A stretch of 64,000 nt of DNA from Amoebophrya sp. A120 (Eukaryota; Protista; Dinoflagellata). Position 1 is the stretch's first letter. Each line of letters opens with the position of its first letter. The DNA is taken from positions 9,865,979-9,929,978 of the forward strand of contig CAJINV010000003.1 of the NCBI GenBank assembly GCA_905178155.1, written 5' to 3'. A program made the position numbers and the translations under genes. The notes beneath the pieces are model-generated. The model ran no database searches. It saw only the letters and a list, made by a program, of their open reading frames with translations, and had not been told where the DNA came from. Below are positions 1 through 64,000 of this stretch, piece by piece.

Positions 1-2036
1 CTCTCTCTCTTTTCTCGTTCTCTTCTTCGTTGGCATCTTTCTCTTTTTGTACAGAAACAGTTTCCGTTTTTTTCTACGGGGGACAAAAAGCGCGGGATCT
101 GCGTCTGGTGCGTTCATTCTCCAGCCTCCGCCCCGTTCGCTTTCTTGCTTCCCTCTTGCTCTTTCGCTGTTCAAATCCCGCCCCTGAGTGGGGTTTTGGC
201 AAGGCTGCAAGTTCACGGAGCTCGGCCGCGATGCTCTCGGAGCCCTGGGGAAGGGATCGAAAATTCACTGCGCTTTCGATCCTCGGGAAACAAACTGCTA
301 TCAGTCCGAAGCCCCGTGAGCTTTGGACTCTCCGAAAATCTCGGTCCGGGTCGATATCGTCGAAGACCGAAAGTCCAGCGAACTTTCGAGCCTTGGCAAA
401 TCTCCCCGATCCGGACTCAAATTTGACGGGGATCGACGGAATGAAGCTCCGTGAACTTTCCATTACCTTTCCACGGGCTGGCCCGAGATAGGAGTCGAAG
501 GGAAATTCACTGAACTTTCGGCCCTCAGAAAATTCTGATCGTTCGAAAGTTCATGGAACTTTCCACGCCTTTCCCAGGCTTGGTCTGGGAGAGAGGTCGA
601 AAGTTCCCGGAGCTCTTACCCTTCTCAAAATCGCAATCAGCTGTGGGCTTTCCCGACAGCCTTGCCAGAATCTCACTCCGGATTGCGATGCAGCTCTCGC
701 CCTCTGTCTATGCATGTTTAGCGCCGTTATCATGCATCTGCGAAACGAAAAGCGTTGCGGTTGTGTGGGCGCCAAGTGGTACAGGGTGTCGCCCTAGCCC
801 CCCTGGTTTTGCAGTGAAATCAATTTTCCGCCGAGGAGGGGGGACGGCGTTTTCCGGTCCATGGTCCATGGAGAAACAGCAGCCAGCACGCGCCTTCTCC
901 GGTAGTTTCCCAGCTCCTTCCGAGGCGTTCTGGCCCAAAAGGAGCCCGACCGTCGTTTTTTGTTTTTTTGCGAATCAGAAGGGGACAAAGGGAGAAGCGG
1001 GGGACCAAGTCCCAAAAAGACCCCTCCACCCGCGTCCCAAAAAAAGCCTCATCCATCACTGAGTATGAGTAAGTAGACAAACTGAGAAATAATAGGAGTT
1101 TAAAGACCTACTCTTGCCCATTATCTCTCTCACACTCACACTGCAATGCGCCTCCAGCCTTTGTCTTTACGCTCACGCACTTTGCCCTTCTAAAGCACCT
1201 CCTTCGACAAAAGTAAACCCGAAGGCAACCGACTCTGCACAATTGGATTATCAAAAACACCGAACTTCCTTTAACGTAGCCGAGTGACTACATTCTTGCT
1301 GAATTGACCCGGCAACAACGCCACTCATTTGTAGTTGCGACCAAAAATTTAGAAAAACCCTATCTTCCTCGTGCATGTGTATTTCAAATCTAGAAAGAGG
1401 GTATAAAATTCTCATTCTGCATTCAGAGCTATACCATGCTGATCTGCCGAATGTACTGTAGAGAGACAGCGGATCGCGGAACTGCCGCAGTGCTTTTCGT
1501 GATAGACAAAGCGAAGCCGGGCAGGCTTCGATCAGTGGCATCGAACGCCGTCGGCTGATGTACTCTATGCAACTCGGGGAGGTGGACTCTGGCTATGTGC
1601 CCAAAGGTTTTTTGTCCTCCCTATGATACGCAGTCTGTCATACAATTCGAGTCGCTCGCCCATCACTTTCCACCACGACCGTAGCGTGCACGAAGTAAGT
1701 TCCTTCTGAGACTGTTTGCGCTCGCAACGAAGGTAAATCTCACAAAGTGAAACGCTGAACCTTTCGAGGGCAGCCTGTCAATATATTTATCCACTCACTC
1801 CTTCAATTACGTCTTTATCTATTTATCTATTGCTTTTCACTTGTCATCGCGAAACAAAATTTAGCTCCCGCTGCGTCCGCCTCTTTATTTAATCACAGTC
1901 GGGTCCTCAATCACAGTGGTAAGACATTGGCAAGGGCTGTCCCAAGAAGGACAGCAGCGGCAGATGGTCTCGAACCGCGTCGCTTCATAGACAAAGCGTT
2001 TTTTTCCAGAAGGCTCTGCACGTCTTTACGGTCATG

Positions 2037-2654
2037 GTGTGAATCTTCACATCCCCACGCACCGCTTCCCCATCTTGGGGAAGGGCTTCCCCTCAAATGG
2101 GGACATACTCCCCGAGCGCTGGGGAAGTGGGGAAGTCAGGCCCAACGCCCACTGTTGTGACCGAAGCCCTGCTGCCCGCAGCTGCGCTCCACAATCCTAC
2201 ATATGTATGTGAGTGGCTGCCACCTGGCGGCAAGCCAAGGATGGCGGACTTGGAACGACACGCGGGACGCGCATTGCAAGAAAAGGCGGCACGGAAGACA
2301 CGGCGGGGGCGCGATACTGGGCGCCAGAAGAAAGAAAGGAGAAGCCAAGGGGAGGAGCCGAGGCACAGGGTCAGAGGCAGGCGGAAAAGAATCGAGGGGC
2401 AGCAGCGCAAGAGAGAAGGGAAGCGCCAAGCCGACACGTCAAGCGCAAGGGCCAAGGGGGTCGCCCTTCGACTACCCTAAGCCCTAGCCCCTAACCTAAA
2501 AAAAAGTCCGGCACCGGCTGCGCATCACCTCCCGCAGTTCAAGGTGGTGACGCAGGGCAAGTGGGGAGGTGATGCAGGGGATGCGGGGTACTGATCCGGT
2601 TCGGGTGGTGATGCGTGGGGAAGGGATTGAAAGGTGTGGGGAAGTGATTCACAC
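2037..2654. mobile_element. Possible MITE-like foldback insert with imperfect terminal inverted repeats and internal TGGGGAAG/CTTCCCCA motif arrays
   Basis: The left end GTGTGAATCttcacaTCCCCAC (2037-2058) is the imperfect reverse complement of the right end GTGGGGAAGTGATTCACAC (ends 2654). No target-site duplication was found. Confidence 0.4.
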
Positions 2655-3250
2655 TCCTAGAGCTACGGCTCGCAGGAACCTACTTGCCTAGTCCCATCAC
2701 AAACGAAAGGGATGGTGCTGCTGCAGAGGCGCTTTTTGTGTTTCGGGAGAGCAGGGCCGGCTCTTTTCCGATGCGCGCGAAGTCCTAGAACTTCCCATAA
2801 GAATCCGCCTGCCGGCAACCGGGGGTTGTTAATCTATCCGAGCCACGGAGAGGGAGACCTTCGGCGTGGTCATTAGTTCAGGTTATTAGGAGAATCACAC
2901 GACGGGATCTAAGTCCCAAGTGCTGACAAATCAACAAAAAAAAAGCGACTCCCTCCTCTCGTCATCGGCGCCCTACACCTACTCTTCATCGCTAGACATA
3001 GGACCACGCTCGACAAAAGCGATGTCGAGCACCGCAAAGCGTCTGCACCGAACAAAAAACCGCATCCCCGTGTTTGAAGGGAGACAAGCAAAGGGAGGAA
3101 TCGAGTCTCATAACCCACTTGTTAACTCAATCTCAAAACAGGAACCATTACAGCTCGGATCGTCATCAGACCCATGATTGGCTCTGCGAACGGATCGCAG
3201 AAGGCGTCTCATTTCCGAATGTCCAGAAAGTCCGACGCAGATTCGAACAG

Positions 3251-4004
3251 TCAGGTAGCCAAGTACTGCCGATGCTGTTTTCCTGTCGAACCAAGCATGG
3301 GAAGCGACTTTTTCCTCGAACGGTCAAAGGACCCCCGAGCCCGTGCAGCCGTCGTGCATGGAAGCGAATGGACCTGAGGCACCGCGGTAGATGCTGTGCC
3401 CATTACCAGCCGGCGTCGTGCGTTCGTCCGTGATCTAAATTCGCCTAAAACTTTTTCGATGTCGGCAGCAAAAATTTCGTATGGAGGCGGGCACGCCTGC
3501 GCAGTCAAGACATGCGACCGCGCATCTGACTTAGGTAAAACCAGCAGCTGCGGATCCAGCCGGACATCACCGTACTTGGGCGGCGTATGTACTCCGGCGG
3601 ACGTCGAATCTCTTGTGTTTCTATCGCTTCTTGCCTGCATCCCGCGGACTTTCGCCACTGTGTCGCCACGATCTCCCACGAGGTCCTCGCCGTCGACGCA
3701 GCGATACAGGATAGCAGGAGGCCAAATGGAATTCGTCCCCGAGTACGAGGCTGCGCATGTTGATGCGGATCTGCTGCTTCTACCCGCGTTGTTCGTGACG
3801 CGGTCCAGTCCACCGACTCTACCGGCGCCACAGCTTTTCCGATACACCGCACCAAATACAAACCGCACCTGTAGGACCGGCCGCTGGAGGTCAATAACCG
3901 CGAGCGCGGCTTTATGGCGCTCACTAGCCGTGGTGTCCACATTCCAGAACCGCAGGTAGCCGTCGGCAGAGGCGCTGACCAGCAGACGCGAGCCTTCGAG
4001 CGCA
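3251..4004 (-). CDS. F-box/WD40 protein, exon 2 (C-terminal)
   Basis: The frame upstream of the 3940 ORF start reads CALEGSRLLVSASADGYLRFWNV, the second half of a WD40 repeat whose first half (LRGHAGSVEDI) ends exon 1. The join is in frame. Confidence 0.8.
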
Positions 4005-5592
4005 CAGACATCACACCGACTAACACAATGAGCGCAGTAGCACTTTTGTGTCTATTTCTTTGCGAACGCAGCTGGACGATAAACCCAAAACAGGAACCCT
4101 AAGCAAACCCTTTAAGCCCTGCGTCGGCAGCGGAACTGGGACGCTTTCTGCGTCGGCCGCGGAACTGGGACCATGCTGCGTCGGCCGCGGAAATGGAAAG
4201 AAGAACAGAAGTCACATCGCCTACAGGATAAAGAAGACAGGAGGCAAAGACGCGTAAGCAGCACAGAATGTCCGACGTGGCTATCATCAGCACCCACGCC
4301 AAGAAATAAAAAACCCCCTTCGAAAGAAAAACTGCTTGGTGCCAGCAGGGCCCGGGAAAAAGGCAAGGACGCAGGGAAAAACGTGAAAGAAGGAGGAATA
4401 TTTGAAGCGCTAGTATGGCCTTCTGCTCTGATCCATCCGGGCGCCCCCCCCCCCTTCTGGTTCCGATGCTTCCGCACTGCGGAGAACGATCCGACCCTAA
4501 ATCAAAGCACAGGGCACCAGGAGATCTACGTACGTAAACGTATGCGCACGAGCAAGGCAGGCAGAACGCGTGGCGTGGACGTCTTCCGCACTAAACCCAA
4601 TCCGGGGGATATGTTAACGGACCAGCGCCAGGACGAGGACACGACAGACACGATCGCAGGAAACGAAACCACACTCGAGAGGGCAAGCAAAGGACAGGAG
4701 CAAGCTCTCCTGTAGAAATTTAAGTCCTCAGCCACCCGCCCCGTGAAGTCGAAACAAAATAAAAAAACCACACCACTCGGGCCAATTTGAGAAGCTTGCG
4801 GTGCGCTCAGGAGGGGCAAAAGATCGATCAAAAAATGCGAGAGAGGAAAGCGGCAATCGAAGTAATACAAAAACAGAGGCTAAACTCATGCGAGCAGCCA
4901 CGAACAAGATGGAAGGGCAAGAGGCGAGATCGAGACTGAAACCAGGCCTACGATGCAAGTGGTTGCTATATAGGATTCTCAGCGGCTGGATCTCAGCGAG
5001 TTCATCTCAAAGGCCTCGGAGGCCTCAACGACTTTCCGAGGACCTCAACGACTGGTCTCAACGATAAACACACGCGAGAAGTTGCCGGCGTGAAGGTCGG
5101 CAAGCCAATGCAGAAAGGAGAGCCACCGGACGGACAACGAAGGGCGCGCGTTTAGAGAAACACAGGGCGCAACGAGAGGACGCGGGTCGGCGTGCAACAT
5201 TAGGAGGGTAGCAAAAGAAAACCGCCGGGGGGGGGCAGTCACTCGCTGCCGGCCTGCCCGACGACCCTAGACCCCAAGCCCTAAACCCGAAACCAGCGGA
5301 GCTGGCGGCACCGATTTGGTGCGCCGGTCGTTCAGATATATTTCTCAACGTTAAGCTATGAGGTCTCAAAGTTGAGATCTGGAAGTGCAGTTGAGGTACC
5401 TGTAGTGCAACCCATAGAAGCTCCCTCGTGCAATCTCAGACGAAAAGCGGCATCGAGAGGAAACTCAGCATTTCAGAATGCTCATGTAATGCAGAGCATC
5501 AACATACATAATGGCTCATAAAAATGAGCCGCTCTGTCGGCATGCAATTCTTCATTTTTGCGGCTGTGCACTAGCATTTGTCAGTGTGGTAG
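4005..5592 (-). other. Non-canonical 1588-nt intron with 8-nt direct repeat and degenerate terminal inverted repeat (introner-like)
   Basis: Direct repeat GATATCTG (5600-5593) / GATGTCTG (4012-4005). The two intron ends share a ~30-nt degenerate IR. The nearest GT/AG pair gives an immediate stop. Confidence 0.7.
4119..4197. repeat. Three tandem ~28-bp units CTGCGTCGGC(A/C)GCGGAA(C/A)TGG inside the intron
   Basis: Direct inspection of 4119-4197. Confidence 0.75.
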
Positions 5593-7946
5593 CAGATATC
5601 CTCTACCGAGCCTGCGTGGCCGCGGAGCTCGATGACCTCGTCGCAAACCGCCGATGTTCTTTCTACCAGGGTTGTGTGCGGCACCAGTTGGCCCCACGGA
5701 AATTGTAGAATTAGCCCAGAACTCAACCCAACGAACAAAGCTTTTGCCCGGACGGCATGCAAAGCCACGATGTGAGCATTGGTGGAGAACGACAAATGAT
5801 GCTGCGAGTTCTTCCACACGTCCCACACGTGCAATTTCCGGTCGAACCCACCACTGCAAACTAAATTCCCTTCCAGGTGGGTACATACATACATGGGCGG
5901 GGCGCCGCTCGGTGAAATAATGGGCGTGCGTTCTCCAGTCACACCCGGGTATCGCACGTCTCCGCAACACTTGGACTTGAAGACGCTCGCGTTATCCGTC
6001 GACTTGCCTCCAATAGCACTCGCCCTCGATTGAGAAAGCAACTTCCGTCCCGACGAAAGTGCCACCGGATGTGGCCCCGATTGGTCCTCCGTGCTGCCCC
6101 CCGCTGCTGTTGTCGGGGCCGGAACACGGATGGAATGCAAATCGAGCTGCAGCACGTCTTCAAAAGTGGCGCGATCCCGATGCTCTGGAAGTTCCGGAAG
6201 TAACCATAAATCCGCATGCGTCTCTGCGGAGAAAGGCAAGCACCAGTCGTAAAAAACCGCGGGCGCAGTTCGTTGACAAGCACGGCCGCTTTGGCTTTCC
6301 TCTGGTTCCTGCTCCCACAAACGCAGTCGCCTGATGCGCTCTGCTTCCAAACATCGCAAGCGATCAAGGCCACACACAACTGGCGAAGCATTCAAACTGA
6401 GGCGGTTTCCCGTTTGTTCTTCGCTCACGCGCTCGCACGGGTCGAAACAAGCACCACTGGCAGCCGTCGTGGAATCAATGGTCATGGAATCTCGGCTCAC
6501 AGTGGCTAGCAGCCTCCGTAGCGGCACGTCGCTGGGCTGGTGTCGGTGCCGCTGAAGGTGAAGCTCCTGTGGATCGGCTCCCTGTACAACTTTACCAACG
6601 TGGGCGCGCACACTCCCGTCCTCGTGAGCAGTGAGTGCTATGAACCCACTGGTGCCGTCGTCGTCGAGTGCGTGTGCGTCCCCGTCAATGTAGGAAATAA
6701 TACTCAACCTATTCGCGGGTCCTCCAGATAGCGGACACTGAAATATCTCGAGTAGGCGAAAGCACTGAAAAGCACTTCCGGCAGGAGTTCTGGCTGCTTC
6801 GACTGCAGCCGAAGGGCTCGCCGTCCGGGTGTTCACCTCTTGTTTTAGCTCCCCGACACCACGCTCCAAACGCCAGACTCGAAATAATCCGTCCAGACCC
6901 ACAGTCAATAGCAGGCTGCGGGCGGACGCTATTCCCGTGACGCTCGACCGGTGCGCACTTGCGAGTTGGCACAGTTCTTGGTGTGGGCCGTGGCCTAGGT
7001 TTTCCTCTAGCGAAAATCTCGACGGCGTCGCGCCGAACTGGGCTGGAGTTTCGGAACTTTTCCTCGTTGGCCGCGCGCCGGCAGACGCTCCGAACAGAAC
7101 TTGCCCGTACACGCGCAACGTTCCCTCATTGCTGCCCACGATAATGACGTTGACAAGTGGCCAGACACAGGAGTGCAAACAGGTGGCACAAAAAGCAGAC
7201 CGACCGGAAATGCAACTGCTCCTGCCAGGATGGTGCCCTGCTACTACCCTTGGCGACCACACAGGCAACCGGAGCTGCTCCACGTACGAAAGGTTTTTCA
7301 CGTTTCCTTCTCTACCTGTTTCAGTGTGCCAGCCTAAAAATGTGTCTCGACTTCGTGTCGCTGGAGTAGATGTACGCCGCATCACATCCGGACACCGATG
7401 CAATGGAACAGGCAAGCCACCACGCCCTTCGACTACCGCGCACGCCTGCGTGCGCACGAGATCCGTAGAGAGGCTGCGCAGATAACGTGATCCATGTCGC
7501 CAAAGCGCTCGGCGTTGACACCATATATGCCATGCTTCCCGTTCGGAGATCAGGCCTTCACTCCGTGTCACCAAGCGCTGCACGATATCCGCTTCCAGTG
7601 TGCGAACTGGATCCCCCAGCGCTTGCCCTCGAAGGATCAGATGGCCAAAGTCCTGGACGCAGCACCGCCAGACATCACAGGTGCAAGCCAGCGCGCACAA
7701 GGACGCGCTCGAACAAAACAGCGCGATGCGAAAAAGCAGCTCGTCTGGGAGAAGCAGCAGGCAAACGCTATCTTCGTTTTCCGGTTGTAGCTTTTCTTCC
7801 TGCAGCGTCACGGGAACGGGGATAAGGCTGTTGGTACGTTCTTTGTCGTCGCCAAACAATGGCGTCGCGGGATCGAAAGCATTGCCCTCTTCGACAAAAA
7901 TTTCATCCACCCATCCGTGAGCGTGCGCCTCGTCGCCAATAAACAT
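5593..7946 (-). CDS. F-box/WD40 protein, exon 1 (about 1035 aa spliced; probable SCF substrate receptor)
   Basis: F-box motif LLLLPDELLFRIALFCSSASLCALACTCDVWR. WD40-type motifs AHRSSVTGI..LLTVGLDGLFRVWRL, LVCSGGFDRKLHVWDV, LRGHAGSV. Confidence 0.88.
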
Positions 7947-8094
7947 GCCAGGCGTAGCCTCGAGGTCGGACGAAGCACAGCAATGATGCTCGAAATTATG
8001 TCGCCCTCGCCCGATGTTTGGTCGACACTTATCCTACCCCTGTATTTTTTGCAGACCAACACTCGAATTCGCTTGGAGTTCCAATGTGAGGGCC

Positions 8095-8215
8095 GTGCTT
8101 GGGCTTGAGCCCCGGCCCCGCTTCTGGGCTTGCGTTTGCGTCTGAGTTCCAATATTGGCAGCTCGCGGCCTGAGTCCCAATATTGCTTGCGGACTTGGGT
8201 CCGAGTTCGCGCGTC
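8095..8215. repeat. Degenerate 6-bp-period repeat (TGRGYY-like)
   Basis: gggctt gagccc ... tgggct tgcgtt tgcgtc tgagtt. A similar pattern occurs in the opposite orientation at 38640-38940. Confidence 0.4.
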
Positions 8216-10370
8216 GGCTATCAGTTTCAGAATCCGCTACCTATTTCCGTCTGGATCTGAGCAAGGGCTGACGGGAGTTTTCTACGGGCCACGTTTGTAA
8301 AAGACAAGGCAAAAGCCCGCATGACAACTATTGCGCGAAGGGGGCCAACCACTACCCTGGCGCCATATCCTCAGCAGGCTGAAGGGCTACCACGATCGCG
8401 AGCAAAGACAATTATGGCGCGCTACTCAGCACAGCGGCGAACGGTGACCGTTTTGCAACTAGCGGCTCGCGCCACAGGTCGGCGGACTGTGCTGCTCAAC
8501 TGCCAACGCTCGGGCAGCGTTCTTGGTTGTTCTTTTTTTCGTAGCGCGATGCCTTTTTGGGTCTTCCAGAGTTGTGCCATCCCACGAAACGCCGGCCATC
8601 CTTTTCCTCGGCCTACCCGTACCCGGTGATCTTCTCCGTCGACCCGTCCTCCTCCCCTAGTAGGAACGAATCAATAGCAATAGTAGCCGCCTCGGCGGGG
8701 TTTATTGTGAAATTCCTGAAGGTCAGCACGTTGGTGTTCATGCTGCCACCTACACCCACGTGCTGACGTTTCGGTGCCCGCTGCAGCCGTGCCCGGCCGC
8801 ACGGTAGGGGTTTCCCTGCGGCGCCTTCTCTTCCTTGCCGCCGGCATTCAAGAACCGGCCCGACTGCCTCCTAATCCATGCCACTAGTTTCAAGCGCCCC
8901 ACTGCTCCGGGCGCTGCACGATGGAACCACGTGGCGCGTGCCGCTGCTACGTACAACACGAGACCGCGCGTCCGGCACGGTAGACCTCCCCAGCCGTTCG
9001 GATTTTAGCACCCAACGGCTTCATAATGTACTGTCTGCAATCTCCTCCCAGTGATTTTCGTTTGCTCTTTGTGTGTATGGCGCATGATAGCTTGCTCTCG
9101 TTTTGGCCACTTTGTGAAAGTTTTGCAGCAGGCACGCGCAGCCGGGATTCTTGAAAGCGACCGGGGGGAGCGGGGCCCCCATTTCGTCGTCGCTTCGCGA
9201 AGCCGCAAAGTTCCTACTTCTTAAGCAAAAGCGACAGGGAAGAATTTTCGCAGCAAAATTGCGGCTCTTCATTTCCATCCGTGCAATCCTATTTATCTAT
9301 TGCGCAAGGGGATTTAGAACTTTAGGCGGCGCGCCCCGCCGTTCGCAGCTCGCAGTTCTAATGGTGAGACACCGCAAAGAACGGCCAATACTGCACTTGA
9401 GGCTTGCCGCCAATACTTTTGATGGTGCGCGTGAGGCTTGCCGCCAGTGCAACCAGGCTTATGTTCTTATATTGTTATACTCCCAACGGTTTCACACTGG
9501 TAAGAGCCCACGCCTCATGTGTCTTCATCCCATATATATGAAAGATGATGCGCTGAGTCTTGTCTTCGCGCTACGTTTGCTCAGAACGACTTCGAATGAT
9601 AACAGCAGGGCGTAGCACGACTCTGGTAGTTTTTCACGCCAAAACAGAAATCAATAGAGCGATGGTAAATTGGTAACTCATCACTCCGTCGAGATTCTAT
9701 CTGACATTTTCCGCAAGGAATAAGTCACCGAGAGCAGCCTTCCGCCCCCCCCCAAAGTATAGCTGTATGATCTGAGTCCAGAAAGCAATGAGGCGGGATC
9801 AATCACTTTCATGTGTAGGCAATGACTTGAACACTTGACAGAGAGTTGCACTCGCTAACAAGCGGCTTCGAAAATTTTCACTTTCCATCTTGGTGGAGAG
9901 CTCCAAACCCAGAAGTGACGAGTTTTCGGTCGCCGCGAAGAGCAACGAAAGTAGAAGCATCTCCATCTTCTTCTCGGTCTTTTCTTCCACAAGCTGCTCA
10001 GACCAGAATGTAAAACTTGCGGTACAAAGAACGCAATCTTTTGTTTGAGTGTCTTTACACAGAAGTGGCTTGCCTTCGCGGGTAGCTAAGTCACAATGAA
10101 TATAGACTCCGGATGCAAACGGTTGCGCCACAAACGAAGAAGCAAAAAAGTTGTACAGGAAGCGTAGTATAACATTGATTCGATTTCTTTCGGCTAACTA
10201 CTTACCCATTGGTCAAATCATCCACTGCACAAACAAAAAGAAAGAAGAGCGCGCGTGCCGCTGATATCATCGCCTGTCAATTGACACCGCCGAAATTTTT
10301 TGATAAAAGCGGCAAGAACGCTACCCTTCGTCAAAATAGACAAGCCTCAAAATGACCGAATTCCCGCCAT

Positions 10371-10970
10371 TTACAGCTCGTCGGCCTTGTTCTTTGAGCT
10401 CTGTTTGTTGGCCTGTTCAGGGTTGCGAAAAGACCGCACCATGGGGGGCTGCAGAGCTGTTCGCGTCTGCAAAGGTTTCCATCCATGTGCCGGGACCGAG
10501 TGCGCGGGGCCAGAGACCTTCCAGATTCCTTCGCCCGAACTGGCGTCCAGCCACCAGCATCCGTCCTTCCGGTTGAAGTATACGTATGCATTCGTGGCGT
10601 GGCGAAACCAATCGGCTCCGTCATTCAATTCCTGCCACACTTGTGCGGTGTTCCAGCCCTTCGCCTTGCACACCGCGCCGAATCCCGGTGGTATCTCCGT
10701 GGCACTGGTCCGCAGGTACTGCCCGTTTTCCGGGCCCTGGTAGAGCACGTCCAGAAGTTGCGTGGTTGCACTTCCTGAGGGCGCCTGTGCTGTCGACGTC
10801 GTCGGCTTCTTTTTCATTTCTTCCCACTTAGCAAAAACCTCGAGCACGGCAGCAGCGCGACTATCATGCGCAATTTCCGCGGGCGTTGCGCCCACCGTCC
10901 CCCGGAAGCCGGGATCGGCCCCGGCCGCAAGCAGCTGCTCCGCTCCGACGGGCAAATTGTTGGAAGCCAT
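10371..10970 (-). CDS. Ankyrin-repeat protein, exon 2
   Basis: MASNNLPVGAEQLLAAGADP...TPAEIA completes the ankyrin repeat begun by YGMTPLHR in exon 1. Confidence 0.85.
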   Translation of the reverse strand: MASNNLPVGAEQLLAAGADPGFRGTVGATPAEIAHDSRAAAVLEVFAKWEEMKKKPTTSTAQAPSGSATTQLLDVLYQGPENGQYLRTSATEIPPGFGAVCKAKGWNTAQVWQELNDGADWFRHATNAYVYFNRKDGCWWLDASSGEGIWKVSGPAHSVPAHGWKPLQTRTALQPPMVRSFRNPEQANKQSSKNKADEL

Positions 10971-11266
10971 AAAGTATGCATTGCATGTGTACGAGTCTGG
11001 AGAAATTCACGCTTGCAACGCTTACTTTGGGTCACACCAAAAATGTCACCACCATCAGAAGTCTCCGCTTTCCTCTTATGAAGCGCAGGAGTGACATATC
11101 ACGCAGTGTCGGCATTGAGCGATCCCTTTTTTAGAGACCTCCACTACTGCGGCATAAGCTCTATAAAAATGGCACTGCCTGCAGTACCTAGACTCTATTC
11201 GCGATGCAGAGTCTGCATGACTAAAATGTTGCGTCTTTCAGACCGAAACATAGATACGGTGGATAT
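10971..11266 (-). other. Non-canonical 296-nt intron (AT..TT, TA..TA or AT..AT depending on register) with degenerate subterminal inverted repeat
   Basis: Joining CATCGC|ATGGCT restores TPLHRMASNN. The nearby GT..AG pair adds 26 nt before the ATG and shifts the frame. The ends share atgtttcg-gtctgaaa / atgtgtacgagtctggaga in inverted orientation. Confidence 0.7.
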
Positions 11267-11908
11267 GCGATGCAGCGGTGTCATCCCGTAGGTGTCAAGC
11301 CCTTCCACGTCGGCACCGAACTCCACCAGAACAGCAACGGCATCCTGGGCATCGCGACTCATGCCGCACAAGTGTAACGGCTGGGCTCCGCCAGTAGAGA
11401 TGTCATTCACCAGGTCAGGGTACTTTGTCAGCAGTTCGCGCAGCGTCGGCTTTTCGGTATGAGCCTCCCGTAGCGCGTTGCTAACCGGGGTGTAGCCGCC
11501 TCCCGCGTACACCGGACCCGGGCGCGGGTTGTGGTTCTGGTACTGTTTACCAATGACCACCGCGCCGGTATTAGGGTCCCGCTTCACCCGACCCCCGTAG
11601 ATGCCCGGCCCCACCGTGTCCGCGTAGGGATCAAACCCCTCGCTGTCGGTGTTTCCCGGCGGCCCGTACTTTTCTACCATGCCCGGCGCAAAGGGATCGT
11701 ACGTGATCCGAACGCCATCCGAGGCCCGGAAGCGCTCCTTTTGCTCTGTCATGATCGGCATAGCCGCGGGAATCCCTACAAGTGCCGGCTGCAACTGCTG
11801 CGCGAAGGCAGTTGTGCTCCTAGGTGTCCAGACAAGCTCACTCAACGGCAATGCCACTGTCGCGAAAACACGACGCGTAGTTTGCACAGCCGCTCGGAGA
11901 AAAACCAT
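11267..11908 (-). CDS. Ankyrin-repeat protein, exon 1 (Arg-rich N-terminus may be an organelle presequence)
   Basis: GGAQPLHLCGMS...AVAVLVEFGADVEGLDTYGMTPLHR ankyrin motifs. First ATG at 11908. Confidence 0.85.
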
Positions 11909-12629
11909 AAAACACAACGCGGAATCCCAGCGAGTAAAGAGGAGCTTACACTACACTAAGCTTACTTCTGCAGTAGAGACGAGTACTGCACTGGTGTTGA
12001 CTACTTGCGCAACAGAGATATGAATGCCTGTCGTTAGGAATAAGGGGTCATTTGCTCGCACTGTGGCGTTACTGCCTAGGGCTGAACGTGTTTCTGTTTC
12101 GTCAAATCCGCCAAAAAAAACACGCGTGCTCGCTTCGAAAAATCAACGTTTAGATCACCGCGAGCCGGAACTCTCTGGTGGGTATCTTCGCACGTGTAAA
12201 TAAGAAAGCGGACCGAAACAGTATCTTTCTCTCAGTAAGTGAAAGTGCGACCGAAGCAATTCTTTTTTCCTCGTGGTGAGGAACAACAGACACCGATCAG
12301 TCCTCAATTTTCCAAAAGTGCCAAATGCGAGCACGCTGAACTAAATCATCAGAAGAACATCGCACTTCCTGTAGCCCCGTAGTGTATCGGAGGGCTACCC
12401 AGCTCTACGATGGTGCCTCTGGATCAAGTTGAATTGCGAGTGATATCAGCGGGCTCCCTGCTGTACCAAGGTGCCGTCTACTGTGTTCCATGTATACATA
12501 GCATACAGAAAAAGACTCAACACTTCAACAAACTCCCAAAACCCAACCAACTCCGGAGACCCAAGGATCTCCACGAGCCCAACCAACGATGGACCCCAAA
12601 CCAATCCCGCGACCTCAACCCAATCCACT

Positions 12630-12890
12630 GCAGGCCCCGCGACTTCGGAGCTTGAAGCCCTGGGGGCTGTCGCTTCGGGCCTTGCTGCCTCGGCCCCCGC
12701 GTACCAGCTTGGGCCCTTCCGCTTCTGGCCCGACCACTTCCGACATTGCGCCCTCTGGTCTCGAGCACTCGGACTCTGCGGCGTCAGGCCCTCCAACTTC
12801 GGACCACCCCGCGCGCCCGGGCCCTGAGACTTCGGATCCTGCGGCGTCGGTGCCCAATAAAACTTCGGAGTCGTCACTTCGGTCCCACTC
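12630..12890 (+). repeat. Degenerate ~30-bp-period repeat built on ACTTCGGA
   Basis: ACTTCGG(A) recurs about seven times. It translates as a TSD/TSE-rich ~10-aa periodic peptide, possibly a decayed TE ORF. Confidence 0.4.
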
Positions 12891-12929
12891 TCTTCGGCCC
12901 CTGCCAACATCCTGGCCCGCTTTCATCCT

Positions 12930-15900
12930 GCGCCCACGGCCTCCTCACCCCAGGAGCATGCGCATGGATCTAGTCGCCAGGATACCTGCGCCAAACACAG
13001 CGCCGCGAAAAAACATGCGCAGCGCCGCGGGCCCCAAGGTAGCAGAAAAAAACTGCAGGCGCACAGCGTGCCCGGGCCTGGGCTGCGACCAGGCGGCGAA
13101 TAGCACTGCCCTTTGCCGGCGTGATGCTGGGCGCTTGGGCCCGAGCGAATGGCCGGCCGGGCTCGCAGCATGCTTTCGGGCACAGGCGCTTCGATCGTGG
13201 CCTATTGGTGCAGCAAAAGAATTGGGCGCGGGGCCGGCAACGCTAAGCCAGTTGCCCGGGAAAAGCAAACAAAAGCGGGGAAAGGGGGGCCGGGCACAAA
13301 AAAGCCCATTGGGCAGGGCGACGGGGGCGGCAAACTGAAACAGAAGCAAGTCCGCAAACCCGCGCGCGGGCCCGCGAGGGCTTTCCCCGTCGCCGCGCGA
13401 CATCGGCAGCCGGCACGCGAAGAAGCAAAACGCAAACCCTTCGGCAGCCGGCCGCGCAGCAGTGGACTCACTTCTTACCTTGGTAGACCTGCCCAACCCT
13501 TCGGGACATTGAAGCGGGAAGGGGTGGCGCGTCTGCCCCCCCCCGCCCCGCCGCCGCTGCTGCGGCCGGGCACCGGCGCCGCCCAGATGAGGGGGGGCGC
13601 TAGACGGCTGGCCCGCCTTCGGGCCCGCCTTCCGACCGCGGCCCGGATGGCGAAAAAAGGGCAGCACGGCCGCACAAATCGCCTCCGAAGGAAACCCTCG
13701 CCCCGGGAGCGGGCTTGGCGCCTCGCGGCGGGCCCGACGCCACGCAGGTAAAGCAGCACCGGGCGCGCCACACCCGTCGCGGGCGAACGCAAGAACAAGA
13801 AGCCCAGCGGTGGCACGCCGGCTTTGCCAAGCAAAAAGTGCACACGAAGCCAAAAGGTGCGCGCAAGCCCAGCGCCGCGGCCAAGGAATCACCGCGGGGC
13901 AGGACGGCAAGGGGGGCGCCCGGATGAAAAACGCGGGCGGCACCCGGGGAAACGAACACAATTGCGGCTGCTTGCCGAAGCAAGCCGCTCCAGGGCCGAG
14001 CGGGCCGGGGCCGCGCAGCCTGCTACACAACTAACGGCGCGCTCCCGCAGCCGGCGCCCATCCTTTGAGGCGCCAAAATAAGTACCCTGCCGGGTCAGTG
14101 AATACTACTTACCACAGGCCCGGGCGGGCGGCAGCTAGAACCACTCCGCCCAGGGCACTTCCACCCCCGGCCGTCTTGCGTTGCGGACAGGCGGCCCCCT
14201 GCCCGGCTGAAGCAGCCATGAGGGGCGCTGCAGCCAAACAACAGAAACCGCGGGGCGCTAGCCGCTTGCACCGGGGCGGAGCCTTGGCCGATTTTGTTCC
14301 CGGAATGGCCGGGGGAAAGTGCAAAGCGAAGCGGCGCGCGGGGGAAGCACGCTGAACATAGCGGGCGATCGCGGCGAAGGTGCAGCGAAGCACCACAAGA
14401 CGCCGCGCCTTTTTTCTCGCGGCGAAAGGCGAGCAAAGAGTTGGATGAGTGGTGGGAGCTTCCGGTCGTGTTTGGTTTGTTAAGCGGATGCCTGGGCTAC
14501 AAGAAGACGACCTCGCTAGCAGTCGATTCCCCAACGCCACCGCACTGCGCGCCGCATGAGGTGAAATCGGCTGGGGGGCTGCAGCGTGACACGCAGTCGA
14601 TTTTGCGTCATGCCAATTGCCGCCATTTCCTTGTGAAACATCTCGTACATTGCAGGATACGTCAGACCTTCAAATTTGGGGCTGCACAGCAGGCCGTAGT
14701 AGAACTGATCCCAGATGTATGGGCCCCCGCCGCAGTCATTCTTCAAAATGAAGTGTATTGGCTCAAATTTCGTGTATACCACTCGGCGAATATTGTCGTA
14801 GTTCGGACTCGGTGGCTTCTTGAATTTCACACTGAACCACCGAGCGGACGATGGAAAAACCAGAGCCATGATCAAGGAATAGCACAGAGGTTTTCGAGGC
14901 TGCGTGCTCTCAGAAAACGAATACGTCCCTGATTGGCAAGTGACAGTCAGCAACTACCTGCTTCGTGACATTATTTTCGCCACAATTGATTGACATCCAC
15001 TTCCACGCAATCAGCCGACCTGTCTATCTCTATCTTCTCCGAAGATCTGCAGAAAGTTCAGAAGTCCATGGCCGTGGGGATAAGAAACCTCAAATAATTT
15101 CTCTCGTCCCATCATCATCATCTTACTAGCATAGGGCAGGAGTGCTAGGGGTTTATTGGGGCGATGTCGTTATTCAGAGATCGGCGCGACAATATGGGTG
15201 AAAACGCGCACTAGAGCTAGGACGTGGCAGAGAAGCTGTGGCCATTGCGCTTCACTCCGCATGATCATGGGCTCCTCATGATCATCACCTTCCTCTTGGG
15301 GCACCGCGTCCCAAGGAACAAAAAACATTGAACAGCGCCTGCCTTTCGCAGCGAGCAGGGCTCTTCGTCCGATAGATTGGCTGTCATGTTAACTCTATGC
15401 GTTGTAAATTGTCTGGAAACAAGATGACCATGGCACAGCACTCAGAAGAGAACGACATAAATTTTCAAAAGTAACAACGTCAAGATTTTTAGTAGGGTGA
15501 GAAAGAGTGAGAGAGAAACGTATGGAGCTGGCGAAGCGCGAGCGCAACGCGGGCGGAGGGGCACCGACCTGAAGGGTCCGAAGACGCGCCTTTTTTTGGG
15601 GGGCAGAAGAGGGCTAAGCCCGCGCGCAAAACCTCGGCGGGGCCCCAGAAACTTCGGCGGGCCCCCAAAAGTTGTGCGTGAATGCGCAGCAGAAGATTTG
15701 GGCGGTTTGAACTTCGGCCCACACGGTCCCGCAGGCTCTGCCGAGGTGCTGCGCTGGCCAAAGTGATAGCAAAAAAAAAGTTGCTGCTGCAATTCCCGGG
15801 GGGGGCTTTACGAATGAAGGCCGCGCCCAGAGGTCGATACCGGTAACCGAGGGTGTGCGTGGGCATCTAAGCAACGCAAAGACCTGCCGGCGCTTTTCTA

Positions 15901-18900
15901 GCATCGCCGCGAGCCGTGCGGCAACCGTCACACCAAGAAAGAGCGCCATCGATTGGAGCGCCAGCCCTTCTCCTTGAGTCGCGGGCCGCGGCATGCGGTC
16001 GCGGCTCTTGATGAGGGCCGCGGGCGAAGAGGCCCGCAGGCTCCTGCGATAAGCTCGGAACGCGAAGTCTGGCCACCTCGCAGCGAGGCTGGCCCCTTGC
16101 GAGAAACTAGCTCCCTCTGCGGGCCGCTCCCGCTGTGTCGTCGTGCATGACACCGTCAAAAAAAAACGCGGCTCCAAAAAGCCGCATCATTTTGGCCATT
16201 TCCGGCAGCCCTTTTCGGCCGCCCCAGTCGGGCACTTTCAACGGGGTGAGGGTCCCGATTTGTGAACCTGAAGAGAGAGGTCGAAGGCCGTGTGGGTGTG
16301 ACACACGACCTCCGCAGGATCTACAGACCATTTTTCTTCGTGCAATCCCGACGGCGTGGGCACTGTGATAAATTTGAAAAACCACACTTCAGCGGCCCTT
16401 TCAGATCGAGTTTTGCATTTTCTACAACGGCCGCGGATATCTAGACCTATCTGCCTTCGGGACATGCCCAAAATGCATATTTTCTTAGACCCCTTACATT
16501 CCGCAAAAAGTTGCTTCTATCTTTTTTTGCTTTTTTTTCCAAATGCCTATCAGTCTTCGGGCCGCGAACGCAGTCGCTGTTTTGAGGCCCGTGGCATTCC
16601 GCAAAACTTTGCGGCTTTGTTGCTTTTTTTTTGTGTACGAATCGGCCGCGGCGGGCGGCGGGTGGCAAAGTTTCCTCTACCAAACGCGCCACTTGTTGGT
16701 AGTCCAATTTGCCGGCTTGTTGCTTCGGAAACTAATCGGGCGGAGCCGACAAAGTCCGTTTTTTACCTTTTCCCAAGACCTGAGCGCGCAGGCTTTTCTA
16801 CTTTTCCAAAAAACGGGCCAACTTTTCCGGGATCCGCTTGCTCGTGTCCAAGCCGCATTGGAAATATGCCCGGACTTGTGAGTGCTTGCATGCCTCCAAG
16901 CCCCTCCAACATGGCAACGGCAAAGCCCTCGCGCTGCGTTTGCGATGGCTAAATCCCCGCGCTCAATGCGCTCGTGCACGCGTTGGCTTAGACGAGCACT
17001 TGCGCACGCTGTGGCTATCTGATCAATGCTGAGAGGAACAAGTAGAGGCGAGGAAAAAACCGCGACGGCGGTGATCCTTTCGAACATCCAAACGCCACTG
17101 GCCGTGGGAGTCAGGCTTTCGAATCGATAGGCTGTTGACTGAAAAGACAGTAAGTGTATAATTAGAGATGGGAACGCGCAAAAAAAAACTCGCAGCGGGT
17201 GCCCCGCCGTCGCATGTTCCACAGTCGCCTGCCTTATCGTTTTCTACACTAGGCACGCTGCGCATTTTCGAAAGATTTCAAACACAGAACCTCCAACCAT
17301 CGTCAGAGTGGCTCGCGAAAGTCACAGCAACGCAGGATACCCCGGTAGGCGATAGTTTCCATTTGATTGAAGAAATCGGGGCGAGCGCGTTTGCGCATCG
17401 CAATATCCTACAAACCGGATGGAAAAGCGAAAAGGACAAACCCAACAAGTCAGGGCCCGCAGAGGACTCCTGGGCGCAGACGGTTAACGAAGAAGCCTGC
17501 GGCCGAAATCGCCCGCGCAGGCTGGAGAAGCCGAAAAAGCCTGCGCGGCGCGTAACAGTGCGGCCGCGGGTTCCGGATTTGTTCAGCTCCCGCGCGCCGG
17601 TTGCGGAGCTGCCCGGCATCAAATGGATCGCCGGCCTTAAGCCGCAAAGGGAGCGCCTGCGGGTATCGCCTCCGGCAAGGCCCCGAGCTTGGCCGCTGCG
17701 CAGCACCCCGCGGGCCCCACTGCCAGTGGGGCCCGGCCCGGGCGCGCCCCGGTCCAAGAACCGCAGCCCGGGCGCTGGCCGCAGCTATCCGTCGACCGAG
17801 CCGGAGCCACAAAGCCCGCGGCCGCGAGCCGTCGCCAAAAGTGCAGCGCCGCGCCAGCTGGCCGGACGAGAAGAAATTGCGCCAAAGACCTGGAGTCGCC
17901 CAAGTGGGGGGCAACACCAGAGACAACGCAGACCCGCCCGCCGGCCCGAGCAAGACGCGCGCAGAAGCGCCCGGTCTACCTACAGCGGACAAAGACCGCC
18001 GCGCGAGGGCGGGAGGCCACAGGGAAACGCGGCAGAACCTTTGTGGCCCTGCTAGTGCAGGAGCGGGCCAGCAGCAGCGGGGCCCCGAAATGGGCACAGG
18101 ACACCTGACTCCGAACGCCCGCAGCCGGCGGCACAGGGGTGCGCGTGCGCTCGCCAGAAGGAGGCGCGGTGGCTTGTTTGTCAAATGGGCCCCTCTGTTT
18201 TTCCCTCCTGGCCTGCGCCTGCGCCAGCCCCTGCGCGCTCCCAGCGGCCGGGGGGGGCCGCCCCGACTACGCCCGCACACAAAAAGGCGAAGCGCCAAAA
18301 AGAGGCCAACCGCGCATGGGCACGCCGGCCAAGGAGGCGGCCTGGCGCGCGACGCCACAAGGGGTGCCCGCGCGGGCCCGGGCTACGGGGAATGAAAAGA
18401 GGAGCCACGCGCCGGGAGCAAGACAAGAAGAGACGCCGCCCGGCGGAAAGCAAACGGCGGCCCAAGCAGCAATATACAATAGTAAGCAAAGCCGAGCCGG
18501 CGGGCAAGCGGGGCGGGCTTGCGCGTCTCGTTAACACCCGAAGCCAGCCCGCCGCCACTCGATGCCAATGCCCGCGGAACAACAAGGGGGCCGCGGCAAG
18601 GCCCTCCCGCGGTGCGGGAGGGGCCGCTCGGTACTGTGGGCAAGCCTGCGGCAGAGCCGATCGGGGCCGGCTCCGATGGGGCGCCGGGTGTCACTGTTGC
18701 GGCACGGCAGCGGGGGAGCCGCGGCCGCCAAAACAAATGCCCTGGCGGCGGCGGCCGGCCGGGCCGTTCCCAGTTGGCGGCGGCGCGCGCGCGCTGGCAA
18801 GCAGCTGCCCCACGCAGCGCTGACGCATCTGGACAATGCAAGCCCCGCCGAAATTCTTTTCGCGAATGGAAGCGATGAGCCGGAACAGTGGTGGAGGTTC

Positions 18901-20400
18901 GTCGAACAAGCCAGATTTGCTATGCGAATTACCTAGGTAGGAGATCCTGGTCTCAGCGAGGTGAGCCTCTCCCCACTTCGATACACGACGACGATGGTGA
19001 TGACGTTTGTGCATGGTTGTCACAGCGCTGGAGTCCCGGACGCTACACGCAGTCACCCGCAGCCCAATACGCCGCCATCGGCCCTGAGCACAAAAAAGCG
19101 CGCCGCGGTCGTGCCACTTCACCTTTCGACCAATCCGCAGGCTGCCATTGCTTTCGCATATTGCTGTGTTCTGTTCATGCAGACTTTCTCTCCAGTAGGT
19201 TCTATGCCTTGGAAAAACACCGCTGCATCCGTCTACGTAGGACACCCATACAGACAATAACACAAGAAATCTATCATGATCAGCGAAGCCCTCGAGAGTT
19301 GCAGGGACCAAAACCGACTGAAGCGGATGCGCGGAGGCACAGGGTGGGAGGTCCTTCTGGTGGTGTCGTGAGTAGGGGACATGATGTCGAAGAGACCCCG
19401 CCGGGCGGCCGCACGCAACTCCGTCGGGGGCCCCGCCCGACGGCCGCATAGAGCGACAAGCAACGCGAAACCACTCGACTTGGTGCCGCGCCGTTGGAAC
19501 GCCCCCAGCCGCATTCGCGCGCCGCGACTAGCCTCCTGGCCCTTTTAGCATCTCCTCACGCGGCGGCACGAGCGCGCGCACCGTCGCAGCGGCCCGGCGC
19601 CGTGCGTGGCTGGCTTTTGACTTGCAAGCGCCGGGCCCGTCGGGCTCACAAGCAGGCGCCGGCGCCGGCCGGCCACCAAGGCGCACAGCCCGAGTTGTGC
19701 GACCTCGTGATCTGTGCCAATCTTGCCCGGCGCGCAGGCCGTTGCCAGCTAGGCGGGATCGCCATTCCGCTGCTAACGCCGTCGCGCGCGGCTTCGCAGC
19801 GCTCTACGCGTGGCGCGCGACCCTCTCGGGCGTGGCCGGGTTCCGGAGCGCCCGCCGCCCCGGCACCAGTTCTGTGCGCCGCCGCTTTTCGGTCGACGGG
19901 ACGCGGCTGGCCGCCCCGATGGATCAAAATCCGGGCCTTGGTGGCCAGCGAACCCGCTGAGCGCCACTGCGAGGCGCCACATGAGCGCGGGGCCCTAGCT
20001 CGGGCCTTGCGGCGGTCCCCCGTTGCGGAAAAGGGCAAGGCCCGGGCTCCCGGCGGAGCCTGGGCCTTTTAGGTCTCGCAGCCCTCTGCGCCGCGGCGCT
20101 CCGTGCATCGCTTCTAGAGTGGGGGCGCACGCAAAAAGCCGCCCCGCCCCGCTACCGCAAAGGCCTAATCCTGAGGCAAACGTTGCGGGCTTTTATTTGA
20201 TAGCGACGCCATCGAGTGCGCAGCGCGCCCCCCCCTCGGCCTTCGCCCCTGTGCGGGCGCCACTCCAGGAAGGTTGGGAACCGTTGGCCCGGGTCCCTGC
20301 GCTGCGGCCTTGCGTGGAGATTGCCCCGAAAGCCGCCGCGCCCCCCGTTCCCTGCGTCCCCGCCGTTAACAACGATAACCGCTGGCCCTGAACAGCGATA
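12930..20400. mobile_element. Mosaic of degenerate GC- and homopolymer-rich repeat DNA with islands of decayed coding-like sequence (probable nested TE relics)
   Basis: Abrupt composition changes and many overlapping R/G/P/A-rich ORFs in all frames. Ordinary-composition islands lie at about 14450-15450, 17000-17450 and 18880-19400. Confidence 0.45.
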
Positions 20401-20409
20401 GCCTGCTGA

Positions 20410-20469
20410 AATGCACAAGCACGGGTAAGATAGAAATTCGCAATTTGTCATGCACAAGCACGGGTAAGA
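20410..20469. repeat. Direct repeat ATGCACAAGCACGGGTAAGA, two copies, at the right edge of a GC-rich block
   Basis: Two exact 20-nt copies about 39 bp apart. Confidence 0.75.
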
Positions 20470-21209
20470 AAAATCAACACCCAACTCAACAAAGTCGCGC
20501 TGCATACTGACTGCCATACGTAAACGTACACGAGGACGCAGCTTCTTGCTCATCTATCATTGTGATAGCTTTTGTCGTAATCTTTGTTCTGTGAAAAAAC
20601 ACGCCCGCCCCAGAGTCAAAATGGCAATTCCGGCAGCACACAAAGCAAACAAATCTAAAAGTCCGGGATGACGATATCAGGTCCGCAGCCCAGCGATTGG
20701 CTCGCGCGGCCGCATAAGTACCAATCTTCTTTCTTTTTGTATGTAATTGTCTCTTGTTCTCATTAAAGCATGACAACTTCCCGACTGCGGTGAGAATACT
20801 TACTTCTCTCGTGGGGAGCCGCAGGGGAAACTTCGTCTTCGCCTCGCGCACGTCCCAGGTTCGCATAACAAGAATGGGGCGTGTCCGTTTTTGAACAGGA
20901 TAATCGGGTCCGCCACGCTGCATTGAATCCGATGTGGTCCAGGTATCCGGTATGCTGTGCAAAAAGCCCCGACGGAGTTGTCACGCAATTCATTCTTAAA
21001 TGTGCAGAAGATGGGTGAAATAAATGGCATTTCCTAGTCGTGACTTGTAACACTCTGATCAGACAAAGAACTCTATGTGTAGGTGTGACGCGGCCACGAA
21101 TCACGACTACACTGCGACTACAAGTTTCAATTTGTCGCGCACAATTCACACAGCAGTTCCTTCAGCTGTCTAGAAGCAATCGCATCTGAAACCTGGGACG
21201 GGTACAATT

Positions 21210-21559
21210 TTACGCACGATATCGCGTTGGGCTTCCATACTTGTTTTTCAAAAATTGCAGCACGGATTCCATCACGTGCGGGCTGCTAGAAGTGAAAAAA
21301 TCAGGGTGCAACCGGTTCTGGAAGAGCGCCTGCTTTCGCGAGCAGTATTCCGTGGAAAGCAGCGACGCAGAGAGCTGATAGGAGTAGACGATGTCTTCCT
21401 CTGCCAGATTTAAGGCAACCATTAGCAGCGCAACAATCAGACCGGTGCTGTCTTTTCCGGTCCCGCACTGCAGCACCAGCGGGCTCGCTTCCCGCGTTAC
21501 CTCCTGCAGGACCCGCAGGACTAACTTCTGGTTATACTCAAGCGTCAGGAGGTAAATAC
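21210..21559 (-). CDS. Tyrosine-phosphatase-family (Y_phosphatase3/PtpB-like) protein, exon 3; 3' end uncertain
   Basis: CACAG| acceptor. LVLQCGTGKDSTGLIVALLMVALNLAEEDIVYSYQLS matches the HCxxGKDRTG..ALL....G...E.I..DY..S pattern. Confidence 0.82.
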
Positions 21560-21799
21560 CTGTGACGATGTTTATCAGTCAATCAATCAGCCACGCACGT
21601 TCTTTTAAAAAACGCGCGTGGAGGTCAATCAGCCACGCGCGCTCTTTTTAATTCATAGCGTACTTAGTGGCATAGTTCTCGCACTCAGATTTGTCGAGAA
21701 GCTCGGGGCTGTGCGCGCATTGTTATTAGTTTTCTCTTCTGTGTCCGAGGGCGGACTCCCGCTATGTGTCTGACTAAGCAAGATGTTCCAAACGATTCC

Positions 21800-23400
21800 C
21801 GCTGGCCCCAAACCCCCAGCGCTTTCGCATCGTTCTCGCTCCGGTTTCCGCAGCGGAGCGCTTCAGCGACCTGGGTGGTCTTCGGGCACCCAGACATCGG
21901 GCTTGCTATCCAACTGCGGCCACTTTTCCCCGCCCGGCTTTTCGGCCGCCCCGCGTGCCGTGCCCCCGCTGCGCCTCTTTTCGCTGCCCCCACCGCCGGC
22001 CCTGCGGTCTTCCTGCATTCCCTGGGCCGCTTGCGATTTCGGGCCGGGTTTTTGGCCTTTCTTCTTCGCCGCGGCAGCATCTCGCGCGCCACTGCCCCCG
22101 CTGGTTTTTGCAGCGCGAAAGCATCGGCCGAAGCACGCACTGCAAGGCCCCCGAGCCACAGCGGACAACCTCCCCCGAGGGGCATTCCCCTGAACTTCCT
22201 GCCGGATTTTACCAAGTGAGCCCTCCCCCTTGCCGGGCGTGCCTCCTGCTGCCTGGCCGAGCCCAGGCTGGCTACGGGCTCCCTGAAATCTGTATAGATC
22301 ATTTGCGCCCCTAGGCGCGCGCACCGCTTCGCCCGGGGCGGAGGATCGCTCCCGGCCCAGACCTCAAAAATGGGCCGCGTGGCATTGAGCTGATCTGCCG
22401 CTGCCAAGGCTTCGGCGCTTCTGATCGCTGCGCCGGGGCCAAGGGGACTGCCGCAGCTGGCTTTCCGGCGTTTCGGCACTCCCCGGCCGCGCCCGATCCC
22501 CCGCCGCGGCCTCGCGACGCCTGCCGCCATGGCACAGCGCCGCGGGGACTCCGCCGTAGTGGCGCCGCCTCCGCCGGGCTGCGCATCAATCCAGGCGGGG
22601 CTGCGTGCTGCCGCGATCAGCTTGCCGCCGTGCCAGATTTTTTCGGGCTCGGCCCCTGCAAGGCCTTCGCCCTGCTTTTTCTCGCCTTCCAACTGCCGCG
22701 CGGCCCCGGGGGCGCGGCCGCGAGTTGTCTTCGCTGCCCTGCCGGGGCCAACGGCCTCGTGGAATTCCCGCGCAGCTTCGCCCGGCGCCACATTCCGGGC
22801 GGCGATGCCGCCTGTGCTTTTCCCAGCTATATCCTCTTGGGCCCAACCTGAGGCGGCCCGGCCATTTTCCAACGTGGCCCGCCCCCGGAAGCCTAAGGCC
22901 GAACCAAGTTGCTATGCCCGCCATCCCAGAGCGCCAAGGAGGACAGGGCCACGCCCCCGATGCGCCTCGTGCAAATCCACCCCTCCGCGGCCCGATCTTC
23001 TGGTCGGGGGCCAAACAATTCCCGCCCGCCCGACCATCAGGCCGCGGCCTGTTTCGCTCCTTTCCTGCACCCCCGCGTGCGGCGCACCGATCGGCACAGG
23101 CAAACTCGTCCGCGCGCCCCTTTCTCTCCGGGCTAACAGTCACGCGCCCCGCCCTTCCCATTTCCGCGCTCAATCCCAGCCCCACGAACATGCACGCCCC
23201 TGCAAGCTCAGCGGCCGCAAACTGGGCGCCCTCCTCCGCGGCCGCCTTGGCCCGCCGCCCGGTCGTCGGCGCCATCCAGAATGCTCATGGCCACCCCCGC
23301 GCCTGCGTGCCGGCCGCCTTCCTTTCCTTTTCCATCACCTTGGCGAGGTTTGTGATGGCGAAGGCACGCACAATAGCAAAGGGCAAAGGCGAGAGCGAGC
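21800..23400. mobile_element. Degenerate GC-rich insert inside phosphatase intron 2 (GT-AG, 21560-23676)
   Basis: Composition shift and spurious ORFs in all frames. Boundaries are approximate. Confidence 0.4.
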
Positions 23401-23676
23401 CATCCTGACGCACGCACGCCATCTGCTTGATTGCTTCAGTAAAAGTGTCGCCGGCTGACGTTGTTTGCCGTAAATAAATCTCGTCTCAGAAGATCATCGC
23501 AAAACGCAATAGAAGGCCAATGCGATCCTCCCTGTGCACTTTCTGCTGCACGCGCCTAGGAAGTCGCCTTGTGGTTGAACAACATAGAGTGATATCATAA
23601 ACAAACCCCACACAGCCCAGGTTTTTCATACTTACACATGTATGGCCTGATGCCAGCAGAACGAAACACCACACAC

Positions 23677-23838
23677 CTCGCAGACGGAGCAAGGCGCAAT
23701 TCCTGACGATGATTTCCTGTCCGAGCACGGCCAGGTCTCGACCCGTGGGTCGAAGCGCGAAGAGGAAGGCGACGCGCACCTGCATGAAAACGTCGACCAG
23801 GGATAGGAGGAGAGTTATTGAAGAAACGCACATCCGTA
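23677..23838 (-). CDS. Tyrosine-phosphatase-family protein, exon 2
   Basis: AG acceptor at 23840-23839 and GT donor at 23676-23675. The 162-nt phase-1/phase-1 exon gives ..PKQLLRMCVSS..NCALLRLRGIYLLTLE.. in frame. Confidence 0.72.
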
Positions 23839-25227
23839 CTACATTCGAAACCATTTCTATTGCTTACCACGCCAGGCGTTTAAAAGTGAAAGCAAGAAGG
23901 AACTTCAACGAAGGGAACGCACCGCCGTTGAAGTAATGTCTACCCCACAGAACAAGGCCTGCAGCTAGCATGGCAAATTAATTGCAAAAACGAATATATA
24001 TTGCAATGTAAAATCAAAATAGAAGTTTAAGTAGATCACTGTAGCCGGAGTATATATATACTAACTATTTAATGGCTTGCCTGCTACTAGTTGTTTGCCA
24101 AATAATTCTTCGGGCCGAGCTTCTGGCTAAAGCTGGAAGGCTCGCAAGCACGGCCATGCAGGGCCTGAAACTTCTCCTTTGAAGCAGGGAAACCAAACGG
24201 GTACGCATGGCGCAACCAAGAGCTGCGAGCAAGAGCATAGCCGCCTCTGCGCTGTTGGCTTCTCTGCGTCGTTTTTGCAAGCGCGCGGCGATCGATAGCA
24301 TACCGCGACGATTCGGCACCACGTCGGCCAAGGCCGCTCTCTCAGCCACTGGGGCTACTATTTTTCAAAAAATCTTTCCGGCTGCCCAAAAAAAAGCCGG
24401 CCGCTGTGCATGAGGGACGGTAAAAAAAACCGCCAGGCCAGAAGGCCCTTGCGGTCTCACTGCGTGCCAAATATAGCCGCCGGGGCGGAGGTAGTTCGGC
24501 CGCTGCTGTTTTGCTTTCTGCCACTGTCTTGACCGCGGGCCAGCAAGGACGCCGCTTGTTCCGCGCTCGCCATGCTCTCGCGGCTGCGCGAGGGCGCACA
24601 GAATGGCGGCCGCTTATTCAGGCACGTCGCGAATTTTGGCACATTCACGAAATTCCTGCGCGGAAGCCAGACCCGGTGATAGGGAGCCAACCCGGGCGCC
24701 CCGTGGTGTGCCCAAAAGCCGTGGCAGAACCGGGCCTGTAGCATGCGGCGGCCCGGCTTCATGGGTCGTGCGGCGTTTTCTCTTTTGCGTTTCCATTTTT
24801 TGCAGCTGCACCTTTTGCCCAGCCCCTAGGCTGAGGAACCGGCGAAAAGGCGGCCGCTTTCCCGGTCGCCCAAAATGGTCCGACATCGCGGCCGCGCCAT
24901 GCGGTTTGGTTATTCTGATTGTGCGCGCGTTTCCTTTTTGCGCCTTTCTACGCACACAAAACCGCCAAGAAATAGTGCGGGAGACGCCTTAGAAGGTGCA
25001 GGGCGCAGCCTTGTGTGGCTCGCCATCGTCGGTTTTTAGGTCGGTAAGCGATAGCGCACCGCCGCGATTCGTTGTCAACAAAGCCAAGCAGGCTGCTATG
25101 CTGGAGTTTTATTTTTCTAAATAACACACAGCAAAAGAAACAGCGTTGCAAACTGCGCGGCTTTTCTGGCGCTTTCTCATGTTCTTGAGAAAACTGCCCG
25201 GCTGGAGCCGTTAGGTGCGACTGCTAC

Positions 25228-25816
25228 GCAACTGCTTCGGAACGAGGGCTGTGCTTCTCCACGTGATACGCGTGAGGGGAAACAGGCTCACTGACACGAG
25301 ATTCTTCTCGCCTACTTCCGCTCGGCAAATCTCTCCGTCCTCCCGGCGTTCGTTCAGGTTCCGTAGGTCGAGAATTCGCACAAAACCGCTCTTGGCCTTC
25401 AGCCGTCGAAATTCTTCCGCCGACATGTCGCTGCTGTGTAGGTTGGAGCTGCGAAAAAGTTTGCCTGCGGCTAGGCGATCCCCTGTACTGGTGCGGAGCC
25501 GCGACCGCTCCGCCAGCACATCCGCGGCATCCGAGCAGCAAAAATCGCGGAAGTTGGGCGCACTCGCAACCACGTTGCAGGCGTGCCTCGACCCAAAGCG
25601 CGTTTCTAGGTGCGCCTCATCTTTTTTCGCGTTTCGAAGATTTTCCTCTAGGGCATACACCACCACACGCTGCCAGATCGCGCGCCGTTTCTGCCAAAAG
25701 TAGTACCAGACAGCTATCACGCTCACCAGCACGAAGGACAACACACCTTGCAAAAAGATCTTGCTCCGCGGCGCGGCTGGGCCAGCTCCCCAAGAAGGTA
25801 GCGACGACCAAACCAT
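25228..25816 (-). CDS. Tyrosine-phosphatase-family protein, exon 1 (with N-terminal transmembrane segment)
   Basis: PNFRD, GKLFRSSNL and ILDLRNLNER are the N-terminal Y_phosphatase3 motifs. Hydrophobic IFLQGVLSFVLVSVIAVWYYFW. GT donor at 25227. Confidence 0.85.
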
Positions 25817-26760
25817 AGAGCTGGTCACTTGCTTTACTTTTTTCAGGAACTTAAATGCGTAGCACTAGCGATTCCCAGCGAAGAGAGACAAGGCGGGCCA
25901 ACTCTCAACCCGCTAGCCCTTTATTGCTTGTTTGAGTTTTGGTGGGTTCTTCCAAGAATTATCCTTCGGATTGCAAGCTGCCGCATGCGCCCTCATTTCA
26001 CTGGTTCTCAGCGACTCAAAATGCTCGTTTAGACGCTCAGTGCGATCGTCGTGTTTGCACAAGATCAAGGAGCGCTAATCGCTGTACAATCGGTGCGCAA
26101 GGCAATAAATATAGTATACATGACGACGGACATACACCAATGAGGAAATAAGGAGGAAGAAGATCCCTCGCACTTGCAAAGCTGAATGCACAGCGTTAGC
26201 GCTATCTTTACAGGTGGCGCATAATGTCGCAGATCAGCCTTAGGAAATCAGCAGGGAGGCACCGCTCACGAGAGAAAGACTTACTCGGTCAGCGTTATCT
26301 ACTGTTCCTCGTACCAGATGCGCCATGATGCCAATAGGGCATACCTGAATGACGCGACTCGGTGTCGGTGAATCGCGTATGCATTAGATTACGATCATGT
26401 GGCTCAGCGAGTCACGTAAGTAACTGCTCAGTGATGACCTATCTTCAAATGTTTTGCGTGCGCGCTTCTTAAGGTGCGAGGGGAAAATCCTCCCGCATAC
26501 TGTCATCGTCCTAGACATCAAGACAAAAGAAGCAAGCGCATCAATCACACAACGACACAGTCAGTATCAGTAATACGGCAATAATACACGAACATGGCGC
26601 GGCGCTCTCTCCGATGTCGAAAACACTGCGCAAGGAACAGGTATTCAATTGACCGCATACCTGAAGCGCGAGTAACTTCAGCGCAGAAAAGGCAGCCGAA
26701 GTCCCTGATGTGCGCAAAGACAGACGCAATCGACATCATTGCACGGCCTAGAGCTGATGA

Positions 26761-27231
26761 TCTGCGAAGCGAAAGTGCGAAGACGAACCACACAGAGAAG
26801 ACTCAATACCAGTTGAGAACAAAACCCCAAGGGATGTAGTAGGTTTCTCCTTTAGGGATAGCCGTAATGATGAGGCTAATCCCCTAACTACTGGGCAGAT
26901 TCTTAGCGTTCACGGTATGCAATATCACTCAAGGCCTGTACGTATTTGGGTCGTACGTGATTCGAGTCATCAAGGTGGTCACTTTTGGGGTCATTTTGGT
27001 GGTTGACTCCCGTCAGGTTCGTCCCTATGTCTGGACTAGGTCAGGGGCCTAGTTAGGTCGTATTTAGCTACTTGACTCTGGTCAGGTTTGGCACCAAGTA
27101 CCGGGATCATTTAGGTCATTGCTTTCCTTGTGTTTCCTTCAGGATCTCTCTCAAGATTGTAAAGGCAACTTATTGGATCATTGGACAGGAGTGAATCTAC
27201 GCTGCGCGTGGTTCATCATTTATTCGCCATA
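26761..27231 (-). repeat. Copia 3' LTR
   Basis: Direct repeat of 33851-34321. Confidence 0.95.
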
Positions 27232-27245
27232 GTCCCCCTCACTCC
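27232..27245 (-). promoter_or_regulatory. Polypurine tract GGAGTGAGGGGGAC
   Basis: Abuts the 3' LTR on the element strand. Confidence 0.85.
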
Positions 27246-27532
27246 TGACCATGTCCATACTAACAGATAAAACAAAGTACGTCGCTGATATAAAAGTAAG
27301 CAAGGTAGATGGTTGCTGGTGCACTGATATAAAGCGACATAATCTGAATGAGTTTGCAATGCGTAGTTGAAAGCTGTAAAATATTCATCCAGTAAAACTG
27401 TCTTCGTTTGTTTGCTCAAGGCCTTCAAAGTGTCTTCATCTCCGTCGTCAAATCATCCTTCTCGATTCTCGTCCCCCTGTCTCGGTTCCTCGGAACTTGT
27501 CCACCAGCATCCACATCGCTCTGTGTTCGTTT

Positions 27533-28410
27533 TCAATTTTCCAGCACGGCGATGCTGTTGAGTTTCAGGAATTCATAAAATTCGTTTGCGGGACAAACTT
27601 TAGTCAATCCATTCGATCGATTGACTTGCGTACTGTGGTCGAGGGGTTTGATGAACTCGCGTAGAGTCAAGTCCTTGATAAATGCATGTCTGATGTCCAA
27701 ATGTTTCAGCTGAGACTTTACACCGCAAGAGCCTTGGCTGTAAGTAATCGCAAAACTGTTGTCGCATGCAAGAGCAATCGGAAGCAATAGGCTCTGGCTA
27801 CTAAAATACTGACGCCACCAAGTTCGTAGCGAATCCAATACATAGTAGAAACGTAAAGCCATCTTGCTCGCTTCGCTCATGCCATATATTTCAGCTTCGC
27901 TGACACTTGTAGACACTGAATGCCGAGTCACACTGCGCCAAGCAATCGCGCAACCGTTCAGGGTGATGACTGCGCCGCTGTTGGATTTTCGGTCCGAAAA
28001 CGATGCCCAGTCCGAATCGCTCCAAGCCGATAGGACCAGCTTTTCGCCGAAGGTCTCGCGGTTGTTCTTGTACTGCAGTCCGCGACGTGTTCGCAAATAT
28101 CTAAATACACGCCTCAGGGCTGCAATGCTTTCAGCAGTTGCCTCCACCCTGGCGCAAGCTTTTAGCGCTACTACAATATCTAAACGCGTATGAGCTAGGT
28201 GCTGCAGACTGCCAGTCTTTCTTGCTTTAGTTTCAAAAGTTTAGGGTCGTCCTCTGTTGCAGAGTTCGGGGGAGATTCCATTGGTAACGTGACTGATTTT
28301 CCAATATCCCCGCCGAATCTCTCCAGAATCTTCTGCGCAAGCATAGACGTCTTGGCTGAGCAAAATATCGCCGGAGGTAGTACACTCCCACGCCTCAATG
28401 CCCAAAACAT
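27533..28410 (-). pseudogene. Copia RT C-terminus/tether and RNase H, in frameshifted fragments
   Basis: AWSDSDWA..DRKSNSG, SVSEAEIYG, LACDNSFAI, KHLDIRHAFIKD. Confidence 0.9.
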
Positions 28411-29614
28411 CGTAGACGCGGCAGCGTCCCTCGTCGCGTACTACTTCTGGCTCTAGCTTCAAAATTGGCTTCAGTTCATCACGGTACTTCGTGACTTCCT
28501 CCTTCTTCCCGAAAAACCAAAAATTATCAACAAAGACCAAAAGTAAAACCAAACCACGTTGCCACAGGGTGGCCTCGATTGGATTGCGTTTCCAGCTTTG
28601 CTCTTCGAGTTTCGAATCTCGATGACTTTCCCGCGCTTTGCTACTCAAGCGCAGGCCATTCATCGCATCGACTACAACAGCGGAGCGGTAGTTTCGTTCA
28701 GCTTGTAGGCGTGTATCTAAATCGATAATAACTCCATCAGTTGGGTAGGGCGCTTGCAAAAAGGCTGGCGTAGCATCGCTCGGGAATGCGTACAATCCTG
28801 GCGCCTGACACTTAAGTGCTAACAACATGCGCAAAAGGCTAAGATCAGGAATAGAAGCATAAGAATCATACGAAGAAACCTTGTCCATAAATCCAAGGCA
28901 AACAGTTCTGCGCTTGCATCTGCCACAGCGCTTGCGTGACAGAGGCATCTTGCACGGAATTGGTCTGCTCCTTGACTTTTTAAGGGTTGAAAGTTCTTCC
29001 GCGGTCGCTTCTCTAAAAACATGCTTGTGGGCTGTGAGTTCCTTCTCGATAGCTGCACGCCACTCGTCGGTAGACGTGTCAAATTCTTCTTGTTCCTTTG
29101 GTAGGGTTGCAACTTTGAAACAAGTTTCACCCTTTTCCCAGTCTCTAACTATTAAAGGCGCGAGCATAGCAATTAGGGATCTCTCGTCTATGTGGTTAAG
29201 CTCTTCACTATTTCTACACCTTTCTGCAATGTCAGCTGCTAGCGTCTGCAGCTGGCTCTCCTTTAGTTCTCTAGTTTCGGGCTGTGCCCCAACTAGTTCA
29301 CGAATTTGCTTCAGCGTCTTGCCGCGCTCTGCATTTCGCAAATGCCATGCCCCACGTACTGGAAGCGTTTCCTCGTTAGCTAGGATATTCCTAAGCTTCT
29401 CAGCTTCTTCGGCTTTTATCCTATTACACACGGAATCCTTATAATCTTTAGTAAGCCGGAACCTCTTAGAAAGGGCTGCGCCTTCTTCCCCGCCTGAAGC
29501 GGTCGGGGGCTTCACACTGTCGACAGACCCTAGTGGCTGCGACTGCTCCACTGAGCTACTCTTGCCACGCAGGCGAATGGGACTCATCAGGTCGGAGTGC
29601 CTGGCTCTTCTCAT
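28241..29614 (-). pseudogene. Copia reverse transcriptase (RVT_2-type), degenerate
   Basis: EWRAAIEKEL, PIPCK..KRRTVCLGF, SDATPAFLQAP, MNGLRLS, LLVFVDN (YVDD decayed to FVDN). Confidence 0.88.
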
Positions 29615-32070
29615 CAGGTCGCACTGCCTGGATTCCTTTCACATCTTGCCACGCAGGCTCCTTCTGCTCACTAGCAGGCTTCTGCACGCTGGCAGGCTTC
29701 TCCTTGTTACTTCCGGGCCGCACTGGCTGGGCTTCCTCAAGTTTCGAATCGCGTTCGAATTCATCCTGATTGACTTTCGTGGGTCTTGTGCCCTTGCGCC
29801 TGTCCGATGCATCGCCGACGACTTTTATTTTCGCTTCCTCTTCAACAAACTCTCCCACTTGCGGTAGTCTCTGCCCCACGGGCATGCTGTGCGTCTTGTA
29901 TAAGACTTTCAACAACATAGGAGGTAGCAGCATGTCACTAGCTGTCGCGTGCTTTCTAATATGACTAGCATGCGCACGGCGATAGTGGCCGTCGTGATCT
30001 ACTACAAAAGTTACTGAATCTGGGTTGACTTGTCTATGGATTAGAGTCGCTGGACCCATCCACTCCTTCTTATCTTTATCAAAGAACTCTACTAGTTCGC
30101 CTTGTTTAACTTCGTCGGACTCTTTGTAGCAGTTCCTCTGCGTTTCGCGTAGCTTTTTCATTTCGGCCACAAGTTGACTATCAGTTTTGACTTTTTCTAT
30201 CCAGGCGCTAGCCTCGCAACGCATTTGGTAGGCTTCTTTTACTTCTGGGTCTTGCATGAGTACTAACTGCTGGCCGTTCAAATCCTCAGGGCCAGGGGGC
30301 TCCAACTTATGGGGATTGATAACCCACTGAACCCGGTAGGGACATGGGCCATCTAGTGCGCTAGTTGGTGTCATATTGACAGCGTTAGTGGCTTGCTCGA
30401 CTAATTTGGGGATAAGAGTAGTTGTCTGCCCGAATACATAATAGAGCCTGTGAAGAACAGAGCGAAAGACTCTGTGTCTGCGTTCGCAGGTACCATTTAC
30501 CCAAGAGGCTTTAGGGGTTAAGAAAAGTTGGGAGCCATACAACTGACAAAACTGACGAACTTCGGAATTGTCAAACTCCTTGCCTTGGTCGCATACGATG
30601 TTCTTACCAATAACCCCACACGCCTTGAGGCTTTCTAGAAAGTTCTTAGCGTCCTGCATTTTCGGGGCTCGCGTAAGTGTGTGCGTTTTGCTTGCGCGGC
30701 TGTGCAGGTTGATAGCATGCAAAACGGCATGGCTCTTGCCTACGGGCCAAAACGTGTCTAGCGCTACCCAGTCGGATATCGAATTTGAATCGATTCCGCC
30801 GACCTTATTATGGGGAAAGGCCGTGGTCTTCAGGCGTTGTAGATTGTGCTTGCAGAAATGCACAACCCAGCAACGAGCCTGCGGACTGTTGTCCATGGTT
30901 CTAATAATTTCCCAGATTTTCTGAAAGGTAGGTAGAAACAAGTTCGCAGCTACTTCGCATATTTTACTACATGGCAAGCGTCCACACTGAGGCGCGTGCT
31001 CGGTATCTCGCTTGCAAAACTTCTCTGCTGGCATAGTGCGTTCCGGGTGTGGAGAGGCTTTTCGCTTCTTCTTTTTGGGCTTCTTTTTCGACTTTGCTGA
31101 GACAGGCTTAGGCCTATCCTCTACTGCGCTATCGCTTTCACTACTTAACTCCTCTACTTCTGTCTCAGGGGTTGCGCGAGCTGAATGGTTCTGAGTCAAG
31201 TGGCTAGACTGCACCTGTTTACTGTTTTCAACAGGTTCGGAACCCTTCGCGGTCTGGCGCGAGTCAAGTCCGCAAATTTGCTCACTTTTTAAGCTAATCG
31301 CGGCGAGACTCTGGATTTCTTCGCTGCTGATTTCGAACGTTCGGGCCTGAGTAATTAGGGGGCCCGCTGAAACGGTTACTGGCTCATCGAAATAAGCTGC
31401 CACCGTTTTCAGCTTGCTCTTGATCTCATCGCTGACGACAGGGCAGAGCATTACAAGCTGCTTGCCTCGGCTCATTCGACTCCCATTGATGATTTCCGAA
31501 GTGGAAAGATTTTCTACGTCTATCTCGTACCACGCTAGTCTAGCACCACTACCAAAACCAACAAAGCTAGTGAAATGGTCAAAATTAGTGCACCAGAGTG
31601 ACTCCATAAGCTCCTGCGTGTTCGTGACAAAGCACTTTTCCACCGGATTCGCCACCACGTGCATCGGAATCTTGACCGTGGTGCATCCTCCCAGGATATG
31701 CATAGGGAACCTGTTGAAGAAATTCACGTTGTCGATGGATACCGGAAAGCCGTTCTTCCGCAAAAGATCGAGAGACAACAGGGTCTTCGAACCCAGGGAC
31801 TTCACGCAGACCACGTTCTTGAACATGCAACCCGTCGGGCTCCACATGTCTCCGACGGTACGACTTTCGCATAAGCCGTTCGCAGTCGAGAAAGTCAGCT
31901 TCGTATCGGCCGGGCGCAAAGAGCGCAACAAACTTAAGTCGCCACTCATATGCCGGCTCGCACACGAGTCCACCAACAGGATGTAGTCTGCCACATTCGC
32001 ACCGTGGGCAGTTTGTGTCGCAAAACGCTGCAAGTGCTCGGACTTGTTAGCGATTTCAATGCACGGGGGG
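29556..32070 (-). pseudogene. Copia protease and integrase
   Basis: Protease LLVDSCASRHM. Integrase WVALD..IVCDQGKEFDN..NGTCERRHR. C-terminal WMGP module. Confidence 0.9.
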
Positions 32071-33780
32071 GGCTGCCACGTAGTGCCCATAGCCATTTTG
32101 TTGCTGCGGCGGCTGCCACACCTGCTGGACCGGGAAGCTGCTCTGCTGTTGCTGCTGCGGCGGTGGGCACACCTGCTGCTGCTGCGGCTGGTGCGCCTGC
32201 TGCTGCTGCTGTTGCTGCGGCTGTCCGCCTTGGTTATTGTGGTTTCCCTGGTTCTGGTGGTTGTTGCCGTTGGTCGACTTCGTGGTCGTGGCGTACGACC
32301 TGCCATTCTTGTAAATCCCGTCTGCTTCGTCGCGCTTTTTGTCACGGCATTCGGCAATGAAGTGGCCGGAGCGCTTGCAATAATGGCAAACACGGTCGCC
32401 CTTCTTGCCTTTGCCCTTTCCGGTCTTCTGGCCGTGCTTTCCGCCGCCCTTGCCTTTCCTGCCGACGAAGAAAGCTCCTTCAGCGTTTTCACGCTCGGCA
32501 GGGGGCTTCCACTGCGCCTGCGCCTTTGCAATGCTGGTCGCAAGCTCGGAGAGGGTCTTGGGGCGGTCGTTGATAATGGTCTTGCGCACCATTTCCGTAC
32601 AGTTGCGACGGGCAACACGGATCACCTCGCGCGTAGCGATTGCTCCAGCTGGCAAAGCAGAATGCTTTTGCTGGAATTCGCGGAACCACTCGGAAGGCGT
32701 CTGCTTCTTCGGGTCCATAGTGCACTTCCCCAAATCCTCCGCCAAAAGATCCTCGTCGCCATATTCCTCACGGAAAATGTCGCAGATCCGGTCGAGCTTT
32801 TCAGCTGCGCTCCGGATGTCTTTCACCTCGGGCCGCTTGGTGATGGCCCGGTAGGTCCGCAACATGTCGACACAGGAGATCTTGCCCTCGACATTCGCAA
32901 TTGACGTCTTTCGCGTCATGCTTCTCGCCACAAATCTCCAACCATTCCCACATGGGCATCGTGGAACTCTCGGCGAAGTTGGGGACCTTGGTTGGTCAAT
33001 GCGTTTTTGCTGTCCTTCTTGCGCTTTTTCTTCTTCTTCTTTTTCTCACCGTCGTCCTCTCTCCCGCTACTAGAACTGGAATCGGAAGACGAGCTTCCAG
33101 AAGTTGAAGAGGACCGCCTGCGCTTCTTGTCTTTCTTCTTCTTGTTGCGCACCGGGCTGCGATTCTTCTGCTCCTGGACTTTGGCAAGCTGCTCTTCCTT
33201 CTCCTTTTTCGCCTGGGAGAGCTGGTTCTGCAGGTCGGTCCCACTTCATTTGGTTCGCGGCGTTGGCTTGTTCCTGCAGTTGCTGCTTTTCGCGCTCCTT
33301 CTGGAGGCGTTCCTCCTCGGCTTTTTCGCGCTCCGACTCCGCCCTCTCCGCTGCGTCGTTGAGTTGCTTCTGCAGCTCGGCGCGGTCATTCTCGCGCTGT
33401 TCTTCTGCCTGCTGCGCCTGCAGTTTAGCGGCTTCCGCCTGATCCTGCAGCTGCTTGCAGTTGTTCTCGATATTGGTTTTCTCGTTGTCGAGATGCAAGT
33501 AGCTCTGCTCGAGGTTGTGCTTCTGCTGCGCCAAATTCTGCAACTCCTGTTTATTTTTCACGGGTTCCTCACGCTCGGCAACGCCGAGGGTGCTCCCACC
33601 AGTGCTCGGGGTCGGGGGGTTCTTGTTTTTGTCGCCAGGAGGAGTCTGCGGCGCTGTGGTTTCCGGCTGCTGGATGGCAGCCTGCTGCCCTTCGGCTCCG
33701 GTATTCTTGTTTCCGCCGTTCATCCCGCTCTTGTTCTTCTTTTGCTTTTTCCGCTTGCTACTGCCGCTGGTGGTGCTCAT
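32056..33780 (-). pseudogene. Copia gag (coiled coil, K/S-rich linker, CCHC knuckle, poly-Q tail), split by frameshifts
   Basis: ATG 60 bp downstream of the PBS. CHYCKRSGHFIAEC zinc knuckle. Pieces at 33070-33780, 32916-33152 and 32056-32931. Confidence 0.85.
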
Positions 33781-33839
33781 TTTTTACTACTGTGTGGCCG
33801 CTTAGTTAGTTTTCTTAAATGTCGCTTAGAGTGTGTTTT

Positions 33840-33850
33840 GGGCTCATAAC
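33840..33850 (-). promoter_or_regulatory. Primer-binding site GTTATGAGCCC, complementary to the anticodon arm of tRNAiMet (half-tRNA priming)
   Basis: Directly after the 5' LTR. Resembles the Drosophila copia PBS GGTTATGGGCCCAG. Confidence 0.85.
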
Positions 33851-34321
33851 TCTGCGAAGCGAAAGTGCGAAGACGAACCACACAGAGAAGACTCAATACC
33901 AGTTGAGAACAAAACCCACAGGGATGTAGTAGGTTTCTCCTTTAGGGATCGCCGTACTGATGAGGCTAATCCCCTAACTACTGGGCAGATTCTTAGCGTT
34001 CACGGTGTGCAATATAACCCAAGGCCTGTACGTATTTGGGTCGTACGTGATTCGAGTCATCAAGGTGGTCACTTTTGGGGTCATTTTGGTGGTTGACTCC
34101 CGTCAGGTTCGTCCCTATGTCTGGACTAGGTCAGGGGCCTAGTTAGGTCGTATTTAGCTACTTGACTCTGGTCAGGTTTGGCACCAAGTACCGGGATCAT
34201 TTAGGTCATTGCTTTCCTTGTGCTTCCTTCAGGATCTCTCTCAAGATTGTAAAGGCAATTTATTGGATCACTGGACAGGAGTGAATCTACGCTGCGCGTG
34301 GTTCATCATTTATTCGTCATA
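33851..34321 (-). repeat. Copia 5' LTR
   Basis: Direct repeat of 26761-27231. Confidence 0.95.
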
Positions 34322-35158
34322 TGATCTATGATCGAGTCGCGGCGCTTAACTCCCTTCTTTTGTCCACCAAGACTAGCAATCAAAGCGGAGGCAGTGAGGC
34401 CCCTTGCGTTTTCTTCCCTTGACCTGGAAAAACGGCTCAATGCCGGCCGCGCGGCTGGAGGATTCCTTCGATCCCGGCCAAGCCACGACCTTTGCGACTG
34501 GAGTGGCCGACCATTCTTGGCGATGATGTCCTAGAAAACTGAAAGATGTCCTCCCTACATATGGAGGGGGATAGAGTAGAAAGCTTTGGAATGGAAGGGA
34601 TCGAGTAGAAAAGCTAGGAGAGAAAAGCGTGGAATGAGGACTATCCTATCGGAGATGATCTTGAACGTCAAATCAAACGAAATCCCGATAGAATCGCGAT
34701 CGAGTAGAAGGCAGTCAGTTGCTGCGCGACGAAGATGAGGCTCCAGCATTTCGTTTTCCATCCAAAATATTTGGAGAGTTCGGCGGTACGGCTGTGGACG
34801 TATGACACGTCGAGGACTGCCGTGTGTGCGATCACTAGATGCCGCCCTAAGGAAGAGCACACTAAACCGCGCCGATCTTGGCTGTAATACCAACGTCTAC
34901 ACTTTCCGCTGCTCTAAGAGTTTTCTACTAAACGCTCTAGCGCTTTGACGAAAAGCGGGCGGCCTCAACGATCGGAATGATGCCCCGGCCGGTGTGATAG
35001 CCTAGCCGGAAGGGGCACCGAGAACCGCGCAAAAGCCGCAAAAAAGGCGGGCGAGGGTGCGGGGCATCGGCGCAACCGCAGCAAGGAACAGAGGCGGCGG
35101 GAAGGGCAGCCCTCCCCCCTGGCGGCTGTCCCCCAATGCCCCAAACGTTGAGGCGCCG

Positions 35159-35209
35159 GCGTCCACGTTGAAGCGTGACGTTCTAAACGTCACGCTTCAA
35201 CGTGGACGC
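35159..35209. repeat. Perfect hairpin with 24-bp stem and 3-nt loop
   Basis: GCGTCCACGTTGAAGCGTGACGTT-CTA-AACGTCACGCTTCAACGTGGACGC. Confidence 0.92.
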
Positions 35210-35523
35210 AGTGCAGCTTCTGGCTTGTCGACCTACTTCCTTGGTACTTGAGGTCTACTCCTAGACGGAAAGCCGTAGCGTCAACACCATCTCCGTACTT
35301 CAATCATGTGTTCCGTCCGTTATCTTGGTGCTCCTCAGTGTTTGTGGACCTTCCTAATCTTATGGTAAATACGATCCTAGTCCTGTGTCATCGTCTAGAC
35401 CCATCTACAGTCTCGAACTCTCAAAAATATCGGAGCATGTAAGCACTGGCATCAATCCACTTTGTTCTTGGTTGGCGCGCAATAACGTCTGCCCTCTTTT
35501 TCTGCATCTAGAAACGTCTCTCA

Positions 35524-35727
35524 CTATGTGAGTGCGCGAACATGTCGCACGAAACCGCTCTCGCGAACACGCCGAATTTTTTCCGCGAGCATCTCTGCGG
35601 ACTCCTCATCCGGCATTCTCACCTTATGCAACCACCGTAAGTTCCGATACAAAACAGCAAGAAAAATCGCAACTCCCACTGCCCAGTGCGGGACAGTTTC
35701 TAACAGACCCACAAACTCCCTCACCAA
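35524..35727 (-). CDS. Possible exon of a membrane-anchored protein
   Basis: Hydrophobic HWAVGVAIFLAVLY followed by a charged helix, ordinary composition. Other exons are not resolved. Confidence 0.3.
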   Translation of the reverse strand: MVREFVGLLETVPHWAVGVAIFLAVLYRNLRWLHKVRMPDEESAEMLAEKIRRVRESGFVRHVRALT

Positions 35728-35857
35728 ATCAACATGGTCGCCACTGCGTTGTGGTGTCGCGTAGTCGAAAATGCCTGCGAGTGGTGGAGAGAGTCATCAA
35801 CATCAGCATCTATTGGCCACGGAGAGCGGCCATCCGAGACGCAAATCAACGGCGTGA

Positions 35858-37567
35858 CTAATTCATTCTATACCGAGAAGCGCTAGACCGAAATGAGCCG
35901 AATGACACCCACTTCCTGGCTTGCATTGGTGAGTAACTCGCAACAGCTGTAAACATGAAACCACTCGACACATCGGACCAGCAATCGAAATCAAGTACGG
36001 ACAGCACAGAAATGGGGGATGAATGCCTGCACGCTATCCGGCAAAAAATCCATTGTGAGTGAATACCTCCCGGGTGCTGCTCTACAGTCATGTATCGCAG
36101 CGCGACCGTGGGTGCGTCAGATGGCTCACTTCCCTTTAGATGTAGAAAGAATCCATGGAGACGTCTTCTGGTCACACTTGTGCCCTCTGCAAAGTGCGGC
36201 AATATTTTTTGCAATTTCTGGACGGCAGCGCTTGCGTCGATTGTGCCGCCTCTGAGCCAGGAGCACGGAAGCACACCCTTGGAAAAGCCAACTCCCTGGT
36301 GCTGCGCGACGTCATAGACGAGAAGGTCCCCGCTCGCCAGAAACATCGAAAGAAAAACCGGCCCTCCTGCGGTCCAATGGTCCGCGGACAGCCACGCAAT
36401 ACGATCAGCGCGTCGCAGTACGCCCGGGGGTAGGTGCCACCGCACCACACAGGATGTCAGATCTAGCAAAAGCACTTGCTGTCTGCTGGTAGCAACGAAA
36501 ACGTGCTCGGAAAAGCTGTTGTTCGAAGAAGTAGCCAAGTGCGCGACTGTGCCGGAAACTTGTTCATGCAGCGCGCAGTGTAGTTGCGCGGCTCCTCTAC
36601 TCCGTGTGTTGTGGTTTTCCTTCTCCTGCCACATGCCGTTGGTCGCATTGTTTGGCTCTGACTCACCATTTTCACGGCCCATTGCATCTAGAAAAAAATT
36701 CGGCTCGGTAAGATCCCGAACTCCTGCACGGTTTGCGGAAGCGAATATCAACTTGGAGTCGCTGCCCCACAGCGAGAGACTCTGCCCATCGCATGCGGCA
36801 ACCGCCCGATACGACACGGCTACCGTACCGTCTCGCGCCCCAAAAGCCAAGTGGAGGCGTCCACTTGCGTCCAGATGCGCGACGTAATTTTTCCTCAAGG
36901 CGACCCACTGCACGGCGCTCCGCAACTGGGGCACTCCCGCAGCTCGGTCTCCACCAATGATTGCGGGCACGTCAAATTCGCTCCTTCCATACGCGCTTGT
37001 TGCGCACTGCGGCACCGCGTGCTCCCCTTCGAGAAGCGTGATGCCCGACTGAAGTCCGGTCGTGACATTTGCGCGCGTAAAGGTTTGCTCGCGGTAAAGG
37101 CGCACCGTGCTGGCCTGGCGCCACAGAGATGCGTCGACGCTGCCCGTCATAGTTGTCCCCACTGCGGTGAGCAACACCTCCTGCTGCCGCACCAACTCGC
37201 AGTCTAGGGCTACGGTCTCGACCGGCTCGGGTAGGGAAATTTCCTCAAGGAATTGCCATTCGCCTGGGTGCGTCGCGTCCGCGAGTCGTGTGCTTGGATT
37301 GTAGAGAAAGACCCGCAGCACGTCCTCCACCACGGCTGCAACCAGCACGTCGGCGCGGTTTGACTTGGGAACAACCGCACAGAAATCACGCACCCGGCCG
37401 AGCAGCGGCTCGCCAGCTGTGAACCAGGTCTCGTGCGGCAAGTTGCTTTCGCGGGTGGCGGTGTTGAAGCTGTGTGCCGTGGTCGATGTCTCCTCCAGTA
37501 AAGCCCGCAGGGGCGGATCCAGCGTGTCCCGCGCCAGCTGGAGGCGGATTTCCTGCAGTCGGGCCAA
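35858..37567 (-). CDS. Hypothetical protein of at least 569 aa (beta-strand-rich, possibly a degenerate beta-propeller); 5' exon(s) not found
   Basis: Long ORF with ordinary composition and repeated strand-like motifs (LRVFLY, QVLLLDL, DLLVYDV). Starts at a non-ATG codon next to a GC-rich insert. Confidence 0.7.
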   Translation of the reverse strand: MARLQEIRLQLARDTLDPPLRALLEETSTTAHSFNTATRESNLPHETWFTAGEPLLGRVRDFCAVVPKSNRADVLVAAVVEDVLRVFLYNPSTRLADATHPGEWQFLEEISLPEPVETVALDCELVRQQEVLLTAVGTTMTGSVDASLWRQASTVRLYREQTFTRANVTTGLQSGITLLEGEHAVPQCATSAYGRSEFDVPAIIGGDRAAGVPQLRSAVQWVALRKNYVAHLDASGRLHLAFGARDGTVAVSYRAVAACDGQSLSLWGSDSKLIFASANRAGVRDLTEPNFFLDAMGRENGESEPNNATNGMWQEKENHNTRSRGAAQLHCALHEQVSGTVAHLATSSNNSFSEHVFVATSRQQVLLLDLTSCVVRWHLPPGVLRRADRIAWLSADHWTAGGPVFLSMFLASGDLLVYDVAQHQGVGFSKGVLPCSWLRGGTIDASAAVQKLQKILPHFAEGTSVTRRRLHGFFLHLKGSEPSDAPTVALRYMTVEQHPGGIHSQWIFCRIACRHSSPISVLSVLDFDCWSDVSSGFMFTAVASYSPMQARKWVSFGSFRSSASRYRMN

Positions 37568-38639
37568 ATGCGCACTGCGTCTTTCTGATTTCGTGCCCGC
37601 CGTCCCCCCAGCATTGGCCCGCGTCCTGTTGGTAGCGCATCACACCGAGGAAAAGAAAGCTAGCACACCAATGCTAAACCTGCTACGCAAAAAAAGCGAG
37701 CGGCATGGGCCCGCCCGCATTCCTGCACAAGTGCCAAAAAAAAACCGCCAAGGCGGAAATAGTGCGGCCAGTGGCGATCTGAATCTCCTTTCCTGGTCTG
37801 AATCAGCAAAATGTTTGCGACGGCAACACCTACAATTGCGCCAAGGCGGGGTCGTTCAGCGGCCAAGCAAAACCGGAGGAGGCGCTTGGCACTTTTTCAT
37901 GCCTCGAGACGCCCTCTAGGCTTCGGAACTCCCGGTCGTTTTGCTGTCTCACTGCCCGGAAAGCTGCCCGCCCCGAGATCTTCGGCGACCGTGCTACGGA
38001 CCAGCAGTCCCCTCCCCCTTCGCCGGTCGGGTAGTTTTCGCTATACAAATTTCAAGCGTCACTGCGCTAGGTCTAGAAGGATCAAAAAACAGCCGGGGGC
38101 GTCCAGCAATTGGCGCGCACACGTGGCCGACCATCACAACTGGCAGAGAACGCGTCGCCCTTGCGCAACGCAACATGCCGCGAGGCACCACCACCATTTT
38201 TTTGGGCCCTTGCCGCACCTTCTGAGTCTGTGGGGCCTATGGCGCCGCGACAGTTGTTGCGCCCGCTATGTACTCCTTCCTACCCGCGTGCTTGTTTGAT
38301 TTCGTTCGCAAGGCGTTCGCGATTGTTTATCGCCCGTGACTTGCTGAGGCTTTTGCAATCGGCGCAAAGCCTGGTGAAGGAGCAGTGTGGCGAAAAGTCG
38401 AAGTTTGAACGAAACAGCTCCGCGCCCGCGCGTGGCGTTGTTTTGGCGGCCCCCTCGTAGGACGGGGCAAAGTCCAGCCCAGTTCGTTCGCCCTTTATTT
38501 TAGCGAAGCCGCTGTTCGCTGCTCCTGAAGGTTCCAGCATATTTCCCAGCTTCGAGACCTCCTGCAATTTCGCTTGGTCGGCGCTTCGTTTGTATGGCGG
38601 ATCAAACTCCGAACCAAACTTGGCGGTCACGGTCAAAAA

Positions 38640-38940
38640 CAGGCTCGGCTCTCCTGCCCAAACTTAACTCCGAGCTTGAGACCCAAGCCTCGGCGTAAAG
38701 CTGACGGCCCAACCCCAGCGCGAGGCCGATGCGCAGCACCCAACTCAAACCTGAGACGGAGGCTCCGGCCTAAAGCTGAGGCACAAGCGAAGACTCGCCC
38801 TGCAAACCGACGCTGAGACTCGAACTCCGGCTCGAGGCTGGCCCCACACTCCAGCTCGAGCCCGAGACCCAAGCCCGAAGATGAGCTCCGACTCCAGCTC
38901 GAAGGCGAAACGCGACCCCAAAGCCCATACCCCATCTAAG
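38640..38940. repeat. Degenerate hexamer-period repeat (RRCYCR-like)
   Basis: ..cagctc gagccc gagacc caagcc cgaaga tgagct ccgact ccagct.. Confidence 0.55.
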
Positions 38941-40007
38941 TCCCGAAATGTTTTGGTTCTGGAATGTAGTTGCAGTACAAGGAACAGACACTTTCGGTGT
39001 CAGATACCCAATCGGCAACGATAGCTTTCTTCTGTGACGTATACAAGCCAGCAGCGAAGAAAAAAGTAGCCTTGCCGCTACTAATTTCCTCCTTGACATA
39101 ATTCGTCGCCAACAATTGAAGCCACTTGTGCGAAGGCCGGCCTCGGTCTGGCCACGACATATGCAGCGACGTTAGAGCAATTTTATGCAAGAAGTTCCAA
39201 CTTGGGTCCGGATCCCTTCCATCAAAGTTTTTTCATGGTGCTGCCCCTAACTGGAACACGATCGCCGCAAGTTCTTTCTTTTCGAGGTTCACAAAGCCCA
39301 GCTCCCCACAAGATTTGGCTGCGGTGGAGGAGTAGAAGCTTACAATGGAACGCCTTCGCCCCGAGCAGACGAAGCATCTGGCGCAAACGGCGCGCGCAAA
39401 ATTGCAGCCCCGCCGCCACGTCTTTGGCTGCTAGACTGTGGGCGTCTTTCGTGTCCGTTCGACGAGTTGGGCGCCAGGCGATGCCAGGGCCTTGGACTTC
39501 GAAGAGCCAAGGCGCCGCCCCCGAAAAGAACGCCCACCGCGTCAAAAAAAGCAAGCGCGCTACGTTTCTCCTGCTCACCACCGCACGCCCCGCCCGCAAA
39601 GGCGCCTGCGAATGCTCTCGGAGGCATTAACTTCATGGCGGCCGATAGCTGACAAGCTGGCGCCGCGGATCGCGATCCGAGACCACGAGAAGGCGGGCAA
39701 GGAAGTGCGCGCGCGCCTCCTCGGCCTCGCGCGGGCGTTCGACACCGCCCCGCGCACGCTAATCGCGCAAGCGCTGCAGCGCTGCGAAGTGCCGCAGCGC
39801 ACGCAGGGCCGGCCTTGGGCCCGGTGCGACGGGCGCGGTTTCGCGATAAAAAGGAAGGGCGGGCGCGGAAACGCAAAACACGACGGGGCTACGCGCGCGG
39901 GCCGCCATTCGAAGGCGCGCCAATTGGCAGACTCCGGCGCGCGCAGAAGCGCGCGGCGCGATATTGCAGGCGGGCCCGCGAAGGGTCTTGGGCGCCTCGG
40001 CCGGCAA

Positions 40008-40072
40008 TAACAATGCTGGCACTGGTGCGCAAGCGCATGGCGTAACAATGCTGGCATTGGTGTGTAGGCGCA
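40008..40072. repeat. Two tandem 35-bp units TAACAATGCTGGCAYTGGTGYGYARGCGCATG
   Basis: Direct inspection. Confidence 0.7.
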
Positions 40073-41522
40073 TGCAATGCGCTTGCGCGCCACATGCTCA
40101 GCCTGTGGGCCGGCTTACTTTCGTTTGGAGCGTAGCGCTAGCGTAGAGAGGCACTAGTACTAGAGTAGTAGCCAGGGGGAGAGAGGAAGGGAGTAAGCGA
40201 CAGAGGCACCAGAGGGATGCTCGTTGGTTGAGGGTGTCGATGGTTCTCGACTGGTCAGGAACTCCATGCGGATTCGTGAGATGCTTACTGTTTCCGCACT
40301 GTAGGTTGACGGTATCTGTTTGGTGGTTCGAGGAGTGCGATCCTCGTGGTCCGACGTACCTGCCGACCTCGGAGCGCGTTCCCAGGTCGTAGCTATTCAA
40401 CAGGCAAGGTAGGCCGCCGGGGGGGCGGGGGGGGGAGTGGTTTGCTGGGAGCGGGCGGCGGCCGGGCGAAGCCGCCCGGGTGCTTCGCCTAGGACAAAAG
40501 CCTCGCGCCGGCCGGGGGCGCCGGCGATTCCCCGGGGCCGCCTGCTTGCGCCGGCCCCCCGCCGCGCGCCCAGCCGCCAGCGTTCCGCCTTTGCCGGGCC
40601 GGCCGCGCCTCCGGCCGCCTTTTTCGGCGCCGCGGCTGTGCGCTAGCTTTTGACGGGGCCCGCAAATCGGCGGCCCTTTTTCTGGGCCTGCTTTTTGGGC
40701 CTCGTTTCGGGCTGCTGTTTTTTCGGAATTGCGGCAAAGTCGCGCGATAGGGCCAGTGCTGCTCCGTGCGGTTCTGCAAAATTTGCGGGGCCGGAAAAAA
40801 GTAAAACGCTCGGGAAAAACTGACCCACGGAGCCTGGCAAAAAGAAAACAGCAAAAAAAAATAAAAAAGGCCCCAGAAAATACCCTGAAAAAATTACGCA
40901 AAAAACAAGCGCCCAAAAATTCCCACAGGAAAACTGCGCCGCAAAAGGCGGCTGCTTCAACGCATGCAAAAAGCGGCCCCCGAAAACCAGGCCGCGGCGG
41001 CCTGGGGCAAGGATATTGAAAAACTAACTACTGTTTCTTCACGATCGGAATGCGAAACACGACGAGAAACGGGTAGAACAGTTCTTCTTTACCGCTCGAG
41101 AACCTCGACAGGAGGATCAACCACTGCTAGATTTTTGATTGGGAAGTCTTTCCGACTCGGTGGACAAGTATAAACTTGAGCCAACCGGTCGGATAAAATA
41201 GAGAATTGCGCACCTGCAGTTCGTGAAGTGTTCGCGTTTTGCTTTTCCAGCAACTGTTTTTCTTTCCCTCTTGAAACAAACGAAATCCAAACAAAAGTTC
41301 CCGAAATAGGCCTACTTCCCTCAGGTGTGAAACAAACAAAAATAGAATCTTTCATAGCATCGAATAAAGTCTCTCTTCTGCTTCTGGACTCGAAGAAATA
41401 CAGGCGCAAATACGATGGCCGGTCATAGTCACGTTCTGAATAAGCATCGAAAAAACAGCGAGGAAACCCTAACCGAAGGAATACTCGAAGCAAAGGTAGA
41501 AAAGGTAAAAAGTTCTCTCTTA

Positions 41523-41674
41523 AACCCGCATGCTGGGGCGATCGGGACAGCGATAAGCATCCCGAAGCCGCATGCTATGATCGAAGTTCTCTCGTTTTTT
41601 TAAAGAAACCCGAACCCGCATGCTGGGATGGTCGGGACAGCGCTTAAGCAACCCGAAGCCGCATGCTATGGTCG
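41523..41674. repeat. Two ~60-bp imperfect direct repeats (AACCCGCATGCTGGG...CCCGAAGCCGCATGCTATG)
   Basis: Copies begin at about 41523 and 41614. Confidence 0.75.
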
Positions 41675-42410
41675 GGGTAAAGCAAAACCCTATAAAAATG
41701 ACAACGATGAAGCGGATCCCTCTAGAATAGACCTAAAATAGTGAAGACAGGCTTTGTAAGTGCGAAACTGAAAAGACGACTACTGCTAGCACTACAAACA
41801 CCAACAGCCGCGGCAAGGCGACCACATTTGTCTTCTCCCCTGTCATCCACCCGAAACCATTCGCCCGCTGGTTCCAGCACTGCCAAACCACTGCGCCACC
41901 GGTGTCAGTGGTACCGTAGACGCCACCAAAACCGCCCGAATTCACCAAAATGCGCGCCGCTTACTAGTTTTTCGATAAGGAGAGGCCGAGTCGCCCCCCC
42001 TCCCCCCAAAACAGGGGGGGCGGACCGAAGCGGCCCCGAAGGTGCGGCGCCGCCTGCGCCGCCCACTTTTCCTCTCCGCGCCCCCCGGGTGCCTGCCTTG
42101 TCGGCCGAGGCTCCCAAGACCCTTTGCGCCCGCGCCCCCAGCCGCCGCCTTTTGCGCTCTGGCGGGGCACACCAGGCCAGGCAAAAGCGCCGCCCCGCCG
42201 GAAGCTTCAGCGGCCTTGCAAAATTACACCGCAGGGGTGAAACGGAAGACTGAAACGAAACAGGTGTATTTTTGCGGAGGGCGATTTTCGCCCTCCGCAA
42301 AAATGCGCCTGGCCTGAAACGAATAAAAAAATTTCGTTTTTCACACCCTCGCTCACTTTTCCGTCCGGAATTCGAGAAATAATTCTCGAATTCCGGACGA
42401 AAAAGTGCTG

Positions 42411-42600
42411 GGTTCTTTTGGTGGCCAGACCACCCCAAAAGAGCCACCAGCTGTTTCCCCAAAGGAACCATTGGTTCCCACAGTACTGTGGGAACCACTG
42501 GTTCTTTTGCTGAAACAACTGGTGGTTCTTTTAGGGGGCGGATCGAAGGCGTTTCCGAGTCAACTCGGAAACGCCTTCGATCCGCCCCCTAAAAGAACCA
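42411..42600. repeat. Cluster of three adjacent hairpins, including a perfect 38-bp stem
   Basis: 42523-42560/42563-42600 perfect IR. 42472-42497 perfect palindrome inside a longer imperfect stem. 42411-42445 short stem. Confidence 0.9.
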
Positions 42601-42639
42601 GTTAATGCAACGCGTCCCCCGACGTCAAACCTAGATCCC

Positions 42640-43115
42640 GTGCGAACATGCAGTACAAATCTGCCTGAAGGACGATTTGCGCTGCACGTTCGCACGGGAT
42701 CGCCGCACTTGCAGTGCAAATCTGCAATGCAGATCTGCACTTTGTGCTGCACGTTCGCACGGGATCGCCGCACTTGCAGTGCAAATCTGCAATGCAGATC
42801 TGCAGTGCAGATCTGCAATGCAAATCCGCACTGCAAATCTGCAATGCAAATCTGCAATGCAAATCTGCATTGCAAATTTGCACTGCAGTGCAAATTTGCA
42901 ATGCAGACTTGCAATGCAGACTTGCAATGCAAATTTACAATGCAAATTCGCAATGCAAATTTGCAATGCAAATTTGCAACGCGCGTCCGGCTTTGCAATG
43001 CAAGTCGAGTTTGCAATGCAAGTCCGAAGCTCAGGTCTGGGCCTACATTGAAAATTTCCAATGCAGCATTGCAAATTTGCAATGCGTATCGGATGCGCAT
43101 TGCAAATTTGCAATG
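42640..43115. repeat. 12-bp minisatellite (AATYTGCAATGC)n with a duplicated ~75-bp higher-order unit at the left
   Basis: Periodic LQIC/NLQC translations. GCTGCACGTTCGCACGGGATCGCCGCACTTGCAGTGCAAATCTGCAATGCAGATCTGCA occurs twice. Confidence 0.9.
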
Positions 43116-43945
43116 CGGGGGGCGCGGAAAGCCGTGGCACAAACCGCACCGCGGACCTGCGGGCCGCGCAGCGAACTGCCCCGGCGGGGGACGAAATAGC
43201 AAAGCGCTGCCCCCGCCCCCCCTTTGAATCCGCATTCAATGGGGGCGCGGGGGGCGGGCGCAAAACTGGCAGCGCCGAACTGGCCTGCATGGCTGCGGCA
43301 AATAGCAACAAAGCACCGCGGCCCCGGCCGGGCGCGGCCTGGCTTCGTGGCGCGCCGCCCGTAGGCTTTCGCAGCTTTCGAGCGGCTTTTGCCGCAGATT
43401 CAACGGGGGCGCGGGGGGAGGGCGCAGAGCCCCAGCGCCCCAAATTCTGCCTCGGCTTAGCCTGAAGAGGCGCCGGGGGCTCGCCTAGCTGCCCTAGACG
43501 AGTTTTCCCCTAGCGCCGCGCCTAGCAGCCGCAGGCGCGCCCGGGCTTCTGGATAGGCAAACCCAAAAGAATGCGGCGCCGCAGGGGGCGCCAGGAAAGC
43601 TCCACCGGCCGCGGCGCCGCCTCGCCCGGGGGCGGGCGGCGATTGCAAAAAGCGCAGGCCCATCGGGCCATGACTAGTATTGATTTACCTTAGTTCAATA
43701 CTAGGGCGCCCCGCCCGCCAAGGGCCCCCAAGGCGCGCCCCAAGTTTGCCAGCAAAATTCTTCCGATTTTGCTGAAGGATTCCGCCTCTTCCGCCTGCTA
43801 GCTTCGCAAGGTCGCGAAGCTGGAAAGCCCGGCCCCCCAGGCCTGCAGGGGAAGAAAACAGGAAGGGCGCGGGGGCCCGTTCTTTCGCTTTCAGAAGTTG
43901 CGGGCCCGGGGCTTTCAGCTCTTCGAGCTTTGGAGCAAGCCGGGA

Positions 43946-44331
43946 TCCAAAACCCACGAACAGGTGGGCAGAAAGAACACCAAAGCCCGGAGGTCGCGAT
44001 CGAATCGCGACCGCGTTGTTGCTTCTTCTCATTCTTTTCCTTTTCTCATTTCCAAAATCCTAAACAGGTTCATGTCGAAATCCGCATTGATTCTTGCATT
44101 GCAAGCATGGCCTCCTGGGGAGACAAACACCCCTTCACCGATGGCAAAGAGCCATCACAGCGCCCCGAACAGCGCAAATACTCTCAGAAACACTCTCAAA
44201 ACCTCAGCAAACACAAGCAAAGCCCTCAACCTCCTCCAAAACCCTCGCAAGCCTCGAAGCCTCGGCGCCGTAACCCAGCGAATGCAGCGGAAGGTTGGAA
44301 CGAATGGCACGAACACACCACAGCCTCCGGA
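43946..44331 (-). repeat. 3' LTR (about 386 bp, element strand TCC...GGA)
   Basis: Matches 47449-47800. The inner boundary is inferred from the adjacent PPT GAGGGGGAG. Confidence 0.8.
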
Positions 44332-44996
44332 CTCCCCCTCGAATTTCCGGAAAGCGTAGCGCCCGGAATTCGAAACGCCTTGCAGCTGCTGAAGAGGAGA
44401 GAAATGCTCCCCGCTAGCACATTTCCGTGTGTAGCGCCGCGAAGTTGTATCGCAAACACCGCTCCCGAGCGCACTTTCGGGGGTGGCCGTTTCCCGATAA
44501 GTGCTGCTGCTGAAAGCACTAACATTCCCCGTCACCGATCCGTTCTGCAGAACCCCGTAAAAATCCACGCCGTTTATTCATTTTCGTATGTCCACCGCAA
44601 TCCTGATTTGCAAATCCCCAGTCGTAAGTGTCGTTCTTTCCCTCGCGCCGCGACCTTGGGCCGCAAATCCCCGTCACCGCAGTCTTGAACTGCACATGCC
44701 CCGAGTACTGCAAGATGTTGTTTGAATACTGCCCGACATGTATAAAGAAACCGCTGCACAGAAGATGAAGATGAAGTTAGTAGCCGCGCCGAACACGAAG
44801 TCAATCTTTTTCGAACTCGAAACAGGTAGTAGAGAGACTTCTTGTAGTTTCGAAATAAAATTGCATCTGTAGACCAAAAAAGCGTAGTGATGATTTTCGC
44901 AACACAAACTGAAACCGTCCGCCACTGGAAGGCGCGAAGAGGTAGTTCTCGAAAATCTAAAATATAGTCGACGTTTGCTGTTTTTCCCGTTTGCAC

Positions 44997-47405
44997 CTAG
45001 AAGGAGTCCAACGCGTCCTCGAAGAACCCAAACCCGTTGGAACCAGAAGAAGACTCGCTGCACCGTCCCAGGCTTTTGCCCGAAGATCTGCTCGATCCGG
45101 AGGAGGAAGCAGGACCGGAAAGCACTGCATTGTAGCCAGTGCAAAAACTACTCTTCGCCGCCTGCATGTCCAGCATCTGACTGATGCGCCGCACCTCCCC
45201 CGCATCCTGGATCACCTTCCCGCCGCAGTAGATCGGTCCCGCACTGTTGCTGTTCCCGGATCGACAAACCGCCGGCCCGAAGTAGTGAAATCCCGGCTGC
45301 TGGTTTTGCATAGTCGGTCGTCCGGTTTGCATGGAAGGGTGGATAAGACTGCTGGTGGGGGGCATCACTGGTTGCTGCTGCACAACCTGTCGCGCCAGCG
45401 AAGGAGGAACACTCGGCCCCGCAGTTTGCATCACCCCGCCCGCAGCGAGACTGTTGTAGCCCGGTACCGCGGTGTTGCCCCGCGGACCAATCGCAGCCGG
45501 CACGATGCCGCCAAACTGCGAGTTTCCCTGCGCGCCCGTCGGTCCCGTCGGCATCTGCAGCTGCGCGTAGCCCGCCGGCTGCATCGGAAATCCGTACTGC
45601 TGGTTCCCGCAAGACAGGTCACTGCACTGCGGCATCAACTGCTGCTGCAGCTGCTGCTGCGCTCCCCCGGTAGGGACGCCGGAATGGGCTGGGTCGATCT
45701 GGTTCGCGCTTCCGGACGGAATTGTCGGCCCCGAAAGGTTGTAGCCCGTCTTGCCAGTTCCCTTCCCGCCTCCGCCCGTTGCCCGGCCTGCCTTCTGCTC
45801 GCACCGCAGGCAGGACTTGCGCGACTTGAAGTTGACGAACCCGCACACGGAGCAATCCCAGTCGCCCGGCTTGCGGCCGAACTTCCCGACCGTGGCATTA
45901 CTGCCCGCGCCTGCCGCTGAGACCTCCAGCATCTTCTTTCGCAAAAATGCCTTGTCCTGCACGATGGACATCTTTCTCTCTGCGATGACCTTCTGTGCCT
46001 CCGCAGAGGTCCCGAACTCGTAAGCCGGGCCGAAGAAGCACTTCTCCGGGTTGGAGTGCTCCTTCCCGCACCACCCGCACAGCGGGATCATCGCGCTGGG
46101 GTCCCGGTTCACGCCGGTGTTGCGCAAGTCGTCGCCCGCGCCCGTACCAGTGAAAGCGTACACAGGGTCCCTGTTGCTCTCCCCCGACGCCAGGAACCGC
46201 GTGAACTTGTCCGCAGCGTCGTCCTGCTCTCCGACCGTCTTCGGCTCCTCCAACCGTTTCCGCGCGTAGTCGTCCAGCGCGTCCAGGTAGTCGCCGAAGG
46301 TCGTAGCGTCGCTGGTGTGGTGGCTAAGCCAGTCGCAAGCCTTCTGCCCCGACCACGTTGCCATCATTCTGAAAAAACGACGGGTCTCCCCCGCGCTGTT
46401 CTTGCTGTCCTGCAGCGACCAGTGGATGGTCGTCCGCTTGCTGGCGCTGTTCACCAGGTTCCGGATCCGCTCCGTGACGTAGTACACCGCCGCATGGTTC
46501 TCGACCCAGCGACCGCCAACCCGCTCCAGCAAGCTAGCGCAAAGGTAGTCGAGGTCCTGCGCCCCGCGCGCCAGGTTGATGCTAAACTTTTTGTTGATGC
46601 GCTGCAGCAAGAGGTCGACGCAGGCCTGGGCCTCCACGCCCGTTGTCGCGGCGTGGTCCTCGTCGATCCCGCTCCACATCTCCAACCCGAGCCCGCAAAG
46701 CAGCCCGGAAAGCGCTTGCCAGAAGGTCCGCCGGCTAGTCACCCCGGCGCGGTTCATGATCCACTCGATGCTGCGCCACTCCGTGGCCACTGTGCTCCGC
46801 TTGCTCAAGCTGAACTGCACGCCCTTGCCGATGTCCTGGTGGATTTTCTCCTGCAGAGGCGACGAAGGCCCCGCCCCTGCCGCAAGTCTTGACCCTCCTG
46901 CCGCAGGCTGCTGTTGCGGAGATGCAACGGACTGGAAGCTGTGCCCGCCCGCAGAAGTAACTTCCGCACCCGCAGCGACCATCTGCGTATCGGCGGCTGT
47001 CCCATTGGTGTCCATCCCGGTGTAGGCAAAACTCGGCCCCGGCGCCGATGCTATCCCCGCGACCGTAGGCCCCGCAAAGGCTGCCCCGCCTGCCAGAAGT
47101 CGCTCCAGCTCCGCATTGCGCGCCGCCAGGTTTTGGTTAGTCTGCTCCATCGCCAGCAGGCGCTGCTCCAGGTTGGTCACCGCGCCCTCGGTGATGTTCT
47201 GCGTCCGCGCGACCTCACCCGCAACGGCCCGAAACCCCATGCCTGTGGCCTGCATGACACCGGTCGCCAAGTTCAGGCCCTCGCTCCGCAGCAGATGCTC
47301 CCCCGCGGCCCGGTCCGCATTGGAAGTTCTGCGCGGCGAGTAGCTCCGCGTCCTCAGGTGGTCCGGCGAGTCCAGCAACTCGTCGGGATAGGAGGAGTAG
47401 GACAT
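44997..47405 (-). CDS. Gag-like protein, 802 aa: coiled coil, variant CCHC knuckle, RanBP2-type zinc finger, Q/P/G-rich tail
   Basis: LEQRLLAMEQTNQNLAARNAELERLL. CGWCGKEHSNPEKC. KPGDWDCSVCGFVNFKSRKSCLRC (W-x-C-x2-C-x3-N-x6-C-x2-C). Confidence 0.85.
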   Translation of the reverse strand: MSYSSYPDELLDSPDHLRTRSYSPRRTSNADRAAGEHLLRSEGLNLATGVMQATGMGFRAVAGEVARTQNITEGAVTNLEQRLLAMEQTNQNLAARNAELERLLAGGAAFAGPTVAGIASAPGPSFAYTGMDTNGTAADTQMVAAGAEVTSAGGHSFQSVASPQQQPAAGGSRLAAGAGPSSPLQEKIHQDIGKGVQFSLSKRSTVATEWRSIEWIMNRAGVTSRRTFWQALSGLLCGLGLEMWSGIDEDHAATTGVEAQACVDLLLQRINKKFSINLARGAQDLDYLCASLLERVGGRWVENHAAVYYVTERIRNLVNSASKRTTIHWSLQDSKNSAGETRRFFRMMATWSGQKACDWLSHHTSDATTFGDYLDALDDYARKRLEEPKTVGEQDDAADKFTRFLASGESNRDPVYAFTGTGAGDDLRNTGVNRDPSAMIPLCGWCGKEHSNPEKCFFGPAYEFGTSAEAQKVIAERKMSIVQDKAFLRKKMLEVSAAGAGSNATVGKFGRKPGDWDCSVCGFVNFKSRKSCLRCEQKAGRATGGGGKGTGKTGYNLSGPTIPSGSANQIDPAHSGVPTGGAQQQLQQQLMPQCSDLSCGNQQYGFPMQPAGYAQLQMPTGPTGAQGNSQFGGIVPAAIGPRGNTAVPGYNSLAAGGVMQTAGPSVPPSLARQVVQQQPVMPPTSSLIHPSMQTGRPTMQNQQPGFHYFGPAVCRSGNSNSAGPIYCGGKVIQDAGEVRRISQMLDMQAAKSSFCTGYNAVLSGPASSSGSSRSSGKSLGRCSESSSGSNGFGFFEDALDSF

Positions 47406-47435
47406 CCTCCCCGCGGTCTGTCTAGCAGGGTAGCG

Positions 47436-47448
47436 CTGGGCTCATAAC
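47436..47448 (-). promoter_or_regulatory. Primer-binding site GTTATGAGCCCAG (half-tRNAiMet type)
   Basis: Directly after the 5' LTR. Same core as 33840-33850. Confidence 0.85.
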
Positions 47449-47800
47449 TCCAAAACCCACGAACAGGCGGGCAGAAAGAACACCAAAGCCCGGAGGTCGC
47501 GATCGAATCGCGACCGCGTTGTTGCTTCTTCTCATTCTTTTCCTTTTCTCATTTCCAAAATCCTAAACAGGTTCATGTCGAAATCCGCATTGATTCTTGC
47601 ATTGCAAGCATGGCCTCCTGGGGAGACAAACACCCCTTCACCGATGGCAAAGAGCCATCACAGCGCCCCGAACAGCGCAAATACTCTCAGAAACACTCTC
47701 AAAACCTCAGCAAACACAAGCAAAGCCCTCAACCTCCTCCAAAACCCTCGCAAGCCTCGAAGCCTCGGCGCCGTAACCCAGCGAATGCAGCGGAAGGTTG
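47449..47800 (-). repeat. 5' LTR (partial)
   Basis: Direct repeat of 43946-44297. Confidence 0.9.
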
Positions 47801-48622
47801 NNNNNNNNNNNNNNNNNNNNNNNNNNNNNNNNNNNNNNNNNNNNNNNNNNNNNNNNNNNNNNNNNNNNNNNNNNNNNNNNNNNNNNNNNNNNNNNNNNNN
47901 NNNNNNNNNNNNNNNNNNNNNNNNNNNNNNNNNNNNNNNNNNNNNNNNNNNNNNNNNNNNNNNNNNNNNNNNNNNNNNNNNNNNNNNNNNNNNNNNNNNN
48001 NNNNNNNNNNNNNNNNNNNNNNNNNNNNNNNNNNNNNNNNNNNNNNNNNNNNNNNNNNNNNNNNNNNNNNNNNNNNNNNNNNNNNNNNNNNNNNNNNNNN
48101 NNNNNNNNNNNNNNNNNNNNNNNNNNNNNNNNNNNNNNNNNNNNNNNNNNNNNNNNNNNNNNNNNNNNNNNNNNNNNNNNNNNNNNNNNNNNNNNNNNNN
48201 NNNNNNNNNNNNNNNNNNNNNNNNNNNNNNNNNNNNNNNNNNNNNNNNNNNNNNNNNNNNNNNNNNNNNNNNNNNNNNNNNNNNNNNNNNNNNNNNNNNN
48301 NNNNNNNNNNNNNNNNNNNNNNNNNNNNNNNNNNNNNNNNNNNNNNNNNNNNNNNNNNNNNNNNNNNNNNNNNNNNNNNNNNNNNNNNNNNNNNNNNNNN
48401 NNNNNNNNNNNNNNNNNNNNNNNNNNNNNNNNNNNNNNNNNNNNNNNNNNNNNNNNNNNNNNNNNNNNNNNNNNNNNNNNNNNNNNNNNNNNNNNNNNNN
48501 NNNNNNNNNNNNNNNNNNNNNNNNNNNNNNNNNNNNNNNNNNNNNNNNNNNNNNNNNNNNNNNNNNNNNNNNNNNNNNNNNNNNNNNNNNNNNNNNNNNN
48601 NNNNNNNNNNNNNNNNNNNNNN
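47801..48622. other. Assembly gap (822 N)
   Basis: Run of n. Confidence 1.
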
Positions 48623-51600
48623 GGGCTACTGCTACTGCTGTAGCAGTAGTGGTTTCGGGGCTGTTTTTTTTTCACTTTTTTCGCGAAAAAATCGCGCCCG
48701 CGCGCGATTTTTCCGCGGAAAAGGGGCCGCCGATCCGCGCAAGAAGGGCCGCCGTCGCCTCCGGGCGGGCCGCCGATTCTCGGAGTGCCCCAAGGTGGTT
48801 CCTGGGTTGCTCCAGGATGCGTCGGGGCTGGGTATTCGAGACCGGAACCCCTTAAAGGGCCCCCGGGCGGCTCGCGCAGTGCCCCAAGAGCCTTGCGGGG
48901 GAAGCGAGCGCCACTCTTTCCCCCAAGGGGCCCTCCGGCGTATTCCCGCACGGCCCCTGCGGCTCCCGGGCTGTTCGGGGGCCGATTTGTGACGCAAAAG
49001 GGCGGCCCCGGCGGCTTCAGATCCGGCGCGAAGCATGCAGCCTCGCGCGGGATCTGAAGGCGCCCGGAACGAAGCCAAAAAGCAAGCCGGCCTCCGATGG
49101 CCCTTCTGAATGAGAAACCAGCCGCAGACGCGGCACAGCCCTGCCGCCAATCCCGCGGGGCCCCTGTACCAATGAAGGCGGCACTGGTGTCGCTTTGTGC
49201 GCCCCCTGCAAGCGCGTAGCCACATTGGTACAGGGGCCCCGCGGGATTGGCGGCACCGCCCTCCTTCCGCTCCGCGGGGCCGCCAGAAGGGGAGCGCGGC
49301 CCGCCGCGTCCGCCAGCTCCGCAACGAACTCGGCTTCTTTGGGCCAATACGTTTCCGCGCGGCCTGCCGCGCCCGCCAGTTCCGCGACGCATTGGCTTAC
49401 CGTAAGCCAACACGTCGTCGCGCGGCAAGCGCTCCGCGCCGCGTCCGCCTTTCCCGCGACGTATTGGGTTGCCGTAAGCCAATACGTCGGCGCGAGGCAA
49501 GCGCGCCAAGCCGCGCCCGCCAGTTCCGCGACGTATTGGGCTACCGTAAGCCAAAACGTCGTCGCGCGGCAAGCGCTCCGCGCCGCGTCCGCCTGCCCTA
49601 CGACGTACTGGGGCACCGTACGCCAATACGTCGGCGCGAGGCAAGCGCGTCAAGCCGCGCCCGCCAGCTCCGCGACGTATTGGGTTACCGTAAGCCAATA
49701 CGTCGTCGCGCGGCGGGCGCTTCAAGCCGCGCCCGCCAGTTCCGCGACGTATTGGGCTACCGTAAGCCAATACGTTGTCGCGCGGCAAGCGCGCCAAGCC
49801 GCGCCCGCCCGCCTCGCGCCGAGTTGGGCTACCGTAGGCGCACACGTCGCCGAGCACAGCAAGGCGAGCAGCCCCCAACTGCCGCGGGGCGCATTGGCCT
49901 AGCGGAGGCCACTTCGCTGCCGCCCGGCAAGCGTGGCAAGCAGCATCCGACAGCCCCGCCACCTGCGAGCATTGCGAGGGCCGCTGCGCGCTCCGTAGCG
50001 TATTCGGCTGGCGCTGGTCAACGCGCGGACGAGTTGGCACAGCCTCGGTTTCCCGTTTGCCGTCGGTGCCGCCATGCTGCCGCCATCGCTGCCGCCACCC
50101 CGTTTGGCGGCACTTCAGCACGAGCCAACTCCGCACTTTCGCCACTGCCGCCATACCAAAAAAATAAAAAGACTAATATTTAAATATTAGTCTTTTTATC
50201 TTTTTTCGATGGCGGCAGTGGCAAAGTCGCAGCGTCAGGTCGTGGTAAGGTGCCGCCAAACGTGGTGGCGGCAGCGTTGGCGGCAGCTTGGCGGCAGTCG
50301 TTTTGGAGCGATGGCGACGGCGAAAAACTGCCTCCCGCCAGCAGCCGTGGCGAGGTTGGCGAGCAAGACCGCCAGTTGGCGGCCCGCGCGATAAGTTTCG
50401 CTCTGGCCTGCGCCCAAGGCAGGCGACGCCCCCGCGCCAAAAAGCTGGCGCCCTTGCAAAGCTGGCGCAAAAAGCACAAGAAAAAGGCGAAAAAAAGCCA
50501 AAAAAAAACCTGAACCGCTACAACCATAAAAACCCGAACCGCATCACTGGAGCAAGCAGAACTGTTTGCTTCAGTGATGCTTCGGGCTACTGCTACTGCT
50601 GTAGCAGTAGTGGTTTCGGGGCTGTTTTTTTTTCACTTTTTTCGCGAAAAAATCGCGCCCGCGCGCGATTTTTCCGCGGAAAAGGGGCCGCCGATCCGCG
50701 CAAGAAGGGCCGCCGTCGCCTCCGGGCGGGCCGCCGATTCTCGGAGTGCCCCAAGGTGGTTCCTGGGTTGCTCCAGGATGCGTCGGGGCTGGGTATTCGA
50801 GACCGGAACCCCTTAAAGGGCCCCCGGGCGGCTCGCGCAGTGCCCCAAGAGCCTTGCGGGGGAAGCGAGCGCCACTCTTTCCCCCAAGGGGCCCTCCGGC
50901 GTATTCCCGCACGGCCCCTGCGGCTCCCGGGCTGTTCGGGGGCCGATTTGTGACGCAAAAGGGCGGCCCCGGCGGCTTCAGATCCGGCGCGAAGCATGCA
51001 GCCTCGCGCGGGATCTGAAGGCGCCCGGAACGAAGCCAAAAAGCAAGCCGGCCTCCGATGGCCCTTCTGAATGAGAAACCAGCCGCAGACGCGGCACAGC
51101 CCTGCCGCCAATCCCGCGGGGCCCCTGTACCAATGAAGGCGGCGCTGGTGTCGCTTTGTGCGCCCCCTGCAAGCGCGTAGCCACATTGGTACAGGGGCCC
51201 CGCGGGATTGGCGGCACCGCCCTCCTTCCGCTCCGCGGGGCCGCCAGAAGGGGAGCGCGGCCCGCCGCGTCCGCCAGCTCCGCAACGAACTCGGCTTCTT
51301 TGGGCCAATACGTTTCCGCGCGGCCTGCCGCGCCCGCCAGTTCCGCGACGTATTGGCTTACCGTAAGCCAACACGTCGTCGCGCGGCAAGCGCTCCGCGC
51401 CGCGTCCGCCTTTCCCGCGACGTATTGGGTTGCCGTAAGCCAATACGTCGGCGCGAGGCAAGCGCGCCAAGCCGCGCCCGCCAGTTCCGCGACGTATTGG
51501 GCTACCGTAAGCCAAAACGTCGTCGCGCGGCAAGCGCTCCGCGCCGCGTCCGCCTGCCCTACGACGTACTGGGGCACCGTACGCCAATACGTCGGCGCGA

Positions 51601-53187
51601 GGCAAGCGCGTCAAGCCGCGCCCGCCAGCTCCGCGACGTATTGGGTTACCGTAAGCCAATACGTCGTCGCGCGGCGGGCGCTTCAAGCCGCGCCCGCCAG
51701 TTCCGCGACGTATTGGGCTACCGTAAGCCAATACGTTGTCGCGCGGCAAGCGCGCCAAGCCGCGCCCGCCCGCCTCGCGCCGAGTTGGGCTACCGTAGGC
51801 GCACACGTCGCCGAGCACAGCAAGGCGAGCAGCCCCCAACTGCCGCGGGGCGCATTGGCCTAGCGGAGGCCACTTCGCTGCCGCCCGGCAAGCGTGGCAA
51901 GCAGCATCCGACAGCCCCGCCACCTGCGAGCATTGCGAGGGCCGCTGCGCGCTCCGTAGCGTATTCGGCTGGCGCTGGTCAACGCGCGGACGAGTTGGCA
52001 CAGCCTCGGTTTCCCGTTTGCCGTCGGTGCCGCCATGCTGCCGCCATCGCTGCCGCCACCCCGTTTGGCGGCACTTCAGCACGAGCCAACTCCGCACTTT
52101 CGCCACTGCCGCCATACCAAAAAGATAAAAAGACTAATATTTAAATATTAGTCTTTTTATCTTTTTTCGATGGCGGCAGTGGCAAAGTCGCAGCGTCAGG
52201 TCGTGGTAAGGTGCCGCCAAACGTGGTGGCGGCAGCGTTGGCGGCAGCTTGGCGGCAGTCGTTTTGGAGCGATGGCGACGGCGAAAAACTGCCTCCCGCC
52301 AGCAGCCGTGGCGAGGTTGGCGAGCAAGACCGCCAGTTGGCGGCCCGCGCGATAAGTTTCGCTCTGGCCTGCGCCCAAGGCAGGCGACGCCCCCGCGCCA
52401 AAAAGCTGGCGCCCTTGCAAAGCTGGCGCAAAAAGCACAAGAAAAAGGCGAAAAAAAGCCAAAAAAAAACCTGAACCGCTACAACCATAAAAACCCGAAC
52501 CGCATCACTGGAGCAAGCAGAACTGTTTGCTTCAGTGATGCTTCGGGCTACTGCTACTGCTGTAGCAGTAGTGGTTTCGGGGCTGTTTTTTTTTCACTTT
52601 TTTCGCGAAAAAATCGCGCCCGCGCGCGATTTTTCCGCGGAAAAGGGGCCGCCGATCCGCGCAAGAAGGGCCGCCGTCGCCTCCGGGCGGGCCGCCGATT
52701 CTCGGAGTGCCCCAAGGTGGTTCCTGGGTTGCTCCAGGATGCGTCGGGGCTGGGTATTCGAGACCGGAACCCCTTAAAGGGCCCCCGGGCGGCTCGCGCA
52801 GTGCCCCAAGAGCCTTGCGGGGGAAGCGAGCGCCACTCTTTCCCCCAAGGGGCCCTCCGGCGTATTCCCGCACGGCCCCTGCGGCTCCCGGGCTGTTCGG
52901 GGGCCGATTTGTGACGCAAAAGGGCGGCCCCGGCGGCTTCAGATCCGGCGCGAAGCATGCAGCCTCGCGCGGGATCTGAAGGCGCCCGGAACGAAGCCAA
53001 AAAGCAAGCCGGCCTCCGATGGCCCTTCTGAATGAGAAACCAGCCGCAGACGCGGCACAGCCCTGCCGCCAATCCCGCGGGGCCCCTGTACCAATGAAGG
53101 CGGCGCTGGTGTCGCTTTGTGCGCCCCCTGCAAGCGCGTAGCCACATTGGTACAGGGGCCCCGCGGGATTGGCGGCACCGCCCTCCT
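48623..53187. repeat. Tandem array of a 1961-bp unit (at least 2.3 near-identical copies)
   Basis: GGGCTACTGCTACTGCTGTAGC at 48623, 50584 and 52545 (spacing 1961). Only a few substitutions between copies. Confidence 0.97.
49310..49850. repeat. About seven 72-bp hairpin-forming sub-repeats within each 1961-bp unit (again at about 51271-51811)
   Basis: CGACGTATTGG-gctaccgtaag-CCAATACGTCG core. 24-aa periodic translation. Confidence 0.9.
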
Positions 53188-54660
53188 CCTTCGAGCAATC
53201 GGCCGTAGTTGTTCCCTCCCTCGACCCGCTTGCTTTGCATAAGAAGTTCGCTAGTCCGGTCGAGCGTGTGGCCGGAACCCCAGAAGCGGTCCCCTTCCGC
53301 GGCCTCGTACAAATCAGCATTTCCAGTCGCGAGCAGTCGGTCGCAGTCATGGGCGTTCACGTCGGGGTCGAAACGCGCGTTGATCGCCGCGGTCATCATA
53401 CGAATTGACAGCGCGATGGACTTTTCGATCTTCGCCGATCGTGACAGTTTCTTCATCTCTACTGGATTCTTCGCACTCATGATTTTGAGGACCAAGTCGT
53501 GACGTCGAGCTACTCTGCACTGCTGCATCTGATATGCTTGCTCAATGCAAGAACAGTCGCACCCGTCCAGTTGGAACTTGCACTTGTAGAACGGACTCAG
53601 AAACCCGTGCTCCCCCTTGGTGCCGCGAAAAACGAGATGTCCGTCCGCGGCGTCGACTTGGTCGATTCGGGGTGACTGGTCAGTCGGCTGAAGATGGCCG
53701 TCCTCGTCCTGGTAGAATTCCGGACTCGAGTCAATTTCGTACTCGCGTGTGAGACGCTCGTGCTTGCCATCCACAACCTCGCACAAGGGCCCATACCCAA
53801 AGAGTTGGTCGTGAAGCCGGCTCCCTTCCTTCCAGTAGTCACGCGGCTCGCTCGTCGAACTGCCCGGATCGTCTTGATCGGCACCTGGCAAGAACGTCAC
53901 CTCGTGCCAGATCCCGCGACGATCACGTTGAAAACGGCCGGTCTTGTAGATTAGTTGTACTCCGCCTTCAGTGTTCCGGTCGTGGTGCGAGCACGCGTCA
54001 TGCCAGCCCTCGTCCTCAAAGAAGACGCGTCGAACTCCCATGATCCAGTCGTCTGGTCCGGGCCCTTTCCCGAGTTCCGTGGAAATACCGTGGCTTCCCC
54101 GGCGTGCCACCCGGAGTTCGGCTGGGTGATTCTGGAATACTAGCTTGACGAATTCAGCACTTGCGATGTTGACGACCGGCACGATAAAAGTGGCCTCCTC
54201 GACCGAACAGCTCACGGCTGCCAAGTACGTGTTCCCGTGGCACAGGTCGGGCGCGCATCCACAGACGAGCGCTTTGCCCCGAACTTGTCGTCTTGCCTGG
54301 GCGAGCAGTCCGGTGCGCGCGGCGAAATGCGTGAAGTGGTGGACAGACTCCGCAGTCGGAAATCCTCGAGCTGCGCTGTACGGGTTGCCCCACTGTCCGA
54401 CCTTGTATCGACGGATGTCCACGTACTTCGGGTCGTTCTGCCAGCCCTTGGGCGCGTCTCGTAAATTGATCAACTTCGCAGGTTCCCATGTGAGCTTCTC
54501 CTCCAGCTTCTTCGCCGTGTCGCAATAGCTGTCGACTTTGTCGTATTCGTCGAGCCACTTGTGTTTCACGAGCCGATCCCACACGTCCTTCGGAATTCCA
54601 CACATCAGAGGCTGCCCTCCCCGCACCCCGTCGCGAAGGCGTTGAAATTCCCGCGCGAGT
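53188..54660 (-). CDS. Polyprotein segment: DUF4326-like domain plus NADAR (YbiA-like) domain, truncated by the tandem array
   Basis: DUF4326: YVDIRR..QWGNPY..RGKALVCGCAPDLCHGN. NADAR: GFLSPFY..IEQAYQ..P..MKKLSR..M....ARF..LLATG...LYEA..DRFWGSG..GGNNYGRLL. Confidence 0.82.
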
Positions 54661-55507
54661 TCAGCCCGCCGGGGCCTGGCAATCTTTTCCAGTATCCGGC
54701 CCGGTTTTTTCCCGTAAAGTTTTTTTGCGCGGACCCTGGGGGCCCGAACGAAAGCAGGCCCCGAGCGCGCTCTGGCGCGGGTGTTTCCATGATGCGGCCC
54801 CGCAGGCGGGATGGTCCGGCCCCCGGGATCCCGAATAAACGGGGTCGGGCATGCCAAGACCATCCGCTGTTTTCCCGCCGTAAATTTCCCGCACATTCCG
54901 TGTCGATTCCCCGTAAGTCCCCCCGTAAATCCCCGACGAAAACCCCGATCGACCTCATATAGCACCAAAAAAATCAAAATTTTTATCCCGTAAATCCGCC
55001 GTAAATCCCTGGTAAGTTCCATGGTAAATTCCCTGGTAAATTCTCTGGCAAATTCCCCGTAAATTTTTTCACAGTGAAATCGCACACGATTTCACGTGAC
55101 AAAATTTACGTGGAATTTCCGTGGAATTTACGTGGAAATTTACGTGGAATTTACGTGGAATTTACGGGGTGCTTTACGTGGAATTTACGGGGATTTTTTT
55201 TGGGTGTTTACGTGGCAACTTACGGGGAATTTACGGGGAATCTTGGGGGGGTGGGAACTGCGGACCCGCCTTCGCGGTCCGAGAAAAGCCGGAAGTGGCC
55301 AGCGCCCGCGCGGGCCGCTGCGCAGGCCTGCCACAGTCCTGGCAGGAGGCTGAACCACGCGGCGCCACGGGAGGGCGCCTCCGCGCTAGCCTCACAAAGC
55401 CGAACAAACCACGGCACCAACGCAGCCCCGGCCGCATGCAAAAAAAAAATTTACGGGAAAAACCCGGCAGATTCCCGGCGGCTTTTTGCCAGGGCCTGGC
55501 GGGCTGA
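54661..55507. mobile_element. 847-bp foldback MITE/introner with ~70-bp TIRs and GCGAGT target duplication
   Basis: Ends TCAGCCCGCC.GG.CCTGGCAA..TTTTCCCGTAAA inverted. GCGAGT at 54655-54660 and 55508-55513. Internal 11-bp TTTACGTGGAA arrays in opposite orientations around a central hairpin (55074-55095). Confidence 0.9.
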
Positions 55508-58500
55508 GCGAGTTGAGCGGCCCATCGTAACAGCGCCTCCTCTCTTTCGGCCTCCGGTGGAATCCACGCGTGGCAGTCGGCCGCCGGCAGTCCAAGTTCA
55601 ACGACTCGTAGGAGTTCTTCGTACAGGTGCAATCCGATGCGGAGTTGGTTGCACAGGTACTCAGTGTACCAAGTATCGTCGATGTCGTTGCCATTCCACC
55701 ACCCCGCCTCCTCAGCCCGGACGGCCGCCTGAAACCTGGGGTGCATTGAGTCCGGTATTTTGGTTCCATCACAGGGCCGCCGTTCCCGCGTCATGCCTTG
55801 CAGCCCGACAATGTGCTGGATCTTGCTCGGTTCCTCGGTCGACTCCTTGGGGTGGTCAGCACGCGTTTCCTCCGCCTCGACGACCGAGTCCGCGTCAACG
55901 GTTTGCACGGCTGCCGACGTCGTTGTCTTGCTTTCCACGGCCGCTGGTCCCGAGTCCGCATCCGCAGTCGAGTTCATCGTCGTCCCAACCGAGTCGTCAG
56001 CGCCGCCCTGAGGTTCCGCATTGCGTGGTGGAAATAACTGCAATTCGTCATCCGTGATAGCCAAGGCCGCCTGGAGCGGGGCGATGCTTTCTCGATGCGG
56101 CAGGATCGTAAACGTCTCTCCCTCTTCCTTGCGATACTTCAGATAATTGATCAGCGGCCGGATGATGTAACGAACGTCCATCGGGACGCTACTGTTGTAC
56201 GTGAACTGCCGCCCGAGCTCCGGCCGCACTGTGTCGTCGACGAGGCACAGCCGGTTTAACACCGTTTCACAGTACTCCTGGTCAGCCTTCACCAGCGGCG
56301 ACGGCGGCGTGACCGTACTCCCGTTGTTCCCGACCACTCGCTGGAGTGCGTCTTCGGCGTAAAAGCCCTGTGCAAATGCGGCTGTGGCATAGCCAAGGGC
56401 TGACAGCATGTTCCCGGCAAGCTCCAACGGTAGAGCGGTAATGCCCATCATCCGCACAGGTTGCGCTTGCTCATCCGGTTTGGCCGCAGGGTCAGGAGTG
56501 GGGTCAAACTTGATCTCATATACCTTGCTGCGCTCATGGAGCTGGGTAGCGATGTTGGGCAAGTGCGCGAGAAGCCGCACGCTGAGCGGATCCGTGGCTT
56601 TCTCGTTGTCGTAGTCTTTTCCCAGATCGTGTGGATAAGACGCCCCCGACGGCAACGTGGGTGTGACGTCTGCGACCGTGATATAGCACTTGGCGGCGGG
56701 GAAGTACTTGCGGATCGAACCGCTCGTCGGCGGCATCAACGCGAGCTGGTTCAGAAAGCAGAGATCTCCCTCGATGATGTTTCCCCGCGTGTTCCCGCTG
56801 GTGCGCGACATGTACTCGGTCTTGTCCCCCAGACCGTATGATGTTCCGTTGTACGGCAGATTCCCCTGGTCGACGTTGTGGACAAAATGCTGCGCCAGTT
56901 TGCCTGCTTTCGTGTAGTAGAAGGGCTGGTAGTCACAGTAGCCGTCCTGCTCCGTGCCGACCGTCATCGACGTGGTGGCCCGCCACACGTGGACCATACT
57001 TTTTACAGGCGTGAGCACTTCAGCGAACCGCCGGCACGCGTCATTCAGCCGTTCTCGCAACTTGTCATGCAGTAGCGCATCTCCGACTTTCCCACCGGCG
57101 AGGAACACCGAGTTGAAAAACGTTCCGGTGTCAACGAGTCGTAGCCGGTGTCGGGGTTGGGTGCGGTATTCTTGTAAGAGCGTGCACATTTGCCCGCCCG
57201 TCAAGTCGGCCTCTTCGGGAATCGTGATGATCCACCGCCAATCCGCCATACAGTCCTCCTCCGTGGGATGGGCCTCGCGTGGCACAAACCTGGACCCCTT
57301 GGTGGCTTTCTTTGGCGACCCGCTCTCGGCGGCGTCAGCGCCGACTTCCCCGATGGTTCCGCAGTCCTCGGTCCAGAGTGCGATTTTGCGTACCACCCCG
57401 CTACACGGCTGCAGATGCGGCGGCAGCTCCTTGACGAGCATGCTCAGCACTCGACTCTTGAAGACCCGCTGCAGGAAATCGCGTTGCGTGCAGGCGGTCT
57501 TGTTCGCGTAGCCGCGCTCGCACATCTGCTGTTCATTGTTCACGTCGAGGTCGGTGGCCCACTGACCCTCTCGCCAGAACTCGGACAGGAACTCGTCGTC
57601 GTGCTCCGTGCAGCCAAGTCGCCACTCGTCGTCGTCCCCGGCCGCAAACCGTCTGGGTTGTTTTGAAAAATTTTCAACCCCCTCAGCCTGGGGAGTTGGC
57701 ATGTTGATGCACCACGTGGATGGAGATGTGAACCCTAGTCCATAATCGATGATAGCTGATTCGATGCCGGACAGCCTGGGAATGCTGCGCTCCTCCGTTG
57801 TGTAGTTGACGTCGATGAAGATGTTTTCGGCGATGGAGCGCGGACGATCCTCTTTGATACTGTGCTGGCAGACTCGCAGACCAACCTCCCTCAGGAAAGA
57901 AGTGTTGGCCAATTCCACGTCGGGGACTAGTTCGAGACAGCGGCCTCGGAGGAGTACAACAAGGCACAGATCGACAGGCTCCGATCTGCGCTGGCGTCCA
58001 AGGTCTGGATCAGCAGCAAAATCAGAATAACACTGTTGTTGCGGCTCCCGGTACTCGGGCGGGTTGATGTAGCCGAGTAATTCGAACTCGTTGCGCACGA
58101 CGGTTTGCAAGAAGCGTCGGGCCAGCGCCGCGACGGACGGCGGTGCCTCGTCTAGCGGGTCAAGCGGAGGGTCAAAGTAGATGAACTCCCGCACACAGCC
58201 GGGGCACGTCATTCGGAGTTGGTCGTCGGTTGCGTGCGCGCGACATGTTGGACACGGGGTAATGTTCGCTACGGCAGACAAACCGTACGGAATTTCGAAC
58301 TCCCATGGCCGTGGAATGCTGATGCGATTGCCGCCGTTTGCGTGTCGTTTCTCGGGAACGAGCATCAGGTGGACTCGCAGAGGCGTAGTCGGGGTCTGCT
58401 CGTAATGCGGAATGCCCAGTGCTCGGGCACATTGCTGCAAGCTGGCCACACTGCGTCGCGTTTCCAGCGGCAGGCTGCGCACGTTTTCACGTATACGCAT

Positions 58501-59985
58501 GAGTGACCGTAACTCCAGTTCGGCGCTCTCGTCACGCGGAGCCACAGAGTGTTCGAGTGCAAGAACAGCAGGCTCGAACTCGAAGAACTTGGGATCATAG
58601 TGTGGTTGATCGTCCGGCTCGCCTGGTGGAGCCGGCTCCGGCGGTAGCCCGACTGGCTGTTGGAGATCCGCAAGTCTGCGGTCGCGCTTTGCCTCCTCGC
58701 GGTCCGTGGTGAGTTCTTCTACGCATGCATGCGTGTGCAGAACATTGGGGGTGGCCTTCTCGGATGGGATGACGTGAGCGCCCGCGTACTTGAGGCTGTC
58801 GACGGGCTCGCCGTAATACAGATTGCGCTGCCGACGCACGAATGTTTTGTCTCCGAGAAAGATGTCCGCGGTCAGCAGCTCGTCCGCTGGAAATGAATGC
58901 CGTGTTTTGACCATCTGCTGGAAACGAAACCGCGTCAACACCGGATCCGCGCCCGAAAAGATGTTGATGACCTGCCGAGCCATGCTTGGGGAGCGATCCT
59001 GACACGCTTTGCACCCAGTCACGAGATTGTGAGTACGGCGGGGATGCGGCAAACCAGCCGACTTCGTGAGAAGCGTTGCCACGCGTTTCAGTGCAGTCTC
59101 GAACACGTTAGTTCGCAGCTCGGGGCGATCCGAATTGAACTGGATTGGCACAACGTAGCACCGGTCGTTGTCCTCTGGCGTTTCCTCCTTTGGGGCCAGC
59201 TGGGGCGCGCAGCATACGTAGAACGTACTGGTGGCGGTTCCCTGCCAGTCAAACTTGAATTCTGCGGAAGCGATATACAGTGCGACTGGGTATGACGTCG
59301 TGACGTGTAGCGTGCCTACATGCGTCGCTCCGTGAATCGACGAAGCGGACGCCCCGCACTCAAATCGACTGGGAATGGCCATCGCACTGGGTCGATGCAC
59401 GTCGAGTTTGGTGCCCATCATGTACGCATCTACCCGCTTGACGATAGCAGACTCCGCCATGTCAGCTTCGAGTTCGGCGGCCGACTTGGATCGTTTGTGC
59501 TCCGCCGTTTTTTGCGGCAGTCCGGTTTGCCTTGACTTGAACACCGTCGTCAACTGCGTAATGTCGTCTAGGTCGTTCAGCTGCATGACTACGCTCTCGT
59601 CGCGGTGCAGCGCACGCGCCAGTAGACTGTCGGAGTCCTTGCATGAATCGTACCACGACTGGGAGATTAGTATCACGAGCAATTCCTCCGGCCGACTGAA
59701 AAGGGAGGTGGCTCGCTCTCGATGAACGAACCCTGTGTCGCGACTCGCGGCCATCGTGGCAAAGACAATGCGGGCGTCTTGGCCTTGGAACTCGTCCACC
59801 GTACTGCTCTGCCGCACCGTCTTGAGGTTAGACGTTAGTTCTGCTTTCTGCAGCTTGTACGGAGTCAGCGCCACCACGTCGTCCACGTGTTCGTCAATGT
59901 GGTCAGCTCGCCTGGTCTGCAGAAAGTCAATTATCTTGCCGGCGGCCTCCACTTCGTTCCTTGTAGTGCACGTGGTTACTGTTCT
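55508..59985 (-). CDS. Polyprotein segment: SF1 helicase RecA2 domain, possible degenerate exonuclease, aspartic-protease-like motif
   Basis: NEVEA, VVALTPYKLQ, STVDEFQGQD, RATSLFSRP (Upf1-like motifs IV-VI). LVDTG at 57124-57138 and NIIEGDLCFL. Confidence 0.8.
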
Positions 59986-61834
59986 CTAGTTTCGGCACAG
60001 GGATCACCACCACTGGGCTGTCGTAGTGCTGGAAGGAGTTTCTCGGACCCCGATTCTGCAGCTTGTGGTCGTGCGCCTCGTTGAACAAAGCCACGTGCCC
60101 GTCGCAGGACCGGTGCACGGAAACCAGCATCACGTCGACCGGTCGCTCCGTGCTTGTGGCCTGCGCGACCCCGTAGCCTCTGGCTTTCTCAAACGGTGGT
60201 AGTTGGTTCTTGTCCCCCTGTTGACTTGACAATGCCCCAGTCTTGTTCAGCTTGGCGATGGCAATGTTGTACTCGAGTTCGCACAATTTCCAGGCCTCGT
60301 CGATGATCTGCCGCACGATCGAGACCCGCTCGGGGATACTGGCTGCTGAGTTCGCGGTGGAGAAGATGACGTCCGCGCAGCATGAAATGATGACTATGGC
60401 CATGACGATCAGGATCGAGCGTGTCTTGCGCAGCGACGCGAGCATCTCTTGCTCCGACCGGCTGGACCCAGTTTTCTGCTGTGACTTGATTTGCGCCCGT
60501 AGCTCCGCAGTGGCTTTGTCGATCTTGTTGATGGAGCCGAAACACGACCAGGGCATGACTTTTCCGAGGTACTTGATCTGCTGATTGATCTCCGCATTCA
60601 CCGCTGCCCCTCCTCCAGCCAGCGCCTGCCGTACGGATGCAATCCACGTCAACGCGAGCAGCCGAGCGTCGATCCGGAGTATGAGGTCGATGATCGGCGC
60701 GTTGCCTCCAGCGCACATGTGCGTCCGCTCGAACTCGCGTTCACAGTTGCGGACTGCGAGCGCCTGCATTGTCGTGACAGCCGTGATCGCCGTGGTTTTG
60801 CCGGCTCCAGGCGGTCCGGTGATGCGGGGCAACGGAAACTCATCTTCCTTAACTCTTTGTAACATCAAGGCGGCTGCAATGCGTTGCTCCTTGTTCAGCG
60901 TCGCAAGGGGTTTCTTGGTGGCGTCAGACAGACTCTCCAACTGCTCGACCGCTACGGAGACGTTCTCATGGCCGGTACCTGCAAGGTGGTACGGCAATAC
61001 AGGGTGTTGCAGAAGCTTGGTCAGCGCTTCTACTTGTCGATCGTACATGGTTTCGGGCTCGAGAATTCCCCCTTGCACTTCGTACGTTTTCCCCGTTTCA
61101 TACCCCAGCTCCCTCAATGACTGCAGGAACGGGCACGCGGGCATGCCGGCCCGACTGGGCATCGAGTACACCTTGTGCGTCCCGCCACCATCAAGTGGCA
61201 GTTGAAGAAAAAGTAGCGACCGTCCGAGCTGCGGCGGCACGGCAAGTCCGTTTTTCTTGTTGACCCACACGACGCCGCACGGTTCACCGTCGACTGATTC
61301 GAGCGCGCTGACGCTGATGGACAACGGCGCTATCTCTCGACCGCAATTTTCGTTCCGCGTCGCGTGCCGTTCAATGTAGGACAGTTGCTCCATGTGCTGG
61401 AGGTAGCGACGTGGATCTTGACGAATGAGTGCAGAAGGTCCGAGCTTGATTGGATCTGCAGGAGCTTTGTAGATGGTCGTCTCGACTTGCTCGACGAAAC
61501 CGGCACCGATTTCGTAGGCTCCTCCGAGAAGATTGTCGTGTAATACTGATGCGACGTGTGCGTCCTCGGTGCCTTCGGGCACGTGAAGACTGCAGTGCCC
61601 CACCTCGTCGCTAGAAGTGAGATGTACGCGCACCCAGCCGCTCTCCGGCGCGTCGTCAGGGACGCACGACGGACGACTGACTGCATCAAAATAGATCAGT
61701 TCTTCTTCGATCGTTAAGACTTCTTCGTAGTGTTCGTAATTGTCCCGGCGAGTAGTTTCTTCTGTAAGTATTGCAGTCTTGCTGGTTCGAATGTGACTGC
61801 TCCGCACTACCCTTATAGCCGTGTTGATTCGAAT
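59927..61834 (-). CDS. Polyprotein segment: Upf1-like SF1 helicase RecA1 domain
   Basis: LNKEQ (Q motif), ITGPPGAGKTT, GGNAPI, VIFST, IIDEA, GDKNQLPP, LVSVHRS. Confidence 0.88.
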   Translation of the reverse strand: MRINTAIRVVRSSHIRTSKTAILTEETTRRDNYEHYEEVLTIEEELIYFDAVSRPSCVPDDAPESGWVRVHLTSSDEVGHCSLHVPEGTEDAHVASVLHDNLLGGAYEIGAGFVEQVETTIYKAPADPIKLGPSALIRQDPRRYLQHMEQLSYIERHATRNENCGREIAPLSISVSALESVDGEPCGVVWVNKKNGLAVPPQLGRSLLFLQLPLDGGGTHKVYSMPSRAGMPACPFLQSLRELGYETGKTYEVQGGILEPETMYDRQVEALTKLLQHPVLPYHLAGTGHENVSVAVEQLESLSDATKKPLATLNKEQRIAAALMLQRVKEDEFPLPRITGPPGAGKTTAITAVTTMQALAVRNCEREFERTHMCAGGNAPIIDLILRIDARLLALTWIASVRQALAGGGAAVNAEINQQIKYLGKVMPWSCFGSINKIDKATAELRAQIKSQQKTGSSRSEQEMLASLRKTRSILIVMAIVIISCCADVIFSTANSAASIPERVSIVRQIIDEAWKLCELEYNIAIAKLNKTGALSSQQGDKNQLPPFEKARGYGVAQATSTERPVDVMLVSVHRSCDGHVALFNEAHDHKLQNRGPRNSFQHYDSPVVVIPVPKLENSNHVHYKERSGGRRQDN

Positions 61835-64000
61835 CTACCGTCTTACACACAGTCGCCACTTGTGAGACTGCGTTGCGAACGGAAAATTTGACGCCGGCAG
61901 CTCGGTGTTTTGATGCGACTTGTTCTGGGCACGACTAGATCCCTGCGTGAGCCCGCTGCTCGGCCGCTCATTTGGAGTTGAATTGTAGTTGTTACCGGAA
62001 CTGGAACCAGGACTGGAGTCGTTGCCGTTGCCGGCGGAGCCACCTCCACGCCAGTTGCTGTCGGACTCGGCACGGTTCCCGCCAGACGCGCTCTTGCTGC
62101 CGCCCCCCTGGTTGTTGCTCCAGCCTCCGCTGTTCCACTTGTTGTTGTTGTTGTAGCCCTTCCATTTGGTGTTCTGCTCTTGCTTTGGAGCGACAACTTC
62201 ACGGCTCTTTCCTCCGGCGAAAGTCTCCGGCGAGAGGTGCGATAGCGTGATCTTGTTCTTCTTGCCGGCATCGATCAGTTGCTTCGTCACTTGCGCCTTC
62301 TCCAATGCCCTCGACGGACCGCCGTAGCGGATCGCGCACTTGTCGCACCAGAACGCGCCGCTATCGGCGGTTGCACTCGCGGGGAAGTTCTGCTCATGCG
62401 TGCGCGTGTCCTTATGCGTCTTCTCGATTATTTCATTGAGGGTCGCGCTCTCCAAACCAGCAAAGCGCTGATCGCCCGCCTTGGCACGACTTTGTATGTG
62501 GAGCACTGCTTCCCGTTGCAACGCGTGCCACTCCTGATTCTCCACCGTGTGCTTCACATCCTCCCACCGCAAACCCGCTAATTCGCACGCCCGTTCGCAC
62601 CAGAACTGGACGAGTTCCTTGAGGTTCTTGAAGCCGGAGGCCACGTGTTGGTGAACGCAGTAGATGCCATACGGGCACGCAGAGCAATTTTTCCACTTTG
62701 ATTCTCCATTCCACATCATTGCTCCTAATCCGAGAAAATCGAGGAAACATGCCGCCCAATGATTACGTCCGCGAAAGGTCCCGCGCATCGTCGTAATCGT
62801 AATCACTGCTTCGCCACGCTCATTCAAGCGAAGTTCGTACGCAAACTTGGCTTGTTTCCATTCTTCTTTCACAGTGCCATCGGGGTTTTTGTACGTCATC
62901 GCGCTGCTTGCAACATGCGGATCTTTGGGGAACTCAACCCGGAGTTCGCCGATGCGGCCGTTGCCGTAGTCCACCTGCAGTTCGTACACGGAGCCGGTCA
63001 GACCCTTGGCGCCGAAGGCTGCTTCGTCATCTTTGGAGACCGGAAACGGAGAGCCCGGATTCTCCTTGTTCAGGTACAGCTCCGTGTCGGGGGTGGGCTT
63101 GTTGTGCTCCATGATGTGGTGTGTGCCGGAGGTCTCGAATCCTGGAGCTATGGATTCGCACTGCCCCACCTCGTAGCAGCACGGCGCACCGAACTCCCCC
63201 ACGTAGTCCTCGGCATCATTTCCTTTGGCAGGCGCCGGGGGTGGTGGTCCACCCGGCTTGATGCAGCGCGACTGCGTCACAGTGCCAACCCCACTGGTCA
63301 ACACGATCGAAGCGCCCGCGCCACGCTGTTGACCGTATGGTGCGTGCGGCGGGTCCGTGCTAGCCTCGAGTACACCATCTCCATATTTTCCAGTCGGCGG
63401 CGTCCACTTGTTGCTCCACTTCACGGAGCCACCGTTACCACCCGTGGCACTGCTCTTGGGGTTTTCGGTGGGACTGTTCTTGGTAGACCCCCAGGTCGAC
63501 GGCTTGCCCGGAGAGGGTTTTGGTACGGTGCTTAGTGCGGCTGCCGGCGTTCCACGCTTGCTGCGCAACTCGTCGACTTGATTCATCAACTTTGTTAATT
63601 CCGTTTTACCGGAGTGCGAACGGGCCGAAGGGGGTCCGAGTTGAATGTTACTGGCGATCTGGTAAAAACTGGTATCTGTTTTGCGTTCGATCGTGCCGAT
63701 CATGTCCTCCAGCATTTGTAACGCATCAACTCGACTCTCTTCCCGCTGCATCTGGTCCACTTCGAGGGTCTCGATGATGTTTTGCGAACAGTAGTACGCG
63801 AGTTCCCACCCACGTAGGATGTGCGTTGAGCGGTGAAACCGGAACACCCGCACGCTCTCGTGGCTCTTGTACAACTTCCGGAAGTCCGTGAATCGACGGT
63901 AGAAAGCGTCCAACGTGGTTTGAAACGCTTGCTGCGCGGCTGGGTGCGCCCAGTCGTCCTCGGCCAGACGGCAGAACTTCATGTAGTGGCCGAGCACACT
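61835..64000 (-). CDS. ORF1-like protein of more than 720 aa (open at the window edge): CCCH-type zinc finger, G/S/N-rich low-complexity tail
   Basis: CSACPYGIYCVHQH, WCDKC, NNNNKWNSGGWSNNQGGG..WRGGG. Ends at a TAG in frame with the helicase ORF. Confidence 0.75.
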   Translation of the reverse strand, partial: SVLGHYMKFCRLAEDDWAHPAAQQAFQTTLDAFYRRFTDFRKLYKSHESVRVFRFHRSTHILRGWELAYYCSQNIIETLEVDQMQREESRVDALQMLEDMIGTIERKTDTSFYQIASNIQLGPPSARSHSGKTELTKLMNQVDELRSKRGTPAAALSTVPKPSPGKPSTWGSTKNSPTENPKSSATGGNGGSVKWSNKWTPPTGKYGDGVLEASTDPPHAPYGQQRGAGASIVLTSGVGTVTQSRCIKPGGPPPPAPAKGNDAEDYVGEFGAPCCYEVGQCESIAPGFETSGTHHIMEHNKPTPDTELYLNKENPGSPFPVSKDDEAAFGAKGLTGSVYELQVDYGNGRIGELRVEFPKDPHVASSAMTYKNPDGTVKEEWKQAKFAYELRLNERGEAVITITTMRGTFRGRNHWAACFLDFLGLGAMMWNGESKWKNCSACPYGIYCVHQHVASGFKNLKELVQFWCERACELAGLRWEDVKHTVENQEWHALQREAVLHIQSRAKAGDQRFAGLESATLNEIIEKTHKDTRTHEQNFPASATADSGAFWCDKCAIRYGGPSRALEKAQVTKQLIDAGKKNKITLSHLSPETFAGGKSREVVAPKQEQNTKWKGYNNNNKWNSGGWSNNQGGGSKSASGGNRAESDSNWRGGGSAGNGNDSSPGSSSGNNYNSTPNERPSSGLTQGSSRAQNKSHQNTELPASNFPFATQSHKWRLCVRR

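Follow-up and report, generated by a model that had tools for sequence, protein, structure and literature searches.

A probable relic of a giant helicase-first retroelement, apparently undescribed, in Amoebophrya sp. A120

What kind of genetic unit would join a Upf1-like RNA helicase, DUF4326 and NADAR in a single chain? In the window, the whole 64,000-nt stretch of Amoebophrya sp. A120 DNA analysed here, four minus-strand ORFs make up one broken frame of ~3,300 residues (Table 1). This copy holds three Pfam domains, a +1 lesion in the helicase, an insertion with terminal inverted repeats (TIR) and a truncation. We consider it probable that the locus was once a giant LTR-type retroelement with its helicase first, and that this copy is dead and has lost its polymerase end; the element is likely an unusually large, apparently undescribed retroelement relic. 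An earlier note on this DNA had also favoured a very large retroelement without its polymerase; that reading is now supported because a relative, P0005, shares three ordered regions with the locus and carries a reverse transcriptase (RT), whereas the note's own grounds, an LVDTG protease and stop readthrough, did not hold.

Table 1. Coordinates of features at the locus (window positions;., no strand given).
Feature	Position	Strand	Remarks
ORF1	64000-61838	-	at least 721 aa, open at window edge
Candidate -1 frameshift signal	61848-61889	-	slippery site and hairpin
Candidate introner-like insert	61771-61872	-	102 nt, contains TAG; alternative to frameshift at junction 1
TAG stop, junction 1	61837-61835	-	between ORF1 and ORF2, both in one frame
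ORF2	61834-59930	-	635 aa, same frame as ORF1
Upf1-like SF1 helicase and N-terminal region	59689-61483	-	Pfam, motifs, P0005 match
ORF3	from 59985	-	+1 frame relative to ORF2
Post-helicase domain, unnamed	58858-59538	-	common to P0004 and, via P0004, P0005
Candidate degenerate DEDD exonuclease-like domain	57967-58413	-	CxxC-x12-CxxC insert; weak
Unnamed ~220-aa domain holding LVDTG	56512-57177	-	common to P0005 (E 4e-7)
Non-autonomous TIR element, MITE or introner-like	54661-55507	.	847 nt, 6-bp target duplication
ORF4	54659-53188	-	ends at tandem array
DUF4326	54231-54449	-	Pfam E 1e-10, 42 bits, cut-off 25
NADAR, YbiA-type	53188-53630	-	Pfam E 3e-17; cut near its end by array
Tandem array	48623-53187	.	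1961-bp units, 99.8-99.9% identical; replaces sequence beyond NADAR

One frame and its interruptions

The four ORFs had been read as a single frame parted by a TAG, a +1 shift and an insertion flanked by target-site duplications, then truncated by a tandem array, and this architecture was borne out by coordinates, open-frame statistics and GC3, with the array starting at 53187. The probability of such open frames arising by chance from base composition ranged from 5e-24 to 2e-8. GC3 was 0.696, 0.697, 0.699 and 0.692 for ORF1 to ORF4, compared to 0.50-0.68 for seven other ORFs in the window, and this uniform codon use over all four ORFs counts in favour of one element. A DNA contig of 17,223 nt, possibly the window's own source, covers the stretch with 0 differences and runs on for about 6.4 kb beyond 64000, indicating that the TAG and the +1 shift are not assembly slips.

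We then compared models for junction 1, where plain readthrough of the TAG, as originally proposed, gave the worst score of four models tried and is disfavoured relative to two others, slippage at a -1 frameshift signal and an introner-like insert of 102 nt. The slippery sequence A AAT TTT at 61889-61883 is in phase, is the sole such site in ORF1 and is followed by an 11-bp hairpin (folding z -2.05 over 45 nt and -0.98 over 60 nt), and the -1 frame is open across the TAG; a slippery site would fall in the last 20 codons by chance with a probability of about 0.02. The 102-nt insert has a 4-nt direct repeat, a 7-nt inverted repeat and a GC content of 0.51, a pattern also present in 8 of 147 control windows; of 95 coding blocks, 6 have a GC content equally low. 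Its model reaches 10.6 bits with no breakpoint left free. At 8.3 bits, a GT-AG intron of 69 nt fell under both retained models and was rejected. We put the chance of a -1 ribosomal slip before the stop at about even, and a spliced 102-nt insert is possible with a somewhat smaller chance. P0005 starts at about the start of ORF2, as would be expected if junction 1 were the natural border between ORF1 and Pol. At junction 2, between ORF2 and ORF3, a small intron was rejected because codon scores change frame without a gap.

The 847-nt element sits inside the reading frame, and its terminal inverted repeat, ~68 nt long, is imperfect; together with one copy of its duplication it measures 853 nt, which accounts for the frame offset between ORF3 and ORF4. 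Short look-alikes of this element were present in other DNA contigs. Introner elements of Amoebophrya are described as having an 8-20-nt inverted repeat and a 3-5-nt direct repeat at their ends (PMC7789003, partial text), compared to 7 and 4 nt for the 102-nt segment and ~68 and 6 nt for the 847-nt element.

Domains along the frame

ORF1 is a putative Gag-like ORF. The glycine- and asparagine-rich character claimed for it holds for its tail, and the CCCH motif claimed alongside is present (62686-62645, minus strand) with atypical spacing, C-x2-C-x5-C-x3-H. Comparison of ORF1 with Pfam, PHROG and NCBIfam produced no significant match, including none to a Gag family.

The helicase, described earlier as complete, was confirmed by Pfam (AAA_11, E 9e-11, 42.4 bits; AAA_12, E 1e-7, 31.8 bits; cut-off 27) and by motifs I (60817), II (60307), III (60220), V (59802) and VI (59715), but its frame is split by the +1 shift near 59970-59958. 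Its family matches are to AAA_11, AAA_12 and the IGHMBP2 model, with none to a viral helicase. For the domain that follows, one of two AlphaFold models obtained (pLDDT 32 and 33, the latter for this domain), confidence was too low to use. The suggested DEDD-like fold further along amounts to a weak hint: shuffled sequences scored as well in 2 of 150 and 1 of 150 cases for DEDDy and in 19 of 150 and 16 of 150 for DEDDh, hhalign gave a probability of 1%, and the stretch is matched in neither relative, P0004 or P0005. An idea formed by eye, that ORF3 contains two degenerate DEAH helicases, received no support.

LVDTG had been taken for a protease motif, and we found no detectable retropepsin there: three retropepsin profiles gave z 0.3-0.9, versus 3.5, 1.0 and 4.2 for the window's Copia protease as a control, and the motif reads LVDIG in P0005. 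A second retropepsin candidate, FDAV at ORF2 aa 49, was likewise not borne out (z 1.8, -0.05 and 2.6; 93 of 150 in a whole-element test), and a PDB search with this segment produced no match. DUF4326 and NADAR, both named in the earlier note, were upheld by Pfam (Table 1), and NADAR additionally matched 8BAU (E 7e-9). By-eye mapping of catalytic and ADP-ribose-binding residues onto 8BAU, with a numbering offset of +2, indicates that the equivalents of E43, K75, R79, E125, D130 and W133 are kept, that the essential lysine K50 is replaced by Q, and that W89 is not kept.

Relatives and the reverse-transcriptase link

A search of 1.84 billion protein representatives, an Amoebophrya proteome among them, returned two matches, P0004 and P0005. 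P0005, a protein of 4,237 aa, has three regions colinear with this locus: aa 76-570 align with ORF2 aa 118-611 (E 4e-26), aa 605-703 with ORF3 aa 32-133 (E 4e-7), and a third region with ORF3 aa 942-1158 (E 4e-7). P0004 matches P0005 (E 3e-17) and bridges the post-helicase domain. Other searches with the locus gave nothing: exact look-up in the protein collection found 0 of 3 element ORFs tried (1 of 8 window ORFs was found), word-index homologue searches with ORF2 (longer and near lengths) and ORF3 (near lengths) among proteins of up to 3,175 aa were blank, PDB sequence searches with ORF2 and ORF3 produced no match, and scans of viral contigs and metagenomes for related loci were blank.

P0005 ends in an LTR-type RT: a profile derived from reverse-transcribing viral contigs (76 loci fetched, 70 used) matches at aa 3856-3957 with 15.7 bits (E 2.8e-7, counted as one comparison), a score reached by 0 of 200 shuffles. 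RT motifs 2-4 lie at aa 3517-3605 (again 0 of 200), and the distances between them are 36 and 33, versus medians of 34 and 33 among 11 members; motifs 4 and 5 are 270 aa apart versus a normal 29, and the catalytic motif is QVDD. A glocal test of the N-terminal half of RT missed (65 of 150). The RNase H profile scored best directly behind RT, at aa 4106-4178, and weakly so (2 of 200 for the C-terminal part; 11 of 150 and 12 of 200 for the whole protein). Upstream of RT, an HHCC-like zinc motif at aa ~2003-2029 and integrase-like acidic motifs were seen by eye; an integrase profile made with 10 bacterial rve proteins gave no significant match to P0005 (42 of 150). Against Pfam at E up to 1, P0005 showed no RT, RNase H, integrase, NADAR or DUF4326, and against PDB no match. 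In the window's own copy of the element we found neither RT, RNase H, integrase or protease, using an RT profile that also missed the window's Copia RT, nor an LTR, the 5' end of the element lying beyond the window edge and its 3' end being replaced by the array.

The link to RT runs through one unannotated protein, which could be a chimeric gene model. On a rival reading, P0005 would be a chimera of a similar gene and a neighbouring retrotransposon, and the locus would be a giant host gene for RNA surveillance or defence, a helicase with accessory domains that is now a pseudogene, its TAG and TIR element lying in introner-type introns. The score of the 102-nt insert model is in keeping with this explanation, as are the host's splicing of non-canonical introns, with a 296-nt AT..AT intron skipped in a transcript-like contig, and Amoebophrya exons of up to 44-80 kb (PMC7789003, partial text). 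Three RNA runs gave 0 reads on the stretch, and the one of them compared with host genes left those uncovered too, so this zero does not bear on expression or splicing. The earlier note had said that a single-copy locus with syntenic host orthologues would count against a mobile element, and on copy number the DNA run agrees: no near-identical second copy was seen. However, RT and three colinear homologous regions occur together in one record, and two relatives in a search of that size, with an Amoebophrya proteome included, are few for a conserved host gene. We regard a host gene as unlikely.

A reverse-transcribing element of another architecture, lacking LTRs, of tyrosine-recombinase type or pararetrovirus-like, is quite improbable. 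Neither integrase nor LTRs are proven, reverse-transcribing viral contigs supplied the RT profile and P0005 has its domains in an unusual order, all of which would suit such an element, but the HHCC-like and acidic motifs seen by eye in P0005 count against it. Least probable of all is that a large RNA virus, whether nidovirus-like or of another kind, became endogenised here: the layout of ORF1, candidate -1 frameshift, SF1 helicase and very long polyprotein resembles the Nidovirales replicase (PMC6211748, partial text), positive-strand RNA viruses, invertebrate nidoviruses among them, include carriers of NADAR (PMC9503650, partial text) and the DEDD hint would fit, yet this alternative failed its marker tests. 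The nidoviral marker is a zinc-binding domain of 12 Cys/His fused upstream of HEL1 (PMC6211748, partial text); none precedes the helicase here, with 5 Cys in ORF2 aa 1-310 and at most 3 per 80 aa. The ~310 aa before the helicase Q motif, aligned from aa 118 on with the helicase region of P0005, leave no room for NiRAN-RdRp, Pfam matched no RdRp or viral helicase, viral contigs were blank, and P0005 carries RT.

A proposed cycle and comparison with known elements

As a helicase-first retroelement, the locus would have been read from one long RNA, ORF1 giving a Gag-like protein and a -1 slip shortly before the stop giving a rarer Gag-Pol fusion. The helicase may act on the very long genomic RNA by unwinding or remodelling it, or else may take apart the double-stranded RNA by which silencing is triggered. 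DUF4326 and NADAR, judged by their families, may strip host ADP-ribose marks or signals, one essential lysine being altered here. Copy-and-paste would fall to RT, RNase H and integrase (RT in the relative alone, RNase H weak, integrase by eye), and the array cuts the frame after NADAR, where the RT end would have been lost.

Typical Ty3/Gypsy-type LTR retrotransposons encode Gag with recoding into Pol, an aspartic protease, an LTR-type RT, RNase H directly after it and then a DDE integrase, and have LTRs, a primer site and a target duplication. The Pol of typical LTR elements is usually 1,000-1,500 aa. We somewhat favour the view that the element belongs to a distinct giant reverse-transcribing lineage of 4,000-6,000 residues, in which Pol starts with a cellular-type Upf1-like helicase, integrase lies far ahead of RT-RNase H, counter-defence cassettes (DUF4326-NADAR, DEDD-like) are swapped, and the toolkit has converged on that of large RNA viruses.

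Ectocarpus Gypsy elements such as Gypsy-12_Ec32 carry NADAR in Pol (PMC12477816, partial text), and they resemble our locus in placing a YbiA-family NADAR inside Pol ahead of the expected RT, which is LTR-type in P0005. The available part of that paper mentions no helicase, in contrast to the Upf1-like helicase that opens Pol here, where accessory sequence exceeds 2,500 aa and DUF4326 is added, and the integrase-like motifs of P0005, unlike theirs, lie upstream of RT. Insect TRAS and Jockey LINEs, as well as Copia fusions, likewise combine a retroelement with an SF1 helicase, virus-derived and proposed to aid replication or counter silencing (PMC5563155, partial text); theirs is of the positive-strand RNA virus type, whereas ours is of the AAA_11/AAA_12/IGHMBP2 type and the relative's RT is LTR-type. 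Fusions of DUF4326 with NADAR, Macro or SLOG have been described in phages and in giant DNA viruses (PMC9503650, partial text), and here DUF4326 and NADAR share one chain within a retroelement-like polyprotein. Among open-licence full texts, mostly judged by title, we found no paper on this domain combination, repeat libraries such as Repbase being outside that scope.

If correct, this would be a retroelement far above typical LTR size with RNA helicase and ADP-ribose-reversal modules, as in large RNA viruses and phages, providing a handle on how RNA-intermediate genomes grow and pointing to ADP-ribosylation-based transposon defence in alveolates. It would also put a name to a family of such divergence that even its RT escapes Pfam. 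The source organism, Amoebophrya, is a marine parasite.

A colinear homologue of a protein ending in reverse transcriptase

The frame encoding helicase, DUF4326 and NADAR, with its three breaks and truncation, is a colinear homologue of P0005, a protein that ends in reverse transcriptase (RT). When 1,200 aa of ORF3 were searched exhaustively against 1.84 billion representative proteins, two hits came back, P0004 (565 aa) and P0005 (4,237 aa, encoded on a 21,129-nt contig). P0004 aligns with the helicase end and the domain that follows it (E 2e-19), and the two relatives match each other over this post-helicase domain (E 3e-17). P0005 matches three regions in the order they have at the locus: ORF2 aa 118-611 (E 4e-26), even though the query did not include ORF2, followed by ORF3 aa 32-133 and by ORF3 aa 942-1158. 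ORF3 aa 380-935 (about 550 aa), all of ORF1 and all of ORF4 have no counterpart in P0004 or P0005, and accessory content therefore varies between members.

The four minus-strand ORFs lie where the earlier note placed them, are well beyond chance length and total about 3,285 codons. Their GC3 is 0.69-0.70, whereas seven ORFs elsewhere in the window have values of 0.50-0.68. A 17,223-nt DNA contig extending about 6.4 kb past the window spans the stretch with 0 differences, indicating that the frame breaks are present in reads, but it is not independent because it is possibly the source of the window itself. This contig is not split by any near-identical copy of the ORF stretch, and no further copy of ORF1-ORF4 was found within the 64-kb window.

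The proposed Upf1-like helicase, DUF4326 and NADAR were confirmed, with Pfam AAA_11, AAA_12, DUF4326 and NADAR all exceeding cut-offs; scans of shorter ORF segments, first 28 and later 13, found nothing significant beyond those domains. NADAR keeps most ADP-ribose-binding residues of PDB 8BAU and has Q at the position of K50, whose counterpart is described as essential in a bacterial NADAR (PMC11543638). The suggested DEDD-like fold (ORF3 aa 508-700) remains a hint only: one of five profiles narrowly passed the shuffle test (2/150) and its sister profile did not (19/150). A DEAH reading of our own in ORF3 failed on testing. LVDTG was not supported as a protease, scoring z 0.3-0.9 in retropepsin profiles made from 32 bacterial and 67 viral proteins, in which the window's own Copia protease, as control, scored 3.5, 1.0 and 4.2.

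The polymerase end of P0005 and the proposed element

Pfam detects only the helicase in P0005. A profile built on 70 of 76 reverse-transcribing viral loci gave two matches: aa 3856-3957, covering RT motifs 5-7 (15.7 bits, 0/200 local shuffles), and aa 3517-3605, covering motifs 2-4 with normal internal spacing (1.7 bits, 0/200 shuffles). An RNase H profile peaks just C-terminal to the RT (2/200 shuffles within the C-terminal part of P0005, 12/200 over the whole protein). Speaking against the polymerase assignment, motifs 4 and 5 lie 270 aa apart, the catalytic motif is QVDD, and one glocal test missed both the N-terminal half of the RT and integrase. By eye, aa 2000-4237 run from integrase-like motifs (HHCC-like at aa 2003-2029) through VFDSG (aa 2839, a protease lead) and a dUTPase-like stretch (about aa 3180) to RT and RNase H; only the RT has statistical support. 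This by-eye order differs from that of Gypsy and Copia.

The idea of a very large retroelement thus stands in part: the P0005 RT argues for an LTR-retrotransposon-like element, while the protease expected at LVDTG is unsupported. Judged from sequence and through the single relative P0005, the locus probably works like an LTR retrotransposon; Ty3/Gypsy membership is not established because the LVDTG test failed and LTRs and integrase are unproven. Such an element would pair a Gag-like ORF1 with a recoded Pol, whose helicase may work on the long RNA of the element or counteract silencing, the kind of role proposed for insect LINE helicases (PMC5563155). NADAR and DUF4326 would reverse ADP-ribose modification, as proposed for DNA viruses (PMC9503650), and a DDE integrase would carry out integration. 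P0005 continues for about 2,900 aa downstream of the last domain common to the locus; by extrapolation, if the lost part resembled this end, the intact polyprotein could exceed 5,000 aa. NADAR inside Gypsy Pol (PMC12477816) and viral-type helicases in retroelements are each known, separately, and no description of a helicase-first giant Pol was found in the literature searched. A nidovirus-like origin finds no support, as the markers given in PMC6211748 are absent from the locus.

Breaks in the reading frame

Two models fit the ORF1/ORF2 junction (TAG at 61837-61835) about equally, with soft odds because all models were found after looking: a -1 frameshift at a slippery heptamer followed by a later lesion restoring the first frame (13.2 bits, with free breakpoint), and a 102-nt introner-like insert containing the TAG (10.6 bits; same pattern in 8/147 control windows). 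The heptamer, the sole in-phase one in ORF1, lies 17 codons upstream of the TAG and is followed by a hairpin. Over 61880-61770 the ORF1 frame scores -10.2 bits, which is off-frame-like (in-frame mean 12.5, off-frame mean -9.5). Simple passage through the TAG, as first suggested, reaches only 1.0 bits and is disfavoured.

At the ORF2/ORF3 junction, which falls after helicase motif IV and before the NxxE motif, the frame shifts cleanly by +1; as no non-coding gap intervenes, this shift is read as a lesion. The ORF3/ORF4 junction holds an element with terminal inverted repeats plus a 6-bp duplication, 853 nt in total, which accounts for the frame offset. Truncation by the tandem array was borne out, the array cutting NADAR near its end.

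Other features of the window

Repeats and mobile elements in the window
Feature	Position	Strand	Details
Genome-wide repeat	9313-9490		
Copia-type LTR retrotransposon	26761-34321	-	471-bp LTRs, 97.7% identical
Palindrome and 13-bp tandem repeat cluster	42433-43130		includes perfect 38-bp inverted pair
Second LTR-bounded element	43946-47800		LTR at least 352 bp at 99.7%, reaching into N gap
Tandem array	48623-53187		at least 2.3 copies of 1961-bp unit, ending at 822-base N gap

The Copia element has zinc knuckle, Pol_BBD and rve matches, its coding split over several ORFs; the second LTR-bounded element has a single plus-strand ORF (802 aa, RanBP zinc finger) and no Pol. A 12-nt sequence adjoining the right LTR of the latter also occurs in the Copia element and is likely a primer site, although the 802-aa ORF is oppositely oriented. 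Each array unit comprises six 72-bp repeats, a 230-nt palindrome and a 33-bp perfect inverted pair.

A host transcript-like contig (sequencing run X7) skips a 296-nt AT..AT intron at 10969-11264, in which no terminal inverted repeat was found. Amoebophrya genomes are described as having non-canonical introns and introners (PMC7789003), and the skipped AT..AT intron is in keeping with them. Amoebophrya as host is also indicated by another ORF of the window, outside the ORF1-ORF4 stretch, which falls in a cluster with a protein labelled Amoebophrya sp.

Among the reads of RNA run X4, 36 carry a match to 9435-9469 immediately after adapter-like sequence, which we take to be a cDNA adapter, as if a motif related to 9435-9469 began many transcripts.
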